Source: an uncultured Nitrospiraceae bacterium
GTDB taxonomy: Bacteria > Nitrospirota > Nitrospiria > Nitrospirales > Nitrospiraceae
Assembly (NCBI GenBank): GCA_963706325.1
Contig: CAVPLT010000001.1
Span: forward strand, 928,001-992,000
Length of the DNA: 64,000 nucleotides
Direction of reading: 5' to 3'
The notes below the pieces were generated by a model. That model searched no databases. It saw only the letters and a program-made list of their open reading frames with translations, and was not told the origin of the DNA. Positions 1-64,000 of this stretch are shown here, piece after piece (position 1 is the stretch's first letter; the number at the start of each line of letters is the position of its first letter). A program made the translations under genes and the position numbers.

Positions 1-1135
1 TGGCAATGGTCACGGGTGGTGCGCCGCTCAATGGCGTGCCATCGGCTCCGACGTTGCTACGCAAGCTGCCAACCTCCATGTTGATATTTCCGGCCGTCCG
101 GTCGATGGAGGAAGCCAGGATGGTTGCCCCCTGTGACAGTGCGGCGTGATCCGCTTGGATGGAGATCCCCTCTGCTGCTGCTGCGGGAGAAAGTGACGCG
201 TCCGGAACGGTGAACGTCGTGCTCGCCTCAAGGTGGGCGTTCTCCATGGTGAATTGGCCGCTACGTATGATAATACGACCAGCGGAGGGGGCGCTTGTAT
301 CAATGACTGCGCCTTGCGCGAGCGACATTGTCCCCATCGCGGAGAAGCTGTTCAGTATAGGTCCAGCAGTTCCGCCCGTCAGCACCTCGCCGGCCGACGC
401 GACACTCACGAGGTTGATTTGGCCACCGGGGGCCGTGAGGCGCGCTGGTTGTACGGCGCCGTTCGTGGCTGTTCCGGCGGTGATCTCGATATTCCCGCCC
501 ACCAAGGACATACCATGTCCTTCTGAAACAGCCAATTGGCCACCTTGCAGAGTGATGGCTCCTGGATTTGATCCGAGAAATCCAAACGCGGCTACTGGCG
601 CACTGGAGATGGCCGCATCTTGCAGGCTCGGAACCGCGTTGAATCGCGCGCCATCCGTGAAGCGGAGATAATCAGCCGTCGTGAAGCTCACCGACCCGCC
701 GACATTCAGGGAGGCATTCGGGCCGAAGACAATCCCGGCTGGGTTCATTAAAAAGAGATTGGCGCTGCCGAAGCCGGTGGTTTGAATGGTGCCGAAGATG
801 TTGGAGGGGTTGCCGCCGGTGACGCGGCCGAGGATATTAGATGTTGCGAGACCGGAGTCGTTCAAAAAGTTGGCGACGTGATTCGTGGGGACACCGAACT
901 CACCAAAGCTGTGAAAAAGATTCGGACCGCTGCTAGGACGAGTGCCCCCGGTGATCTCATGCACATTGCCGCTTGTTGTGACGGTCGTATTCAGCCCCGA
1001 CGAGGTGATGGGCGAAGTCGCTTGGGTGTGGCCAAGAGCAGGCACAAAGAGTGAGATGAGCCCATAAACGACGAAGGCCGCTGAGGAATGTGCTGGTGGT
1101 TTGTGACGGGGGACCGTCAGAATGTTGCTCAGCAT
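1..1135 (-). CDS. Filamentous haemagglutinin N-terminal (TPS) domain exoprotein, 3' part runs off the window
   Basis: Not in the ORF track. Manual translation from ATG 1135 (GGAAGGA upstream) gives MLSNILTVPRH...ATSPITSSGLNTTV...NLFHSFGEFGVP...NILGRVTGGNPSNIFGTI...ANLFLMNPAGIVFGPNASLNVGGS, the haemagglutination-activity domain; paralogue of 1176..4115. Confidence 0.9.
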   Translation of the reverse strand, partial: MLSNILTVPRHKPPAHSSAAFVVYGLISLFVPALGHTQATSPITSSGLNTTVTTSGNVHEITGGTRPSSGPNLFHSFGEFGVPTNHVANFLNDSGLATSNILGRVTGGNPSNIFGTIQTTGFGSANLFLMNPAGIVFGPNASLNVGGSVSFTTADYLRFTDGARFNAVPSLQDAAISSAPVAAFGFLGSNPGAITLQGGQLAVSEGHGMSLVGGNIEITAGTATNGAVQPARLTAPGGQINLVSVASAGEVLTGGTAGPILNSFSAMGTMSLAQGAVIDTSAPSAGRIIIRSGQFTMENAHLEASTTFTVPDASLSPAAAAEGISIQADHAALSQGATILASSIDRTAGNINMEVGSLRSNVGADGTPLSGAPPVTIA

Positions 1136-1175
1136 AAGATTTTTTCCTTCCGACCGACCATTTTCATGGTCGTTC

Positions 1176-4115
1176 TTAGGACCCGCAACCGGTCTCCTGG
1201 CCTGAGACGCCTCGATGTGACAATGAGCGATATGGATCAGGCACATGTCCCACGTGCCGCTGAATGCGCTGCGAGAGCTCGAAGGCGCCGTTGGGGCGTA
1301 CCTGAGCGTGGGAACCCGGCTTTTCATGGGCAAGTAAGGCCAGCGGACTCATCAGCCACCCGCCCGGTTCGACAGGGAGCGCATCCCGTCCCGCGACCAC
1401 GAGGCTGCTCAGTTGACCATTCGCCTGGGCGGCACAACGCTGGGTGAGGAGCGGCTGTGCTTGCAAGGGACGTTGCGGCAGGGTGGCCAACGTGTTGCTC
1501 AAACTCGACACGGGCGATTGTATGTTGACGGCGCCGCTCAACCCGAACTGCGAGGAGGCGCTGACGACGCTCGTCGGATCCGCCAGGAACGTCCCCGCAA
1601 TGATGCTGATATTGCCCCCCGTGCCTTGCACGGCTTGCGCAAGCACCTGGCTGTTCTGCAACGTGACGACGGCCGGGTCGAGGGTAATGTTGCCGCTGGA
1701 CGTGTTTGGACCACCCTGGACGGAAGTGCTGAGTTGGCTGTTCACAAGCCGGATCGAATCGGTGGCCTGGATGAAAATATTGCCTCCGCTCGCCAGTGTT
1801 GCGTCGGTCGTAACAGAGGCGTCTTGACTGAGAAACTGAGCACCTGCCTTGATGGTGATGTTTCCGGCGTTGCCGAGGCCGGTGCTCCCCGCGGAAATCA
1901 TCGCTCCATTGCCCAATGAGACGGCCTGCCTGGCAGCGAGAGAAATGTTGCCTCCAGGGCCTTCCGCAGATGTGTTGCTCGTAATCTTGGTGGACTGATC
2001 CGCTCGTAAATTGGTTGCATTGATCGTAATGTTTCCAGCCGGCGCTGATCCCAGCGTGTCAGTCCTAATGGCGCTATTGGTCAGCTGGATCGCATCGGCA
2101 GTCATCGTGATCGTGGCGGGAACTATGGTGGCTGGGCCATCTTTCACTATCGTATGGAGCTGGACATTGTTCAACGTCACCAGCTGAGCCGCATCGGAGG
2201 GTTCTGAGCCGATGCCTGAGATGGTCAATGTCCCAGCCTGGCCAACCTCGCTTGAGCTAATGATGAGGGACGGAGGTTGGCCATTGATCGGTGTCCCGTC
2301 AGGTTTCACGTTTCCCCTCAAAATGTTGACGTTGAGGGCGATTGTCCCCGCTGGCGCAGCGGCGTTACCGAAGGCGCCGGAAAAAATCCCCGTTCGGCCG
2401 CTGAAACTCAGGGTGTCGGCGGTGATGACGGTTGCGCTTGATGCTGGCAGAGTCGCGGCTCCCCCATCCAGCCCGGAGCTGAATGAAGCATTATAGAGGG
2501 CAACCAGCCTTGCAGGGTCCGTGGCCTCAGGTCGGATTCCTGAAATCGTCAGGATTCCGGCCGGGCCGGCCGTGGTCCCCACGTCGTTGCCTGTGACAAT
2601 GAACATCCTGTGCGCGCCAACGATCGGCGTCTCATCGGGATAGACGTTCACAAGCAGCCGGTCGGTGTTGATGGCAATCGTGCCTGCAGGTCCGGGGCCG
2701 TTGGTGTTCGCTACAAGTGTGGCGGCGCCCACCCCTCGTTCATCGGGCCATACTTCATTGTGTAACAACACCGAGTCCGCGGTAATCGTGATGGCAGAAA
2801 GCCTCGTATCTGCCGTCCCGCCAAAAATCCTGGTGCTCAGCGAGGTGTCCCTGAGCGTAACGCTCTTCGCAGCGGTGCCGGATCCGCCCAGACCTTGGAC
2901 GATGATCCTCCCCGCAGGGCCCGCATCGGCGTCCCGGCTCCTGCTGTCGCTCGCAATCAGGTTGCCGTTCAACGTCCCGTCGTCAGTGGGGGGGTTGAGC
3001 AGGACGATATTGGCGCCGGCTTTCGTGGTCAGCGTATCGACATTGAAGGTGATAACACCTGCCGGCGCTGAGCCATGTGTATCCGCGGTGATGAGAACCC
3101 CATTGGTGAGCGACACGTTCTCTGCCGTGATGGAAATGGTTGGAGGAGCATTAGGCATATCGGCCACACTGTTCGAGCCGTTCACAGAAACGGCTTTCAG
3201 GGAGGCATCGTCCATGGCCAGCTGACCGGCACGAATCACGATCCGCCCAGCCATGTCGGCGCTCGTATCGATGGTTGCTCCTTGCGAAAGGGAGATGGTT
3301 CCAAACCTGCTGAACCCGCTTACCGAGGGTTCCGTATGTTCGAGCTGCGCATTGTTGAGCAGTACCTCGCCGGTCGACGTGACACTCACGAGGTTGATTT
3401 GCCCGCCTGGGGCTGAAAGCCGGGTTGGCTGCACCGTGGCATTTTCGAGCGTCCCGCTCTGAAGAGTGAGATTCCCTCCTACCAGCGAAATGCCCTGTCC
3501 TTCCGAAACCGCCAACTGACTGCCCTGCACTGTAATTGCCCCCGGATTCGAGCCGAGGAATCCAAATGCCGCCACCGGCGCGCTGGAGATGGAAGCGTCC
3601 TGTGAGCCGGGAATCGCGTTGAACCGCGCGCCATCCGCCAAGCGAAGATAATCAGCCGTGGTGAAGCTCACCGACCCGCCGACATTCAAAGACGCATTCG
3701 GGCCGAAGACAATCCCGGCCGGATTCATCAGGAGCAGATTGGCGCTCCCGAAGCCGGTGGTTTGGATGGTCCCGAAGATGTTCGATGAATTCCCGCCGGT
3801 GACGCGGCCGAGAATATTAGATGTTGTGAGACCGGAGTCGTTCAAAAAGTTGGCGACGTGATTCGTGGGGACGCCGAACTCACCAAAGCTGTGAAAAAGA
3901 TTGGGTCCGCTGCCAGGACGAGTGCCCCCGGTGATGGCATGCACGTTGCCGCTTGTCGTGACGGTCGTACCCAGCCCTGACGAGGTGATGGGAGATGTCG
4001 CTTGCGCGTGAGTCAGATCGGGCCGGCATAAAGGGATCAGACAACAGATTACCAAAGCGGTAGTTCGCAGTGAGTGGCGCTGATGCCTTGGGCCGGTCTG
4101 GAGCTTGCGCGTCAT
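1176..4115 (-). CDS. Filamentous haemagglutinin family (TpsA-like) exoprotein, 979 aa
   Basis: Signal peptide, NLFHSF...NPAGIVFGPNASLNVGGS TPS motif, G-x-G-N-I-T-I beta-helix repeats, C-terminal RCAA...GRDALP.EPGGWL tail. Confidence 0.92.
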   Translation of the reverse strand: MTRKLQTGPRHQRHSLRTTALVICCLIPLCRPDLTHAQATSPITSSGLGTTVTTSGNVHAITGGTRPGSGPNLFHSFGEFGVPTNHVANFLNDSGLTTSNILGRVTGGNSSNIFGTIQTTGFGSANLLLMNPAGIVFGPNASLNVGGSVSFTTADYLRLADGARFNAIPGSQDASISSAPVAAFGFLGSNPGAITVQGSQLAVSEGQGISLVGGNLTLQSGTLENATVQPTRLSAPGGQINLVSVTSTGEVLLNNAQLEHTEPSVSGFSRFGTISLSQGATIDTSADMAGRIVIRAGQLAMDDASLKAVSVNGSNSVADMPNAPPTISITAENVSLTNGVLITADTHGSAPAGVITFNVDTLTTKAGANIVLLNPPTDDGTLNGNLIASDSRSRDADAGPAGRIIVQGLGGSGTAAKSVTLRDTSLSTRIFGGTADTRLSAITITADSVLLHNEVWPDERGVGAATLVANTNGPGPAGTIAINTDRLLVNVYPDETPIVGAHRMFIVTGNDVGTTAGPAGILTISGIRPEATDPARLVALYNASFSSGLDGGAATLPASSATVITADTLSFSGRTGIFSGAFGNAAAPAGTIALNVNILRGNVKPDGTPINGQPPSLIISSSEVGQAGTLTISGIGSEPSDAAQLVTLNNVQLHTIVKDGPATIVPATITMTADAIQLTNSAIRTDTLGSAPAGNITINATNLRADQSTKITSNTSAEGPGGNISLAARQAVSLGNGAMISAGSTGLGNAGNITIKAGAQFLSQDASVTTDATLASGGNIFIQATDSIRLVNSQLSTSVQGGPNTSSGNITLDPAVVTLQNSQVLAQAVQGTGGNISIIAGTFLADPTSVVSASSQFGLSGAVNIQSPVSSLSNTLATLPQRPLQAQPLLTQRCAAQANGQLSSLVVAGRDALPVEPGGWLMSPLALLAHEKPGSHAQVRPNGAFELSQRIQRHVGHVPDPYRSLSHRGVSGQETGCGS

Positions 4116-4154
4116 ATCACCTTATGTCGACCGGCCACTTTTTGTGGCCGCTTC

Positions 4155-7078
4155 TTAAGACCCACAGCCGGTTGCCCGGTCAGAAATACCTCGCTGGGGT
4201 GAAGAGCTCATTTGTCGTAACGACGCTTCTCCCGGAAGTTGGCTCTGCGCCGGTCTGACACGAGGGAAGCCGGCGACAGGCTGGGCACCCGGTTCAAGCC
4301 GTTCGGGGGTCAGCAGAGCCATCGGACTCATCAGCCACCCGCCTGGTTCGGCAGGCAGGGCATCCCGTCCCGTTACCACGAGGCTGCTCAATTGACCATT
4401 CATCTGGGCGGCGCATCGCTGAGTGAGCAGGTTCTGTGCTTGTAGCGGGCGTTGCGGCAGCGTGGCCAGCGTGTTGCTTAAGCTCGACACGGGCGATTGA
4501 ATGTTGACGGCGCCGCTCAACCCGAACTGCGACGAGGCACTCACGATGCTGGTCTGGTCGGCAAGAAAGGTCCCCGCGATGATATTGATGTTGCCGCCTG
4601 CGCCCTGCACCGCTTGGGCCGTGACCTGGCTGTTTTGGAGTGTGACGATGGCCGGATCGAGGACGATGTTGCCGCCCGCCGTGTTGGGACCGCCCTGAAC
4701 GGATGTGCTGAGCTGGCTATTCACCAGTCTGATGGAATCCGTCGCTTGAACTGTAATGTTCCCGCCGCTGGCTTGGTTTGCAGTAGTAGACAAAGTTCCA
4801 TTCTGACTCAAAAACTGAGCCCCTGCGTTAATGACAATATTGCCGGCATTGGCAGGACCGGTGCTGTTCGCGATGATCGAACCTCCGTTACTCAAGGTGA
4901 CGGACTGATTCGCTACGACTGAAATATTCCCGCCCGTTGCGCTGGGTTCGATCCCCGACGTTGATGCCGAAAGGACGCCGCCATTCTGAATGGTGACGGA
5001 TTGGGCTGATAGATTAATGCTGCCCCCGGCCCCGGTGCCTTGTGCGTCCGTGAAGATTCCGCTCCCGACTCCATCGATAACAATCGATTGCGCTGGACCG
5101 GGGACATTTGGACCGTAATCGTGCCGCCTCCACCGGTTGGAATTTCTACGAGCGCATCCGGAGCATCAAATGGGAACGGGGTGCTGCCGCTTTTGAGTTG
5201 CCCACCATTGGTGACTTGTAGACTATTCGTGAAGAGATTGAGCCTCCCTCCCTGTCCGGATTCGGAAGGTCTCGGTGGTGAGGAGACTTCCGCTCTGTCA
5301 CGAGAATCTGAGGAGCCGTGATCGTGAGGTCGGCGGCTGGAGCTGATCGGTAAGCATTAGTTGCAATTACAGAGTTGGCCATCCAGGCTCAATTGTTCGG
5401 AGAGCGTCACGGTGATGTTACCTGGTACATGCGGAGTCAAGTTGTCACCCTCGATTAGGGACCTTTCCTGAAGGGTCAGGTTTTGCGCGAGTGATCTCCA
5501 CCTTTCCCAACGACCGGTTATGTCGTTGCCGCGTTGAAGACAGTCGCTCCTTGGCTCAAACGATATCGCCATTGTGGTGCGTTTAAGGTGATGTTACCCG
5601 ACCTGCCGGTACTCAGGCTGGTTTGAGACGTAATGATAGGACTTGCCAGCATGTGAGTCCCTCGGGTGCTCGTGAGTTCGATATGACCTGCATTGCCCGA
5701 ATTGAGGCGATTCCTTCATCCACTCCTTGGCGTAACGGTCGAGATACCTCCAAAGTTCTCCGATTCAATGTTCCGAACCGCTCGTGCAGTGATGTTGCCG
5801 CTGTCACTCGCGCTCACGGTAGCGGTCGTGAGCTGCGCAAGCGTCTTTCATGAGGATGGAGTTGGCGTCCAACGTAATGTCCCCACTCTTCCCCCCCGCA
5901 CTCATCGGCGCCACATCGGACCTGATGCCGGTGAAGGGGAAAGTAAATGTCTCCAGATCGAACTCATTAATCCCAACCATCTCGATGTGATCGGCTCGTA
6001 TGCGCACGCCACCCGAGCCGAGGCCCGGTGATGCCTGGTCGGTCACATTGGTTTCAAGGACGGCGAGGTTCCGAATCACCACATCCTGGGCCATCTGAAT
6101 GTCGATCCCAGTCCCAGCTTGGCCCGGCTGTCCCGAGGGTGGGCCGGTCACGTTGGCCGAGAGCGTCGAGTCGTCAATAACAAAACTGCCGCCCCGAATA
6201 CGAATGGTCCCACCGTCGTAGCCGCTGCTGTCGATGACCGATTTTTGCGAAACCTGGATTGTGCCGAGCGCTCCAAAGGACTGTCCGTTTATATTGGGAG
6301 CTTGCTCCAAGGTGCCCGTGAGAATCTCTCCCGGCGAGGCAACGCTCGCCAGAGAAATCGCGCCGGCTGGCGCGACGAGCTGTGCTGGTCGGACGGTGCC
6401 GTCAGCAAGTGTGCCGGACTCAACGGTGATATTCCCACCGACGAGCGAGATGTTCTGGCCAGGGAGCACGGAGAGTTCTCCGCCCTGAACGGTAATGGCC
6501 CCGGGGTTCGATCCGAGGAATCCGAATGCTGCGACCGGTGCGCTGGAGATAGACGCGTCTGCCGATCCGGGAATCGCCGTGAACCTTGCACCATCTGCTA
6601 GACGTAGGTGATCAGCCGTTGTGAAACTGACTGATCCTCCGACATTGAGTGAGGCATTCGGGCCGAAAACAATCCCGGCTGGATTCATCAAAAAGAGATT
6701 GGCGCTGCCGAAGCCGGTGGTTTGAAGAGTGCCGAAGATGTTGGACGGATTGCCATCCGTGACCCGACCTAAAATATTGGAGGTAGCCAGGCCCGAGTCG
6801 TTGAGGAAATTGGCGGTGTTATTGGTCGGAACACCGAATTGTCCAAAACTGTGGAATAGGTTGGCTCCGTTTCCTGGCCTTGTACCGCCCGTAATATTAT
6901 AGGTGTTCCCCGCTTGGGACACGGTGGTGCCCAGGTTGCCGGCACCGGTAGTTGAAGTGATGGGAGGAGCTGTTTGTGCGAGACCGAGTGAGGCCTGCGA
7001 GGCTGCTATCAGAAGCACGAAAACTGGCATCGCACCTGACAGGGAGATGAATGACGCTCGGCCAGTAGTCCCTATCAT
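4155..7078 (-). pseudogene. Third filamentous haemagglutinin family gene, broken by several frameshifts at about 4900-5830 (true pseudogene or sequencing error)
   Basis: The N-terminal TPS domain (ORF 5804..7135, likely ATG 7078 after AAGGA) and the C-terminal tail (ORF 4155..4895) match the paralogues. The middle carries SGNIT/GNAGHI/GNITLNA motifs in shifting frames. Confidence 0.8.
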
Positions 7079-7207
7079 GGAGGGTTCCTTTTGCCTAGGG
7101 TTACGATTCAGCTCTACTGAACAGTCGATGATCATGGGCTGGCGCCTGTTGGCCAGCCCATGATTTTTCTACTCATCCCCTTGCCAGCGACGCAAGGCTA
7201 CAGCCAA

Positions 7208-7600
7208 TTAGACGCTTTTGTCCATAGACCCGAGGCACCAGGACTTGATTCTAAACTCTGGCCCTGCGATGAGACGCGATGCGAGACTACCAATCGAGCG
7301 ATTCCCTCTCACATGTGCGACGATTTCCTTGGGCAGGTTGGTTGAAGGCAGAGTAAGGGATAGTGAATCATGACCCGTATTGAAAGCCGATGCGGGGGTG
7401 ATGGCAGCCGCATGGAGCTGAAAGAGATCAGTGCCACTCGCACGGCATGTGGCACATCCAGGTGTGCCACGCCACTGACAATTCCCTTGCGGATTCCAGC
7501 AGGGGCAGCAAAGGGCGTTAGCCTCAGTCGGGATGAAGAGTGATGGACCTGTGAGCAGCGTAAAGAGCATGAGTATAGGTGCGAGTCTGAGCATGAACAT
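7208..7600 (-). CDS. Secreted Cys-rich hypothetical protein, 130 aa
   Basis: AAGGAGG RBS, hydrophobic signal peptide ending ANA, then CCPC-x6-C-x7-CATC. Confidence 0.7.
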   Translation of the reverse strand: MFMLRLAPILMLFTLLTGPSLFIPTEANALCCPCWNPQGNCQWRGTPGCATCRASGTDLFQLHAAAITPASAFNTGHDSLSLTLPSTNLPKEIVAHVRGNRSIGSLASRLIAGPEFRIKSWCLGSMDKSV

Positions 7601-7651
7601 CGCGAGACCTCCTTCAGAAGAAGTCAGTTGAATGAGTGGTCAGTTGCCTTC

Positions 7652-8065
7652 CTACTTATGCTTGGGATCCACCTTTTTACCCCTCTCGTACAGAGCATTC
7701 GGGCACCTTGTGAACTCATAGGTGTCCCCTTCTGTTACAACTGTGCCCGGCATTACGGAGATCGTGTACACCTTGCTCCTTAGTTTTTTAACGTATTTTT
7801 TCTCAGTTTCGTCATTCATGTCTGGTTGAGTGACTGCGAAGACGGAGTCGGGATAGGTCACGTTTAAAGAACCTTTCTTGTCGTCCTTTTTTACGGTGAA
7901 TTCGGAAAAACAACCATCCGCACCCTCGCCACAGGCCTCACCTACTCGCGGGCAATTCATTTGATCTTTAGCGTTGGTAGCCGCGAATACAGGGGTAGCC
8001 TCGTTTACAGTTAGAGAAACCAGCGCAGCACAAACTGCTACATATCTACATTTGTTCATGATCAC
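7652..8065 (-). CDS. Secreted hypothetical protein with 4 Cys in the mature part, 137 aa
   Basis: GGAGGAG RBS, signal peptide ending VFA, Lys-rich, visibly more AT-rich than its neighbours. Confidence 0.7.
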   Translation of the reverse strand: MIMNKCRYVAVCAALVSLTVNEATPVFAATNAKDQMNCPRVGEACGEGADGCFSEFTVKKDDKKGSLNVTYPDSVFAVTQPDMNDETEKKYVKKLRSKVYTISVMPGTVVTEGDTYEFTRCPNALYERGKKVDPKHK

Positions 8066-8128
8066 ATCTCCTCCCGATATGGAATGTGGAGCGCCCCTTA
8101 GACTGACGTATCCTCTGCCTGACTCCTT

Positions 8129-8401
8129 TCAATGCACTATCCAGGTACCGTATGGTGTCCTCTTCGCGCCACTGCAGCCTGGTCCATAGCTCGGCTCGCC
8201 GACATGCTTTCCATCCATTCGAAGAGTCCTCGCCTGGGTCGCGACAACACGCATCACCGCCATGTCAGCGAGGTGGCTAAGTGCCGGTGCTGGCTTCGGG
8301 ATAGTCTGTACCTTCGGTAATGGCGAGAGATAAATCGGTCTTGACGGGATGGGAATGCTTTGGCTTGACGGAGGGACTACGGAACTCGAGCAGCCATCCA
8401 T
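8129..8401 (-). CDS. Possible Pro-rich hypothetical protein, 90 aa
   Basis: AAAAGGAG RBS shortly before the ATG and same strand as neighbours; no recognisable domain. Confidence 0.3.
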   Translation of the reverse strand: MDGCSSSVVPPSSQSIPIPSRPIYLSPLPKVQTIPKPAPALSHLADMAVMRVVATQARTLRMDGKHVGEPSYGPGCSGAKRTPYGTWIVH

Positions 8402-8549
8402 GGCGCACTCCTTTTAGCTCTACTTTCCACCCTGCGTGGTGCCGAACCACGCGAGACGAGAGCGGAAGTCTTATGGACCGAACATCCTGGTCATTAACTT
8501 GAAACACAGTGCGGCTACACCCTTCGGATGTCGACCGCACATATCGGGG

Positions 8550-8726
8550 CTAGGCGACCGAGTCCTTGCCCGCGGGCATGTGGCGTAGAGAAACGGGATC
8601 GCCGGGGCTATTTGCTGCATTTGAATCGACCACGGGCAAATTTAGGGGGGACGCATCGATCCAGATACGGCCGGCCGCTATGAGAAGGAAGAGGATCCCG
8701 AGAAGCAGGAAGAGGAGCGCGAACAT
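8550..8726 (-). CDS. Small single-pass membrane protein, 58 aa
   Basis: AGGAGG RBS before ATG 8726; hydrophobic helix MFALLFLLLGILFLLIAAG; sigma54-like promoter upstream. Confidence 0.6.
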   Translation of the reverse strand: MFALLFLLLGILFLLIAAGRIWIDASPLNLPVVDSNAANSPGDPVSLRHMPAGKDSVA

Positions 8727-8807
8727 GGTGACCTCCTGTATCCGCTGTGCTCCCATCGGCGTGCCCTCCTAGGGAATTTCTATTTTTGGTTTCATATGAG
8801 GCAATGC

Positions 8808-8821
8808 GCAAAGGTTGTGCC
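8808..8821 (-). promoter_or_regulatory. sigma54 (-24/-12) promoter
   Basis: Minus strand GGCACAACCTTTGC = GG-N10-GC. Confidence 0.6.
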
Positions 8822-8943
8822 CTACGAATCTAGGTGGCTCATGCATTCTACGGTGGTAAAGATCTGTAGAGATTTTAAGGACATCTGGGTTTCGCCCCCA
8901 CTCCATTCAGACAGATACGAATGCACGTAGTGTTTTCGTTGGT

Positions 8944-8980
8944 GTATCTGATTCGATTCATGGCGTATCCGATCTGATAC
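8944..8980. promoter_or_regulatory. Tandem GTATC-N6-GATAC boxes, putative enhancer-binding-protein site
   Basis: GTATCTGATTCGATTC (8944-8959) and GTATCCGATCTGATAC (8965-8980); the motif recurs at 47485 and 63809. Confidence 0.55.
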
Positions 8981-9071
8981 TCATACACTTCCCCATAGGA
9001 CCGGGGACAACGAAGATGGCTAGGGTCTAAATGCAGAACCAGCAGTCAAAGGAAGTTCTGTGCGAATAAGG

Positions 9072-9104
9072 TGCTGCGTCTCCGTGATGGGCGGAGACGC
9101 AGCA
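9072..9104. terminator. GC-rich hairpin, possible terminator downstream of the fadL operon
   Basis: TGCTGCGTCTCCG-7nt-CGGAGACGCAGCA, a 13-bp perfect stem; U-tract is weak. Confidence 0.4.
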
Positions 9105-9595
9105 GATGGCGTGGGCAGAAGGCGGTCAGATCAGCGCTGGATGGGCACAATCCAGGAGGCCGTGACATGCGGCCGGTTCAAAAATCTTAACCGGCGACAG
9201 GAAACCGGCTCTGCTCCACACCGAGGTATCATGGCTGGATCATTAGGCCAGTTGAACGCAGGGCCTGATGCACGACATACAGAGAAGCAACCGCTATGCC
9301 GCTCACGCGTCCCACGTTCGCTGATGAATTCCACATCTGGCTGCACCGCAAGACTGCTCCGGCCCGGACGCAAAATATAACCGGATAGAATTACGGTTGG
9401 GCGAAATATTGCGTTGCAAGCAGGAGAGCGAGGTATCCTTTTCGATACACGCGCGGGACATCCACTATCAGGGCGCGCCACTGCAAAGAACACAGGAAAA
9501 TCGGAAGTCGTGCCGGCGAGCGAGGTGGTGACAAGAATTGTCGGTCGACGATCCGTGCACGATGTGACGGTGGTCCGAGTCGGCAGGAGCGTGAT

Positions 9596-10988
9596 TCAGT
9601 AATTGAACCGAAGGGATAGGGACGCCGACGTGGATTAATGTATCGTACCGGCCGTTCACCGTGGGATTCTGGTTGCCGACGACGTTGCGCACTTCGTAGA
9701 TCCCGGTTTGATAGGACAGGTCGATTGCAAACAGTTTCGGTTTCAGTGATCCGATGCCTAAGTCGCCGCATTTGACTAGTCCAAAGAAATGACCCGTTCT
9801 GCCTGGCAAGCCAAGCCCAATCCCGATGGAAGGAATATGTGTGTTGGCGGACGGCACGCCGGGGTTGAAAGTACGATCGGGAATTTGGGCTTGTTGATTC
9901 ATGTAGCCGCCTCGTAGCGCCACCTCCCAGTCCGGCATCGCGGCGACGTGAAGCCATCTGTACTCCGTTCCGATCATGACGGTGTACGAGTTCTGCCAGC
10001 TTTGCGGATTCGCAATCACCGCGCCGTTTGCAAGGTGGATATCGAGATTCCGGTTGGCCTTCCACCCGACATAGTCAATATCCAGTTCCAGTTTCCATTC
10101 TCGCTCACGCGTCCGAACAGGCCAGACGGCCATGCCGACAGAGAAGACTTGTGGGAGCACAAAGGTTGCGGAGGCCGGAGAAATCGATGCGCCATTGGCC
10201 AAGAAGTTTCCGGTGAGGTGAAGGGTCGCCTGACTGCGGTAGACCAAACCGATGTTCGCCAGGGGTTTTCCGTCCGTATTGCGAAATGGCGTATAGAGAA
10301 GGCTGACGTTGAATCCAGCTGTGGTGTCACTGCCGTTCAGTTCCACCAGCGAGCCGGCCGGTATCCCCAGGCCTCCAGGCCAGACGGATTTTTGTTCGAC
10401 ATGGCCCTCGCCGAATAGTCCTGAGAAGGTGTAAATGTCCGCTCCCAAACCGACCGAGAGCTGGTCGTTCAGCTTGTAGGCCAAGGTAGGTTTGATGTCG
10501 AGTAACGGCAAGGTGGTAAACGTCACCGCGGTGCGAAATGGTCCGTCGTTCGGGTAGCGGGTGAGCGAGCCGAATGGATTGTTGAAGCCGATGCCAGCCG
10601 TGAGGTTTCCGAGCGCGGAGAATCCGAGGTCTTTGAGATTGGCGACGAGATAGATATGGCCGGGAGGGGGCCAGGCCACAGAGCCATTGCGGTCGCCTGT
10701 CGCCTGCGCGCCGGTTGGGCTGGTGAACTGCGTGGTGCCGCCGATCAAGGAGGTGCCGAACAGGTTCTGGAATCCATGCAGTTGGGTCATGCCGGCCGGA
10801 TTGTAATGGAGCGCCGACGGATCATCGGCTTGCGCCACGAAGGCATTGCCCATTCCTGCGGCGGAGGCAGACTGTCCTTGGAGTCGAGGCGTTTGAGCTT
10901 GGACGGTCGTCGGCGACGTGTAGAGCGTAACGGTTGCGAGGAGCAAGAACACAAGCCGGGTGCGCCAATAGCTCTGCGCGAAGTGCAT
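9596..10988 (-). CDS. OmpP1/FadL/TodX family outer membrane transporter of hydrophobic compounds (C-terminus affected by indels)
   Basis: Signal peptide then GQSASAAGMGNAFVAQADDPSALHYNPAGM, the FadL hatch motif. Removing one G near 9625 gives a barrel-type end HVGSLSLRFNY-stop at 9596-9598. Confidence 0.88.
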
Positions 10989-10992
10989 GAGG

Positions 10993-13719
10993 TTATTTCC
11001 CCGCTGAGAAATGGTTCGGGGAGGAGTTGTTCCTGCCCTGAATGAACCAACGATCGACAACCTGCCGCAATCGATCACCGTCGAAGGGTTTCAGTAGGTA
11101 GCTCTGGGCTCCTGCCTCCACTGCTGCCATGGCTCGGTCCAACGCCCCTACGGCCGTCATCATCACCACGGGCAGCGCGGGGTGGGTGGTCCGCAGTTGA
11201 CAGAGCACATCAATTCCGTTCACTTCGGGGAGTTCAATGTCGAGCAAGACGCCATCGATCGGTGTGTCCGCCAGAATTCGCAGCGCCGTCCGCCCATCGC
11301 TGGCAAGGGACACCTGGAAGCCGTCCGATTCCAACCGGTCACGCAAAAGGTCGCAGATGTCGTGGTCGTCATCCACCACCAAGAGTTTTCCGCTGGTGGT
11401 GGGCAAGCGGGCGGGAGCCGTGTTTTCGTGCGGGTGCAGGGGCAGGCTGAAAGAAAATTGCGTGCCCTCGTGCATCGTACTCTGAACCGAAATGCTGCCG
11501 CCGTGCAGATCGACCAAATCTTTGACGATGGCCAGCCCGAGTCCCAGACCCTTCGTCTGGCTCCGCTCCTGCTGTTGCACACGAAAAAACGGATCGAACA
11601 ATTTGGGGAGCGCATCGGCAGGAATGCCCTGGCCGGTATCACGAACCACGATTCGCGCCATGTCCTGATCAGGAACCGACAGGTCGACTGAAATAGTCGC
11701 CCCATCGGGGGTGTACTTGATGGCATTATCGATCAGGTTCGTCAAAATCTGGCTGAGCCGGTCGTGGTCTGCCCACACCCGCAGCAATGGATCATGACTG
11801 TGTAGGTCCACGTGCAGATGTTTGACAGTAGCGAGGGGACGTAATTGCTCGATCACTTCCGTAACCACCTCGGGCAGCACGACGTAGTCGAAAGAAAGCA
11901 CCATCTTTCCAGCTTCCACACGTGACAAGTCGAGCAGATCGGTGATCATCCGCGCCAGCCTGTTGCCGTTGGCTTTAATGCGAGTGAGATACTGTTCCTG
12001 CTTCATGTTCAAGGACCCGACGAGACCCTCGATCATATTGTCGGCGAACCCCACAATGCTGGTGAGCGGAGTTCGTAATTCGTGGGAGACATGAGCCAGG
12101 AACTGAGACTTGAGACGGTCCAGTTGTTTGAGGCGTGCATTCGCGGCTTCCAGTTCCGCGGTGCGTTCATGTACGCGGGCCTCCAAGCCGGCATTCAATG
12201 ATTCGATTTCACGGTAGGCTTGCGCATTGTCCAGCGCGATGGCAACTTGGCTGGCAAGAGTCATCAGCACGTCGAGATCGTCTTGCGTGAGCGCCTGATC
12301 GTGCGTGCGGTCCACGGATAGTGAGCCGATGACGGCATCTTGGGTTTTGAGAGGCACGGTGATGAATGACTTCACATGGGCCATCGAGACCAATTTCTGA
12401 TTGAACGGCTGCAGGTGATCCCAAATATCGTGAATATTGTTGGTCAGCACCGGCTCGCCCCGCAACAAGACCTTCCCTTCCACGCTGTCGGGATCGGACA
12501 CCGGGACCTCTTGGGTACGCACAAACTCCGCCACCTCTTGCGGCACCCCTCGGACTCGAAAGTCATGCGACACCTGTCGAGCGCGATCGAAGTGGGCGAT
12601 CATGGCGCGGTCGTAGTGCAGCTCTCGGACGATCGTATCCAGAACCTTGGTGAGCAGTTCTTCCCGATCGAACGTGGAACTGAACAGCAGTCCGGCGCGG
12701 TGGAGCGTTGTCAGATCATTCACTTTTCGGCGTAGAGTAACCGCCGTACTCTGTTGCTCCAGGTAGGCCTCGCGTAATTCTTCATGGCGTGCATCGACGG
12801 CCTGCTCCTGATCCTTGATCAAGCGTTGCAGTGGTTTGGCCGCCTGCCGCATATGGAAAGTGATCATCCACCAGAGCAGGGATGCCGGTATGGCTGCGAG
12901 TCCTGCGGCCTCCATCGTCGGCATATCCGGCTGACGGAGATGCAGATATGTGTATGTGCTCCCTGCCACGAGCATCCAGATAGCCAGCGGGACAGAGCTG
13001 CGGATCTGCGGTGTCCATGTAAATTCCCACTCGCAATAGGGATCACCCAGTGCCGTACAAGCGAGGTCCCTGACCGTAGCGGCGGGGGTCCCGTGCATTT
13101 GTGTCTGAACCCGTGCAATGCTGCTTTTGCAGGACACACAGATCACATCGACGCATCGTTTGCGATAGGGGCCGAATTGAGCGAGGGCTCGGTCCGTGAA
13201 GGTCATCCGCAGAACCGCCGAGCGCGTGGTGACCCGGCCGACCTCAAATTCCAGCACGCCGCGGACATATTTACTGCCGAAATAGGGCCACATTTTGTAG
13301 AGCTGTTGCGTGGAAAACGGTCGAGCCAGGATTTGGATGATAGGCGGGACTTTTTTTTCCGTTCCCACATTGATGTGAAATTGAGGATCGCCGGAGAGCT
13401 GTTCGCAAAACTCACGAAGGTAACAGACAAATTCATAGGCGTAGCTATTCCAGGGATTTCGAAGAAAATCTGGAGTGACGTGATAGTTTCTGTCGGGTAG
13501 CCGGTCATTCAGCAACCGGCAGAGGCGGTCCATGGCCTGTTGAGCGGCTTCGGGTCCGGCGGTGTGTGTGAGGTAATCGCACATGTAATCGACGTTCGAC
13601 TGGACGACCACACCGGTGATGTCGCAGATCTTTTCACCTCGATCATCGAGGCCGAATGGGCGAAACTCCATGAACGGCCGTTCAAGAATGCTGTGGTCTT
13701 TTGGCAGGAGGTCAATCAT
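10993..13719 (-). CDS. Hybrid sensor histidine kinase: V4R/H-NOX-like N-domain, 2 TM, GAF, HisKA, HATPase, REC
   Basis: CTALGDPYCEWEFTW (V4R-like), SHELRTPL H-box, NLIDNAIKY, DTGQGI, GLGLGLAI, LVVDDD...LLDIELP...KPF. Confidence 0.9.
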   Translation of the reverse strand: MIDLLPKDHSILERPFMEFRPFGLDDRGEKICDITGVVVQSNVDYMCDYLTHTAGPEAAQQAMDRLCRLLNDRLPDRNYHVTPDFLRNPWNSYAYEFVCYLREFCEQLSGDPQFHINVGTEKKVPPIIQILARPFSTQQLYKMWPYFGSKYVRGVLEFEVGRVTTRSAVLRMTFTDRALAQFGPYRKRCVDVICVSCKSSIARVQTQMHGTPAATVRDLACTALGDPYCEWEFTWTPQIRSSVPLAIWMLVAGSTYTYLHLRQPDMPTMEAAGLAAIPASLLWWMITFHMRQAAKPLQRLIKDQEQAVDARHEELREAYLEQQSTAVTLRRKVNDLTTLHRAGLLFSSTFDREELLTKVLDTIVRELHYDRAMIAHFDRARQVSHDFRVRGVPQEVAEFVRTQEVPVSDPDSVEGKVLLRGEPVLTNNIHDIWDHLQPFNQKLVSMAHVKSFITVPLKTQDAVIGSLSVDRTHDQALTQDDLDVLMTLASQVAIALDNAQAYREIESLNAGLEARVHERTAELEAANARLKQLDRLKSQFLAHVSHELRTPLTSIVGFADNMIEGLVGSLNMKQEQYLTRIKANGNRLARMITDLLDLSRVEAGKMVLSFDYVVLPEVVTEVIEQLRPLATVKHLHVDLHSHDPLLRVWADHDRLSQILTNLIDNAIKYTPDGATISVDLSVPDQDMARIVVRDTGQGIPADALPKLFDPFFRVQQQERSQTKGLGLGLAIVKDLVDLHGGSISVQSTMHEGTQFSFSLPLHPHENTAPARLPTTSGKLLVVDDDHDICDLLRDRLESDGFQVSLASDGRTALRILADTPIDGVLLDIELPEVNGIDVLCQLRTTHPALPVVMMTAVGALDRAMAAVEAGAQSYLLKPFDGDRLRQVVDRWFIQGRNNSSPNHFSAGK

Positions 13720-13868
13720 AGGCGATCAGACCGATTTGAGGCGTCTCTTCAAAGGAATCCTGCGCTAGGCGTACGGCCGGTTGAACTAAGCGAGCAGGCT
13801 CTCCGCAGTTGTATTGCATTGTCGACTTCGCGGAGGTCGGGTAGTCTCTCATCACGGATGGTGACTCG

Positions 13869-15602
13869 TTAGTCAAGGTCTCGGCAAGGTAGCGCGTCTC
13901 GGATGACGGAACGTTCGAGGTCACAAGTCTTTAGATATTCGATAATGGCCCAGCGATCGGCGACCGGCAATTCACATCCTAAAGTGCCGCCGCCCTTCGC
14001 CGTAGGCCCACAATCCGATCCCTTGAACTCGTGTCCCGCCATGCTGTTGCCTGGAAGTTGTGTTTTGAATTCGAAACCTCCCAATGGATCGCGGAAGGTC
14101 GGAGACCCATTGCATTCTGCAACGATAAAACCGACCTTGACCGGGTCAAACTCCATGTTGGGACTGAGATAGAAACAGCCAGGCCGGTCCTTCGCCGGGG
14201 AGAGCAATGCGTACAGATTGGGAATCGAGCCGTTGTGAAGAAATGGAGCGGTGGCCCACACCGCCAAATGCGGACGGGCTATATATCGGGGATCATCCCG
14301 CCACTTGTTGGTGAGATGATGGTAGTCAGGATGGTTCCCCGCGCCGCTCTGTGTCATCAATTCCGTGGTCACCCATTCAGATGCCTCCCTTGCCGATATC
14401 CGGCCTCGTCCCAGACGAGTGAGATCGACCGTCCGGTTGGCGAAGTTCTCCAGGTAGAGGCTGTCGGTGCCGATTTCCTTCTGAGGGATCAGGTGGACAT
14501 TCAGGCTCGGTCCGTTCGGATGAGGATTCTGGATTCGATCGGCGACATGGCAATGAGCGCAGAGGTTTGCAATTCCGTTCTCTCGGTTGCCGTGGTAGAG
14601 CTCTTTTCCCCGTGCGGCCAACTCCCGGTTGATGGCAGGAAAGGCGCTCGGCCATCTGGGGGGGTGCAGTCGTCTGGCAATATCCTCCAGTGATTGTAAG
14701 GCGGCCATATCGACCGACGACCGAAATGCCTCGCTCTTGTCCGCAGGTGTTTGGGGGGAGGTCTTCGTCCAATCAAAGAGCGCGGCATTCACACCAATGA
14801 CCTGAGCAATATTTCTGGCGAGCGGGTGTTGGATCGAGCCGGCCCACTGAACCCAGTCATATTCCCACACGCCCCACAGCGCTGGAATGCTTGCCGGCGC
14901 GTTGGCCGGTCTGAGGTTGTCTGGATTGAGGGGCCCGAAGACGGCATTGCCGCCACGACCGAGCGCGTCGAACCGTCCCGGGCCCCACAGTGCCGGCGAC
15001 GCATCCTTTCCTCCCCGAGTGATGAGATCCTTCACGACTTCGGCGAGCTTATTGGCTAGCTCCCCGAGGTTTTTCTGCGTCACTTCTTGCCCGCGACGTT
15101 GGAGCACACGAGTGGCGAAGGGAATGAACTTCTCGGGTGATTTCAACTCACCCAGACTTTCCAGGAAGATCTGCAGGAAGCGTTGGTTGTATTGAAGGGA
15201 GGGCCCGCCTTCGATGCGAATCGGGTTGCCTTGATAGGTGAATTGAGTGGTGTGACAAAATGCACAGGTCAGACCGACCTGCGGCTCTGAAACGTTCGGT
15301 CCTTCGGTTTTTGAAAATCCAATCGGAAGTCTGTCCGGATGGGTCGGGTCGACGAGTATGCCGGTTCGAGTAAAACTATTCCTTAATGGTTCGTCCTCAA
15401 GGGCAATAAACCAGTCATAGGGAATCAGTTGTGTGCCTGCCGAGGTATGGTACCACCCCTGCCGGTCTTGCTCCGTCCAGCCCTGAATGGGGGAAGGCTG
15501 TCGAGCCTGCGAAACAGGCAGGTCGGCCGCCCGGCAATGGACGGTCGAGCAAGCGCAAAGCAGTACTGCCAATGCCAGGATGCGTTGGATGTCAAAGAGC
15601 AT
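13869..15602 (-). CDS. Exported di-haem c-type cytochrome, RoxA/MauG/peroxidase-like
   Basis: Two CxxCH motifs (CAFCH, CAHCH), VWATAPFLHNGSIPNL motif, GPGRFDAL, signal peptide; ATG 15602 follows AAGGAGA. Confidence 0.85.
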   Translation of the reverse strand: MLFDIQRILALAVLLCACSTVHCRAADLPVSQARQPSPIQGWTEQDRQGWYHTSAGTQLIPYDWFIALEDEPLRNSFTRTGILVDPTHPDRLPIGFSKTEGPNVSEPQVGLTCAFCHTTQFTYQGNPIRIEGGPSLQYNQRFLQIFLESLGELKSPEKFIPFATRVLQRRGQEVTQKNLGELANKLAEVVKDLITRGGKDASPALWGPGRFDALGRGGNAVFGPLNPDNLRPANAPASIPALWGVWEYDWVQWAGSIQHPLARNIAQVIGVNAALFDWTKTSPQTPADKSEAFRSSVDMAALQSLEDIARRLHPPRWPSAFPAINRELAARGKELYHGNRENGIANLCAHCHVADRIQNPHPNGPSLNVHLIPQKEIGTDSLYLENFANRTVDLTRLGRGRISAREASEWVTTELMTQSGAGNHPDYHHLTNKWRDDPRYIARPHLAVWATAPFLHNGSIPNLYALLSPAKDRPGCFYLSPNMEFDPVKVGFIVAECNGSPTFRDPLGGFEFKTQLPGNSMAGHEFKGSDCGPTAKGGGTLGCELPVADRWAIIEYLKTCDLERSVIRDALPCRDLD

Positions 15603-15947
15603 GGCGCATCTCCTTGTGGTAGGGCGAGACAATCCCGGCAGACGATTCTGCCAACGACGGAGTGTGGACAAGACAGTCATACGTATGTCTCAGGCCGATC
15701 TGGATTGGTATGGAGAAAAGAAGCCGCACCTCACCATATCGTGAGAGAAGCAATCCATAGATGCCATACGCGCGGAGGCAGGGTACCTGGATCAGAATGC
15801 GAATGCCATTATTTTTTAAGGGCTCCCAGCCTCTTTCGAGAAGGCGAGCCGAGCAAAATGGATGCATTTCGCCGACAGGCAAGATAACGGAAAGAGGTGA
15901 TATTGAAAGAGAGAAAGCGAGTAACACGAAACGGCGTGAGATGCCGG

Positions 15948-16463
15948 TTATTGATGCAGATGCTTCATCGCGGCCGCGCAAAGGATAATGAAAAATCCCA
16001 TCCACAGAGCTGCTCGTTGATAGGGGATCGATTCGTAGTGTTCGCCTTCCTCTTCTGCGTCCTGATCCGCTTTGAAAATGACGGTGTACAGAAACAATGT
16101 GAGCAGGCTAAGGACTAGGATGAGCTTAATGCACAGAATCCAGAGATACTTGGGATGGTGTTGTATGGCCTGGCCGGTCTGCGACGTAAATATTTGATTG
16201 ACGTAGCGCAGGTTGATGCCGCCGGTGAACAGCAGGACAATCAATAGAATCCCGGCAACGCGCTTATAGTATTTGTAGAAGGCGTCAGTGATTGGGCGGA
16301 CATATTCTTTCGGTAGCCCGGACTCTCGCAGCCCAGGCTTTACAGCCATCACGAGGAAGGCGAGCCCCCCGATCCAGATGACGGCTGACAGGAGATGGAA
16401 CCAATGGTTCACGATTGGAACCAGCTGATTCAGGTCGAGGAAAATGCTTTGTAAGGAATCCAT
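15948..16463 (-). CDS. CopD-like four-helix membrane protein
   Basis: HWFHLLSAVIWIGG motif and four hydrophobic segments. Confidence 0.7.
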   Translation of the reverse strand: MDSLQSIFLDLNQLVPIVNHWFHLLSAVIWIGGLAFLVMAVKPGLRESGLPKEYVRPITDAFYKYYKRVAGILLIVLLFTGGINLRYVNQIFTSQTGQAIQHHPKYLWILCIKLILVLSLLTLFLYTVIFKADQDAEEEGEHYESIPYQRAALWMGFFIILCAAAMKHLHQ

Positions 16464-16533
16464 TGTGATTGGTCAGGGGCGAACAGCGAATGCAGCTAGA
16501 GGCTACCGTAGGCAGTGCGTCTCGCCTGGTTTC

Positions 16534-17937
16534 CTAGTCCTTCCCTCGCATATCGAAATTGAAGACCGGCGCGTCGTTCCCGAAACGCTTCTTTCGGAGT
16601 TCTTCCATTAACTCCACGGTGACGAGCGCGATTCCATTTTCACGTGCGTGGCGTTCCACGCCTTTCTTGACCATGGCGCGAAGGAAGTAGGGGATTCGGC
16701 TGAGTCTGAGATCGGACGCCTCGTCCCATGCAATATCGGTTTCTTCCGGCGTGTTGAAAGCGACCTTGATCTTTTCGCCACCCTTGGGGGTGTACAGGCA
16801 CCATTGGTCTTCGTCAAGCCAGTCGCCATGATCCACGTAGGGTCGGGCCCGACACCCACCGCAGATATCCGTATATTCGCAATCGCCGCACTTGCCCTTG
16901 AGTTGCGGGTAGCGAAACGAATTGAAGACATCCGACTTTTCCCAGAGATCGACAAAGCTTGTCTCGCGGACATTGCCGGCTGATAGCGGCATATAGGGGC
17001 AGGGCGTCAGTTCGCCGTTCGGCGTAACCCGGGCATAGTTCGTCCCTGCCAGGCAACCGCCGCCCATGTAGCCGGTCGCTTTAGTCAACGGTGAATTGGG
17101 ATCCTTTTCGTACGCCAGCCGTTTGAAGTGCGGAGCGCAGCGGGCCCGTACTAACATGTCCTTATATTGATCCTGGCAATCCACCAGGTAGCCCAGAACC
17201 TCTTCATACTGTTGGGGTGTGATGTCGGTCAGTTCCTCTCCCCGTCCGGTGCACACCATGAAAAACACATTGAGCACCCGCGCGCCTAATGTATGAGCCC
17301 ACTCGACGACCGCTGGCAGTTCCTGGTAGTTCATCGGCTGGGCGCTGAAATGCACCTGGAATTGGAGCCCGTTGCGTTTGCAGGCTTCGATGCCGGCCAA
17401 TGCGCTGGCAAAGGCGCCGGGGACACCGCGAAACTTGTCGTGCTTGTCCGGATCAAGCGAATCGATGCTGATGCCCATGCCCATCACGCCGATTTCGACC
17501 AGCATTTTGGCCATGCGGTCATTGATCAACATGCCATTGGTGCCGAACACGACGATGAATCCAAGCTTCACGGCATGACGGGCAATGTCCAGGATGTCAG
17601 GGCGCACAAGCGGCTCGCCGCCGGTGATGACAAGCAGACAGCCTTTGTTCACTTCGGCGATTTGCTCGATGAGGCGGAAGCATTCTTCCGTGCTGAGCTC
17701 ATCCGACCCACCGCCGGCTTTCGTGGTGGCATCGAGATAGCAATGGTCGCACTTGAGGTTGCACCGTTTGGTGAGGTTCAGCGCAACAAGATAAGGTTTA
17801 AAGTCATCGACGGTGCGTCCATCGTTCGGCGCGGGCGACAGGGATCCCGGGGACATGAACTTGGAGATCTGTTGCTGGAGCGAATCCAGCTTCTCTCCAA
17901 TAAGCGGGAAATTAAGGACCGGCAATGACTTCCCCAT
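16534..17937 (-). CDS. Radical SAM/SPASM protein, AhbD/NirJ-like (haem biosynthesis), with C-terminal PCP_red domain
   Basis: CNLKCDHC, ITGGEPL, CAPHFKR, GGCLAG...PCPY, CGDCEY..ICGGCRAR; tail W..A..RLSRIPYFLRAMVKKGVE. Confidence 0.8.
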   Translation of the reverse strand: MGKSLPVLNFPLIGEKLDSLQQQISKFMSPGSLSPAPNDGRTVDDFKPYLVALNLTKRCNLKCDHCYLDATTKAGGGSDELSTEECFRLIEQIAEVNKGCLLVITGGEPLVRPDILDIARHAVKLGFIVVFGTNGMLINDRMAKMLVEIGVMGMGISIDSLDPDKHDKFRGVPGAFASALAGIEACKRNGLQFQVHFSAQPMNYQELPAVVEWAHTLGARVLNVFFMVCTGRGEELTDITPQQYEEVLGYLVDCQDQYKDMLVRARCAPHFKRLAYEKDPNSPLTKATGYMGGGCLAGTNYARVTPNGELTPCPYMPLSAGNVRETSFVDLWEKSDVFNSFRYPQLKGKCGDCEYTDICGGCRARPYVDHGDWLDEDQWCLYTPKGGEKIKVAFNTPEETDIAWDEASDLRLSRIPYFLRAMVKKGVERHARENGIALVTVELMEELRKKRFGNDAPVFNFDMRGKD

Positions 17938-20048
17938 TAGTGGCTCGCCCCGGCCTTGCTGGGTGAACCGGTCAGGTTGGCAATCATGTCTTTCAGATTG
18001 CCGGTCTTCATCGCATCGGCCATGTAGCCCTTGGCCTGCTCAATCCCCTCGGTCGCCACTTCCAACGTAATGACGGTGGTGCCGATCTTGTCCGCGTGTT
18101 TTTCAATCAGGGCCTTGGTGCACTCCCGCATAAACCCTTCCGGCGCCCGATCCAATCGAGCTTGGGCGTCCGGAGTCCAGGTATAGGGCGACACAGTTTC
18201 CTGAGGTGCCTGCCCCGGTTCGACTCCGGGGCCGTTCGGTGCGGGGACTTCGCTCCCGTTCGCTTCGGTTCCGGCAGCGGTCGGTTGAGGAGTTGTCCCC
18301 GTCCCCTTATTCGCAAAGATAGGGGTGTAATCTTCGGATGCCGCTTCTTTGATCATGGGGCCGGCATATTCGAGCGTAATCGTAGTCATGCCGAGTTTGC
18401 GTGCGCTCTTTTCAATCTTGGCCTTAGCGCGCCGACGTTGAAATCCCGCCGGTACGGAGCGAATGGCTTCCTTCGCGTCCTTCGTCCACTGCATGGGCAC
18501 GTCATCATAAGCCAAGTCGGTCTCGAGACCTCCCTCAGCTTTGGCCGCGGCCTCGAAGATGGTTTTATCGACTTGTTTGAATCGGGTGCCCTCGGCGCTG
18601 CACACCGGGCATTTCACGGGGGTATCGCCCTTTCCGATATAGCCGCACCCGTCGCAGACAAAGTAGTTCTGGCTCATGCGATCCAGGTACGCCTGGGTTC
18701 CTGGGCTATTGATCGGCTTTTCCTCGACGACTTGTGTCATCATGTTGCTGAGCGTGGACCCCATGAGGTCTTTGGCTACATCTTCGTCTGCTTGCATCTT
18801 GTTGCGATCAATGCCGGCGGCATCCAGGTTCCCACCCAATGCCCGCATGGCATCCATAGCCCCCTTCGGGAGGATGTGTCCGACTGCGGCATCGACGACC
18901 GTATTGCTGATGATGGTGTGTCCCTTCTCAATTGCGTACCGGTGAATGGCCGTTTTCGCGACGCCCCGCGCGAAGATAGGAATCCGCTCCATACGGTGCA
19001 GGGCCTCTTCCGTCCAGGCGATCGTATACTCCGCCTGCGTGTCGATCGGCGGCACATACTTGCGATTGGACACCAGAATGTTGCATGAAGCCGCCCGTAG
19101 CAGGTTTTCCGTGTTGCTGCCGATATCCATGTCTTCATCGCTGTGGACCCCAATTCGTCCAACGATGAGCAGCCACGGATTTTCTTTTCGCACATATTGA
19201 ATAATTTTTTCGAAGGCCTTTCCATCCAGCAGCGTCGTTTTCACGTCGGTCTGCTCGGCTTGGGCGATTTCACGTGAAATATCCAAGTGCGATTGGTAGA
19301 TCTTCGCCAGACCGCTGTCGATGACTTCTTCGTGCAGTTTTTCCTGTTCTTTGAAACGGAAGACCTTGCCGGCCTCTTCGTTAAGGACGCCGGAAATACT
19401 GTGAAATGCCGCATAATGGAAATAGGGATCGAAGGCGGAAATGGCTTCCACCGGCACGTTGAAGGCCTTGCCGAGCGCCAGACCCGTCATGAGCCCGCCG
19501 AAAGAGTAGGGGCTCCCATCCACAGCGACGACGATCTTACCGCTGCCCACCGGAGTCGGCTGTTTGATGATCAGCATGTCGGAATTGCGCACGCGCCGCA
19601 GGACCCGCTCCGTGTTGCTGCCGATCACACTATCTTTAACGGCTCCGACGCCCAAGGCCCCCATGATGACGAGATCGTAGGCGTTGGTATTGATGTCCTC
19701 GGCCAGCACTTTCCAATTGCGTCCTTCCAGGGAGCGACGCTCTACCGGAAGATTCGCCTCGGTACATTTCTTATCGACGTAATCAAGGTATGAATCTGTA
19801 ATGATCTGGAGCCCGCGGGTAATGAGTGAGTCGTGGATCTGGCGCTGCCGGTCAAGTTCCTTCTCGTCATGATATTCCTCGGGAAGGCCGGCTTCCATCT
19901 GCTTAAATCGTTTGTCGTGCATCTTGGCCGCATAGACGTGGCTGCCGACGATCTTGGAACCATAGGTCTTCGCCAACTCGACGCCGACATCAACGGCTGT
20001 ATTGGAATGGTCGGAATTATCGACCGGGATATAGATGGTCTTGTACAT
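17937..20048 (-). CDS. Tandem universal stress protein with a rubredoxin-like domain and three PCP_red domains
   Basis: YKTIYIPVDNS and IVVAVDGS USP starts, MGALG...IGSNTERV, CDGC...CPVC, three WT..A...(I/V/A)P..F repeats. Confidence 0.85.
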   Translation of the reverse strand: MYKTIYIPVDNSDHSNTAVDVGVELAKTYGSKIVGSHVYAAKMHDKRFKQMEAGLPEEYHDEKELDRQRQIHDSLITRGLQIITDSYLDYVDKKCTEANLPVERRSLEGRNWKVLAEDINTNAYDLVIMGALGVGAVKDSVIGSNTERVLRRVRNSDMLIIKQPTPVGSGKIVVAVDGSPYSFGGLMTGLALGKAFNVPVEAISAFDPYFHYAAFHSISGVLNEEAGKVFRFKEQEKLHEEVIDSGLAKIYQSHLDISREIAQAEQTDVKTTLLDGKAFEKIIQYVRKENPWLLIVGRIGVHSDEDMDIGSNTENLLRAASCNILVSNRKYVPPIDTQAEYTIAWTEEALHRMERIPIFARGVAKTAIHRYAIEKGHTIISNTVVDAAVGHILPKGAMDAMRALGGNLDAAGIDRNKMQADEDVAKDLMGSTLSNMMTQVVEEKPINSPGTQAYLDRMSQNYFVCDGCGYIGKGDTPVKCPVCSAEGTRFKQVDKTIFEAAAKAEGGLETDLAYDDVPMQWTKDAKEAIRSVPAGFQRRRAKAKIEKSARKLGMTTITLEYAGPMIKEAASEDYTPIFANKGTGTTPQPTAAGTEANGSEVPAPNGPGVEPGQAPQETVSPYTWTPDAQARLDRAPEGFMRECTKALIEKHADKIGTTVITLEVATEGIEQAKGYMADAMKTGNLKDMIANLTGSPSKAGASH

Positions 20049-20149
20049 TGACAACGCCTCCTAGGCAAACACTCTTACAAGGGGGTCAGATCAGAGAACC
20101 GCCAAGAATTCAAACGGTTGAATGGGACGTTAACCCCAAAAGAAACGGC

Positions 20150-20179
20150 ATGATAGCACCGGGCTCTCGGGTAAAGCAA
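20150..20179 (-). promoter_or_regulatory. sigma70-type promoter for the USP operon
   Basis: TTGCTT-18nt-TATCAT with extended TGn. Confidence 0.4.
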
Positions 20180-20215
20180 GCAAACCGGAGGTGAGCAAGG
20201 GGCTGTGAATATCGT

Positions 20216-21859
20216 CTAACTGATTGTACTCGCAGCTGTCTTTTCCGTGGTGGCGGCAGGAGGATGAGCAGGCCGACGCGACCGGATAATGTCCTCTAAA
20301 TTCAGCAGGGCCTCCCGTCCGGAATTGTGTTCGATGCCTCGAATCAGATTCGCATCGGCATAATGGGCGGTATCGGGTGCCGAGTCAAGCGCAGGTCTCT
20401 GAGAGAGTGAGCCGGTCCAAGCGCGCGGGTCGCGGCTGCCTTGTTTCTGTTCCCAGGCGGCGAGGCAAGCCTTGGCGATGATCTTATTGAGAGGCGCTGG
20501 GTTATAGAGAAGTTTGCGGATGCTCGTCGGCGTGAGCATGAGAGGGTTATACCCCGCCGAGAGGTAGCCTTCTTCCAGCAACCGGTGTTCCAGGTCTGTA
20601 TTGGGTTGGATGCCCAGGAAGAACATCAAGGGGAATACCCGCTCTTCACCCAAGATGGCAGCGACTTTCTTGTAGGACTCGACACTCTGGAGCAGGCTTT
20701 CTTCCGTCTCCTTCGGGGAGTTCAGTGAGTAATTGAGGATCACCTTGCCCTTGAAACCAGCTTCGGCCAGATAACGGCATCCGTCGTAGAGCCGTTCGAG
20801 TTTGAAGCCCATGTGCAGGTTATTCAGCACCTCTTGCGAGCCGGATGTGATGGCGACTTCCAAATCACCGACGCCTGATCGCACCATTAGCTTGGCGAGA
20901 TCCGGAGTGATCAATGAGGTGCGGATGTAGCCTGACCACTCAATCTCCAGTTTTTCACTCAAAATCCGTTCGAGGATCTCAGTACACTGCGGATAGGCTT
21001 CCTTGCCGGTAATGAACTGAGCATCGGTAAACCAGAACCGTCGGGCGCCCCATTGGTGGTAATGCTGCGAAATGTCCTTCACGACCATTTCCGGGGGGCG
21101 GTACCGCACTCGTTTGCCTTCGATATAGGGATAGAGGCAGAAGGCGCAATCATAGGGGCAGCCGCGTTTAGTTTGAACGCCGATGGATTCATCCATATAC
21201 GAAGCGTGTTGAGGGAAAATGGATGTCAGGTAAGGAAGATCGACTGTGAGGGCGTCCAGGAGCGCCGGTGAGCCTTGCTTACCCTTGCGAGTCTGCTTCC
21301 CCTCGCGAATGATGTAGCGTTCGTTTTCAAGCGATTCGCCGTTGATCACTTTGAGAATTGCGTCCTCCCCCTCGCCCAGAATTCCGATGGTCCCTTCAGG
21401 CAATTTCTCGATCAGCTGATCGGCAAAGGCCGTAAACGCTCCGCCGCCGATCATGATCTGGCTCTGGGGAAATTCCTTGCGGATCAACCAGGGATACGAC
21501 AGGTTTGCGCGAATGTGGCTGTAGTAGCGATAGAGCTGCTTCAGGCCGGCGAATGAGGCCATCACGCGCTTCATGGGATTGCCGGCGAAATAGAAATTGA
21601 ACGCATGCTCCAGCGAAGCATCGCCTTCGTGGGGAGAGAAAATCTGAATGTCCCGCCAGGAAAAGCAAACGAGATCCGGCTTAAAGTCGAGCGCGGCATC
21701 GCGAATCGCCTGGGTGCGCTGCGATTCAGGAAACAACGACAGGTCGAGGATGCGTTGCCTGACCTCCGGCTTCCGGCGATGAATGAAATCCGCCAGATAG
21801 GTCACACCTATCGGGTAGACCTTCTTGCAGGGGAGGAAGATGTAAAGAATCGATTCCAT
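20216..21859 (-). CDS. B12-binding radical SAM protein, resembling the cyanobacterial Slr0320-type family
   Basis: ILYIFLPC...YPIGVTYLAD, FSWRDIQIFSP, QTKRGCPYDCAFC, WFTDAQF. Confidence 0.8.
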   Translation of the reverse strand: MESILYIFLPCKKVYPIGVTYLADFIHRRKPEVRQRILDLSLFPESQRTQAIRDAALDFKPDLVCFSWRDIQIFSPHEGDASLEHAFNFYFAGNPMKRVMASFAGLKQLYRYYSHIRANLSYPWLIRKEFPQSQIMIGGGAFTAFADQLIEKLPEGTIGILGEGEDAILKVINGESLENERYIIREGKQTRKGKQGSPALLDALTVDLPYLTSIFPQHASYMDESIGVQTKRGCPYDCAFCLYPYIEGKRVRYRPPEMVVKDISQHYHQWGARRFWFTDAQFITGKEAYPQCTEILERILSEKLEIEWSGYIRTSLITPDLAKLMVRSGVGDLEVAITSGSQEVLNNLHMGFKLERLYDGCRYLAEAGFKGKVILNYSLNSPKETEESLLQSVESYKKVAAILGEERVFPLMFFLGIQPNTDLEHRLLEEGYLSAGYNPLMLTPTSIRKLLYNPAPLNKIIAKACLAAWEQKQGSRDPRAWTGSLSQRPALDSAPDTAHYADANLIRGIEHNSGREALLNLEDIIRSRRPAHPPAATTEKTAASTIS

Positions 21860-21946
21860 ATCGGAGCTGGTTGCTAATAGCCGATGACTGATACCTGAAA
21901 AAAGATTAATCCCCGCTGTCTGCTGCCATTCGTCATGTGGTTTTTG

Positions 21947-22729
21947 CTATTTGGTCGCCACGTGGATCGCGACGATGCCGCCGGTGAGGTTCCGGTGTTG
22001 CACCTGGCTGAACCCTGCCTCCCGCAGCAGCGCTGTGAGCCGCTCCTGATCGGGAAAGGTGCGAATCGAGGCTGGCAGGTATTCGTATACACCCGTGCGG
22101 TCGCGGGCAACCTTGGTGCCGACCCAGGGGAGCAGGCGGAACGAATACCAATCATAGAGCATGCGCAGCCAGCCGTAGGCCGGTCGTGAAAATTCCAAGC
22201 AGACAAACCGGCCGCCCGGTCGCAACACGCGACGGATTTCCATGAAGGCCTGCATCAGGTTGCCCACGTTTCGCATGCAGAACCCCGTCGTCACGGCATG
22301 GAAGGTCCCATCGGGAAATCCCAGCTGTTCGGCATTGGCCTGGAGGCAGGTCACCCGCTTGCGGAGCCCGCGTCCTGTCACCTTTCTCAGGCCTTCCGCC
22401 AACATGGCATGGTTCAAATCGGAGGCGACGACATGACCCTGCTCGCCCATCTTCGGTTCAATTAACAGCGCGAGATCTGCCGTTCCAGCGCCGATGTCGA
22501 GGGCTCGCCCGTTGGTGACCGTGGGCACATACGACGCGGTGAGGCGTTTCCAATGGTGATGGAGCCCAAAGCTGAGTAGCGTATTGTTAAGGTCATAGAC
22601 GCCGGCGATCGCGGTGAACATCCGCTGGACGGCCTGCTCACGTGCCTGCCCCGACCAGGTCGAGACGGCTTGCGGCTGCGGTGACAGCGGATCTGTCTCA
22701 TGCGTGGCCGGTTCTTGGATCTTCACCAT
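21947..22729 (-). CDS. ubiE: Demethylmenaquinone/ubiquinone C-methyltransferase
   Basis: [53 protein letters not shown]. Start placed at 22729; the longer ORF extension is antisense to uvrA. Confidence 0.9.
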
Positions 22730-22735
22730 ACGAGC

Positions 22736-22789
22736 GTGGTAGCACCAGCTTTCAAGCTTTGTCAAGCGAGTCAGTTCAGGTGGTATAAT
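22736..22789. promoter_or_regulatory. Overlapping divergent sigma70 promoters for ubiE and uvrA
   Basis: Plus: TTGTCA (22759) ... TGG-TATAAT (22784-22789). Minus: TTGACA (22765-22760)-18nt-TACCAC preceded by TGC. Confidence 0.6.
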
Positions 22790-22798
22790 CCGCCTCTT

Positions 22799-25306
22799 AT
22801 GAATAATTCGATCATCATCAAAGGGGCGCGTGAACACAATCTGAAGAATCTCGACGTCGAGATTCCCCGGGACAAGCTGGTCGTGATGACCGGTCTGAGC
22901 GGGTCGGGGAAATCCTCGCTCGCCTTCGATACGATTTATGCGGAAGGTCAGCGACGATACGTCGAATCCCTGTCTGCCTATGCCCGGCAGTTCCTCGAAC
23001 AGATGGGGAAGCCGGACGTTGATTCGATCGAAGGATTGTCGCCCGCCATCTCCATCGAGCAGAAAAGCACCAGCCACAACCCCCGTTCCACGGTCGGGAC
23101 CGTTACCGAGATCTACGACTATCTGCGGCTGCTGTACGCCCGCGTCGGTCACCCATTCTGCTTCCAATGCGGGCAGGAAATTACCGCGCAGACCGTGCAG
23201 CAGATGGTGGATGCGATCTGCGAATTGCCGGAGGGCTCAAAATTCCAAATCCTGTCGCCGATCGTGCGGGGGCGAAAAGGAGAATATCGAAAAGAATTGC
23301 TGGAGATGCGGAAGGCCGGCTACGTGCGGGCGCGAATCGACGGGGAATTGGTCGATCTCGATGAGGATGTGATTCTCGACAAGCAGAAGAAACACAACAT
23401 CGAGATCGTCGTTGATCGGTTGGTCATGAAGCCTGGTGATGCGCTGATGAGACGGGTGGCCGACTCCGTCGAAACGTCTGTGAAGCTCGCCGGCGGGTTG
23501 GTCGGCGTGTTATCGGAAACAGGCAAGATCCATCTCTATAGCGAGAAGTTGGCCTGCATCAAATGCGGCGTGAGTTATCCAGAGATCACCCCCCGGATCT
23601 TTTCCTTTAACAGTCCTCATGGGGCCTGTCCGGCCTGCGACGGAATCGGCTACGCCATGACGCCGGGGGCTTCGGAAGAGGAAGACTTTACGTTGTTGGA
23701 ACGCTGCGAGATCTGCCAGGGGGCGCGGCTCAAACCGGAAAGTCTGGCTGTCAAGATCGCCAAGAAATCGATTGCCGAAGTGACGCGACTATCCGTGCGG
23801 GCAGCGGCGGACTTTTTTTCGACGCTCAAGTTCACCGAGCGCGAACTCGTCATCGCCCATCGCATCCTGAAAGAGATTCGCGAGCGGCTAGGGTTTTTGG
23901 TCAACGTCGGATTGGATTATCTGACATTGGATCGTCCGGCGGCGACGCTGTCCGGCGGAGAGGGCCAGCGTATTCGTTTGGCTACCCAGATCGGCTCGGG
24001 GCTGGTCGGTGTGCTGTATATCTTGGATGAACCGTCTATCGGCCTCCATCAACGGGACAACCGTCGGCTGCTCACCACATTGCTCCGCCTGCGTGATCTG
24101 GGCAACACGGTGATTGTGGTGGAACACGATGCGGAGACCATGCAAGCGGCCGACTACATTTTGGACCTGGGGCCGGGCGCCGGCACGCACGGCGGCAGGA
24201 TCATCGCGCAGGGGACGCCCAAGCAGGTTATGGCGAATCCCGATTCACTCACTGGGAAATATTTGCGCGGTGAGCAAATGGTCTCGCTTCCTCAGCGGGC
24301 CCGCAAAGCCAAAGGGGCTTTGACCGTCGTGGGCGCGAAAAAGCACAACCTCAAAGGCGTGACCGTCAATATTCCCTTAGGCCTGTTAACCTGTGTGACC
24401 GGCGTCTCCGGATCCGGCAAGAGCACCCTCGTGCTCGAGGTCCTGTTCCACTCGCTCTCTCAGCTGCTCTATCAGAAGAAGCCAAAAATCGATGGGTGTA
24501 AAGAGCTCAAGGGCGACGACGCGCTGGATAAAATCATTGATATAGACCAGTCGCCGATCGGGCGCACGCCGCGGTCGAATCCAGCCACCTACACCGGTCT
24601 CTTCACGTTCATCCGCGATTTGTTTTCCAATTTGCCGGAGTCCCGCGTGCGCGGGTACAAGCCTGGCCGCTACAGCTTCAATGTGAAAGGCGGGCGTTGC
24701 GAAGCCTGTCAGGGCGACGGCCTCATCAAGATCGAGATGCATTTTCTCCCCGACGTGTATGTGACCTGCGAAGTCTGCAAAGGCCAGCGCTATAACCGCG
24801 AGACACTAGAGATTCAATATAAGGGTCGCAGCATCGCCGACATCCTTAATATGACAGTCGACGATGCTTTAGAATTCTTTGAGAACATTCCCTACATCAA
24901 GACGAAGCTGCAGACACTTCACGATGTCGGATTGCATTACGTCAAGCTGGGGCAGTCTGCGACGACCCTGTCTGGCGGCGAGGCACAACGCGTGAAGCTC
25001 TCCCGTGAACTCTCAAAACGTCCCACCGGTCGAACGATGTATATTTTGGATGAACCTACCACCGGGCTGCACTTCGCGGATATTCAGCGATTGCTGGATG
25101 TACTCAACCGTTTGGTCGAGACCGGCAATACCGTTCTCGTGATCGAACACAACCTCGATATGATCCGCAACGCCGATTGGATCATCGACCTGGGACCCGA
25201 AGGCGGGGATCGAGGAGGCGAAATTGTGGCCGAAGGCCCGCCGAAAGAAATTGCCAAGGTGAAACGGTCCTATACGGGGCAGGTGCTGAAAGAAGCGGGG
25301 GTGTAG
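22799..25306 (+). CDS. uvrA: Excinuclease ABC subunit A
   Basis: [32 protein letters not shown], two LSGGE motifs, zinc fingers. Confidence 0.98.
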
Positions 25307-25467
25307 CGGGCTGGCCGGTCGTCCTTCGAGGGCACGGCCGGCTCACCACTCGCCGGCGTGCGCAAACGTGACGCTCCTTACTCGTCGCGTCGCGCACCTC
25401 GCGCCACGCGCCGCCTCAGAAGACCCTCGTTGGACGCGCGCAGTGAAGGACGATCCAGCCAATCCGC
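25306..25467. mobile_element. MITE/REP-like element with imperfect terminal inverted repeats
   Basis: Left end GCGGGCTGGCCGGTCGTCCTTC versus reverse complement of right end GCGGATTGGCTGGATCGTCCTTC; about 160 bp, non-coding, abuts the uvrA stop. Confidence 0.55.
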
Positions 25468-26086
25468 TTTGAGGTTGGTAAGGAATAAGTATGGGCGCGA
25501 ATGCAGGTAGTATGCAGCCGGTCGTCATCATGCGTGGAACTGAGGCTGGGGCCTTTTCATTTCTCATGACTGGGTTCTTCTCTCAAAAATAATTAAGGGC
25601 GGAAGCCGCGGCGGGACGGTGTCATTCGACTCTCATCGTTTCGTTTCCTACCTGTCATCCAGCGCAATACCCCATCTTTCAAGTGGCCTGACATTTCGCA
25701 GAGGCTGTGTGATTGATTCTGGACTCAACTGAACATTGCTATGTTAAAGGCAAACTCGCAGCAAGAGATAATCTCCATAATCGGGCAACAATTTTTCACG
25801 CCAATTGCCCTACGAATGCGATCGGGCGCAGCTCAAGACGATTCTGTACGTCATCACCCTCATCATTTTTTACAGAGTCCTGCCGGGTGCTTGTTCTGTC
25901 GGTAGCCATGCGTTCTGACCCAGTTCCCACTGCCCGTCTCCAGCCTTCATTATCTCGCTAGGTCTTTCTTCGCGCTTCCCCAGGGTAATCACTAGGCCCG
26001 TCTCGTGCTTTCATCGGTTACAAAGTGAACTGACAGGCGAATCAAGAGTTTTAGGTTTCGCAGGGAGACAAGAAAAGGAGGCATTT

Positions 26087-26515
26087 ATGAAGGCATCACC
26101 ATCGGTTGGAAATCTGGGATTGGGCCTATGCATCGTAGCAGCCGGCTTATTGCTCGGGGGTTGTAATACGACAAAAGCCACGGTCGATACGACCGTCAAT
26201 TTCTTCTCCAGTACGACCCCGAATGAGCTCTTTTCTGCCGACGGCATGGTGTTGAAAGAACAGAGAATCAATCTATTCGCCGGAGTGACGTATGAGAATC
26301 TGCGGCAAGAAGCTGCGGCCGGTGGCGGACAATATGTGACTGCCTTGGCCTCTCTCTACGAAATCCCGGTGGCCAAACAGGACGACTTTAGTGTCGTCTT
26401 GCAGCGGAAACACGCGGACTTGTTCGCAGCAGGCTTGGACGAGGATCGCACGGCGCATCTCAAAATGGTCAGTGCATTGAATCGAGAATTGACGGCGGCG
26501 GCGTTACTGCCCTAA
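26087..26515 (+). CDS. DUF3015-like lipoprotein
   Basis: AAGGAGG RBS, lipobox LGGC, ENLRQEAAAGGGQYVTALASL motif. Confidence 0.75.
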   Translation: MKASPSVGNLGLGLCIVAAGLLLGGCNTTKATVDTTVNFFSSTTPNELFSADGMVLKEQRINLFAGVTYENLRQEAAAGGGQYVTALASLYEIPVAKQDDFSVVLQRKHADLFAAGLDEDRTAHLKMVSALNRELTAAALLP

Positions 26516-26537
26516 GCCGTTTTAGGGGGAGGGCTTT

Positions 26538-26630
26538 ATGGGAACGATGGGCAAGGGATTCATGCTGTGGGTGCTCGGGGTTCCGGCAAGCCTCCTTCTG
26601 TTGCTGTGGTTTCTTGGAATTTTAAAATAA
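26538..26630 (+). CDS. 30-aa small membrane protein
   Basis: GGGGGAGG RBS; MGTMGKGFMLWVLGVPASLLLLLWFLGILK; below the ORF-track cutoff. Confidence 0.65.
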   Translation: MGTMGKGFMLWVLGVPASLLLLLWFLGILK

Positions 26631-26685
26631 TCTCACACCGAAACCGAAGGTCGGCTGAGATAGATGTACATCTGGAGGTGAGAAT

Positions 26686-27069
26686 ATGGCATTACGATAT
26701 CCGCTGATGATGGCTGCGGCTCTCACAATAGCTGGGCTTCCCGCTTATGCCGCCGATTTGGAAACGCAAGTGGTCGATAAAAACTGCTACATTGAGGTCT
26801 TTGAAGATGACAACTTTGATCCCGATGATCCGCATGTCCTACTGCAAGGCCCCAAGGAGTATGCAACGCTGAAGAACTTGGCAGGGAAAGATTGGAGCAA
26901 CGATATTGAAAGCGTGATCGTTGGCTCAAACGCCACCGTGCGCGCCTACGAGGATAAAGATTTCAAAGGCACGGAGCTCGCGTTCGTGCCAGGACAACGA
27001 GTGGCTAATCTGGGAAAGCTGGACATGGCGAACGATATTGAATCGCTCAAAATTTCCTGCGGAAAATAG
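26686..27069 (+). CDS. Secreted beta/gamma-crystallin domain protein
   Basis: GGAGG RBS, signal peptide, Greek-key motifs VFEDDNF, WSNDIESVIV, AYEDKDFKG, NDIESLKI. Confidence 0.85.
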   Translation: MALRYPLMMAAALTIAGLPAYAADLETQVVDKNCYIEVFEDDNFDPDDPHVLLQGPKEYATLKNLAGKDWSNDIESVIVGSNATVRAYEDKDFKGTELAFVPGQRVANLGKLDMANDIESLKISCGK

Positions 27070-27253
27070 CCGAACGGATGACCGGGTGCACAGCCCGGTG
27101 AATCTCTTACGAGCCTGCCACTTCCGTGGCAGGCTCGTTATCGTTCAAGTGAGGTCAAATCGATACTCCTCAAGAGTGCCGACGATTTGCCTCGCATAGA
27201 CGGCTCGCCCGCTCGCGCAAACAAAAAGCAAGGGTGTTTCATCGCGGTGCCGG

Positions 27254-27607
27254 CTACGGAAGGAGCGCATCTCCCGCGACGTTCGTGGCTATGGGGGTAA
27301 AAATGAATCCAATGATTGGGACCAGATACCACATAGTGGCCTCATCCGATTGCACGATTCTCACCTTCGTGGCACCGTGTTTTTTGGCCTCATCGGCAAA
27401 ACTCTGAACCGTATTGCTCAGTGTAGCGTCTCCCCAGATCGGTTTGGTCATGAACAGGTGCACGGCATAGTTTCTCGTGTTGATGTGAGTCAGGTGGTCG
27501 CCATCCACCCCTTTGATTCCTCGGGGGTCAGACGCTACGCTGGAGATTGAGCAGCCGGTCCCGACTCCCATGACAATCATAAGCAATGCAAAAGTTATAT
27601 GTCTCAT
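27254..27607 (-). CDS. Hypothetical lipoprotein
   Basis: AAGGAGG RBS, lipobox-like GTGC, hydrophobic C-terminal segment. Confidence 0.7.
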   Translation of the reverse strand: MRHITFALLMIVMGVGTGCSISSVASDPRGIKGVDGDHLTHINTRNYAVHLFMTKPIWGDATLSNTVQSFADEAKKHGATKVRIVQSDEATMWYLVPIIGFIFTPIATNVAGDALLP

Positions 27608-27701
27608 CGATTCCTCCTTTGGACACAAGTGCGGTGTGAATTAACTCGCGTGAACTGGAACTTCGAGATGCTTCGTGTAGTGTAGGTGGAAATCTCCCCA
27701 C

Positions 27702-27854
27702 CTACAGTCGTCCGGTCAGCACCAGAATCAACAGAATTAGGACGACCAATCCGAGCCCGCCGCTGGGCGCATACCCCCAATTCGCGCTGTGAGGCCAGCT
27801 CGGCAAGGCGCCGATTAGCATGAGAATCAGAATGACTAGCAGTATGGTGCTCAT
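27702..27854 (-). CDS. DUF3309 family small membrane protein, 50 aa
   Basis: Manual translation MSTILLVILILMLIGALPSWPHSANWGYAPSGGLGLVVLILLILVLTGRL; GGAGG RBS. Confidence 0.9.
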   Translation of the reverse strand: MSTILLVILILMLIGALPSWPHSANWGYAPSGGLGLVVLILLILVLTGRL

Positions 27855-28023
27855 GAGTGCCTCCCTCAGCAAGATGTTAATCCAGCGAGAAACTCTGCTG
27901 CGACAATCGACTGCGCTATGCGAATAATATCTTTGCGTCCGGCTGCCTCGTGGTGCGCATAGACCACACAGCCACGCTATGACCCTCGTTGTGGTTCATG
28001 CCCCGCACATGTGGCGCTCAATT

Positions 28024-29148
28024 TCACTTACCGATGAAATCTCCCACGGAAGAGAAGGGCTCAACATGGTCGCAGAAGATTTTAAATGCGACCAGGATCG
28101 GCACGGCGAGCAATGCGCCGCCGATCCCCCAGATCCATCCCCACAGCATGAGGCCGACGAGGAGCACCACAGGATTCATCTCTAGCCGTTGGCCAAGGAT
28201 CATCGGGGTGACGAACCAGCCTTCCAGGAGTGCCAGGCCACCGTAAGCAGCGCCGACTATGAAGACATGGCCCAATTCGTCGAAGGTCAGGGTCGCCACC
28301 AGCATGACCACGATGATGCCGAACATGTGGCCCAAATAGGGAATGAACGTGACCAGGGCGGCCATTGCGCCCCAGAGGATGGGATTCGGCATGCCCAGCA
28401 AATACATGGCCACGCCGACCAACGTCCCGAGTCCTAGATTGATACAGGTGACGGTAAAGAGATATCGAAAGAGCTGTTCTTCAATTTGTCGCACGATCTC
28501 CACGGCTCGCCGCTTATCCGGCCAGCGAGGGAGTACCTTCACAAGCTTCTGCAGAAATAGGTCGCCCGACGAGAGCAGGAAGTACAACAGAATGATGGTC
28601 GTTGCGGCCCCAATGAGGAATTCGCCCGTCACGCTGAAGAATTTCATCGGCCAGGCATCGCTCTTCACTTCAACCTGTTGCACTTTTTTTGTCCCATCCA
28701 ATGTGGCGGCTTTGGAGAGGAGCTCAGTCGCCTTGGTGACTTCCTGCATCGGTTGTTTGAACACGCGAAGTTTGTACTCGGCTTCGCGGAAGGCGTCTGG
28801 CACTCTGGCAGCCCAGTCAGCTGCCGGTTCGGCCAGTCGCGAGACCCCATAACCAAGGGTGGCCAGCACTAGCGACAGCAGAATGGCCGCGCCCACAGGC
28901 TCGGGAATGTGTAACTGTCTCAGACGGCGCAAGAGGGGCGCAAAGAGCACCGCGAACAAGAGTGCGATGGTGATGGGAAGGAAAATCACACGCCCAAGAT
29001 GGAGGGTAAAAAAGACGGCCAGAATAAACAAACCTGTCAGCGTGACGCTGTGCACATGCAGGTGTGGTCTAAGTTCGCTGTCGCTGACAGCCGGATCGAT
29101 ATTCGAAACCACTGGTGTCTGAGAAATCGTCGGATCGATCGTGGTCAT
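28024..29148 (-). CDS. AI-2E (PerM/UPF0118) family transporter
   Basis: Multi-TM; FIPYLG, P.ILG.RLEMNPV, WGWIWGIGGALLAVP motifs. Confidence 0.9.
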   Translation of the reverse strand: MTTIDPTISQTPVVSNIDPAVSDSELRPHLHVHSVTLTGLFILAVFFTLHLGRVIFLPITIALLFAVLFAPLLRRLRQLHIPEPVGAAILLSLVLATLGYGVSRLAEPAADWAARVPDAFREAEYKLRVFKQPMQEVTKATELLSKAATLDGTKKVQQVEVKSDAWPMKFFSVTGEFLIGAATTIILLYFLLSSGDLFLQKLVKVLPRWPDKRRAVEIVRQIEEQLFRYLFTVTCINLGLGTLVGVAMYLLGMPNPILWGAMAALVTFIPYLGHMFGIIVVMLVATLTFDELGHVFIVGAAYGGLALLEGWFVTPMILGQRLEMNPVVLLVGLMLWGWIWGIGGALLAVPILVAFKIFCDHVEPFSSVGDFIGK

Positions 29149-29197
29149 CGGTTCCTGTCTCCCGACCGTTCCTTCCGCGTCATGTGTCGCGAAGGGA

Positions 29198-30526
29198 TCA
29201 AGGTTTGAGCAGTGTCCTCGCCTGTGAATTGGCTGTGCAGTCGATTGAGGATGCGTCGAATGCCACCGCGGTGCTCTCGAATGTTGGATCCTGATCAGCT
29301 CGAAGTATTCTTGAAAGTATGTGATGGAGTTTTTCCCGCGGCTGTTCGGTGGCGATCAGCGCACCGAGGCGACCGGCCCGCAGTCGATAGGCAGGCTTGT
29401 CCATAATCTGCTTTATGATACGGGTCAAAGCCGAAAGCGAGGCTTCGCCGGCCCGGACAGATTCACCCGCTCCGTATTGCTGTACGTAATCCATCATGAG
29501 GTACTGATCCAGATTGGCCGGAATTCCCACGACTGGAACGCCCGCTGTGAAGGCTTGATAGACCGTGGCGCTGCCGCCGTTGCAGATGACGAGGTCTGCT
29601 CGCTTTGCCGCGTCAAGGCCGGGCAGGTACGGGGCGACCCATGTGTTGCCTGGGAGGTCTTCAGGCGGTGGGTTGCCGGCCGTGGAAACCAGAGCGCCGA
29701 TGCCCAGACACTGCAATGCGCCTAAGACACTCGACAGAAGCTCAGGTCTTCCGGAGGTGCCAAGGCTGACATAGGCCATTGGTCGAACAGGCGGAACGGT
29801 ACTCCACCATGCAGGCGTCTCTTCAGGCGACCAGAGCACCGGACCGAGGTAGTGGTGGTTCTGCGGCCGGTCGAAAGTTGGAACCAAATCGGGCAGGTCG
29901 GCGTAGAGGGTTTCATCAGCATCGGAAAAAATCTTCGACAGGCTGTATCCGATGGAGGACAAGCCATATTCCTTGCGAACGCGATTCAGCGCGGAGCTTT
30001 GTTGCGCGAAAACGAATGGCCTTATCATCGTGAAGAGCGCCTGCCCCAGTCGTGGACCGAATCGCTGCGTGATGGCAAGTTCGGGCACGATGAAATGCGC
30101 TCGTGCATAGGGACTCCAATGGGCATTAGTTACCGTAAGATAAGGAACGGCGGCCGTTCTGGCGCTGATTGAAAGAGACAAGCGAAAATCTCCGATCACG
30201 ACATCCGGATTCAAATCGGCCAAGAGGTGAAGGTCCTGCTTCACATAGCCTCGCAGTTCGTCTGTCCTGTAGAGCGGACTTCCCTTGCGCAGGCGATCCT
30301 GGAACTGTTCGCTGCTGATGGAATGTAGTGGATGAACGGTGACCGGCAGTGTTTCAAAGAATTGAAGATAGCGTCGATCGCAGGCCAAATGAACGTCATA
30401 TCGTTCAGGATCAAGCGCGCGCGCCAGCGCGGCAGCTCTCGCGACATGCGCGAGACTGACGGCCTCGGCCATAAAGAGTATCCGTCTGCGCCGAGGCAGG
30501 GGCGACCCACCGCGGGGCTGATGCAT
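29198..30526 (-). CDS. GT-B (family 1/MGT-like) glycosyltransferase
   Basis: ILFMAEAVSLAHVAR, YVSLGTSG, ICNGGSATVYQA...GVP..GIPANLDQ; start uncertain, may be fused to the upstream GT2. Confidence 0.82.
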   Translation of the reverse strand: MHQPRGGSPLPRRRRILFMAEAVSLAHVARAAALARALDPERYDVHLACDRRYLQFFETLPVTVHPLHSISSEQFQDRLRKGSPLYRTDELRGYVKQDLHLLADLNPDVVIGDFRLSLSISARTAAVPYLTVTNAHWSPYARAHFIVPELAITQRFGPRLGQALFTMIRPFVFAQQSSALNRVRKEYGLSSIGYSLSKIFSDADETLYADLPDLVPTFDRPQNHHYLGPVLWSPEETPAWWSTVPPVRPMAYVSLGTSGRPELLSSVLGALQCLGIGALVSTAGNPPPEDLPGNTWVAPYLPGLDAAKRADLVICNGGSATVYQAFTAGVPVVGIPANLDQYLMMDYVQQYGAGESVRAGEASLSALTRIIKQIMDKPAYRLRAGRLGALIATEQPREKLHHILSRILRADQDPTFESTAVAFDASSIDCTANSQARTLLKP

Positions 30527-31286
30527 TTCGGAACGAGTCGGGATTGGAGTGGCAGGGTCGCCGGCTCTTGAGCAAGCCGGGAATATCGAGCCGCTTGGCC
30601 AACAGCTTGCCGGCCACCATGCGGGTGATACACATCACATCCCGCACCTTCCGGAAATGGCTTTGTCTAAGGTGACGTCCATAGATGGCCGAGACCGGCA
30701 CTGTCCGAATCGGCACACCGATTCGGCCGGCTTCAATCAGCAGTTCACTCTCAAAGGCAAAACCCGACATCGCATCACAACCCGAACCCACCGCATTGAG
30801 CACCGCAGTCGGGTACAAGCGAAATCCGGATTGGCTGTCTGGAACGCGAGATCCAGCCGCCCAAGAGATCCAGAAATTCGCCACACGATTGGCGAGGTAC
30901 CGTACCCAGGGGATGGCGCTGCCGGCGCGCAGACGGGCACCGATGACGATGGCGGACGGATCGCGCCGGTGGAGGGTGATGAGAGACGGGATGTCTCCTG
31001 GGTCATGCTGTCCGTCTCCGTCGAGTGTGACGACAGCGCTCGCGCCTTGGGTCATGGCATGCTGCATGCCCAGCCAGAGCGCGGCAGCCTTGCCAAGATT
31101 GCGAGGATGCCGAAGCACCGTCACCGGTAACTCACGCAGGCAGTCCACGGTCTGATCGACGGACCCATCATCCACCACCACGACACGATCGAGATATTTC
31201 AGTGTCTGGGCCACGACCGCGCCGATCGTCCCCGCCTCGTTGTAGGCCGGTATGACGGCAACATACTCCGGAGCCGATGTCCTCAT
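30411..31286 (-). CDS. Family 2 glycosyltransferase
   Basis: VIPAYNE, VVDDGS, TLDGDGQH, DSQSGFRLY; ATG 31286 overlaps the fabG stop; C-terminus overlaps the GT1. Confidence 0.85.
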   Translation of the reverse strand: MRTSAPEYVAVIPAYNEAGTIGAVVAQTLKYLDRVVVVDDGSVDQTVDCLRELPVTVLRHPRNLGKAAALWLGMQHAMTQGASAVVTLDGDGQHDPGDIPSLITLHRRDPSAIVIGARLRAGSAIPWVRYLANRVANFWISWAAGSRVPDSQSGFRLYPTAVLNAVGSGCDAMSGFAFESELLIEAGRIGVPIRTVPVSAIYGRHLRQSHFRKVRDVMCITRMVAGKLLAKRLDIPGLLKSRRPCHSNPDSFRNASAPRWVAPASAQTDTLYGRGRQSRACRESCRAGARA

Positions 31287-32005
31287 GCCTGGGCTCCATT
31301 CATCGAGATAATCTGTCCGGAGACGTAGGCCGCGGCATCGGAAACCAAATAGGTCACGAGACTCGCCACCTCTTCTACGGTACCGGCGCGTTTCATCGGG
31401 ACCAATCGGCCGATGGCGTCGGTGTCGAAGGAGGCCTGCGTGGCTGATGTGGAGATGATCCCTGGCGCCACGGCATTGACTGTGATGTGTCGTGAGGCCA
31501 GTTCCAGCGCCAGTGCTTTTGTCGCGCCATGGAGCCCGGCCTTGGCGGCGGCGTAGTTGACCTGCCCACGGTTTCCGATGACCCCACTGATGGAGGTGAT
31601 GGTGACGATGCGTCCCCAACGCGTGCGAATCATGGGCAGCAGCAGTGGCTGTGTGATGTTGAAGAATCCGTTCAGCGACACATCGATTACCCTGCGCCAT
31701 TGTTCTCGGCTCATGCCGGCCATGGGAGCGTCGTCATAGATGCCGGCATTGTTCACGAGCACCTGGATAGGACCGGCGGTTTGCAGTTGTTCGAGGGCCC
31801 GTTGGGTCTGCTCGATATCCGTGACATCGAAGCAGATCGCCTCAGCCTGGCCTCCCTTGTCTCGAATGGACTGGGCAACCGCCTCAGCGCGCGCTCCGTT
31901 CGTGCAGCCATGGACGATGACGTGCAAGCCGGTTTCGCCCAGTGCCAAGCAAATGGCTCGTCCGATGTCGCCGCTTCCGCCGGTCACAAGCGCGCGCTTC
32001 TTCAT
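31283..32005 (-). CDS. fabG: 3-oxoacyl-ACP reductase (aryl polyene cluster ketoreductase)
   Basis: TGGSGDIG, NNAG, YAAAK SDR motifs. Confidence 0.92.
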   Translation of the reverse strand: MKKRALVTGGSGDIGRAICLALGETGLHVIVHGCTNGARAEAVAQSIRDKGGQAEAICFDVTDIEQTQRALEQLQTAGPIQVLVNNAGIYDDAPMAGMSREQWRRVIDVSLNGFFNITQPLLLPMIRTRWGRIVTITSISGVIGNRGQVNYAAAKAGLHGATKALALELASRHITVNAVAPGIISTSATQASFDTDAIGRLVPMKRAGTVEEVASLVTYLVSDAAAYVSGQIISMNGAQA

Positions 32006-32478
32006 GCCACTCCTTCCGTCGGAACGGGTCGAACCATGTGAGAAAGGCCGGTCAACATCATCACGGACAGGCGTCCGGTCAGCAGGGTCCGACCGTCGCC
32101 GGTCATCATGACGTCGTAGATGCGGCCTTCTTCATGGGTCAGCACGAGGGTAGCGTGGATGCTTAAGGGCCCAAGCAGCTGATCCAGATGGGTCAGCGTA
32201 GTCGTGACGTCACGTGCGGAAGCCAGTACTGCAGTTAAGGGACAGGGTTCACCCGGCCCTCTGAGAAGTGCCCCATGGGCGGCAATAGCCTGCGCGGCAT
32301 ATTCAATGCCGCAGAGCGCCCGCAATCCGCTGTCGTCACGCAACGGGTTGTCGAGACGCCGATGGCTGGTAGCTCGGCAGACGATGAAATCCTCAGTCCA
32401 ACTGTCAATACTATCGAGTAGACACATGGCTCGCCCATGTGGAATCAAGCGGGAGATGTCCAAGCATGAACCGTCCAT
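32002..32478 (-). CDS. Hotdog-fold dehydratase subunit (ApeP-like)
   Basis: LIPH..AMCLLD, GIEYAAQAIAAH; cluster context. Confidence 0.8.
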   Translation of the reverse strand: MDGSCLDISRLIPHGRAMCLLDSIDSWTEDFIVCRATSHRRLDNPLRDDSGLRALCGIEYAAQAIAAHGALLRGPGEPCPLTAVLASARDVTTTLTHLDQLLGPLSIHATLVLTHEEGRIYDVMMTGDGRTLLTGRLSVMMLTGLSHMVRPVPTEGVA

Positions 32479-32481
32479 CAA

Positions 32482-33273
32482 TCACGCTCCCGGTGCACAC
32501 ACAACGACGAGGTCGCTGGTGTCTGAATACTCGAGCGCCACGGTCTCTGCCGCTCGTGTAGCCCATACGATCAACAGGGGAAGGCAACGCGCGGCCGGAT
32601 TGCTGCGCAAACTTTTCGGCAACTTCTCGGGCCACGTTGTGACGGCTCCGCGGGGCTCAAGTGTGACCTCCAATCGCATGAAGGACCCAGCCGGGGCCGT
32701 GGGGGATAGCAATAGCGCGGCAGCAAAACTTTCTTCCACCGGACGAATCGTATGCAGCGGAGCCGGAAAGGGGACGTCCGACGCAATCAGCATCACCGGT
32801 TGGCGCTCGACCGTGGCAAAAGCGGCGGCTTCGATGAGTCCGGCGGCAAAGGACACATCGAAAGCACAGAGACTGGTGGATGCCAGCCTCGAATGGGTTG
32901 CGATGCTCCAATAGCCGGCCGGCGCGTTGAACACGGAGTTATGAAAGGAGGTGGGAGAGACTTCTTGTGCCGGGCCGGCCAGCGCGTCACAGATTTCCTG
33001 CGTGATGGCTCCGTCTCCGTCCGAGGAAGCGAATACGGTCGCGATCTCGTCTCCTCTTAGGCCTCCGGCACGAAAGGCATCCTGTGCCGCCATCATGGCG
33101 AGACGGGCGGACGGGCTGCTGCGACGTCGCTCGGCGGCCGATAACATATCCGGGATCGAGCGAGAGATGGGCCCAGGCCGGTATTCCGAACGGCCGGCGA
33201 GGACTGGTTGAGCCATCGACCACCCGTCCATCCCTGGCCCCGCGATGCCAACCGACGTAAGAAAGACGTGCAT
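32482..33273 (-). CDS. Ketosynthase chain-length-factor-like protein
   Basis: ERRR, VFASSDGD, SPTSFHNSVFNAPAGYWSI; no catalytic Cys. Confidence 0.85.
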   Translation of the reverse strand: MHVFLTSVGIAGPGMDGWSMAQPVLAGRSEYRPGPISRSIPDMLSAAERRRSSPSARLAMMAAQDAFRAGGLRGDEIATVFASSDGDGAITQEICDALAGPAQEVSPTSFHNSVFNAPAGYWSIATHSRLASTSLCAFDVSFAAGLIEAAAFATVERQPVMLIASDVPFPAPLHTIRPVEESFAAALLLSPTAPAGSFMRLEVTLEPRGAVTTWPEKLPKSLRSNPAARCLPLLIVWATRAAETVALEYSDTSDLVVVCAPGA

Positions 33274-34463
33274 CACGGCCTCTTCCCGAAAATGAGGCTG
33301 CAATTATTGCCGCCGAAGCCGAACGAGTTGCTGATCACCGCGCGCAAGGGACGGGATTCACTGTGGAGCATTACGCAACTCTGCAGCTGAGGATCGAGCC
33401 GGTTCAGATGCATCGTGCCTGGAATGAAATCATGTCGGAGGCAGAGCGCCGAGAGGATGGCTTCAGTGATGCCGGCGGCACCGAGCGTATGGCCGGTTCT
33501 CCCCTTGGTCGAACTGCAAGGCGTCCTTCCTCCGAACGTGGTCCGGACAGCACGATCTTCCGCGAGATCGTTTGCCGGTGTGCCGGTGCCGTGGAGATTG
33601 ATGTAGTCAATCTCGATCGGCTTCAGGTCTGCGCGATCGAGGGCCCGTTCCATGGCTAGGGCCGCGCCCAATCCTTCCGGATGGGGCGTGGACATATGAT
33701 GGGCATCGCTGCTCTCGCCGTATCCTAGCAGCTGAAGTGCGCCGTCGCGGTCGCCGCGTCGTTCCAATAACATGAAGCCTGCTGCTTCTCCGATGGAGAG
33801 CCCGTTTCTGCCTTCGTCGCAGGGCCGGCAGGGGGTTTCAGAAAGGAGTCCAAGTGAGGCGAAGCCGTAGAGCGTCATAAAGCACAAACTGTCAACGCCG
33901 CCCACCACGACGGCATCGCACAATCCCACCGCCAGCCAACGGGATGCGCTGGCGAATACCTTGGCGCTAGACGAGCAAGCGGTTGAGATCGATGCGACAG
34001 GACCCTTTAGATTCAAGCGGCGCCGGACGAACTCGCTGACGGAAAACAAATTCTGCGTGTGGCGGTAGCGAACGCTCAAGGGCAGCAGTTCGCCGGATGG
34101 TGTGCGTCTGCGATAGGCCAGTTCGGTCTCGAGAATGCCGGACGTCGTGGTGCCGATCAGCACACCGATGCGCTCGGGACCATAATGCTGACGCGCCACG
34201 GCGACGGCCCGTTCGAATCCATCCTGACGCAGGCCGGCCAAGGCCAGCCGATTGTTTCGGCAGTCGAAGTCGGCGAGATCGTCGGAGATCGGCTCGGCCT
34301 CAAGTCCATCGACACGTCCAATCCATGTCTTAACGGCCGCATCCTCGAAATCATTGGGACGCAGCCCGTGCCGATCCTTACGCAAAGCATCCCAAGTGGC
34401 CGAGAGGCCGCGTCCGAGCGGATTCGCGGTGGCCATTGCGGTGATGATCGGCGCCGTCGTCAT
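33273..34463 (-). CDS. Beta-ketoacyl-ACP synthase (aryl polyene type)
   Basis: STACSSSAK, YINLHGTGT, KGRTGHTLGAAG, SNSFGFGG; intact Cys-His-His triad. Confidence 0.92.
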   Translation of the reverse strand: MTTAPIITAMATANPLGRGLSATWDALRKDRHGLRPNDFEDAAVKTWIGRVDGLEAEPISDDLADFDCRNNRLALAGLRQDGFERAVAVARQHYGPERIGVLIGTTTSGILETELAYRRRTPSGELLPLSVRYRHTQNLFSVSEFVRRRLNLKGPVASISTACSSSAKVFASASRWLAVGLCDAVVVGGVDSLCFMTLYGFASLGLLSETPCRPCDEGRNGLSIGEAAGFMLLERRGDRDGALQLLGYGESSDAHHMSTPHPEGLGAALAMERALDRADLKPIEIDYINLHGTGTPANDLAEDRAVRTTFGGRTPCSSTKGRTGHTLGAAGITEAILSALCLRHDFIPGTMHLNRLDPQLQSCVMLHSESRPLRAVISNSFGFGGNNCSLIFGKRP

Positions 34464-36781
34464 GCGATCACCTGTTGTCTGCCCAGCATCGCCGCGACGA
34501 GCAACGAGAAGGCGGCTCCGAGCCCGACCGTGAGGCCGATGGCATGGAGGACGGGCGTGCGGGAGAACGCCAGCGCGCCGAAGGCCGAAAGAGTCGCCAA
34601 GATACAGATGGTGAGCGAGAGCCACGTCTGCCGCCTCTCGTCTTCATCGGCGAACGGCCGGTTGAAGAAAAGGGCATAGTTGAGCCCCACGCCCAATACG
34701 AGCAGCAAGGACACGAGATGGAACAATGAGAGCCGTTCTCCGATGAGCGTGAGCACGGTCACCACAAAGAGGACGGCGAGTAACGGCGGAAGGAGGACGC
34801 GTCCCACGAGGAGCACATTACGCAATCCCCACCACAATATGCCCGTGATGGCGAGCACTCCGAGCGCGGTGAGTTGCAAGGATTGTTGCCGGTAGCCGTT
34901 GACCAATCGACCGGCTTCAGCCTTCAGATCGAGAAAGGTCAGGCCTGGGACCGGTTCATGGTTCGTGCGATCGGCCAATGCCGAGGCGGACTGGACCCCG
35001 CGAAGCGGAGCCAGAGCCGTCCATTCATCTCCGCTTCCCAAGAGAAGCGCTCTGACTTTGAGAGAGAAGGCGGACCGTTGCAAATTGACGCTGTCCATCA
35101 ATTCGCGAGTGCGGGCCTGTTCCACGTCATGCAAGAACGGTTCGAAAAGTCCGGTTCGGAAAGGCAGCCCTTCCAGAGCATGGTCGAGGGAGGCCTTGAG
35201 CACAGGAGCAGACGGAAGGGCCGATTGGCGAAGCCGTTGCGTCCTTTCTGACGGCAAATACAGGCTGGGCAGATCAAAACCGCTTAGCAGCTTGTCCTCC
35301 ACCAGCCGGTGGAGGACAAGCGCGGCAGATTCACTGCGTTGCAGCACCTCTTCTTGGCTCGCGCCACGAATGGCAAGCAGATATCGAACGTCCGGTGCGC
35401 CGAGGTCATGGCGCAATTGTTCATCGAGGGCCTTGGACGATGGGGAGATCGGGCTCAAATTGGCGAGATCATTATCCCAGATGTCTTGATGACGGACTGC
35501 CAGCGTTGCGATAGCGAGAACGACTAACAACCAGACGATCCAGCGCGCGCGACCCACCGTTGCAATGAGCGCCGTCCAATTCAGCGGCAGAATCTCGTGC
35601 GGAAGAGTGCGCAACATCCGTGGCGCTAACGCCGGAAGGATCCAGCGTGTGACGAGTCCAGCGACCAGCACGCCCACGAACGCGAGAACGCCCAGTTGCG
35701 ACAGGCCAGTGATGCTTGAGAACAACATACTGAGGGCGCCGAATACCGTGGTCAGGACGGCAAGTCTCAGGGTGGGCCACACTCTCGCTAAGGTGTGCTG
35801 CAACTGTTCACCGGCCTTGACCTGGGTCAAGACATAGGCCGGGTAGTCGACGGCCTCTCCGATCAGTGTCGCGCCGAAGCCGAGCGTGATGCCATGCACA
35901 AACCCGAAGACCAATTGGACTGCAGCCACGCCCACGAGCAGTCCGGTTAACACCGGCAGCAGGCTCAACACAATTGGAGTCAAAGAGCGGTAGACGGCGA
36001 ACAATAACGCGGTGACCAGCACGGTGGCCACGAGGGAGAGGCGCCAGGAATCTTGTTGGATCGTGGCCCTGGATTCAACCGCAAATACGCCTGGGCCGCT
36101 CAAGAGGAGCCGGCTGCTCTCCGGCAGTCCTGAAGCGGTGAAGGCTGCGTGGATTGCGCGCACCGCCGCATCCTGTTGATCGAGATCAAATCCCGGCGCG
36201 CTGGTTTCGGCCACGAGTTGAGCCCTGGTGTGATCATGAGAAAACCATATGCCGTGCAACATCGAAGGCTGGTCGGTGGTCGAGAATTCGGAGAGAATAT
36301 GGACCACTTCCCCGGTGGGGTCGGTGGGCAATGCGGATTTCAACACCGCTCCTGCGGGCGAACCGAGTAGTTGCAGCTGTCGTTCGAGCGCCGATCGCAG
36401 GGCCGGCGTCGAGAAGTGTTCGGGTGTGACGGCCGAGCTCAGGAGATAACGGTGACGCATCAAGATGTCGCGCTCAACGGTGAAATCCGCGGGATCTCCA
36501 TTGTTCACCGATGTGAAGAGCGCGGTCTCCTTCAGGCTGTGGGCGATCTTGCGGCTGGCCTCGGCTAAGACCTCCGTCGAGGCGCCTTCGAGAGCAATGA
36601 GAATGAGCCGCGCGGCCACGCCATCACGCAGTTGGCTCACCAACAATTCCTGCATGTGATCCGCTGAGCGGGGCAGTAAGGCCGTCAGGTCGGTAGTCAC
36701 GGTCATGTTCGCGATCACTCCTCCACTGACAAACAGCAACACCAACCAGAAAATGACCGCCGCTTGAGCCTGCCGCATCAC
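34460..36781 (-). CDS. MMPL/RND-type lipid exporter
   Basis: Two periplasmic loops and about 12 TM segments; GFGATLIGEAVDY, LGVGLNYALF. Confidence 0.85.
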   Translation of the reverse strand: MMRQAQAAVIFWLVLLFVSGGVIANMTVTTDLTALLPRSADHMQELLVSQLRDGVAARLILIALEGASTEVLAEASRKIAHSLKETALFTSVNNGDPADFTVERDILMRHRYLLSSAVTPEHFSTPALRSALERQLQLLGSPAGAVLKSALPTDPTGEVVHILSEFSTTDQPSMLHGIWFSHDHTRAQLVAETSAPGFDLDQQDAAVRAIHAAFTASGLPESSRLLLSGPGVFAVESRATIQQDSWRLSLVATVLVTALLFAVYRSLTPIVLSLLPVLTGLLVGVAAVQLVFGFVHGITLGFGATLIGEAVDYPAYVLTQVKAGEQLQHTLARVWPTLRLAVLTTVFGALSMLFSSITGLSQLGVLAFVGVLVAGLVTRWILPALAPRMLRTLPHEILPLNWTALIATVGRARWIVWLLVVLAIATLAVRHQDIWDNDLANLSPISPSSKALDEQLRHDLGAPDVRYLLAIRGASQEEVLQRSESAALVLHRLVEDKLLSGFDLPSLYLPSERTQRLRQSALPSAPVLKASLDHALEGLPFRTGLFEPFLHDVEQARTRELMDSVNLQRSAFSLKVRALLLGSGDEWTALAPLRGVQSASALADRTNHEPVPGLTFLDLKAEAGRLVNGYRQQSLQLTALGVLAITGILWWGLRNVLLVGRVLLPPLLAVLFVVTVLTLIGERLSLFHLVSLLLVLGVGLNYALFFNRPFADEDERRQTWLSLTICILATLSAFGALAFSRTPVLHAIGLTVGLGAAFSLLVAAMLGRQQVIA

Positions 36782-37380
36782 GAGGCCGGCTCAAGGATCT
36801 GCATGAGTGAACGGTCTCCTCCGGTTTCGCGTATATCCACCACCGTCATTCGATCGCCGTGACCCGAAATGGTGATCGAGGTGAGGTACTCCGCAACCTG
36901 TGCATCCAATGGCCGTAGCGTCAGCGTCCACTGCTGCTGAGTCCCCTGGATTTTGATGTGGTACAGCCGCCTCAGGACGGCGAGCTCGCCTGCCAGACTT
37001 GCTCTGATGGCCTCGATGAACGAGCGAATCAACGGATGGCTGTCCACGGCCAAGTGCTTCGTCCCCTCCCGGGTGGAGAGTGAAAGCTGATCCCCTTGGA
37101 CGACAAGATGTTCGGCATAGGGTGACGTGACATGTTTTTCGACACGGTCGGGGCGTACATAGGCCAAGGTCCCTTTCAGGACTAACGGCTGGGTCAACAT
37201 GGCCACGGTCTTCGTTTCGGTGAATCGATCTTCGCGGGAGGTCACCCTTGCCATGAGGTCCATCAGTCCTGGTAAGTCCAAAGGTGACCGGTCGGTCACC
37301 TGCTCGGCGAAGACTGGTGGTAGCCCGAGGAATAGACTACACAGCAGTGTGAACCGGGCGAGGGTCATCGGTAAGGTCAT
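36778..37380 (-). CDS. LolA-like periplasmic carrier protein
   Basis: Signal peptide, FTETK...L..PL...G.L....P, W.LTL.P pattern; start may be 37368. Confidence 0.75.
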   Translation of the reverse strand: MTLPMTLARFTLLCSLFLGLPPVFAEQVTDRSPLDLPGLMDLMARVTSREDRFTETKTVAMLTQPLVLKGTLAYVRPDRVEKHVTSPYAEHLVVQGDQLSLSTREGTKHLAVDSHPLIRSFIEAIRASLAGELAVLRRLYHIKIQGTQQQWTLTLRPLDAQVAEYLTSITISGHGDRMTVVDIRETGGDRSLMQILEPAS

Positions 37381-38251
37381 AAAAGTTGAACCAGTTGTAC
37401 GGATAGAGGCGACAATAATGTTCCAGGCGACTGACGTACCGCTCGATCCAGGGTCGAAGGGACTCCGACCGTTTTGCGCGATCAAGAGGAATGTTGTCCG
37501 CCAACCGCTCAAAATGAATGTCATACTGTTTGCCACCTTGGTAGAGTCCAAAAAACAGGACGACCGGCACTTGCAGGAGCGCGGCCAGCAATAACGGCCC
37601 TTCCGGAAACTGCCTCGGCTTACCGAGGAAATCGCACATCATCCCTCTTTCTTCACCGAACACTCGGTCACCCAGAATTCCGACCATTTCACCTCGGTCG
37701 AGCCGCTCCTTCACCGCGAGCATGGTACCCGGTGTGCCGGGAGGGATGATGCGGTCGCGAATCTGCGGGTGAAGACTATGCAGCACGGCGTTCAAATTGG
37801 AGGCCGCGGATTCATGCATGATCACGGTGATCGGTAAGTGTTGATCGAACAGGCCATGCGCGCGCAGCACTTCAAAACTCCCCAGATGCGACCCTAAGAG
37901 GAGACAGCCACGCTTTTGGGCCAGAATGGCTTGTAGTTCCGACGCGCCCTCCATGTGAATATCGAAATAACCATGCCGGCCCGACAAAAGATACACTCGA
38001 TCATGGATGGTCGATGCAAAGGCATGGTAGTGACGAAATACATCCTTCCATCCAGGGGCTCGATTGAGAACGAGCCGCAGGTATTCTCGGGAGGTGCGTC
38101 GAGTGCCTCGGGAAAACAGCAGGAAATAGAGACAGATCGGATAGAGAAACCAGCGGGCAATGGCACGGCCCAGACGAAGCGTCATCCAGGCCAGGAGGCG
38201 AATCAATCTCCGGCTGCCGCGTTCACGTTGCATGAGCCAGCGGGTGCTCAT
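37337..38251 (-). CDS. LpxL-like lipid acyltransferase
   Basis: ERGS, LLGSHLGSFEVL, ILGDR, PYNWFNFYD. Confidence 0.85.
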   Translation of the reverse strand: MSTRWLMQRERGSRRLIRLLAWMTLRLGRAIARWFLYPICLYFLLFSRGTRRTSREYLRLVLNRAPGWKDVFRHYHAFASTIHDRVYLLSGRHGYFDIHMEGASELQAILAQKRGCLLLGSHLGSFEVLRAHGLFDQHLPITVIMHESAASNLNAVLHSLHPQIRDRIIPPGTPGTMLAVKERLDRGEMVGILGDRVFGEERGMMCDFLGKPRQFPEGPLLLAALLQVPVVLFFGLYQGGKQYDIHFERLADNIPLDRAKRSESLRPWIERYVSRLEHYCRLYPYNWFNFYDLTDDPRPVHTAV

Positions 38252-38571
38252 GACCGATCCTGATCTGTCACGGGGGCGGCCCGTTGGAGTGTGCCGGCGG
38301 CAATACGATCCTGACTGCGGAGAATCGCAAATGACACACTGTTCTCTGACAATCGTTCCAAATGCAACGTGAAGGCCTCGCTCGGGCGAAGCAGGCGCAT
38401 AAATTTTATCGATGTCACCGAAACCGGATCTCCGCTCCAATCGAGCCAGGCTTCCGTCGCCTGCACCAGCTCACTTAAGATGACGACGCCCGGCACGACG
38501 GGGTTGCCGGGAAAATGTCCCGCTAAGGCTGGATGGTCCGGGCTGATCAATCGCCTCACCTCATGTCGCAT
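38248..38571 (-). CDS. FabA/Z-type dehydratase (ApeI-like)
   Basis: HPALAGHFPGNPVVPGV, IKF motif. Confidence 0.85.
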   Translation of the reverse strand: MRHEVRRLISPDHPALAGHFPGNPVVPGVVILSELVQATEAWLDWSGDPVSVTSIKFMRLLRPSEAFTLHLERLSENSVSFAILRSQDRIAAGTLQRAAPVTDQDRS

Positions 38572-38588
38572 AAACCATCGCGCGGGCT

Positions 38589-40001
38589 CTAAGTCCTGGA
38601 ATGCCGGAATTGCTCTGCAAAGGTTTTCAATAGCTCGTGAGGCAGTTTGCCGGTGCCGTTTCGAGGCAAGGAGTCCACAAGATACAAGGGGCGCGGTAGG
38701 AAGACCGGGTCGATGCGTTTTCTGAGATCGGCGAGTATCGCGGCACGGCTGAGACCAGGGGCCACTGCAAACGCGCTTAAGCGACCGTTGCCGGACTCTC
38801 CGTGATCCGGCCAATAAAAGGCGCCGTCGAGCACCCCGTTCACGCGGTGCAAAGCCGTGTTGAGCGCCGCCAAAGACGCGCGTTTTCCGGCTACCTTAAC
38901 CAAGTCATAATGTGGTCCAAGCAGCAGGAATTCCCGCCGGTTGCGCAAATGAATGCGATCCGTCAATTTGAGCCATCCGCCCACATGCCCGCCCATGACC
39001 CATGTGCTGTCACCCTCTTGTTTCATCCGCAACTCATGGCAAAGGGTCCAGAGGTCACCATCCGACGTATGTCGCGAGGCGAGCATGCCGCCTTCTGTGC
39101 AGCCGTAGATTTCATGGACCGGCAAATGCCAGAGGTCTTCCGCATCCTGCGCAACCGAGCGGGCCAGCGGCATGGTGGCGGAAATAATGCCCTCGAGGCC
39201 GGTCAGCAGAGTCTGCTCGCAGAGGTAGGCGTTCAGGTGGAAAGGCGTGGTCATCAACCACGCTGGTGAGCCTAGCCGTTCGAGATCCGTACGAATGTCC
39301 GCGGGTAAAATCGAATTGCCGCCATGCAAGCTCCAGCCCCACTGGAAGGGAAGCATGACGGTCGTTTCCAATCCATACATGTGTTGCGCCGGGACGGTTC
39401 CCACTACGGTCCGAGGAGGATAGCTGGCCAAGTCAAACTGCCTGCCCAGTGCCTTGGCTCCCATCACGAGAGATCCCCAACTTTTGGCATGGGCCTGCGG
39501 GAACCCACTGCTTCCTGAAGTGAAGGCGATGGCAGCAATCTGCGCGGCTGGAATAATAGGGTTTTCCGGCGAGCCGGAAGCAGACCAGCCCCAATCGCCG
39601 AGCCGGAATTGAGGCAGCGAAGTGTCCAGTTGGTCATGATCGGTTAACACGTAGGCGTCGGAATAACAGTGCGCGAGTTGATGCAGTGATTCTTCCGCGC
39701 GGCATGGTGGCAAGAGGTTCGTTTGCCGGGCTACTAGTGCCGCAGCAAATCCAACGGCAAAATGATAGCGATCCTTGCAGACGTTGATCGCATAGCGTTG
39801 TGCGGGAAGCCTGCTGGCTAGGCCCCACACCGACCGGAGGAACTCCTGAACCGAGTGTGCGCGATTACCCTGCCAGGCTATGATAGAGGTCGGCGATGCA
39901 TGCGCGAGCAGGGGATAGACAGTCGGCTCGGCGGACGTGCGGGCATGAGAGCGCCGTCGGAGAGTGACCGAAGCAATTTCACTGTCCATTGAGCGCATCA
40001 T
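38589..40001 (-). CDS. AMP-dependent acyl/aryl-ACP ligase (XanA2-like)
   Basis: FTSGSSG, HMYGLE, EIYGCTE, LPRNGTGK. Confidence 0.87.
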   Translation of the reverse strand: MMRSMDSEIASVTLRRRSHARTSAEPTVYPLLAHASPTSIIAWQGNRAHSVQEFLRSVWGLASRLPAQRYAINVCKDRYHFAVGFAAALVARQTNLLPPCRAEESLHQLAHCYSDAYVLTDHDQLDTSLPQFRLGDWGWSASGSPENPIIPAAQIAAIAFTSGSSGFPQAHAKSWGSLVMGAKALGRQFDLASYPPRTVVGTVPAQHMYGLETTVMLPFQWGWSLHGGNSILPADIRTDLERLGSPAWLMTTPFHLNAYLCEQTLLTGLEGIISATMPLARSVAQDAEDLWHLPVHEIYGCTEGGMLASRHTSDGDLWTLCHELRMKQEGDSTWVMGGHVGGWLKLTDRIHLRNRREFLLLGPHYDLVKVAGKRASLAALNTALHRVNGVLDGAFYWPDHGESGNGRLSAFAVAPGLSRAAILADLRKRIDPVFLPRPLYLVDSLPRNGTGKLPHELLKTFAEQFRHSRT

Positions 40002-40279
40002 CGAATCCGATGTTGGGCGATGTAATCTGTCAAGGCACGCAGGGAGGCCAAGGCGGCCCGGTTCTCAGAGCGCAATTCCACACCGTACCGCTTGGATACC
40101 GCCAGGGCGACCTCAAGCATGTCGATGGAGTCCAGTCCCAGCCCCTCACCGAAGAGCGCTGCTTCGGGATCGATGTCTTTTGGCAGCATTTCCAGTTTAA
40201 GCGAGTCGACGATGAGCCGAGCGATGCCCGGCTGGAGATCCTCTTCTGTATTGAGACCCGGATGCGCTGGTGTCGCCAT
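39998..40279 (-). CDS. Acyl carrier protein
   Basis: LFGEGLGLDSIDMLE phosphopantetheine motif. Confidence 0.92.
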   Translation of the reverse strand: MATPAHPGLNTEEDLQPGIARLIVDSLKLEMLPKDIDPEAALFGEGLGLDSIDMLEVALAVSKRYGVELRSENRAALASLRALTDYIAQHRIR

Positions 40280-40280
40280 A

Positions 40281-41111
40281 TTATTGTGCCTCTACAAGTG
40301 TGGCGGTGGAGCAGTTGACTGAAACAGTGGACAGGGCTCGCGCAAGGCCTGCGGTCAAGAGTTCCTCGGGATTGTCGAAAAACGGCTTGTGATGCAGCGG
40401 GAGGCCCAATCGCACCGCTTCGTCAACCAGGAGCCCGAGATATTCGGCCATATGTTCGGCCGTGAAGGCGTTGGTATCATGGAACGTCACGACAACCGGA
40501 ATGGTTTGATTGACGACAGGCAGCTCCCCCCTGAGGAATCGGGATCGGAGCTTTGCCAGCTGAGAGGGGAAGCTCCATTTTCGGAGCAAATGAATCCCCC
40601 AGTTGACTCCATCGAAGGCCTTCACATCCGACAACATCATACGAAGTTGATGCCGGCTGTATCGAAACTGCGTCGACGAATTGTACGACCAATAGGGGGG
40701 CCTGACCAACAGGGTTGGTCGTCCCGTGATGCCCTCGAGGTCTTCCTTTCCATCCAGCAGGGAGCGATCCAGATCCGTCGGGGTCATGCCGGTATGCCTG
40801 ACATGTCCCCGCGCCGTTCCCGTATGCAAACCCAAGAGGTGGCCCTCTGCATGTTCGATGGCCAAGATGGCTCGACCCTCAGATGAGCCGCCCCTCTTGG
40901 GATCTCTCGTCTGCACGAAGAAAATCGCTTTGATGTCCTGTTGGACCGGATTGCGCGCCAAATGGCGTAGCACTTGACCGGTATGGCTATGCGGTCCGTC
41001 ATCAAACGTGAGCAAGAAGCGCAAGGTGAGCCGAGGGTCGTCCGAGTCGGCCGATGCAATGCCCACCGTGCGGATTTTTTCGGCTCCCAGGAAGGCCCCT
41101 AGTGCGTTCAT
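40281..41111 (-). CDS. Polysaccharide deacetylase (CE4/NodB) family protein
   Basis: LTFDDGP, H..G.H, RPPY, FHD motifs. Confidence 0.82.
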   Translation of the reverse strand: MNALGAFLGAEKIRTVGIASADSDDPRLTLRFLLTFDDGPHSHTGQVLRHLARNPVQQDIKAIFFVQTRDPKRGGSSEGRAILAIEHAEGHLLGLHTGTARGHVRHTGMTPTDLDRSLLDGKEDLEGITGRPTLLVRPPYWSYNSSTQFRYSRHQLRMMLSDVKAFDGVNWGIHLLRKWSFPSQLAKLRSRFLRGELPVVNQTIPVVVTFHDTNAFTAEHMAEYLGLLVDEAVRLGLPLHHKPFFDNPEELLTAGLARALSTVSVNCSTATLVEAQ

Positions 41112-41121
41112 CGTCCTGCTC

Positions 41122-41397
41122 CTAGGTTTTATTCATCACCACTTTGCCCGTGCATATATAATTGTTTGTATAGATCCAGGAAATCGGTCCGGAGGAGGGC
41201 TGGTTTTGCACGTCTGTCAGACGCACTTTCACGTTCAGCTTCTGAGCGTCCTCCTTGAGGTTTTCTATGCAGCCTTCCGGGGATCGGCCACTGGAAATGA
41301 CCTTTTCAATTTCATTGGTGTCGAAGTTGGGAATGGTGTAATGAGGCCCACAACCTGCGATCAGCACAACTATTCCGAGTGCCCACGACCTTTTCAT
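41122..41397 (-). CDS. Small lipoprotein
   Basis: AGGAG RBS, lipobox IAGC. Confidence 0.75.
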   Translation of the reverse strand: MKRSWALGIVVLIAGCGPHYTIPNFDTNEIEKVISSGRSPEGCIENLKEDAQKLNVKVRLTDVQNQPSSGPISWIYTNNYICTGKVVMNKT

Positions 41398-41613
41398 AAC
41401 GGTGCTCCTCTGTTGGCGGTAAATAATGCTGCCTGTCGTCTCACGCTGACTGTATTGAGGTGGCGACTACACATACACTAGTGATATCCCTAGCCCCCAT
41501 CCCATACAGCCCGAGTTGTTTGGACCTGGGACTCGCTTGCGGCCCCTCAACACAGGCCATACAATGCCTGCCGTTGCCCGACTCAATTGAACCGGTGTAG
41601 TAGGGAGAGACTA

Positions 41614-44124
41614 ATGCCGAGCAAAAAAAACCTATCGCTATCGCAGGGCACATCAACTGATCAGGCACGTACGGCTGAGGATTTTGAAAAGCTGGGCGTC
41701 TTCTACCTCGGACGACCCTACGACCTCGCTGCCAAGCAACCGAAGCCGGGGTGGCTGCTGTACGATTCCAAAGACTTGGTGACCCATGCGGTCTGTGTGG
41801 GCATGACCGGGAGCGGCAAGACCGGTCTCTGTGTCGGCCTCCTGGAGGAGGCCGCAATCGACGGTATTCCGGCCATCGTCATCGATCCCAAAGGGGATCT
41901 CGCCAACCTCTTGCTCACGTTTCCACAACTCCGGGGAGAAGATTTCGCCCCCTGGGTCAACGAAGATGATGCGCGCAAGAAAGGTCTCTCCAAGTCAGAA
42001 TATGCGGCCCAGCAGGCAGCAATGTGGCAAAAGGGGTTGGGGGAGTGGGGACAAAGCGGCGAGCGCATCCAAAAGCTCCGTGATGCGGCAGAGTTCGTTG
42101 TCTACACTCCGGGGAGCACTGCCGGTTTGCCGGTATCGATCCTCAAGTCGTTTGCCGCTCCGTCGCAGGAGATGCTCGACGATATCGAACTTTTGCGTGA
42201 ACGCATCAACACAACGGTCACCAGTCTGCTCGGACTGGTCGGGGTGCAGGCTGATCCGATCAAAAACCGTGAACATATTCTCCTTGCGTCGATTCTGGAC
42301 AGCGCATGGCGGAAGGGGCAGGACCTTGATTTGGCGATGCTCATTCAGCAGATTCAGACTCCTCCCATAACCACAGTGGGCGTGCTCGATCTGGACTCTT
42401 TCTTCCCGGCAAAGGAACGATTTGCGCTCGCCATGCAATTGAATAACTTGCTCGCAGCCCCAGGTTTTGCCGCATGGATGGAAGGCGAGGCGCTGGATGT
42501 AGGGCAGATGTTGTATGGCTCCTCAGGAAGGCCGCGCATCGCGATTTTTTCGATCGCCCATTTAAGCGATGCCGAACGAATGTTCTTTGTCGCGCTCCTC
42601 CTGAACCAGACCTTGAGTTGGGTCCGCGCTCAGTCCGGCACGACCAGTCTTCGGGCCCTCCTCTATATGGATGAAATTTTTGGCTACTTTCCGCCCGTGG
42701 CGAACCCTCCGTCCAAGGCTCCCTTGCTGACCTTGCTCAAGCAGGCGCGGGCCTATGGATTGGGCGTCGTGCTGGCTACGCAAAACCCGGTCGACCTGGA
42801 CTACAAGGGACTGGCCAATACCGGCACGTGGTTTATTGGTCGTTTGCAAACGGAACGTGACAAGGCGCGGGTGATCGAGGGGTTGGAAGGGGCAGCGGTC
42901 AGCAGCGGGAAAAAGTTCGATCGCCAACGAATGGAACAGATCCTTGCAGGGCTAGGGAACCGCGTGTTCCTGTTAAACAACGTTCATGAAGATGCGCCGG
43001 AAGTGTTCCAGACCCGCTGGACGCTCTCCTACCTGCGCGGTCCCCTCACGCGTACGCAAATCAAGCAGTTGATGGCTCCTCTTAAGACAACAGGCGTGAC
43101 CGGGCAGGCGTCAGGTGGCGGAGGAAAACGTGGATTTGGATTGGGGGCAGCTTCAGCGACCGGGGCCGGCGTCTCACGTCCGATGTTGCCGCCGGAGGTT
43201 CCGCAGTATTTTGTTCCGATTCGAGGGGTACAAACAGGCGGGCATACGTTGATCTATCGACCGATGGTCTTGGGCGCGGCGCTGGTGCGATTCTCAGATG
43301 TGAAAGCAGGGATTGATACAGGGCAGGAGTTGACATGGTTGGCACCGATCCAAGACGCCGCAGTACCGGTGGACTGGGCGCAAGCCACGGCGGCGCACCT
43401 CGCTCTATCTGATTTGGAGCGCGAGCCGTCTGGCACCGCCCAATTCCGACCGCTTCCCGGCGCGGCAACCAAGATCAAACAGTATGAGAGCTGGAAGGCC
43501 GACTTGTCCGGCTGGTTGTACCGCACCCAAACACTCGATCTGCTCCAAAGTTCCACCACGAAAAAACTCTCGAAGCCGAATGAGTCGGAGCGTGATTTTC
43601 GCCTGCGCCTTCAGCAAGCCGGTCGTGAGGAGCGCGATCAACAACTCGACAGCCTGCGAAAAAAATATGCCCCCAAGATTGCGGCGCTTCAGGATCGCAT
43701 CCGTCGGGCCGAGCACATGGTTGAGCGACAGCAGACCGAATCCCGCAACAGCCAGGTTCAGGCGGTCATCTCGATCGGCGCTAGCATTCTCGGAGCGTTT
43801 CTTGGGCGCAAGGCAATCAGCGCGGCGAATATCGGCAAAGCCACGACTGCGATTCGTGGGGCTGGTCGGGTGATCAAAGAATCCAAAGATGTGGGTCAGG
43901 CCGAGGACAATGCGACAGCCCTCCAACAGCAACTGACCGAGCTTGAGGGTCAGTTCAAAGCTGAAACAGAGGCCCTCAGCGCGGCGACCGATCCGCTGAC
44001 GGAGAAACTTCAACGTTCGTCGTTGAAACCCACCAAATCGAACATCGCTGTGAAGCTCGTGGCCCTCGCCTGGGCTCCATATTGGCAGGATGGGAGCGGG
44101 ACCCAAGTGCCTGCCTGGGAATGA
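41614..44124 (+). CDS. HerA/FtsK-superfamily ATPase with C-terminal coiled coil
   Basis: Walker A GMTGSGKT, IDPKGD, Walker B YMDE, R.YG....ATQNP; GGGAG RBS before ATG 41614. Confidence 0.85.
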   Translation: MPSKKNLSLSQGTSTDQARTAEDFEKLGVFYLGRPYDLAAKQPKPGWLLYDSKDLVTHAVCVGMTGSGKTGLCVGLLEEAAIDGIPAIVIDPKGDLANLLLTFPQLRGEDFAPWVNEDDARKKGLSKSEYAAQQAAMWQKGLGEWGQSGERIQKLRDAAEFVVYTPGSTAGLPVSILKSFAAPSQEMLDDIELLRERINTTVTSLLGLVGVQADPIKNREHILLASILDSAWRKGQDLDLAMLIQQIQTPPITTVGVLDLDSFFPAKERFALAMQLNNLLAAPGFAAWMEGEALDVGQMLYGSSGRPRIAIFSIAHLSDAERMFFVALLLNQTLSWVRAQSGTTSLRALLYMDEIFGYFPPVANPPSKAPLLTLLKQARAYGLGVVLATQNPVDLDYKGLANTGTWFIGRLQTERDKARVIEGLEGAAVSSGKKFDRQRMEQILAGLGNRVFLLNNVHEDAPEVFQTRWTLSYLRGPLTRTQIKQLMAPLKTTGVTGQASGGGGKRGFGLGAASATGAGVSRPMLPPEVPQYFVPIRGVQTGGHTLIYRPMVLGAALVRFSDVKAGIDTGQELTWLAPIQDAAVPVDWAQATAAHLALSDLEREPSGTAQFRPLPGAATKIKQYESWKADLSGWLYRTQTLDLLQSSTTKKLSKPNESERDFRLRLQQAGREERDQQLDSLRKKYAPKIAALQDRIRRAEHMVERQQTESRNSQVQAVISIGASILGAFLGRKAISAANIGKATTAIRGAGRVIKESKDVGQAEDNATALQQQLTELEGQFKAETEALSAATDPLTEKLQRSSLKPTKSNIAVKLVALAWAPYWQDGSGTQVPAWE

Positions 44125-44191
44125 CGGTTCATCTGTCCTCGACCTGAATGGTACTACAGACAGACGCCGGGTGGCAGCGCCCAACCGACGA

Positions 44192-47100
44192 CTATACCGG
44201 GCTCGTCGGTTTTCCAGGCGAGGTCCCTTGAGCGCCAGGGGGCGTAGTGGCCCAGTAAGCGCGAAGCGCCTGGCACAGGGCTGACATATCCTGGTCCTTA
44301 TTCTGGGCCGCCGGCCGCAGCACCTCCCAGGCCACATGTTCACCCAGCCGGCGATACGATTCGAACTGCGCTTCGTCGAAGAACTGATCCGAAGTTGGTT
44401 CATGCGGAAACGCCGGATGGCGCGCCGCATAGTCCTGTATGTCCGAAGGCTCATCGCCGGTCAATGAGGCTTTGAGATACAGGAGGGTGCCTGCAGCGGC
44501 AGGCGCGTCCACTGTGTCGTAGCGAATCGAGCCGATCGCATGGTGGCGACTGCCGGTCGTCGACCCTGGAGCCCGCCTCAGTGCATCCAGATTCACATCG
44601 ATGTCGATACCCAGATCGATTCGAATCTTTCGGATGGCGTTGCCGAGATCTTCGAAGGTTGCGTGGGGATCACAGCCTGCGTCGACTACGAGGATGCAAT
44701 GACATCGGCGCAACACCATTTCGTACAAGCCTAAATTTTCGAAGTGTCCTCCGTCGGAAAGATACACATAGGGATGCCTGGCATCGGTGAGTCCGAACGC
44801 TTCAGCGATCAGGGGACCGACGGAGACAGTCGGGGATGCTTGCTTATACGTATCGATGCCGGCCGGACCGGGATTGCCGAGCCACCAACCGAGACGAATA
44901 TTGAACAGCGCCAATAAAAAGGTTACCGCCGACGAGGAGTGATAACCCATGTTGGGGCTGGCGGCTGCTCCGGAAATCGCCAGCGCCGTGCCGAGCGAGA
45001 GCGGCTGGTCGAGATAGTGGTTGGCCGCGTAGGCTTCGGTGCGTCGAAAGCCGAGATTCCAGCTGCCGCTGTGCAGTGAGCTGATCGTAAAGGATTGGGC
45101 CTTCCGTTGCTGCCAGGCGAGGTTGTCTCCTTTGACCAAATTGAGCGCAATGTTGACGAGATGGAGCGGTCGCGGCATCCGCTCATAGGCTCGATTGAGA
45201 AAGAGGTCGACGAACCAGGTCACGGCGTCCCGCGTTGCCGCTGTTTCATCGGTCGATTGTTGTAACGCTGTCAGCTTGGCGGCGCAAGCCGGCCCGACTA
45301 GCAGATGGTCGGCGGCCTCCTGTAGCGCACCTCGATCCCGCAGTGCAGTTATTTCCTGCCCCAGTAGGTCGATCATGCCTTGCAACAGAGCTGGTGGATG
45401 CCCTGTGAGGGCATGAAACGCTGTGAGCTGTGCGCGAGTGTGAGAAGAGATCTCCCGTGCATAAAGCCAACGAGCCAGACGAACGTCATCAAACCGCAGA
45501 TCACTCATGGCCGGATTGTCCAGATTGTCGAACCCGGTAAAGGGATTAAATGTTCGCTCGCGGTCGATCTGAGCGCGTGAGGCGCCCAGATAGGCACGGA
45601 TCAGCCGGTTGCGATACATCGCGTGGAGTGAGAACCGATTGATATTAATGAAGCGGGCCATGAGGAAACCAAGCGCGGCTACGAGGAGGGTGAACGAGAG
45701 CAGCATCCAAGGCGGTGTGTTATGGAGCACCTGGTTGTGTCCCCAAGGATCCGGTGGCATCAACCGGCCCACACGCGTGGGGTCTGGATGGACAAGATCG
45801 CTGAGATGCCGGTTGAATTGATGAACAAACACATCGAGTTGCCAGCTGCTGGCGAGCGCGAGCGCAATTAAGACACAGAGCATAAAAATCGGCGCAGCTG
45901 CTCTCACCGCTATATCGGTGATGATCGTCAGGTGCGATCGTTCTTCGGCCCCCTGAGCCGTGGTGCGTGAGCCAAATCCAAGGACGAGGGTCATGAGCCC
46001 TGACAATCCGCCGAGAGCCGAAGCCATTGTGGGCGTCCAGGCGATCAGGCCAGGCCCGAAAATGACAACGGCACTCAGGGTCGACCAGATGACCATCACA
46101 ATGAGCACCCATGATCCGGTGCGACCCCACCATTCACGGTCCTGCTCTTCCGTAAAACGGCTGGCCAGTCCGATAAACATCGTGGCAGTCAGTAAAAACA
46201 TGGCCAGCACGCCGGGGACGGCAAAAGAGGCGAACCACTCGGCATACTGAGCCACTGCCATCTGGTCCGGTGTCTTTGCCAGCACCGTCCAGAGAAAGCC
46301 ACCGCCCAATGCGCCGGTGGCCGCGACGGCGCCGGTTTCGAGAACGAGCCACCAGGTAATGGCCTTGAAGCGCTTCAGGGCGACCGTGGCGAAGAGCCAG
46401 CTGAAGGTATGAATCAGAGTCCCGTCGATAACGGATTGGTAGAAAGTGAACTGATCCATCAACCCGCCTGCATTCCGAAACCAAGCCCAGGCCGTGGTGA
46501 GGCACAGCGTGGCCCCCACCAACGGGACTAGGCAGGCCAGGAGAAACCATTGCTGTTGTTCGAGGCAACGCCATCGCGTATCGAGCCGATATGGGCGTAG
46601 CGCCGGACGACAGAGGTGTAGATATATGAGCGCCATAACCGCAAGTCCTAGACCGGTGAGTAGGACGGCCGGAACAGCAGCGGTGGGGAGTGGCTCGTCG
46701 GGGGTGTTCAATCGAGCCAGGGCAATGACCCAGCGGGGTAGAAGCAAAGGCAACATGAGAAGCGGTAAAAGTACCATCCAATTCAGATGCAGATTGCGTA
46801 GATAGATTCCGAGCAGGGTCCAAGAGTCGGCGGAAAAGAAGCCCAAGTGTGGGCTTAAATAGTTGCTGTAGTTTCGCAGCCATTGGACCGGATGCGGCCG
46901 GTCCTCGGCATTCATATTCGCAGTGGCTTGCAAGTCTTCGATGACGCCGTCGAGCCCCCGTGGGTGGCGATGGATCCATGCGGTGAGCCAACTGCCGATG
47001 TAACCGCCGCCCGAAACCGTGGAGAGGTAATCGAACCGGTTCAACAGCTGCAGTCGAGCGAGGGATTGCAATATTCCCAGTCCAAAGGTGGCGCTACGGA

Positions 47101-47245
47101 TACCTCCTCCTGAAAAGCAGAGTGCCGCGCGTGGGTGTTGAGTGATGGGATCGTCTTTCGAGAGGCGCCCATCGAGCAGTCTGGCCTCTTCTTCTACAAC
47201 CTCGGTGAGTGAAAGCGGATCGTCCTGATTCGCGAGGTTCTTCAT
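44192..47245 (-). CDS. Membrane-bound patatin/cPLA2-like phospholipase, 1017 aa
   Basis: SGGGIRSA oxyanion loop, STVSGG nucleophile, DGGHFENLG, many TM helices. Confidence 0.87.
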   Translation of the reverse strand: MKNLANQDDPLSLTEVVEEEARLLDGRLSKDDPITQHPRAALCFSGGGIRSATFGLGILQSLARLQLLNRFDYLSTVSGGGYIGSWLTAWIHRHPRGLDGVIEDLQATANMNAEDRPHPVQWLRNYSNYLSPHLGFFSADSWTLLGIYLRNLHLNWMVLLPLLMLPLLLPRWVIALARLNTPDEPLPTAAVPAVLLTGLGLAVMALIYLHLCRPALRPYRLDTRWRCLEQQQWFLLACLVPLVGATLCLTTAWAWFRNAGGLMDQFTFYQSVIDGTLIHTFSWLFATVALKRFKAITWWLVLETGAVAATGALGGGFLWTVLAKTPDQMAVAQYAEWFASFAVPGVLAMFLLTATMFIGLASRFTEEQDREWWGRTGSWVLIVMVIWSTLSAVVIFGPGLIAWTPTMASALGGLSGLMTLVLGFGSRTTAQGAEERSHLTIITDIAVRAAAPIFMLCVLIALALASSWQLDVFVHQFNRHLSDLVHPDPTRVGRLMPPDPWGHNQVLHNTPPWMLLSFTLLVAALGFLMARFININRFSLHAMYRNRLIRAYLGASRAQIDRERTFNPFTGFDNLDNPAMSDLRFDDVRLARWLYAREISSHTRAQLTAFHALTGHPPALLQGMIDLLGQEITALRDRGALQEAADHLLVGPACAAKLTALQQSTDETAATRDAVTWFVDLFLNRAYERMPRPLHLVNIALNLVKGDNLAWQQRKAQSFTISSLHSGSWNLGFRRTEAYAANHYLDQPLSLGTALAISGAAASPNMGYHSSSAVTFLLALFNIRLGWWLGNPGPAGIDTYKQASPTVSVGPLIAEAFGLTDARHPYVYLSDGGHFENLGLYEMVLRRCHCILVVDAGCDPHATFEDLGNAIRKIRIDLGIDIDVNLDALRRAPGSTTGSRHHAIGSIRYDTVDAPAAAGTLLYLKASLTGDEPSDIQDYAARHPAFPHEPTSDQFFDEAQFESYRRLGEHVAWEVLRPAAQNKDQDMSALCQALRAYWATTPPGAQGTSPGKPTSPV

Positions 47246-47362
47246 GGGTACTCCAATAGATCAGGTCTCAGCCTGACCTGGTTCTGTCATGACGGCCAGC
47301 GCAGGCACGTCGTATCACTCCGTGGGAAAGGATCGAGCGATCAGGATGCTCGGTAGAAAAAA

Positions 47363-47376
47363 GCAAGCCATATGCC
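47363..47376 (-). promoter_or_regulatory. sigma54 (-24/-12) promoter for the patatin gene
   Basis: Minus strand GGCATATGGCTTGC = GG-N10-GC. Confidence 0.6.
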
Positions 47377-47484
47377 TATGTTCCCCGATGCAGCGTTTCG
47401 CCTTGCAACAAGCCTTCAGGCAACTCCATAAGCTGGATCAATAGGTAAAACAGACGCTTCCTTGCCGTTGGTGAGTCGTCGAGA

Positions 47485-47521
47485 TTATCAGATCAGATAC
47501 AAGGTGTATCTAACGGCAAGA
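47485..47521. promoter_or_regulatory. GTATC-N6-GATAC-like tandem boxes
   Basis: TTATCAGATCAGATAC (47485-47500), then a GTATC half site at 47506; same 21-bp period as 8944/8965. Confidence 0.45.
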
Positions 47522-47598
47522 CTGTTAGATCGGGTCGTTCGGTTTCTCCGAAAAACGGTTGGCCGAAGCAGAGGCGTGAGGATTCTCCCGCGAAGCGG

Positions 47599-48168
47599 CT
47601 AATGCTTCCGCTCTCGTTGCATCAGTTTGTCTGTATAGGCCAACAGAATGGCGGAGCCCAGGAACGTCATGTGAATGAAAATCTTCCACTTCACATGTTC
47701 GGGATTTTCGTTTGCGATATCGACGAAAGATTTGAGCAGATGAATGCTGGAAATTCCGACCAAGGAAGCCGCCAGCTTGATCTTGATAGTGCCAGGGTCC
47801 ACATGGGTAAGCCACTCAGGGCGGTCGGGATGAGTGTCGAGATCCAACTTGCTGACGAATGTGGCATAACCGCCGATAATGACCATGGTCAAAAGATTTG
47901 CCACCATCGTCACGTCGATCAGTCCCAGCACGCCTAGCATGAATTTAGTTTCTTCGAGCTGCTTGAAGTGAATCCCCATCTCCCACAGTTCGAGCAAGAA
48001 CTTGGACGCGTACAGCAGTTCGGCGATGATGAGGCCGCCATACAGTGGGGCTTGAATCCACCGGCTGCCGAAGACCAGGAATTCAAACGCCAGCTCAATT
48101 CGGCTGAGGGTCGTGGGATGTGATGGTACGGGACCGGAAGAGGACGGATGGCTCACGCGTGCACTCAC
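47599..48168 (-). CDS. UPF0114/TIGR00645 (YqhA-like) membrane protein
   Basis: SRWIQAPLYGGL, LIDVTMVANLL, KIKLAASLVGISSIHLLK. Confidence 0.9.
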   Translation of the reverse strand: MSARVSHPSSSGPVPSHPTTLSRIELAFEFLVFGSRWIQAPLYGGLIIAELLYASKFLLELWEMGIHFKQLEETKFMLGVLGLIDVTMVANLLTMVIIGGYATFVSKLDLDTHPDRPEWLTHVDPGTIKIKLAASLVGISSIHLLKSFVDIANENPEHVKWKIFIHMTFLGSAILLAYTDKLMQRERKH

Positions 48169-48296
48169 TCTCCTTCGTGAGCGCGTATCCTAGTGCGCAG
48201 ATCGGCGTCTGTCAATTGCTGGATGCGGAATGTGTTAGGCGATGGATGGCGGCAGGGTCGCAGTCACAGCCACGGTAGTCGGGATCTCGGAAAGAC

Positions 48297-51200
48297 TTAG
48301 GCCGCAGACGCTTCCCCGCGCTTCGGCAACCATGTGTCGAGGATCGTCTGCAAATCCTTGGGGCGAATCGGCTTTGCCACATAATCGTCCATTCCGGCGG
48401 CAAGGCACTTCTCGCGATCCCCTTTCATGGCGTTCGCCGTCATGGCGACGACCGGCGTGTGTCCTGACGAGCCTTCCATCTTTCGAATCATGGCGGTGGC
48501 CTCAAATCCGTCCATCTCGGGCATCTGGCAGTCCATAAAAATCAGCGGGTAGGGCGCTCGCTCATGAGCCGCGACGGCCTCCTGGCCGTTTCCCACCACA
48601 TCGACACGGCATCCGAGTTTTTCCAATATCTTGCAAGCGACCTTTTGATTTATCGGGTTGTCTTCCGCCAAGAGTAACCGAGTGAGGGTCGAGGTGTGGG
48701 CTTCGGCAAGCGTATGTCGCGTGATGAGAGGTGTCGTAGAGGCTGGTTGCTGTATGCCGGCTGGAGCGGGAGTGTCCAGTAGCCGGCACAGGCACTCAAG
48801 CAGCTGAGATTGTCGCAGCGGTTTCGTAAGATAGGCATCGACGCCGTGGGCTTGCGCCCTGCCGCCGTCTCCTCGTCGTCCTACGGTGGTGAGAACGACG
48901 ACCCGCGTGGCGGCCGTCGCAGGATCGCTCTTGAGGCCTGTGGCGACTTGGAATCCATCCATGTCTGGGAGATGCAATTCGATCAACGCGAGGTCGAACG
49001 GTTTTTGTTTCGCTGCGGCAGCCTGCGCCCTCTCATAGGCGTCGGGGCCGTTCTGCGCCTCGACACAATCTATTCCGTAGGGCACAAGTTGTTGGTGGAG
49101 CGCATGTCTGGTGGTCCTATTGTGATTGACCAGCAAAACACGGCGCCCACGAAGCTGTGTCAGGGAAATCGTGAGAGGCGGGGGGGCGAGCGCCGCCTCC
49201 GGCAGCTCTGCGGTAAACCAGAAGGTGCTGCCCTGGCGCGGACGGCTCTCGATTCCGATCTGGCCCCGCATCTGTTTAACGAGGCGTTGGCAAATGGCGA
49301 GCCCGAGGCCGGTGCCGCCATATCGACGAGTGGTTGAACTATCGGCCTGGGTAAATGCTTGGAACAGTCGCGCCTGCACTGCTTCGGGAATGCCGATCCC
49401 GGTATCCGTAATCGTGAATCGCAGTACAGCCGCTTCTCCCCCCCCTTCGCACGTGACATGGAGAAAGACTTCGCCCGTGGGCGTGAACTTAATGGCATTG
49501 CCGATCAGGTTGACGAGGATCTGTCGGACACGGCCTGGGTCGCCAAGGACACCGATCGGCACCGCGGCATCGACCAGGCCGATCAACTCAAGGCCCTTAC
49601 TCTGAGCCTGTTCCGCGAGCAGCTCCAAGGTATCTTCTACGGTCGTCCGGAGGTCGAAGGCGAGATTCTCAAACTGAAGTTTGCCGGCTTCGATTTTTGA
49701 GAAGTCGAGAATGTCGTTTACCAGAGTCAGTAAGGCGTCGCTCGAGCGGCGGACCGTATCAGCAAACTCATGCTGTTCTTCGGTCAGATCCGTATCGAGT
49801 AACAGACCTGTCATGCCGATAATCGCATTCATCGGGGTTCTAATTTCGTGACTCATGGTCGCGAGAAAATCGGTCTTGAGTTGGACGGCCTGAAGGGCTT
49901 GATCCCTGGCTTTAGCGAGTTCACTATTCTTTGCTTCCAACTCCTGAGCGGTTAGAAGGAGTGCTGCCTCAGCTTTCTTCCGCTGTGTAATGTCATGTCC
50001 CACTGCGAGGTAGCCTAAGATGACGTTCTCCTCATTGCGTAGAGCGGTGATGGTCACGAGCGCTGTGAAGTGGGTTCCATCTTTCCTGACGTAGGTCCAC
50101 TCGTGTTCGTCGAAGCCACCTTGCCGCGCATTGTGGACGAGGACATTGAAGCCTCGCACGGGTAGCCCACGCGGCGTGCTCAGCTCCTGACCGCGGCGCT
50201 CGATCTCGGCTGGAATGTGCAAGATATTGGGGGAATGTTTTCCGAGCATTTCCTCGGCCGCGTAACCTAGCAGCGCTTCGGCTCCTGCATTGAAGGTCGT
50301 GATGCGGCCCGTGGTATCGGTCGCGATAATCGAGAGACGCCTGGCGGCATTGAGAATACCCATCAGCTGTGCATTGGTGGACAGCAGGGCGTCTTCCAAA
50401 TGCTTGCGCTCGGTGACATCGGTCAGGATCACAAGTGTGGCGGACTTTCCCTCGTATGTCACGGGAGCGGCGGCGATTTCCGCAATAATCACCCTGCCGT
50501 CAAGACGACGTACCCGCTCCACCATCTGCGCATCGCGCCCCTCCCGGTCGATTCCCCCCGCCCGTTCTTCTACGAGTGATCGCGCGTCCCTCTGCATAAA
50601 GTCCGCTATGGGACGCCCCAGGAGTTGTGACAGGGTCATGGCGCCTAACAAAGTCGCACATGCATTATTGGCAAAGACTATTCGATTGCTACAGATGACG
50701 AAAATGGAGTTCGGGGACAACTCTACGAGCGACCGATAACGCAACTCGCCGGCCCGCACGGTGGATTCCAGCTGCTTGGCGTCAGTGATGTCGACGGCGA
50801 TACCTGCCAAGCGATAGACCTTCCCTTCTTGGTCTTTCACCGGGAATCCTCGGTCGCGAATCCATCGCACGGTGCCGGTCGCCGTCACGATACGGTATTC
50901 CTCGTCATAGGGAAGAGAGGTTTGGCAGGCTGCCGCGACGGCGATGCGTTCACGATCATCCGGGTGGATGCATTCGATCCACAGCATGGGGTTCGCGTAC
51001 AAGTCGTCACGGGATCGGCCCCAGATGGATTCGAAACCGGGACTGACGTACAGCATGTGATGTGTATCGGCCGATGTCAGCCAAAACACCGCGTCGATGT
51101 GGTCCGCCAGCTGTCGAAAGCGTTCTTCGCTTTCCTGGAGAGCCCCTTCCAGCGACTTCCGTTCTGAAATGTCGCGGAACATACCTGTATATTTTCGAGA

Positions 51201-53162
51201 CTGTCCGATTGCCAGCTCACTTACAGAGAGGTGTACGTCGACGAGCCTGCCGTCCTTACGAACGACCTGCACCTCGCGTGAGGATCCGATGATGCTCCGT
51301 TTGCCGGCGCTCAGAGACATCGCAAGAAAGTCGTCATGCTGTTCCCGATAGGGGGATGGCATCAAAAGTTTAATATGGCTCCCCACCAGGTCCTGCTCCT
51401 CATATCCAAGCAGGGCAAGCACGGCAGGATTGACGTTTTCGATCCGACCTTGGTCGTCAATGACCATGATCCCGTCGATCGCGCTGTCAAATATGGATTG
51501 GATTTTCCCCTCGCTGTTACGTAGGGCGGATTCGGTGCGTTCATAGTCGGTGATGTCCAGAACGGTTCCGATCATTGTAATGGGCCGGCCGGTTGCGTCA
51601 CGATGCACCACCCCACGGCAGTGAATATGCCGGATTTCTCCGTCGGGCCTGAGAATCCGGCATTTCAGATTGTAAGGCGAGTCATCGTGAAGTGACGTAT
51701 TCACCGCCTCCCGTACTCGGTTTCTGTCATCCGGATGAAGCGCGTCCAGGAAGACTTCGTAACTGGGCCTGGTATGGCCTTGATCGAACCCAAAAATGTG
51801 AAATTGCTCATCAGACCAATGGAGGGATCCATTCTTTAAATCCCATTCCCACGAACCCAGATGAGCCAGTGCTTGCGCTTCGTTCAGAGCTTGTTGCTTC
51901 TTCGATAGGTCCTGTTGGGTCCGCGTTGCCGCCGAATCCAGTGTTTTCCGCGCTGAGATGTCAAGATGGATGCCGGCCGCTCGCAACGGCGCGCCGGATG
52001 CATCTCGGGCGAGGACGCGCCCGCTGCCAAAAATCCATTGCCAGACGCCGCTCCTGTGTAGCAAGCGATGTTCGCTCGAATAACTAGGCGTCTCTCCCCG
52101 AAGATGGGCCGCGACGGCCTCCATCACCGCGGCTTTATCGTCGGGGTGGAGCAGCTGCTCCCAACTCCGGATGTGCGGTTCGATTTCCTCTAGGCGATAT
52201 CCGAGCATGCCGGCCCATCGTTCGTTGAACATCACATGTCCGCTCGGAATGTCCCATTCCCATGTTCCGATATCGGCGGCGTCGACGATCATGTCCATCC
52301 GACTGGCTTGTCGTTCCACCGTCTGTTCATGCACGGTGAGCAATCTCTCCAACTCCACGATTCTCTTGCTCAGCTGGGCAACCCTGGCATCGTTCGAATC
52401 GTTTCTAGTGACGGTCGGCTGCGGGGTGACCGACGCTGGCGATAAGGAAGTCGTGGCCACATGTGGCGCAAGGGTGATTTGTGCACAGAGGGCGAGCGGT
52501 TTGAATAGGTGTGCCGTCGCCTCGGGAATGACCTGCTTGCTGAAGAGGATAACTGAAAAGATATCTCCGTTGGGCAGTGGAGCCCCGAATCCCAGCACCG
52601 AACGCACGCCATACGGGAGTACGAATTCGTCTTGGGCAGGAATATACGGGCTTCCTTCGGCATGAAGCACATGAAAAACATTGAACAGATGTTCCTCCGA
52701 GTCAAGGAGCAGATGATGATTCGGTTGAGTCAATTGAGAAAGTGAGATGCCCAGTTGGTGAAAGAGCTGGCTGAACATCGGCAGTTGGGCGAAATCGTCG
52801 GGGCTACCGAGCGGGACGACTCGGTAACGACTGGAGCGCGAGGGATCGTCCCAGCCTTGTACGGCGCTAGCGCTAGCCAGCAAGGTCAGGCAAGGAAGGG
52901 ACGGATCATCTGGGATCTTCCCTAGTTTTGTGACCGCCAGGTCGCGAAGCTCCGGCGGCAGACGACCATAGGGAGTTGTCTTGAACAATCGGACGAGGAC
53001 GCAGGCCGATTCTTCACTCTGGTCCAGGGTAAAGGAGTTGTACAGATACCGGACCAGGCGATCGGCGGCGGCCTCGAGACTGGTTGCGCCTGTCCCCAGC
53101 ACGCGGAGGGCCGCTCCGCAGGCTGTCATGTCCCTGAGATGGAACGATCGAAGATGGTACAT
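48297..53162 (-). CDS. Cytoplasmic hybrid histidine kinase: unknown N-domain, about six PAS, HisKA, HATPase, two REC
   Basis: GTWEWD/GSWEWD PAS, LMPSPYREQHDDFL FixL-like PAS, MSHEIRTPMN, GGTGLGLAI, MDCQMPEMDG. Confidence 0.92.
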   Translation of the reverse strand: MYHLRSFHLRDMTACGAALRVLGTGATSLEAAADRLVRYLYNSFTLDQSEESACVLVRLFKTTPYGRLPPELRDLAVTKLGKIPDDPSLPCLTLLASASAVQGWDDPSRSSRYRVVPLGSPDDFAQLPMFSQLFHQLGISLSQLTQPNHHLLLDSEEHLFNVFHVLHAEGSPYIPAQDEFVLPYGVRSVLGFGAPLPNGDIFSVILFSKQVIPEATAHLFKPLALCAQITLAPHVATTSLSPASVTPQPTVTRNDSNDARVAQLSKRIVELERLLTVHEQTVERQASRMDMIVDAADIGTWEWDIPSGHVMFNERWAGMLGYRLEEIEPHIRSWEQLLHPDDKAAVMEAVAAHLRGETPSYSSEHRLLHRSGVWQWIFGSGRVLARDASGAPLRAAGIHLDISARKTLDSAATRTQQDLSKKQQALNEAQALAHLGSWEWDLKNGSLHWSDEQFHIFGFDQGHTRPSYEVFLDALHPDDRNRVREAVNTSLHDDSPYNLKCRILRPDGEIRHIHCRGVVHRDATGRPITMIGTVLDITDYERTESALRNSEGKIQSIFDSAIDGIMVIDDQGRIENVNPAVLALLGYEEQDLVGSHIKLLMPSPYREQHDDFLAMSLSAGKRSIIGSSREVQVVRKDGRLVDVHLSVSELAIGQSRKYTGMFRDISERKSLEGALQESEERFRQLADHIDAVFWLTSADTHHMLYVSPGFESIWGRSRDDLYANPMLWIECIHPDDRERIAVAAACQTSLPYDEEYRIVTATGTVRWIRDRGFPVKDQEGKVYRLAGIAVDITDAKQLESTVRAGELRYRSLVELSPNSIFVICSNRIVFANNACATLLGAMTLSQLLGRPIADFMQRDARSLVEERAGGIDREGRDAQMVERVRRLDGRVIIAEIAAAPVTYEGKSATLVILTDVTERKHLEDALLSTNAQLMGILNAARRLSIIATDTTGRITTFNAGAEALLGYAAEEMLGKHSPNILHIPAEIERRGQELSTPRGLPVRGFNVLVHNARQGGFDEHEWTYVRKDGTHFTALVTITALRNEENVILGYLAVGHDITQRKKAEAALLLTAQELEAKNSELAKARDQALQAVQLKTDFLATMSHEIRTPMNAIIGMTGLLLDTDLTEEQHEFADTVRRSSDALLTLVNDILDFSKIEAGKLQFENLAFDLRTTVEDTLELLAEQAQSKGLELIGLVDAAVPIGVLGDPGRVRQILVNLIGNAIKFTPTGEVFLHVTCEGGGEAAVLRFTITDTGIGIPEAVQARLFQAFTQADSSTTRRYGGTGLGLAICQRLVKQMRGQIGIESRPRQGSTFWFTAELPEAALAPPPLTISLTQLRGRRVLLVNHNRTTRHALHQQLVPYGIDCVEAQNGPDAYERAQAAAAKQKPFDLALIELHLPDMDGFQVATGLKSDPATAATRVVVLTTVGRRGDGGRAQAHGVDAYLTKPLRQSQLLECLCRLLDTPAPAGIQQPASTTPLITRHTLAEAHTSTLTRLLLAEDNPINQKVACKILEKLGCRVDVVGNGQEAVAAHERAPYPLIFMDCQMPEMDGFEATAMIRKMEGSSGHTPVVAMTANAMKGDREKCLAAGMDDYVAKPIRPKDLQTILDTWLPKRGEASAA

Positions 53163-53267
53163 GGGCGGCAGCGTGAATCTCCGGACGCAGAAAGAGTTTT
53201 CCGGATACTCTTTCGGTGCGCGGTGGACCGAACTTAAGTTGATGACAACTGTCCATAAAGAGATGCC

Positions 53268-54086
53268 TCATTCAGACAAGTGTGTCAGGTAAAAGGCAGC
53301 AGCCTGGGATCTCCTCGTAAGGTGCAGCTTGGTGTATACGTTGGCTAGATAATTCTTGACCGTTTTGTCGCTGAGGCCGAGTTCTGCCGCGATTTCTTTG
53401 TTGGTTTTTCCTTGGGCAATAAGCGGAAGCAGGCGTTGCTCCTGAGGCGACAGCAGATGCCGCCCTCGCTCAGGCTCTCGATCCGCAAGTTTACGAAGAT
53501 AGGCAAAGGTATGCCTGGTCATGCCGGGATCGAGATACGACTGCCCCTTACTGACCGTCCGCAGCGCATGGAGGAGCGTTTCGGTTCCGGCGTCCTGTAG
53601 CACATACCCATGAGCTCCGGTGGCCACAGCCGACAGTAGGACTGTGTCATCCAGCGTATCGGTGAGGAACAGGATACGCGTGGTCGGCAGCTTAGCGAGA
53701 ATCTCCTTAGCCGTGTCGATGCTTGCGCCGTCCTGCACCCGTAGGTCGAGCATCACAAGGTCAGGTTTGAGTTGAAGAATGAGCGGCACTGCGTCCTGTC
53801 GCAAACTTGCCTCTCCGATCACGGTAAAGTCTGTGACGGATTCGAGCAGTGTGCGTATACCCACTCGCACCAGTTCTTGCGGATTGACAATGAACACGCG
53901 GGACAGTTTCCCCTGATTCTGATTCATAGGTGTATTCCAAGTTGATGGATGCTGGATTGCTTTATGGTTCACAACTCTGAGAGAAGCCTCTTGTTCCGAC
54001 AATCCGATTGGAGAGGCGGATACCATGGCGCCGGATGGCGCTGAACTCGGTGCTCGAGTGGGTTTTGGTTCGTGATGTATCGCCAT
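53268..54086 (-). CDS. NarL/FixJ-family response regulator (REC + LuxR HTH)
   Basis: PDLVMLDL, LSPQEQR...GKTNKEIA..L.LSDKTVKNY; start 54086 (AAAGGAGA RBS) or 53927. Confidence 0.9.
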   Translation of the reverse strand: MAIHHEPKPTRAPSSAPSGAMVSASPIGLSEQEASLRVVNHKAIQHPSTWNTPMNQNQGKLSRVFIVNPQELVRVGIRTLLESVTDFTVIGEASLRQDAVPLILQLKPDLVMLDLRVQDGASIDTAKEILAKLPTTRILFLTDTLDDTVLLSAVATGAHGYVLQDAGTETLLHALRTVSKGQSYLDPGMTRHTFAYLRKLADREPERGRHLLSPQEQRLLPLIAQGKTNKEIAAELGLSDKTVKNYLANVYTKLHLTRRSQAAAFYLTHLSE

Positions 54087-54187
54087 GGCGTGATCTCCTT
54101 TCCGTAAAATACCTCTGCCCTCATGCGACCCCTCTTTCGTCAGAGGGGCTTCGTCATTCCGTCGAACATGGAGCACCGACCACACCA

Positions 54188-55501
54188 CTAAGACACCTCT
54201 GCCAGGTGACCGAGCGTGGCCTGTTCCACGATGGGAAATGGGATATGAGCTCGGACCCCGACGTCCACACGAGAGAGCGCCAGAACGACATTTTTCCCAC
54301 CGAATCCGAAGCTGTTGATCAGGGCTTTGCCGATGCGAGAAGGTCTGCCCTGCAATGCCACGTAATCCAGGTCACAGGTAGGGTCAGGGTTCGTCAAATG
54401 CAACGTGGGGGGAATGAATTGATGCTCCATGGCCAGTGCCGTACCGATCACCTGAAAGGCGCCACTCGCTGCGAACGCATGGCCCAGAGCAGATTTAAAC
54501 GAGCTGACAGGTACGCGATAGGCATGGGATCCCAGTGATTCTTTGATGGCGGTTGTTTCGATACTGTCGAGCTCCATGGTCCCCAGGCCGCAGGCGTTGA
54601 CATATTCGACTTCTTCAGGAAACCAACTGGCGGTAATCAAGGCCCGGTCGATTGCGCGTTTTTGCTCCTTGCCCGACGCCAACGGACGCGCCATGGAATA
54701 GGCATCGCATGTGAAGCCCCATCCTTCAAGCTCCGCGTACATGTGAGCTCCGCGTAAGCGCGCGTGATCGTAGTCCTCCAGTATGAGGCAACCGGCGCCT
54801 TCGCCCAGCACCATGCCACAACGTGTTCGATCAAATGGACGAGGCAGATTGCGGACCGTGCCGCCGTGATCGGGCGCGAGTACCCGTCCTGCCTCCATCG
54901 CCGAAAAAATGGTGGGATGCAGCGGGGCTTCAGTACCTCCGGCCAAAATGATATCGGCATTGCCGGAGCGAATCATCTCGAATGCTCGGCCGATGGCATT
55001 GGCCGTCGAGGAGCATCCGATGGAGTAGGTTTCGCATTCTCCGTTGATACCGAGCGCAATGGCAATTTCTCCCGACACGGCGTTGGGGAATGTCGATGCC
55101 ATGGTGAAAGGGCTGAGGTGTTGGTGCTTCAGCATGCTGTCGTGTGCCGCAAATGCCTCGCGCAGTCCTGCGATAGACGTGCCGAGGCAAATCGCCATTT
55201 CCGAACGATTTTCATGCTCGATGTCCAGTCTGGCGTCCCGCACCGCCATCAGCGCCGCCGCGACGGCGAAATGACTGACGCGGCCCATGCGTCGAGCTTG
55301 CTTCCGCGGAATAAAATCCTCGGCATCGAAGTCTTTTACTTCGCCGGCGAGGCTGGAGGAAAACGGGGCCGTATCGAAAGAGGAGAGCGGCGCAATCCCG
55401 CTCTGGCCTGTGCTGAGCAAATGCCAAAACGTCTGCAAATTATTTCCCAGAGGGGACACGATACCAAGCCCCGTGATGACGACTCTGCGCATCTGTTTCA
55501 T
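54188..55501 (-). CDS. FabF-like ketosynthase with non-canonical active site
   Basis: RRVVITGLG, GCSS (catalytic Cys), YVNACGLGT in place of NAHGT, KSALGH, INSFGFGG; GGGAGG RBS. Confidence 0.9.
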   Translation of the reverse strand: MKQMRRVVITGLGIVSPLGNNLQTFWHLLSTGQSGIAPLSSFDTAPFSSSLAGEVKDFDAEDFIPRKQARRMGRVSHFAVAAALMAVRDARLDIEHENRSEMAICLGTSIAGLREAFAAHDSMLKHQHLSPFTMASTFPNAVSGEIAIALGINGECETYSIGCSSTANAIGRAFEMIRSGNADIILAGGTEAPLHPTIFSAMEAGRVLAPDHGGTVRNLPRPFDRTRCGMVLGEGAGCLILEDYDHARLRGAHMYAELEGWGFTCDAYSMARPLASGKEQKRAIDRALITASWFPEEVEYVNACGLGTMELDSIETTAIKESLGSHAYRVPVSSFKSALGHAFAASGAFQVIGTALAMEHQFIPPTLHLTNPDPTCDLDYVALQGRPSRIGKALINSFGFGGKNVVLALSRVDVGVRAHIPFPIVEQATLGHLAEVS

Positions 55502-55517
55502 GGATTCAACCTCCCTG

Positions 55518-56819
55518 TTACGACTGTTGATGACGGTCACGACATGCTTCACCCTCATGCCAAGCGATCAGGTGTTCATGATGGCTCTGAGACACGGCGG
55601 ACGGCGGGTAGTACTTGTCGTAGAAACTTAGGTCCAGATGGTGGGCCTGACAGGCCACGATGGATTTAAACGCGTCGACGTGGGCGGGAAATCGTCCATA
55701 GGTCTGAACGACGTACTCGCAAAATGCGATGGCGGCGGCGATGCCTTGTTCAGAGTGCCGCGGGATCTGAGGTTTGATCGACGGATTGTTCCAAGGCTGA
55801 GAGTCGGGGGTTGCATACAATCCGGTAGCCCCGAATTTGGAGGCGATCAGGTTGAGGACGGCCTCCTCCATGTTGCCGATCAGGGGAGGACAGGGGGCCT
55901 CCCAGACGCCCGGGAGACCGACGGGATTCGGTCGGCGAGGCCCGGTGGTCGGCATGTGAAACTGAAAGCCGAGTCCCGGAACAAGATGTGGTTCGATGCC
56001 TAGGAGGTGGCGACCGCTCCCGACGCTGTGAATTCCGCCACCCAACCCCATGGCCTGTTCCATAAGAAAAATATGCTCCGCGACGATTCCCTGCTCCTGA
56101 AGGGCAGTATCGCTGATGGCGTTATCCAGGTCGCGCAACGTCATCGTGCGGCGCTTGGCCGGGTCATCATGGAGGTGTCCTCCGCGGCTTTTACTGAAAC
56201 GATCGAGCCCGCAGGCGCTATTTCCGTTATCGGTGTCGACAATGAAATAGCCGTACTCATCACTGAGCAAGACCAAGAGTAGGTTCAGATAGACGCTGGC
56301 GATCTCGGTGACAGGAATGAAGTACGTAGAGCCGGGACGATTGGCATACCACTGGTTGAAACTGAGCATGAATGGCAGCTGCCGGGGAATATCGAGTCGC
56401 TCGGCGGACAATTCCGTCAATTTCGTCATGGCCGGGTCTTCAGGCGACGCCGATTCCTTGACAAAATAGGTTCCTGAATCATTCGTGAAAAACAGCCGAG
56501 TCGTTTGAGCGGCACAGGCGCTGGGTACCGTGCGCCCTTGGAGACTCATAAGGGCCATTCCCTGACCGTCCTCGGAGTGAGGACGAGATGAAAACTGCAT
56601 GTCCGCCGTGTGAGCGCCGGTTTTCCCTACCCCAGCAAAAATCAGATGGCGCTCTTCTTCCGCGTTCAGGGGTAGGGGAGGGAGGGAGCTCTTATACTGG
56701 AGAGGGCCGGCGGGTAATTCCATGCCGCACCCGAACCGTCGCGTCTTTCGCTGTTCCAGCAATTCCATAAATGCTTGCACAGAAGTGGATCGGGAAACCT
56801 GGCACGCTGAATTCGCCAT
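55518..56819 (-). CDS. Nitroreductase-fold (putative FMN-dependent) oxidoreductase-like protein
   Basis: N-terminal RKTRRF, GRTVPSA, IFLMEQAMGLGG patterns typical of the nitroreductase fold; AAGGAGG RBS. Confidence 0.6.
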   Translation of the reverse strand: MANSACQVSRSTSVQAFMELLEQRKTRRFGCGMELPAGPLQYKSSLPPLPLNAEEERHLIFAGVGKTGAHTADMQFSSRPHSEDGQGMALMSLQGRTVPSACAAQTTRLFFTNDSGTYFVKESASPEDPAMTKLTELSAERLDIPRQLPFMLSFNQWYANRPGSTYFIPVTEIASVYLNLLLVLLSDEYGYFIVDTDNGNSACGLDRFSKSRGGHLHDDPAKRRTMTLRDLDNAISDTALQEQGIVAEHIFLMEQAMGLGGGIHSVGSGRHLLGIEPHLVPGLGFQFHMPTTGPRRPNPVGLPGVWEAPCPPLIGNMEEAVLNLIASKFGATGLYATPDSQPWNNPSIKPQIPRHSEQGIAAAIAFCEYVVQTYGRFPAHVDAFKSIVACQAHHLDLSFYDKYYPPSAVSQSHHEHLIAWHEGEACRDRHQQS

Positions 56820-56912
56820 GTCGTCCTCCTTATGTCGGTCCCCGCTGCGTCGCCGGTGAGCGGCACGTTCTGCGGATGATGCGACACCCTACTGGAAACA
56901 TTTAAGGAAGGA

Positions 56913-56932
56913 ACCTACCCGGCCGGGTAGGT
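56913..56932. promoter_or_regulatory. lux-box-like operator, perfect 20-bp palindrome
   Basis: ACCTACCCGGCCGGGTAGGT fits ACCT-N12-AGGT; candidate -10 hexamers lie 21 nt away on each side. Confidence 0.8.
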
Positions 56933-57076
56933 CTCATGAATGGGACGTTGCTCTATGGTGCGGATGCGCGTGGTTGAGTTTCAGACAGGACTACGTACAG
57001 AGAACGAGAAAACGCAACGCTCTTATTCTCTCCTTCCTGCCGTCGCAGGGAGGCGTCACCACCAGGAGGCATGCAT

Positions 57077-58633
57077 ATGACACCATCAACTTCTCCCGGA
57101 TGCCCGTATCACTCGGCAGCGGCCGCCCAATCGAACGTCGCGCCGGCCCCTGCATCGCCAGGCCGCACATTGGCGGATCTTCCCGGACCTAAGGGACTGC
57201 CGATTCTTGGAAATCTTTTGCAGTTGGACTTGAAGCATCTCCACACCGTCCTCGAACAGTGGGCGCGCGAGCATGGTCCGATGTATCAATTCCGGATTGC
57301 CCACAAGGCCGTCGTGGCCGTGACCGACACGGACCTCATCAACGAAGTCCTGCGTAAGCGACCGGATGCGTATCGCCGTCTGAATGCCATCGAACCTGTG
57401 TTGAAAGAGATGGGGATCAATGGAGTATTTTCCGCCGAAGGGGATCATTGGTATCGACAACGTCGGATCGCCATGCAGGCCCTCAATACTGCTCATTTGC
57501 GCCAGTTCTTCGAAACGCTCGTCAAGGTGACGGGTCGATTGAAAGCCCGGTGGGAGAAGGCCGTGGCCAAAGGGAGTGCCGTGGAGGCGCAAAAAGATTT
57601 GAGTCGGTACACCATCGATGTGACCGCCAATCTGGCATTTGGATACGATGTCAATACGCTTGAAACAGAAGGCGATGAGCTCCAGGGTCATTTGGCGCGG
57701 ATCTTCCCCATGGTCAATCGTCGCATCAATGCGCCGTTCCCGTATTGGCATTTTATGAAGACGCCGGCGGATCGAGCCTTGGAGGAATCGTTGGCGTTTG
57801 TTCACCGGGCGATCCGCGGGTACATCGCCAACAGCCGGGCTCGCTTGGCGAACGATCCTGAGTTGGCGGCCCATCCGACCAACTTTCTGGAGGCTATGTT
57901 GGCCACGCGCGAGACGGATGGTCCCGAGTTCACCGACGAGGAGATCTCCGGCAACGTCTTGACGATGTTGCTGGGCGGGGAAGACTCCACCGCCGCAACG
58001 ATGGCCTGGATGTTTCATTTCTTGGCGGAGCATCCTGATATTCAGGCGCGCGCGCAGACGGAAGTGGACGAGGTGCTGGGCAACGGCGACATGCTGACGG
58101 CCTATCGTGACCACGAACGACTGCCCTATGTGGAGGCCGTTGCATTCGAGACGATGCGCTTGAAGTCCGTATTTCCCGTGCTGTTTTTAGGCACGAATCA
58201 AGACGTCCAGTTAGGTGGTGTGCGGATTCCGGCCGATACGGCGATCTTCTTGCTCACCAGGCAATGCGGGATGCAGGAGGAGGCCTTTGCGTCGCCGCAG
58301 CAATTCTTGCCGGAGCGTTGGTTGGTATCTGGCGCGGGTACTCAGGAGGGACACAATACAAAAGCGTTCGTTCCATTTGGCGCCGGTCCGCGGTTTTGTC
58401 CGGGACGTAATTTGGCGCTCCTTGAAATCAAAGCCATCATGGCGATGCTCTGTCGAAACTTTTCGATTTCCAAACCAATGAACGCTCGTTCAGTCGAAGA
58501 GCAATTCGGCTTTTTAATGGCGCCCGCAAATCTCTCCGTTGTGATGCGCAGGCGAAACAATGCGTCACGTTCAATCGGTGAGGAGTTCCCGCACGCCGGC
58601 TTGGAGCTGCCGTTCGCGACGACGCGATCGTAA
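57077..58633 (+). CDS. Cytochrome P450
   Basis: PGPKGLPILGN, I-helix GGEDST, ETMR (ExxR), PERW, FGAGPRFCPG haem Cys; AGGAGG RBS. Confidence 0.95.
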   Translation: MTPSTSPGCPYHSAAAAQSNVAPAPASPGRTLADLPGPKGLPILGNLLQLDLKHLHTVLEQWAREHGPMYQFRIAHKAVVAVTDTDLINEVLRKRPDAYRRLNAIEPVLKEMGINGVFSAEGDHWYRQRRIAMQALNTAHLRQFFETLVKVTGRLKARWEKAVAKGSAVEAQKDLSRYTIDVTANLAFGYDVNTLETEGDELQGHLARIFPMVNRRINAPFPYWHFMKTPADRALEESLAFVHRAIRGYIANSRARLANDPELAAHPTNFLEAMLATRETDGPEFTDEEISGNVLTMLLGGEDSTAATMAWMFHFLAEHPDIQARAQTEVDEVLGNGDMLTAYRDHERLPYVEAVAFETMRLKSVFPVLFLGTNQDVQLGGVRIPADTAIFLLTRQCGMQEEAFASPQQFLPERWLVSGAGTQEGHNTKAFVPFGAGPRFCPGRNLALLEIKAIMAMLCRNFSISKPMNARSVEEQFGFLMAPANLSVVMRRRNNASRSIGEEFPHAGLELPFATTRS

Positions 58634-58691
58634 CGGTGGGTTGCCTCCGGGCGATAGAGGGCACTTAGGTGGCAGCTGAGGCGCTTCGTTC

Positions 58692-59546
58692 CTATCGAGC
58701 GAGATGCGAGGGGCTTGGCGGTTGAATGGTAGGGAGAGGTCTGTCGGAGGTCAGTGAGACCTTAGATGACTGGCGTGGAGCGGGTGGAACCAACAAGCCC
58801 TTCGCGCTGTTCTGCCATTGGGCGACCGCCGCCCAGCGATTTTCGACGCCGCCGAGCTTTTGATAGACATTCTTGAGGTGAAATTTAATCGTATTGAGGC
58901 TGACGTGCAGGATGATGGAAATTTCCCAGTTCGTTTTGCCTTCGGCGACCCATCGCATAATTTCTTCTTCTCGGGCCGTCAGAGCGGGACTGTCCGTCGA
59001 CGTCTGGTCGTCGGTGACTTGGGTCGTGGCGCGCAAGTAGGCCAAATGAAAATGAGGCGCCAGAATTTGCATCATGGTCCGAAGGCGGGTCATCAATCGC
59101 TGGTCGAAGTTGCTGAAGGCGTAATAGGTGCACAGTCCGAGCACACCACGCACCCCCACGGTCAAGCAGGTCTTGATTCCCGCATCGAGTTTGAGATTAA
59201 TCACTTCACGCGGAATCGGCATATCAAGGCAGTCTTCGCTCGATACGGTGCCGATATGAGTTTTTTGAAGCAGTTGGATCGCAGGATCCGTGACATATCC
59301 CTGCGTCGCATAGAGATGGGTATGTTCATCACCGTAGGTTGAATGTCCGATCTCCAATGCCTTTTTCTGGATATGAAACGATCCGTTGGCCGAGAATCGG
59401 TGGGGAATCAACGAGGCGACGGCTGCCGTCAGGTCGGGCAATTGAGCGCGCTCCTGTATGCGTCGCACGCGTTCCATGACTTCGCCCATGTGTTGGAATT
59501 CTTTGCGCGAAAGATATTGAAAGCTCTCAGGTCCCCGAAAGATCAT
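58692..59546 (-). CDS. LuxR-family regulator with autoinducer-binding-like N-domain (LuxR solo)
   Basis: LTAREEEIMRWVAEGKTNWEISIIL..S..TIKFHLKN quorum-sensing-type HTH; Y...DP motif in the N-domain; no REC; AGGAGG RBS. Confidence 0.88.
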   Translation of the reverse strand: MIFRGPESFQYLSRKEFQHMGEVMERVRRIQERAQLPDLTAAVASLIPHRFSANGSFHIQKKALEIGHSTYGDEHTHLYATQGYVTDPAIQLLQKTHIGTVSSEDCLDMPIPREVINLKLDAGIKTCLTVGVRGVLGLCTYYAFSNFDQRLMTRLRTMMQILAPHFHLAYLRATTQVTDDQTSTDSPALTAREEEIMRWVAEGKTNWEISIILHVSLNTIKFHLKNVYQKLGGVENRWAAVAQWQNSAKGLLVPPAPRQSSKVSLTSDRPLPTIQPPSPSHLAR

Positions 59547-59944
59547 GGTGCGACCTCCTCTCTTACATCCTGGAGGCCAGGACGTCGCCAGGATGGGCTG
59601 CAGACGTGCTCGGCGGATCGGAATAGTGACGCCACCTGCCGGACCGAGTGGTTTGGGCCGGCTGAACCTCTATCGGTAACAATTGCGGCTGATTCATGAT
59701 GTCCATCCGATGCGATGAATTCCTGCAAGGGAAGCATAGCGATACGCGAATTGATCATCTCGAAGCCGGTTGGTACTCACGCCGTTGTGCTCTGGTGGAG
59801 TATGCCGATTGTACCCTCCGGAGGTAGAGCATGGCTAGGGCAATTACACCCTAGTAGTGAGTGCCTACGAGTTGAGTGGCAATCGACAAAATCGTAGCGT
59901 TGACATCATCGCGGGCTTCGCTTCAGACGAATCCTGGTTTTCAG

Positions 59945-60925
59945 CTATCGCTGGATTTTCAAGGTGGGGCCAAGGGTAAGCCACTTCGTAGGGCCGAGCG
60001 CGGCCATATGAGGAAGGTGAGCCACATACCAGAACACGATATCCTGTTCTTGCACGCCTTGATTGTCTTCGTCATACCCGAGCTGACCCCGAGCCCCGAA
60101 CACCCATGGGATGTCTTCGGCTGGATTTGCACGCCGGATCGCAATATCGAGGTCAGCAAAGCTGTCGCGTTCTCCGTCATCTCTGAGCGGGGCATACCCA
60201 TCGCCAGGGAGAATCCAGACGCCGTGTCCTGTCGGCTGGTCACGAACGAACCAGGCTCGATGTGTACTCACGTTTTTGACGTCATTCCGTTCATTCGTAT
60301 ATTTCTTCCAACCGGGGCCCCACCCTGAGTCCGACGCTCCGTCGTCGTGTCGGAAGACCTGGTCCATTCCGTTGCCGTTGATATCGAAGTCGAAGCGCCA
60401 GTAGGGATTGTGCATGTGATCCGTATTGCATGAGAGCCCGCGGCTTTGTAGGACCGGTCGGATCTCTCCGTCCTCGGATAGATGCCACGATTGGTAGAGG
60501 TGATATTCACCGATTCTGGCATACATTCCCAGCTCCAGCCATTTCACGCCCTGCTGGGTGGCACTCTCGAGGCACACTTTGTGGTCTCCGCAGTTCACAA
60601 TCGGGACTAGGTCCTGCCAACGAAGGCGGTCCTGGAAAGGTCCGCAACGCCCGCTGTCCGCGCGCGAGCCGAACCAGGTGAAGGGATTCCACCATCGGCG
60701 CTCCTTCACATATTTTACGCGGACGACCGGCATACTGGCCTTGGCCAGCACCTGTTCCCCGGCATAGGTGACATTGCGAAGCGCGAGACCGGTGCTGTCT
60801 TTGACCTCGTAATCGAGGCTCCAGCGTCCCCAGTCAAGATGTTCCGACGCCTCGTCTGCCAAGCCAGGCAGAGGGCGTGTGAGAGCGGAGAACAGCAGCA
60901 GAGCAATCACCGCAACGCGTGTCAT
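59945..60925 (-). CDS. Secreted protein resembling the catalytic domain of copper amine oxidase
   Basis: Signal peptide; GLALRNVTY.G..V....SMP, IGEY....W.L..DGEI, HMH...RFDFDING, DIVFWY.....H. Confidence 0.7.
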   Translation of the reverse strand: MTRVAVIALLLFSALTRPLPGLADEASEHLDWGRWSLDYEVKDSTGLALRNVTYAGEQVLAKASMPVVRVKYVKERRWWNPFTWFGSRADSGRCGPFQDRLRWQDLVPIVNCGDHKVCLESATQQGVKWLELGMYARIGEYHLYQSWHLSEDGEIRPVLQSRGLSCNTDHMHNPYWRFDFDINGNGMDQVFRHDDGASDSGWGPGWKKYTNERNDVKNVSTHRAWFVRDQPTGHGVWILPGDGYAPLRDDGERDSFADLDIAIRRANPAEDIPWVFGARGQLGYDEDNQGVQEQDIVFWYVAHLPHMAALGPTKWLTLGPTLKIQR

Positions 60926-60945
60926 CTGCTATCCTTTCGATTCGC

Positions 60946-61737
60946 CTATCTAGGCGGTTCATCCCCTGCGTCCAGCACGCGGTCTTCCGTCAGATCCACC
61001 TGCGCCCAGTACTTGGGGTCTCCATCCTGTCCTTGGGAGAAGGTAATCCAGATGACCCGGTGCTCATACCCCGGATCGTTTTTGAAGAACCCACGATCCG
61101 GTTGCATCAGGAGCCCATGTCCCTGGAGCGCCTGCACCTTCCCCGCCAGGCGGGCATCGGCACGAGCTAATTCGATCCCTCGTTGCACATCTTGCGGTCC
61201 CTCGGCAGGCAGGTACCCTTCATATCTCGAAGCTTCCAGTACGGCCGTGTCTTTCATGCGGACATCGATCGCGACATTGTGGCTGTAGCTGAAGTAGGTG
61301 ATTCGGGCGAGTCGGGCTTGATTTCGGCAGCAACCGAATGCGACTTTGCCGTCCGGCGACAGGAGATTTGCATCGATGAATCCCCACCGGTCACCCAGAA
61401 GGGTAACCACTCTGGGATCGGCTTCGGCTGCTTTCCGTAGTGCGACAATTTCAGAAGCTGAGAGGACCGCGGCCTGATTAGGAGATCGCAGGACGGCTGC
61501 CTCATTCACTGTCCCTGCCATCTTAGGTTTGATGTGCCCGACGGATTCGTCGTCGGTGAACTCGAGGATATGTCTGGCCGGGATCTGAGCCGGGAGCGGT
61601 GTCTTCGAAACAATGGTTTCGGGATCTTCCGGACCAAAGGGACCGCGGGAGGCGGCATCGAGACTGCATCCGGGTATGACCACGAGCAGCAGCAGCGTTG
61701 GATAGGGCCACATCGTACGCCGACCTTTCATGGCCAT
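60946..61737 (-). CDS. Lipoprotein resembling copper amine oxidase N-terminal (N2/N3) domains
   Basis: Lipobox-like IPGC; two repeats LS..E......A..DPRV / A..LARADARL ending VDLT..RV; TGATG-coupled to the upstream gene. Confidence 0.55.
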   Translation of the reverse strand: MAMKGRRTMWPYPTLLLLVVIPGCSLDAASRGPFGPEDPETIVSKTPLPAQIPARHILEFTDDESVGHIKPKMAGTVNEAAVLRSPNQAAVLSASEIVALRKAAEADPRVVTLLGDRWGFIDANLLSPDGKVAFGCCRNQARLARITYFSYSHNVAIDVRMKDTAVLEASRYEGYLPAEGPQDVQRGIELARADARLAGKVQALQGHGLLMQPDRGFFKNDPGYEHRVIWITFSQGQDGDPKYWAQVDLTEDRVLDAGDEPPR

Positions 61738-62258
61738 CACACCATCGCCAGTTTTCCGGCCACGCCGAGCGCCAGCCTGGACACTTGAGCCGCCGCCTTG
61801 ATGACGGCGGACCGCTTCTTTCGCGAGGCGGCATCCAGCAAGCATTTTGTCAAAAGATCCTTGTAACTGGTGATCTCGTCCGCCTCAAACGGGACGATCC
61901 TGGCCACCGTCTCATTGTTGAAGGTGTTGGCCAGTTGCAGATACAGATTGGAGATCTCCGCCGCGTAAATTCCTCGGCGCAAGGGATCGTTTTTGTAGGT
62001 CTCAAACTTCTTTCGCAGCGCCGCCACGGCGTCAAGAAGCGCCGTTTGACGCACTTTGGTGTCGTCCTGACGGCCGACGGCAAAATCTACGCCGCCCAAT
62101 TGATCGACCAATGTTTGGGCCTCATCTCGGGCATGGTCCACCTGGGTGGCCAGTTGCTCGATGCTGGTAGTGGCGCTCTCGGCCGTCTCCATCAATTGCT
62201 TGATGAGGCTGTCATTGTCCTGAAGGAACGTGACCACTCCTTCGAAGCTGCGGTTCAT
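61737..62258 (-). CDS. Alpha-helical hypothetical protein, 173 aa
   Basis: GGAGG RBS, operon spacing, heptad-like composition, small-residue hydrophobic C-terminal helix. Confidence 0.7.
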   Translation of the reverse strand: MNRSFEGVVTFLQDNDSLIKQLMETAESATTSIEQLATQVDHARDEAQTLVDQLGGVDFAVGRQDDTKVRQTALLDAVAALRKKFETYKNDPLRRGIYAAEISNLYLQLANTFNNETVARIVPFEADEITSYKDLLTKCLLDAASRKKRSAVIKAAAQVSRLALGVAGKLAMV

Positions 62259-62268
62259 AGAGCCTCCG

Positions 62269-63018
62269 TTACTGTGCGTCGTCCTTCTTCATTCGGTCGA
62301 GCAATTCCACCAAGTCGGCGGTGAAGCTCTGGGCACGGGCCAAGCCGCCGATGCGAAGAATGCGAGCGCCGACGACTTCCTCCAGCGCGTCATTGACCGT
62401 TCGGGAATGGTTCACAATTCCCATGATCTGTTCTGATCGACTCGGGGCTTGATCGAGAATCGAGCCGACCAACTCAGGGTCGACGGAAGCGAGCGCCGAT
62501 TGTTTGGCGAAGCGCTGGACTTGAGCATGGAGGGTCGCGGTGTGTTTCCACGAGTCGTTGAGGGCATTGGCCGTATCACGAAGGCCGCAGAAATCTTCCT
62601 CGAATTGATCCCACACGGCTTTTTCAAGTCCTTGCGCTTCGGCCATGTAAAGCAGACTCATGAGATAAGCGGCGGCGTAGGCGGCGTCACCTTTCTTGTT
62701 GGTGACGTTGCGGAACGAGGCCAGGACGAAGCGGTGCTTGGTTTCCTCGATCTGAAGCGATTGAAAACTCTCATGCAGAAAGCTGCGCGCCTGTTCCAGC
62801 ATCTTGACCCGCGCCTCGGTTTCTTTTTGGAAGAGATCGATGTTGGTTTGGGCGGCATCGATCTTGGTGCCTTCCAATTGGATAAGATCACGCACCGAGT
62901 TGCTGTGGATGGAATGGCAACCGGCGCCGGCCAGTGACAGCATGATCATGGACAAGATGGGCAGGGTTCGTCGGATCATGGAAGACTCCTTCTGCTCACT
63001 GACGGATGGTCTGGTCAT
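62269..63018 (-). CDS. Alpha-helical lipoprotein
   Basis: Lipobox-like GAGC; start 63018 (ATGA overlap) or 62979 (AAGGAG RBS). Confidence 0.75.
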   Translation of the reverse strand: MTRPSVSEQKESSMIRRTLPILSMIMLSLAGAGCHSIHSNSVRDLIQLEGTKIDAAQTNIDLFQKETEARVKMLEQARSFLHESFQSLQIEETKHRFVLASFRNVTNKKGDAAYAAAYLMSLLYMAEAQGLEKAVWDQFEEDFCGLRDTANALNDSWKHTATLHAQVQRFAKQSALASVDPELVGSILDQAPSRSEQIMGIVNHSRTVNDALEEVVGARILRIGGLARAQSFTADLVELLDRMKKDDAQ

Positions 63019-63647
63019 CGGCGCACCTGCCGCACAGCATCCGCCAATCCTTGGGTATCGGTTCGAGTGAGGGTGACGTCGATGTCCAGGTATTGTTTGA
63101 TGATGCTGTTGATTCGTCGGAGCGCTTCGACATTGGTCCGGTACTTGTCGAAGACCGTGAGGTCAACGGCCGAAGGGACCTGCGAATCTGCGGCGACTCG
63201 TTGTTCGACCTGCGTGATGAGTTCCGGAATCTTCTGGATCAGGTTGCTCATGTCGCTGGCCCCAGGCTGAAAGACGGTCTGCCCGTTGGGACCCTTGCGC
63301 TCAGGAAGCGATGTGAGGCGCATCGTATTGATTACGGCGATCACCTTGGTTCCCAGCAGGTCGGCATCATCTTTCGCGATGTCCGCGTCAGCAATGTCGG
63401 TGCGCCTGGGATTTGTGGTCGCCCATTGCAATGCAAGATCTAGCTTGAGCCTGGTTTGAACGAAGCGATACCACTGCTGATGCCGGGTGGTGATATTGCT
63501 GACCAGTTCGCGATACTGCTGCATCAGTTGTTCGTTTTCGGCATAGGCCTGGTCCTTAGCCACGAGGGCCTGTTTGATTTCCGGCGGCGTCGTGCAGGCG
63601 GCGAGCGAGGCACACATCAGCCAGCTACAGATGCGCAACATCCTCAT
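63015..63647 (-). CDS. Alpha-helical lipoprotein
   Basis: GGGAGG RBS, lipobox LAAC. Confidence 0.78.
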   Translation of the reverse strand: MRMLRICSWLMCASLAACTTPPEIKQALVAKDQAYAENEQLMQQYRELVSNITTRHQQWYRFVQTRLKLDLALQWATTNPRRTDIADADIAKDDADLLGTKVIAVINTMRLTSLPERKGPNGQTVFQPGASDMSNLIQKIPELITQVEQRVAADSQVPSAVDLTVFDKYRTNVEALRRINSIIKQYLDIDVTLTRTDTQGLADAVRQVRR

Positions 63648-63696
63648 CGGGGCGCCTCCCAGTAAAATTCCTTGAGCAGATCCGTCTCTATAATAG

Positions 63697-63710
63697 GCAA
63701 GCTACGTACC
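63697..63710 (-). promoter_or_regulatory. sigma54 (-24/-12) promoter for the lipoprotein operon
   Basis: Minus strand GGTACGTAGCTTGC = GG-N10-GC. Confidence 0.6.
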
Positions 63711-63808
63711 TCACGATCATTCATCTTGGTCAGGGCAGATTAATCGCCCATTCGTTTCGCTGCAAGCGAAAACGTGGGTCTGTTTCACCTTGAGGCAGAT
63801 ACCGCATC

Positions 63809-63844
63809 GTACCCATTCCGATACGAGTGTATCGAAGTGAATAC
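63809..63844. promoter_or_regulatory. Tandem GTATC-N6-GATAC-like boxes
   Basis: GTACCCATTCCGATAC (63809-63824) and GTATCGAAGTGAATAC (63829-63844). Confidence 0.55.
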
Positions 63845-63881
63845 AGGGACGATGTAAGATATGCTGGATTGACAGAAAAGG

Positions 63882-64000
63882 CTATGAGGGGGTCAGTGCT
63901 TTGCGTAGCGCCGCGACTGTTGATAAATCGATACCGGCCGACCGGAGCTGTTCATCGGTGGCTTCCGCAATTCGCTCGAGGCTGCCGAATTGTCTAAGGA
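63882..64000 (-). CDS. uvrC: Excinuclease ABC subunit C, C-terminal helix-hairpin-helix fragment
   Basis: Manual translation LRQFGSLERIAEATDEQLRSAGIDLSTVAALRKALTPS-stop; only 38 residues are visible. Confidence 0.7.
   Translation of the reverse strand, partial: LRQFGSLERIAEATDEQLRSAGIDLSTVAALRKALTPS

Follow-up and report, generated by a model that had tools for sequence, protein, structure and literature searches.

Gene order and sequence conservation indicate that, in many Nitrospira, a quorum-sensing-type receptor is inherited as one unit with its DNA operator and the genes of two unusual enzymes. The conserved core consists of luxR2, a palindrome, a nitroreductase-fold gene, and a FabF-like ketosynthase (KS) gene whose product has Cys in place of the first catalytic His. 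Within about 5 kb it holds a receptor, an operator, a candidate synthase, and a specificity determinant. We consider it fairly probable that the unit is a LuxI-independent autoinducer circuit, with a putative chemistry and with specificity groups set by P450s. The copy described here lies in a window of 64,000 nucleotides from an uncultured Nitrospiraceae bacterium (Table 1). The original prediction for this DNA gave the positions and strands of six open reading frames, and all were confirmed. It also reported no ACP in the locus, in agreement with the PP-binding matches in the genome, which are at an acpP-fabF locus, at 40019-40201 of the window, and in a 3163-aa frame on contig C4. The likely KS start at 55501 is based on a GGAGG ribosome-binding site and on homologues of 437 aa.

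Table 1. Features of the luxR2 locus, in window positions.
Feature	Position	Strand	Description
Hybrid histidine kinase	48297-53162	-	Multi-PAS, 1621 aa, two receivers; non-core; common to AHL locus of relatives
NarL-type response regulator (RR)	53268-54188	-	Start probably 53927 or 54086; degenerate receiver; non-core
FabF-like ketosynthase (KS)	frame 54188-55558, likely 54188..55501	-	437 aa
Flavoenzyme, nitroreductase-superfamily orphan	55518-56819	-	433 aa; operon gene 1; predicted FMN oxidase/desaturase
Predicted -10 (TAGGGT) of flavoenzyme-KS operon	56886..56891	-	21 nt from box
Predicted LuxR2 operator ACCTACCCGGCCGGGTAGGT	56913-56932	both	Perfect 20-bp palindrome; centre about -43 to both promoters
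Predicted -10 (TATGGT) of P450 promoter	56954..56959	+	21 nt from box
P450A, accessory cytochrome P450	57071-58633	+	520 aa; divergent from operon; same box
luxR2, QS-type LuxR with altered pocket	58692-59546	-	284 aa

The core genes are conserved together. Genome comparison found the LuxR gene, box, flavoenzyme gene, and KS gene co-conserved across 39 of 151 Nitrospiraceae genomes, as the prediction required. The flavoenzyme and LuxR2 (orthologues having at least 40% identity over the ligand domain) occur in the same 39 genomes. In metagenome loci anchored on the KS, the flavoenzyme gene is adjacent in 58 of 58, and luxR2 is upstream in all 38 that have enough DNA. Within genus g1 the cassette LuxR proteins are 44-49% identical, compared with 77-86% for a flanking amine-oxidase-like gene; the upstream amine-oxidase-like pair adjoins the module in some genera only. 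Distant flavoenzyme relatives, at about 30-42% identity, occur without the KS, LuxR2, or the box, and thus the family as a whole is not dedicated to signal synthesis. Since FadL also flanks luxI loci (14 of the 20 fetched), it was rejected as a module-specific transporter. Also rejected, as acyl donor or flexirubin-like partner, was an aryl-polyene-like cluster at 28-41 kb of the window with its own KS, KR, and ACP, since, of the 17 other genomes in the genus, only 6 have its MMPL-family gene, which is also present in many genomes that carry luxI but not the module. No description of the module was found in the open-access literature searched.

LuxR2 has the parts of a quorum-sensing receptor but an altered ligand pocket. 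Both an autoinducer-binding fold and a GerE helix-turn-helix are present, as expected of the QS-type LuxR that had been proposed. The GerE domain matches Pfam with E 7e-18, and Autoind_bind scores 21.5 bits against a cut-off of 23; the ligand-domain fold was recognized from a structural model, which matches the ligand domains of LasR, CviR, and RhlR (Z 13.8-14.1). In an alignment to RhlR and CviR, His75 is at the position of TraR Trp57, and Tyr79, Asp87, and Pro88 are kept. The second Trp is replaced by Ser and the Gly by Cys, giving H-Y-D-P-S-C where AHL receptors have W-Y-D-P-W-G. Other members of the family have F, H, L, M, or Y at the first pocket position and S and C at the last two, and both AHL-binding Trp positions (Trp57, Trp85) and Gly113 are changed in every LuxR2 shown. 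A pocket without both AHL tryptophans gives comparative support to the idea of non-AHL sensing. The best NCBIfam model for LuxR2 is EpsA (TIGR03020), the XrtB/PEP-CTERM-associated LuxR, which aligns over nearly the full length. The score of 96 bits is below the cut-off of 170, however, and no exosortase or EPS genes were seen in the module.

The palindrome appears to be the activator site of the enzyme operon. A perfect lux-box-like palindrome is indeed present between the P450 gene and the minus-strand run, and the family consensus is ACCTACCC-N4-GGGTAGGT. A perfect palindrome of this length is not by itself unique, since the genome holds 18 of at least 20 bp. There are also 42 ACCT-N12-AGGT sites, among which the module box is the sole perfect palindrome. 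Scored by a weight matrix derived from the module boxes, the window's own among them, it reaches 32.5 bits versus 11.3 for the next genomic site. Of the 39 module genomes, 38 have the box in the same position, and a box is also found in 1 of 112 non-module genomes. There is a single box per module, which suggests that the enzyme operon itself is the main target, in the manner of luxI, and the absence of a second box from the genome implies that the regulon is tiny.

In LuxR-activated promoters, the -10 element is preceded by a 20-bp palindrome with its centre near -42.5. The module promoters have this arrangement, on the basis of predicted -10 elements. TAnnnT lies 21-22 nt past the box in 68 of 69 distinct promoters, and any other offset was found at most twice. 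A mirror -10 facing the P450 gene is present in all 18 P450A promoters versus 5 of 50 promoters without P450A. This geometry provides comparative support for the view that the box sits at the activator position for the enzyme operon, with the P450 gene under the same box. A generic sigma-70 scan did not pick up the box promoters, which is expected because an activator site replaces the -35 element.

The AHL system of relatives appears to be separate from the module. The original prediction saw no luxI in the window, and a genome-wide search agrees: PF00765 has no match in the genome (96% complete) or in 17 others of its genus, and the same search was positive in 51 of the 151 family genomes, a working control. 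The best hit from tblastn with two Nitrospira LuxI proteins had E 0.036 over 35 aa. These searches cover synthases of the LuxI family, as distinct from the LuxM/AinS and HdtS types. The KS and flavoenzyme had been placed in the position of luxI, which is contradicted by the genomes where luxI survives. There it adjoins the module downstream, and in all 20 loci fetched it has its own luxR and box, so the cassette would be a second, parallel circuit rather than a replacement. Both luxI and the module are present in 4 of 39 module genomes, compared with 13 expected if they were independent, a comparison confounded by kinship; luxI adjoins the module in three of the four (G011, G051, and one G111 copy). 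The other suggestion, that an AHL from a distant LuxI drives the locus, is disfavored. Between the KS and kinase genes no remnant of the NspR1 box was found (the best site has 7 mismatches), and the search pattern used on the rest of the genome gave none either. In a published E. coli assay, a promoter of the module type with NspR1 and C8-HSL gave 1.06 +/- 0.1 and was not induced, whereas the true box gave 197 and 14 (PMC8553950). The receptor in that assay was NspR1 rather than LuxR2, and 58 of 61 tested promoters were never induced in the same host (PMC8553950).

The flavoenzyme was recognized by its fold. Sequence searches gave no match in Pfam or PDB, one weak and unrelated NCBIfam match (E 0.034), and in the ESM Atlas only a 16% nitroreductase lead. 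Its model (pLDDT 84.7) bears out the nitroreductase-like identity. Foldseek gave E 1.4e-4 to 3hoi, and all 50 matches listed by VIA are nitroreductase-fold proteins, with BT_0217 at Z 13.5 (rmsd 2.7, 174 residues), BmdC at 12.4, and ThcOx at 11.7. The best fold matches include the biosynthetic oxidases BmdC, ThcOx, and AlbAB. Of the flavin oxidase subgroup of SagB, ThcOx, BmdC, and TyzC, BmdC and ThcOx rank high in VIA but below the uncharacterized BT_0217 and 3hj9, and identity is 10-17%. A fatty-acyl enone reductase (4qlx, Z 9.9) is also among the matches. Weak PF00881 matches were found in 8 of 40 distant homologues. R24, R28, and F29 are invariant in an N-terminal RxxRRF motif, which we take to be consistent with an FMN-phosphate motif and with predicted FMN binding.

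The KS departs from FabF at one catalytic position. Cys163, Lys336, and His341 are kept and Glu157 is invariant, but Cys304 (NACGLG) is at the position of FabF His303, so that the Cys-His-His triad of FabF is absent. Cys occupies this position in 111 of 120 KS homologues (7 are partial or unmatched, 1 has Ser, and 1 has Phe) and in 62 of 64 modules (2 unread). The best matches of the KS are FabF models and structures, and in the ESM Atlas generic FabF clusters. It scores 426 bits with TIGR03150 against a cut-off of 493.75, and 197 bits with the AmcF model, below both the AmcF cut-off of 325 and the FabF score. A separate FabF-like gene adjoins acpP in the genome. In KS0 enzymes, which are non-elongating, the active Cys is kept and the His of the decarboxylation motif is lost. 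Prediction of a KS-flavoenzyme complex gave a score of 0.00, which argues neither for nor against one.

The receptor pocket varies with the type of P450. P450A (Pfam p450, E 3e-93) is present in 15 of 59 typed modules (15 of 64 distinct ones), and an unrelated P450B, separated from luxR2 by the enzyme genes, is present in 8. The remaining 36 lack a P450, whereas all 59 have the flavoenzyme and KS. The P450 proposed as a circuit member therefore lies under the same box but is accessory. Position 75 is the best of 185 LuxR2 columns for P450 type: it is His (14) or Tyr (1) with P450A, Leu (6) or Met (2) with P450B, and Phe (40) or Leu (1) without a P450. On a LuxR tree built without column 75, the proteins sort by P450 type, which changes twice. 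The flavoenzyme-KS tree has seven such changes, is not sorted by P450 type, and rejects a clade of either P450 group (p-AU 0.001 and 3e-5). An independent-pair test had only 3 pairs, all concordant, and was not significant (p 0.25). Because the pocket varies with an optional tailoring enzyme, these results suggest that the cassette makes its own undescribed chemical signal. The matching would also be expected if the ligand were the substrate of the P450, not its product.

The RR/kinase pair was probably inherited from the AHL locus and is not core. It is directly behind the KS gene in some lineages only, and in other genera it is under the AHL box. In the RR receiver, VNPQ stands where the acidic pair would be (Asn-Pro in its place) and LQD where the conserved Lys would be (Gln in its place), with the Asp kept, and the same is seen in close relatives; a canonical phosphorylatable receiver has the acidic pair, Asp, Thr, and Lys. 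The pair is where the original prediction put it, but its place in the circuit is weakened by its non-core distribution and degenerate receiver. Of the earlier interpretation as a whole, co-conservation, a non-AHL pocket, the box placement, the P450 under the box, and the absence of luxI have comparative support; the enzymes do not take the place of luxI, the P450 is accessory, and a relay through the RR/kinase pair is at most putative.

In the proposed mechanism, ligand-bound LuxR2 would bind the palindrome at about -43, a geometry taken from conservation, and turn on the flavoenzyme-KS operon and here the divergent P450 gene as well. Cys163 of the KS would be acylated with a chain from housekeeping fatty-acid synthesis, since there is no local ACP. 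Without the malonyl-ACP-decarboxylating His of FabF, the KS may transfer the chain to another nucleophile, either a second acyl unit, as in PpyS and DarB, or an amine; we lean slightly toward the head-to-head route. The FMN enzyme may desaturate or aromatize the product, judging from its fold and from the TyzC and DarA precedents. Where present, a P450 would oxidize the product, and this is the presumed cause of the observed covariation that matches each specificity group to receptor residue 75. The product would feed back on LuxR2. The luxI/luxR1 pair was probably lost in the host lineage, leaving the RR and kinase behind the KS as a likely read-through output if they are co-transcribed. There is about an even chance that the Cys-Cys-His FabF-like KS and the nitroreductase-fold oxidase are a new class of LuxR autoinducer synthase making the native quorum signal of luxI-less Nitrospira, with exchangeable P450s and matching pockets giving at least three dialects within the family, and that a Sulfurirhabdus-like betaproteobacterial lineage probably has the enzyme pair as well. 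The candidate locus of that lineage is around WP_165922962.1 in Sulfurirhabdus autotrophica, a culturable host outside Nitrospira. A metagenome scan with the Sulfurirhabdus KS had no match, and an alignment scan of metagenomes found Nitrospira-type modules and ordinary FabF only, with no DNA of the Sulfurirhabdus lineage.

The linkage and promoter results would fit equally well if LuxR2 sensed an outside non-AHL cue, or had no self-made ligand, and the operon made an effector or lipid that LuxR2 does not sense in turn. Photorhabdus provides a parallel, in which PluR and PauR act on the adjacent pcf operon and the signal synthase is encoded elsewhere. The operon next to pluR is described as an output, and PpyS came to light through deletion of stand-alone KS genes (PMC7154725). 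We regard this as unlikely, because it leaves unexplained both the sorting of the pocket with two unrelated P450s across intervening genes and the divergence of the cassette LuxR relative to the flanking gene in genus g1. Receptor-P450 matching is also expected if both proteins bind the same substrate, as they would in an inducible modification or quenching unit. LuxR2 would then detect a foreign acyl compound, possibly AHL-like, and the P450, flavoenzyme, and thiolase-fold KS would oxidize, reduce, or transacylate it. LuxR2 retains the Tyr, Asp, and Pro of the AHL pocket, the cassette adjoins the AHL locus in genomes with both, and the nitroreductase fold includes fatty-acyl enone reductases such as 4qlx. 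This explanation is less likely still, given that most typed modules have no P450 but always the flavoenzyme and KS, both AHL-binding tryptophans are lost in all the LuxR2 proteins shown, and biosynthetic oxidases are among the best flavoenzyme fold matches; among the conserved genes of the module, none was seen to encode a lactonase, an acylase, or a beta-oxidation enzyme.

It is very improbable that LuxR2 is a solo that eavesdrops on the AHLs of neighbors or of its own luxI, with the operon as an ordinary AHL target. Its LuxR-type fold and the adjacency of luxI in three of four genomes are compatible with this, and in the account of Kop et al. the option is left open for lineage I (PMC12342949). 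However, all members shown have other residues at the Trp57, Trp85, and Gly113 positions, luxI comes with its own luxR and box in the 20 loci fetched, the module-type promoter was uninduced by NspR1 and C8-HSL in the published assay (PMC8553950), and the pocket follows the P450 rather than the presence of luxI.

If the module makes its own signal as proposed, a new synthase chemistry would join the few known non-AHL LuxR signals, and dialects formed by receptors and tailoring enzymes would exist in a Gram-negative system. Nitrospira are the main nitrite oxidizers in wastewater plants and in many soils and waters. AHL-centred studies of quorum sensing and quenching in nitrifying biofilms would then miss the signal of a dominant group. 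One promoter variant of the module has already been cloned by others as a gfp reporter.

The NspI/NspR1 system (also NjpI/R and AubI/R) shares with the module the organism family, the neighboring locus, a bidirectional 20-bp ACCT...AGGT box, and the RR/kinase genes. It differs in its box, ACCTGGCG-N4-CGCCAGGT rather than ACCTACCC-N4-GGGTAGGT, in using LuxI as signal synthase, and in its receptor; the LuxR proteins are only 22-30% identical, and the WYDPWG pocket is intact in NspR1. NspR1 did not cross-activate the module promoter in the published reporter (PMC8553950). Among enzymes, the KS resembles KS0 and KS-like acyltransferases such as AmcF (cispentacin) in keeping the active Cys and losing the decarboxylation His, but it is a stand-alone type II enzyme with a His-to-Cys change, and the locus has neither an ACP nor a chain-length-factor partner. 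KS0 ketosynthases that lack this His have been described (PMC6855096). The TyzA/TyzC, OxzAB, and NasY-nitroreductase clusters likewise combine an acyl-transferring enzyme with a flavin desaturase of the nitroreductase superfamily (PMC10404671, PMC12479983). There the acyl enzyme is an N-acyltransferase instead of a ketosynthase, TyzC being likened by description. The module has no ThiF cyclase, and the cited accounts do not report those clusters as LuxR-linked (PMC10404671, PMC12479983). Photorhabdus PluR/PpyS (photopyrones) and PauR/DarABC (dialkylresorcinols, cyclohexanediones) also lack an AHL synthase and pair a LuxR of altered pocket with an acyl-joining KS, and DarA is an oxidizing partner beside the KS as the flavoenzyme is here (PMC7154725). 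The module oxidase has instead a nitroreductase fold. By description, PpyS is FabH-like while the module KS is FabF-like with Cys-Cys-His, and the PluR and PauR pockets are TYDQCS and TYDQYI while that of LuxR2 is H/F/L-Y-D-P-S-C (PMC7154725). The adjacent target of pluR is given as pcf (PMC7154725), whereas the module enzymes lie directly under the predicted box of their own receptor.

The LuxR cassette is real and tightly conserved. In a sample of 151 Nitrospiraceae genomes, that of the window (G000) included, the flavoenzyme has matches in 45, comprising 39 orthologues (57-100% identical) and six genomes with a distant paralogue only. Exactly the same 39 genomes have an orthologue of the LuxR2 ligand domain (at least 40% identity). 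The box, CCTACCC-N4-GGGTAGG, is found in 38 of these module genomes (all but G108) and in G050, where it lies on a contig of 3.4 kb (the genome is 70% complete). Each genome has one copy, except for two in G111, which has two modules (L142 and L143); one adjoins luxI and the other is accompanied by P450B, a second P450 type, and FadL. Among 69 KS-anchored metagenomic loci (11 more matches were ordinary FabF), the flavoenzyme adjoins the KS in all 58 that extend 150 nt or more upstream, and all 38 that extend 2.4 kb or more have luxR2 upstream. The original prediction treated LuxR, box, flavoenzyme and KS as one circuit, and the four are indeed conserved together.

No other family has an orthologue in a phylum sample of 301 genomes, and the module's neighbours are all missing around distant relatives of the flavoenzyme (Dadabacteria, Rhizobium plasmids, Nitrospira paralogues). 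Two distant homologues are fusions, P0143 (863 aa) with an MpaB/Lcp-type oxygenase domain and P0211 (783 aa) with an acetoacetate-decarboxylase-like domain. Outside Nitrospira, the KS of Sulfurirhabdus autotrophica is 55% identical and has the same NACGLG motif. One KS cluster, at 85% identity to this KS, and a flavoenzyme cluster (48-49%) come from contigs sharing five identical lengths, indirect evidence that the two are co-located. Loci L243 and L244 contain a duplicated module, with luxR2-flavoenzyme-KS-RR and behind it a second gene resembling luxR2, a degenerate KS at about 30% and a porin of FadL type; the family box has no match there.

Re-reading the sequence returned the six ORFs, strands and palindrome as originally described, and an ACP is absent from the locus, as claimed. 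Close homologues are labelled Nitrospira or Nitrospiraceae; G000 has eight contigs and is 96% complete. For the KS, the start at 55501, preceded by a GGAGG site, is the most likely one and gives 437 aa. The 433-aa flavoenzyme has no match in Pfam or PDB sequences and one weak, unrelated match in NCBIfam. The VIA matches listed for its predicted model (pLDDT 84.7) are nitroreductase-fold proteins throughout (Z 13.5 for BT_0217, 13.3 for 3hj9, 12.4 for BmdC, 11.7 for ThcOx and 10.5 for AlbAB), so the description "nitroreductase-like" is borne out by the fold of the model, not by sequence search. The LuxR2 model matches LasR, RhlR and CviR with Z of about 14, and its ligand domain scores under the Pfam cut-off. 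Residues 1-270 of the hybrid kinase have no Pfam match, yet are conserved in relatives. Elsewhere in the window, an aryl-polyene-like type II cluster does not co-segregate with the module. The amine-oxidase-like gene (Pfam Cu_amine_oxid, under cut-off) and its partner of no assigned family are conserved ahead of luxR2 in three genera (g1, g8 and g12). A FadL/TodX-type outer-membrane transporter, with a second copy on contig C7, is 53% identical to the FadL that relatives have beside luxI loci and, in some cases, beside the module.

Features of the window and of related loci
Sequence	Feature	Position	Strand
Window	FadL/TodX-type transporter	9624-10955	-
Window	Aryl-polyene-like cluster: polysaccharide deacetylase, ACP (40019-40201), AMP-binding enzyme, acyltransferase, LolA-like, MMPL, KS + partner, KR, two glycosyltransferases, AI-2E transporter	28000-41100	-
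Window	Hybrid kinase	48297-53162	
Window	KS	54188-55501	-
Window	Flavoenzyme	55518-56819	-
Window	Box	56913-56932	
Window	P450A	57071-58633	+
Window	luxR2	58692-59546	-
Window	Amine-oxidase-like gene (partner on to 63647)	59945-61845	-
Window	ACCT-N12-AGGT	60750-60769	
L151	Deleted LuxR1	4540-5103	
L156	Deleted LuxR1	7114-7734	
L149	Deleted LuxR1	5633-6277	
L180	Deleted LuxR1	12650-13225	
L184, L187, L194, L206, L209	Deleted LuxR1		
L243, L244	Duplicated module	7657-14566	

The box has the geometry of a promoter element. We compared 69 distinct promoters, defined by a box that has no more than one mismatch and lies 300 nt or less from the flavoenzyme; promoters from close relatives do not count as independent. 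TAnnnT occurs 21-22 nt past the box on the flavoenzyme side in 68 of them, and in at most two at every other offset. The centre of the box therefore falls near -43, where LuxR activators classically bind. A far-side TAnnnT is present in 18/18 promoters with a divergent P450, versus 5/50 where luxR2 occupies that side, which places the P450 in the regulon, under the same box as the enzymes. The next-best site in G000 scores 11.3 bits versus 32.5 for the module box. The ACCT-N12-AGGT site inside the amine-oxidase-like gene is palindromic at 14/20 positions, off the family consensus and probably due to chance.

Receptor type follows P450 type. The luxR2, flavoenzyme and KS genes are all complete at 75 loci, a set without the partial loci and L037, which is frameshifted. 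From these come 64 distinct modules: 15 have P450A (the window type), eight P450B, 36 no P450, and five are too short to type. P450B, of about 400 aa, is unrelated to P450A and directly follows the KS. The His75 column (TraR Trp57 position) is the best separator of P450 type among 185 LuxR columns, with H14/Y1 for P450A, L6/M2 for P450B and F40/L1 without P450; the contig with the lone Leu ends after the KS. Quick trees with moderate supports were built after a 93% identity filter (35 rows, 33 typed). The flavoenzyme+KS tree requires seven changes of P450 type and likewise seven of residue class, while in a LuxR tree built without column 75 P450 type changes only twice (supports 91 for P450B, 86 for P450A without L205, 98 for both together). 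The flavoenzyme+KS tree rejects P450B and P450A as clades (p-AU 0.001 and 3e-5, for groups set by P450 content after the tree had been seen). The types are scattered over genera (A and B in g10 and g19; A, B and none in g37; A and none in g1). An independent-pairs test found only three pairs, all concordant (p 0.25). Since P450A adjoins luxR2, hitchhiking could explain the matching there, but it does not account for P450B. The pocket change and its covariation with P450 type are observed directly; because receptor type follows the P450, maturation of the signal is the most likely role of this enzyme. Within g1, identity is 44-49% for LuxR, about 60% for the flavoenzyme, about 66% for the KS and 77-86% for a flanking gene. 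Allelic signalling cassettes are similarly divergent, and by analogy the g1 cassettes, far more divergent than the flanking gene, may be of this kind.

No luxI is detectable in G000. PF00765 identified luxI in 51/151 family genomes and in neither G000 nor 17 other genomes of its genus, and tblastn of G000 with two Nitrospira LuxI proteins gave no match; the absence first noted in the window extends to the genome in both searches. Each of the 20 luxI loci retrieved contains a separate luxR (22-30% to LuxR2) and a separate box, ACCTGGCG-N4-CGCCAGGT, the NspR1 box in the available text of Tan et al. (PMC8553950). Just 4/39 module genomes also have luxI, a count confounded by kinship, and there the two usually adjoin. 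The order in L141 and L215 is luxR2-box-flavoenzyme-KS-luxR1-luxI-NspR1 box-RR-kinase. At other loci luxI is gone and a ligand-domain-deleted luxR1 and its box are still there. These intact-looking ORFs of about 180-200 aa keep the N-terminal helices and HTH and lack the ligand-domain core; an NspR1-type box is always beside them, with no adjoining luxI in the locus. They are possibly ligand-independent regulators descended from the AHL receptor. In the window lineage the orthologous RR and then the kinase (67-68% and 57% identical to their L141/L215 counterparts) directly follow the KS. The RR receiver is degenerate, which would suit control by transcription. We read the series from L141/L215 through luxI-less loci to the window lineage as a probable loss of the AHL pair. 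LuxR2 itself has apparently already been listed as a solo lacking partners: the residue rows of N. defluvii D8PAV3 (F-Y-D-P-gap-C; PMC4338825) and of UR5/UR44 (F-D-P-S-C) fit the LuxR2-family pattern. We infer that g1 is lineage I, which is described as having no luxI in the available text of PMC5767232 and whose LuxR ligand is called unclear in that of PMC12342949.

Gene content, linkage, promoter geometry, folds, the catalytic-motif change and the lack of a detectable luxI are observations, and we infer all of the chemistry of the cassette. The KS keeps Cys163, Lys336 and His341, and has Cys304 at the position of FabF His303 in 111/120 homologues; an invariant Glu157 is a candidate base. In FabF, His303 serves malonyl decarboxylation. 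This His is what non-elongating KS domains lack, according to the available text of PMC6855096. Because it is replaced by Cys304, the KS would probably be loaded from housekeeping acyl-ACP and hand the acyl chain to a non-malonyl nucleophile.

The most probable reading of the cassette is an autoinducer synthase circuit. An output operon switched by an outside cue is unlikely, and an inducible modification or quenching unit is quite improbable. Least credible is AHL eavesdropping, against which there is reporter evidence. In the available text of PMC8553950, Tan et al. predicted a family-type box, Nspbox68 (ACCTACCCCGGTGGG...), which precedes a "hypothetical protein" on the scaffold of nspI. 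The published primers for it are a perfect match to L215, ending at the start codon (ATG) of the flavoenzyme. With NspR1 and C8-HSL this reporter gave 1.06 +/- 0.1 (0.94-1.14 with four sigma factors), versus 196.7 and 14.0 for the true NspR1 box, indicating that the AHL receptor did not drive a module-type promoter in E. coli. The open-access literature searched has no description of the module; subscription papers and supplements could mention one.

For an autoinducer synthase circuit, precedents for the KS-flavoenzyme pair, as far as the consulted sections describe them, are DarB/DarA, a KS and an aromatase (PMC7154725), and TyzA/TyzC, an acyltransferase and a nitroreductase-fold desaturase (PMC10404671, PMC12479983). 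We lean slightly toward a DarB/DarA-like route by analogy, since C-C bond formation is the default reaction of a KS. By tests of membership the cassette falls outside both the LuxI/LuxR and the PpyS/PluR circuits, yet in our judgement it works like one of them.
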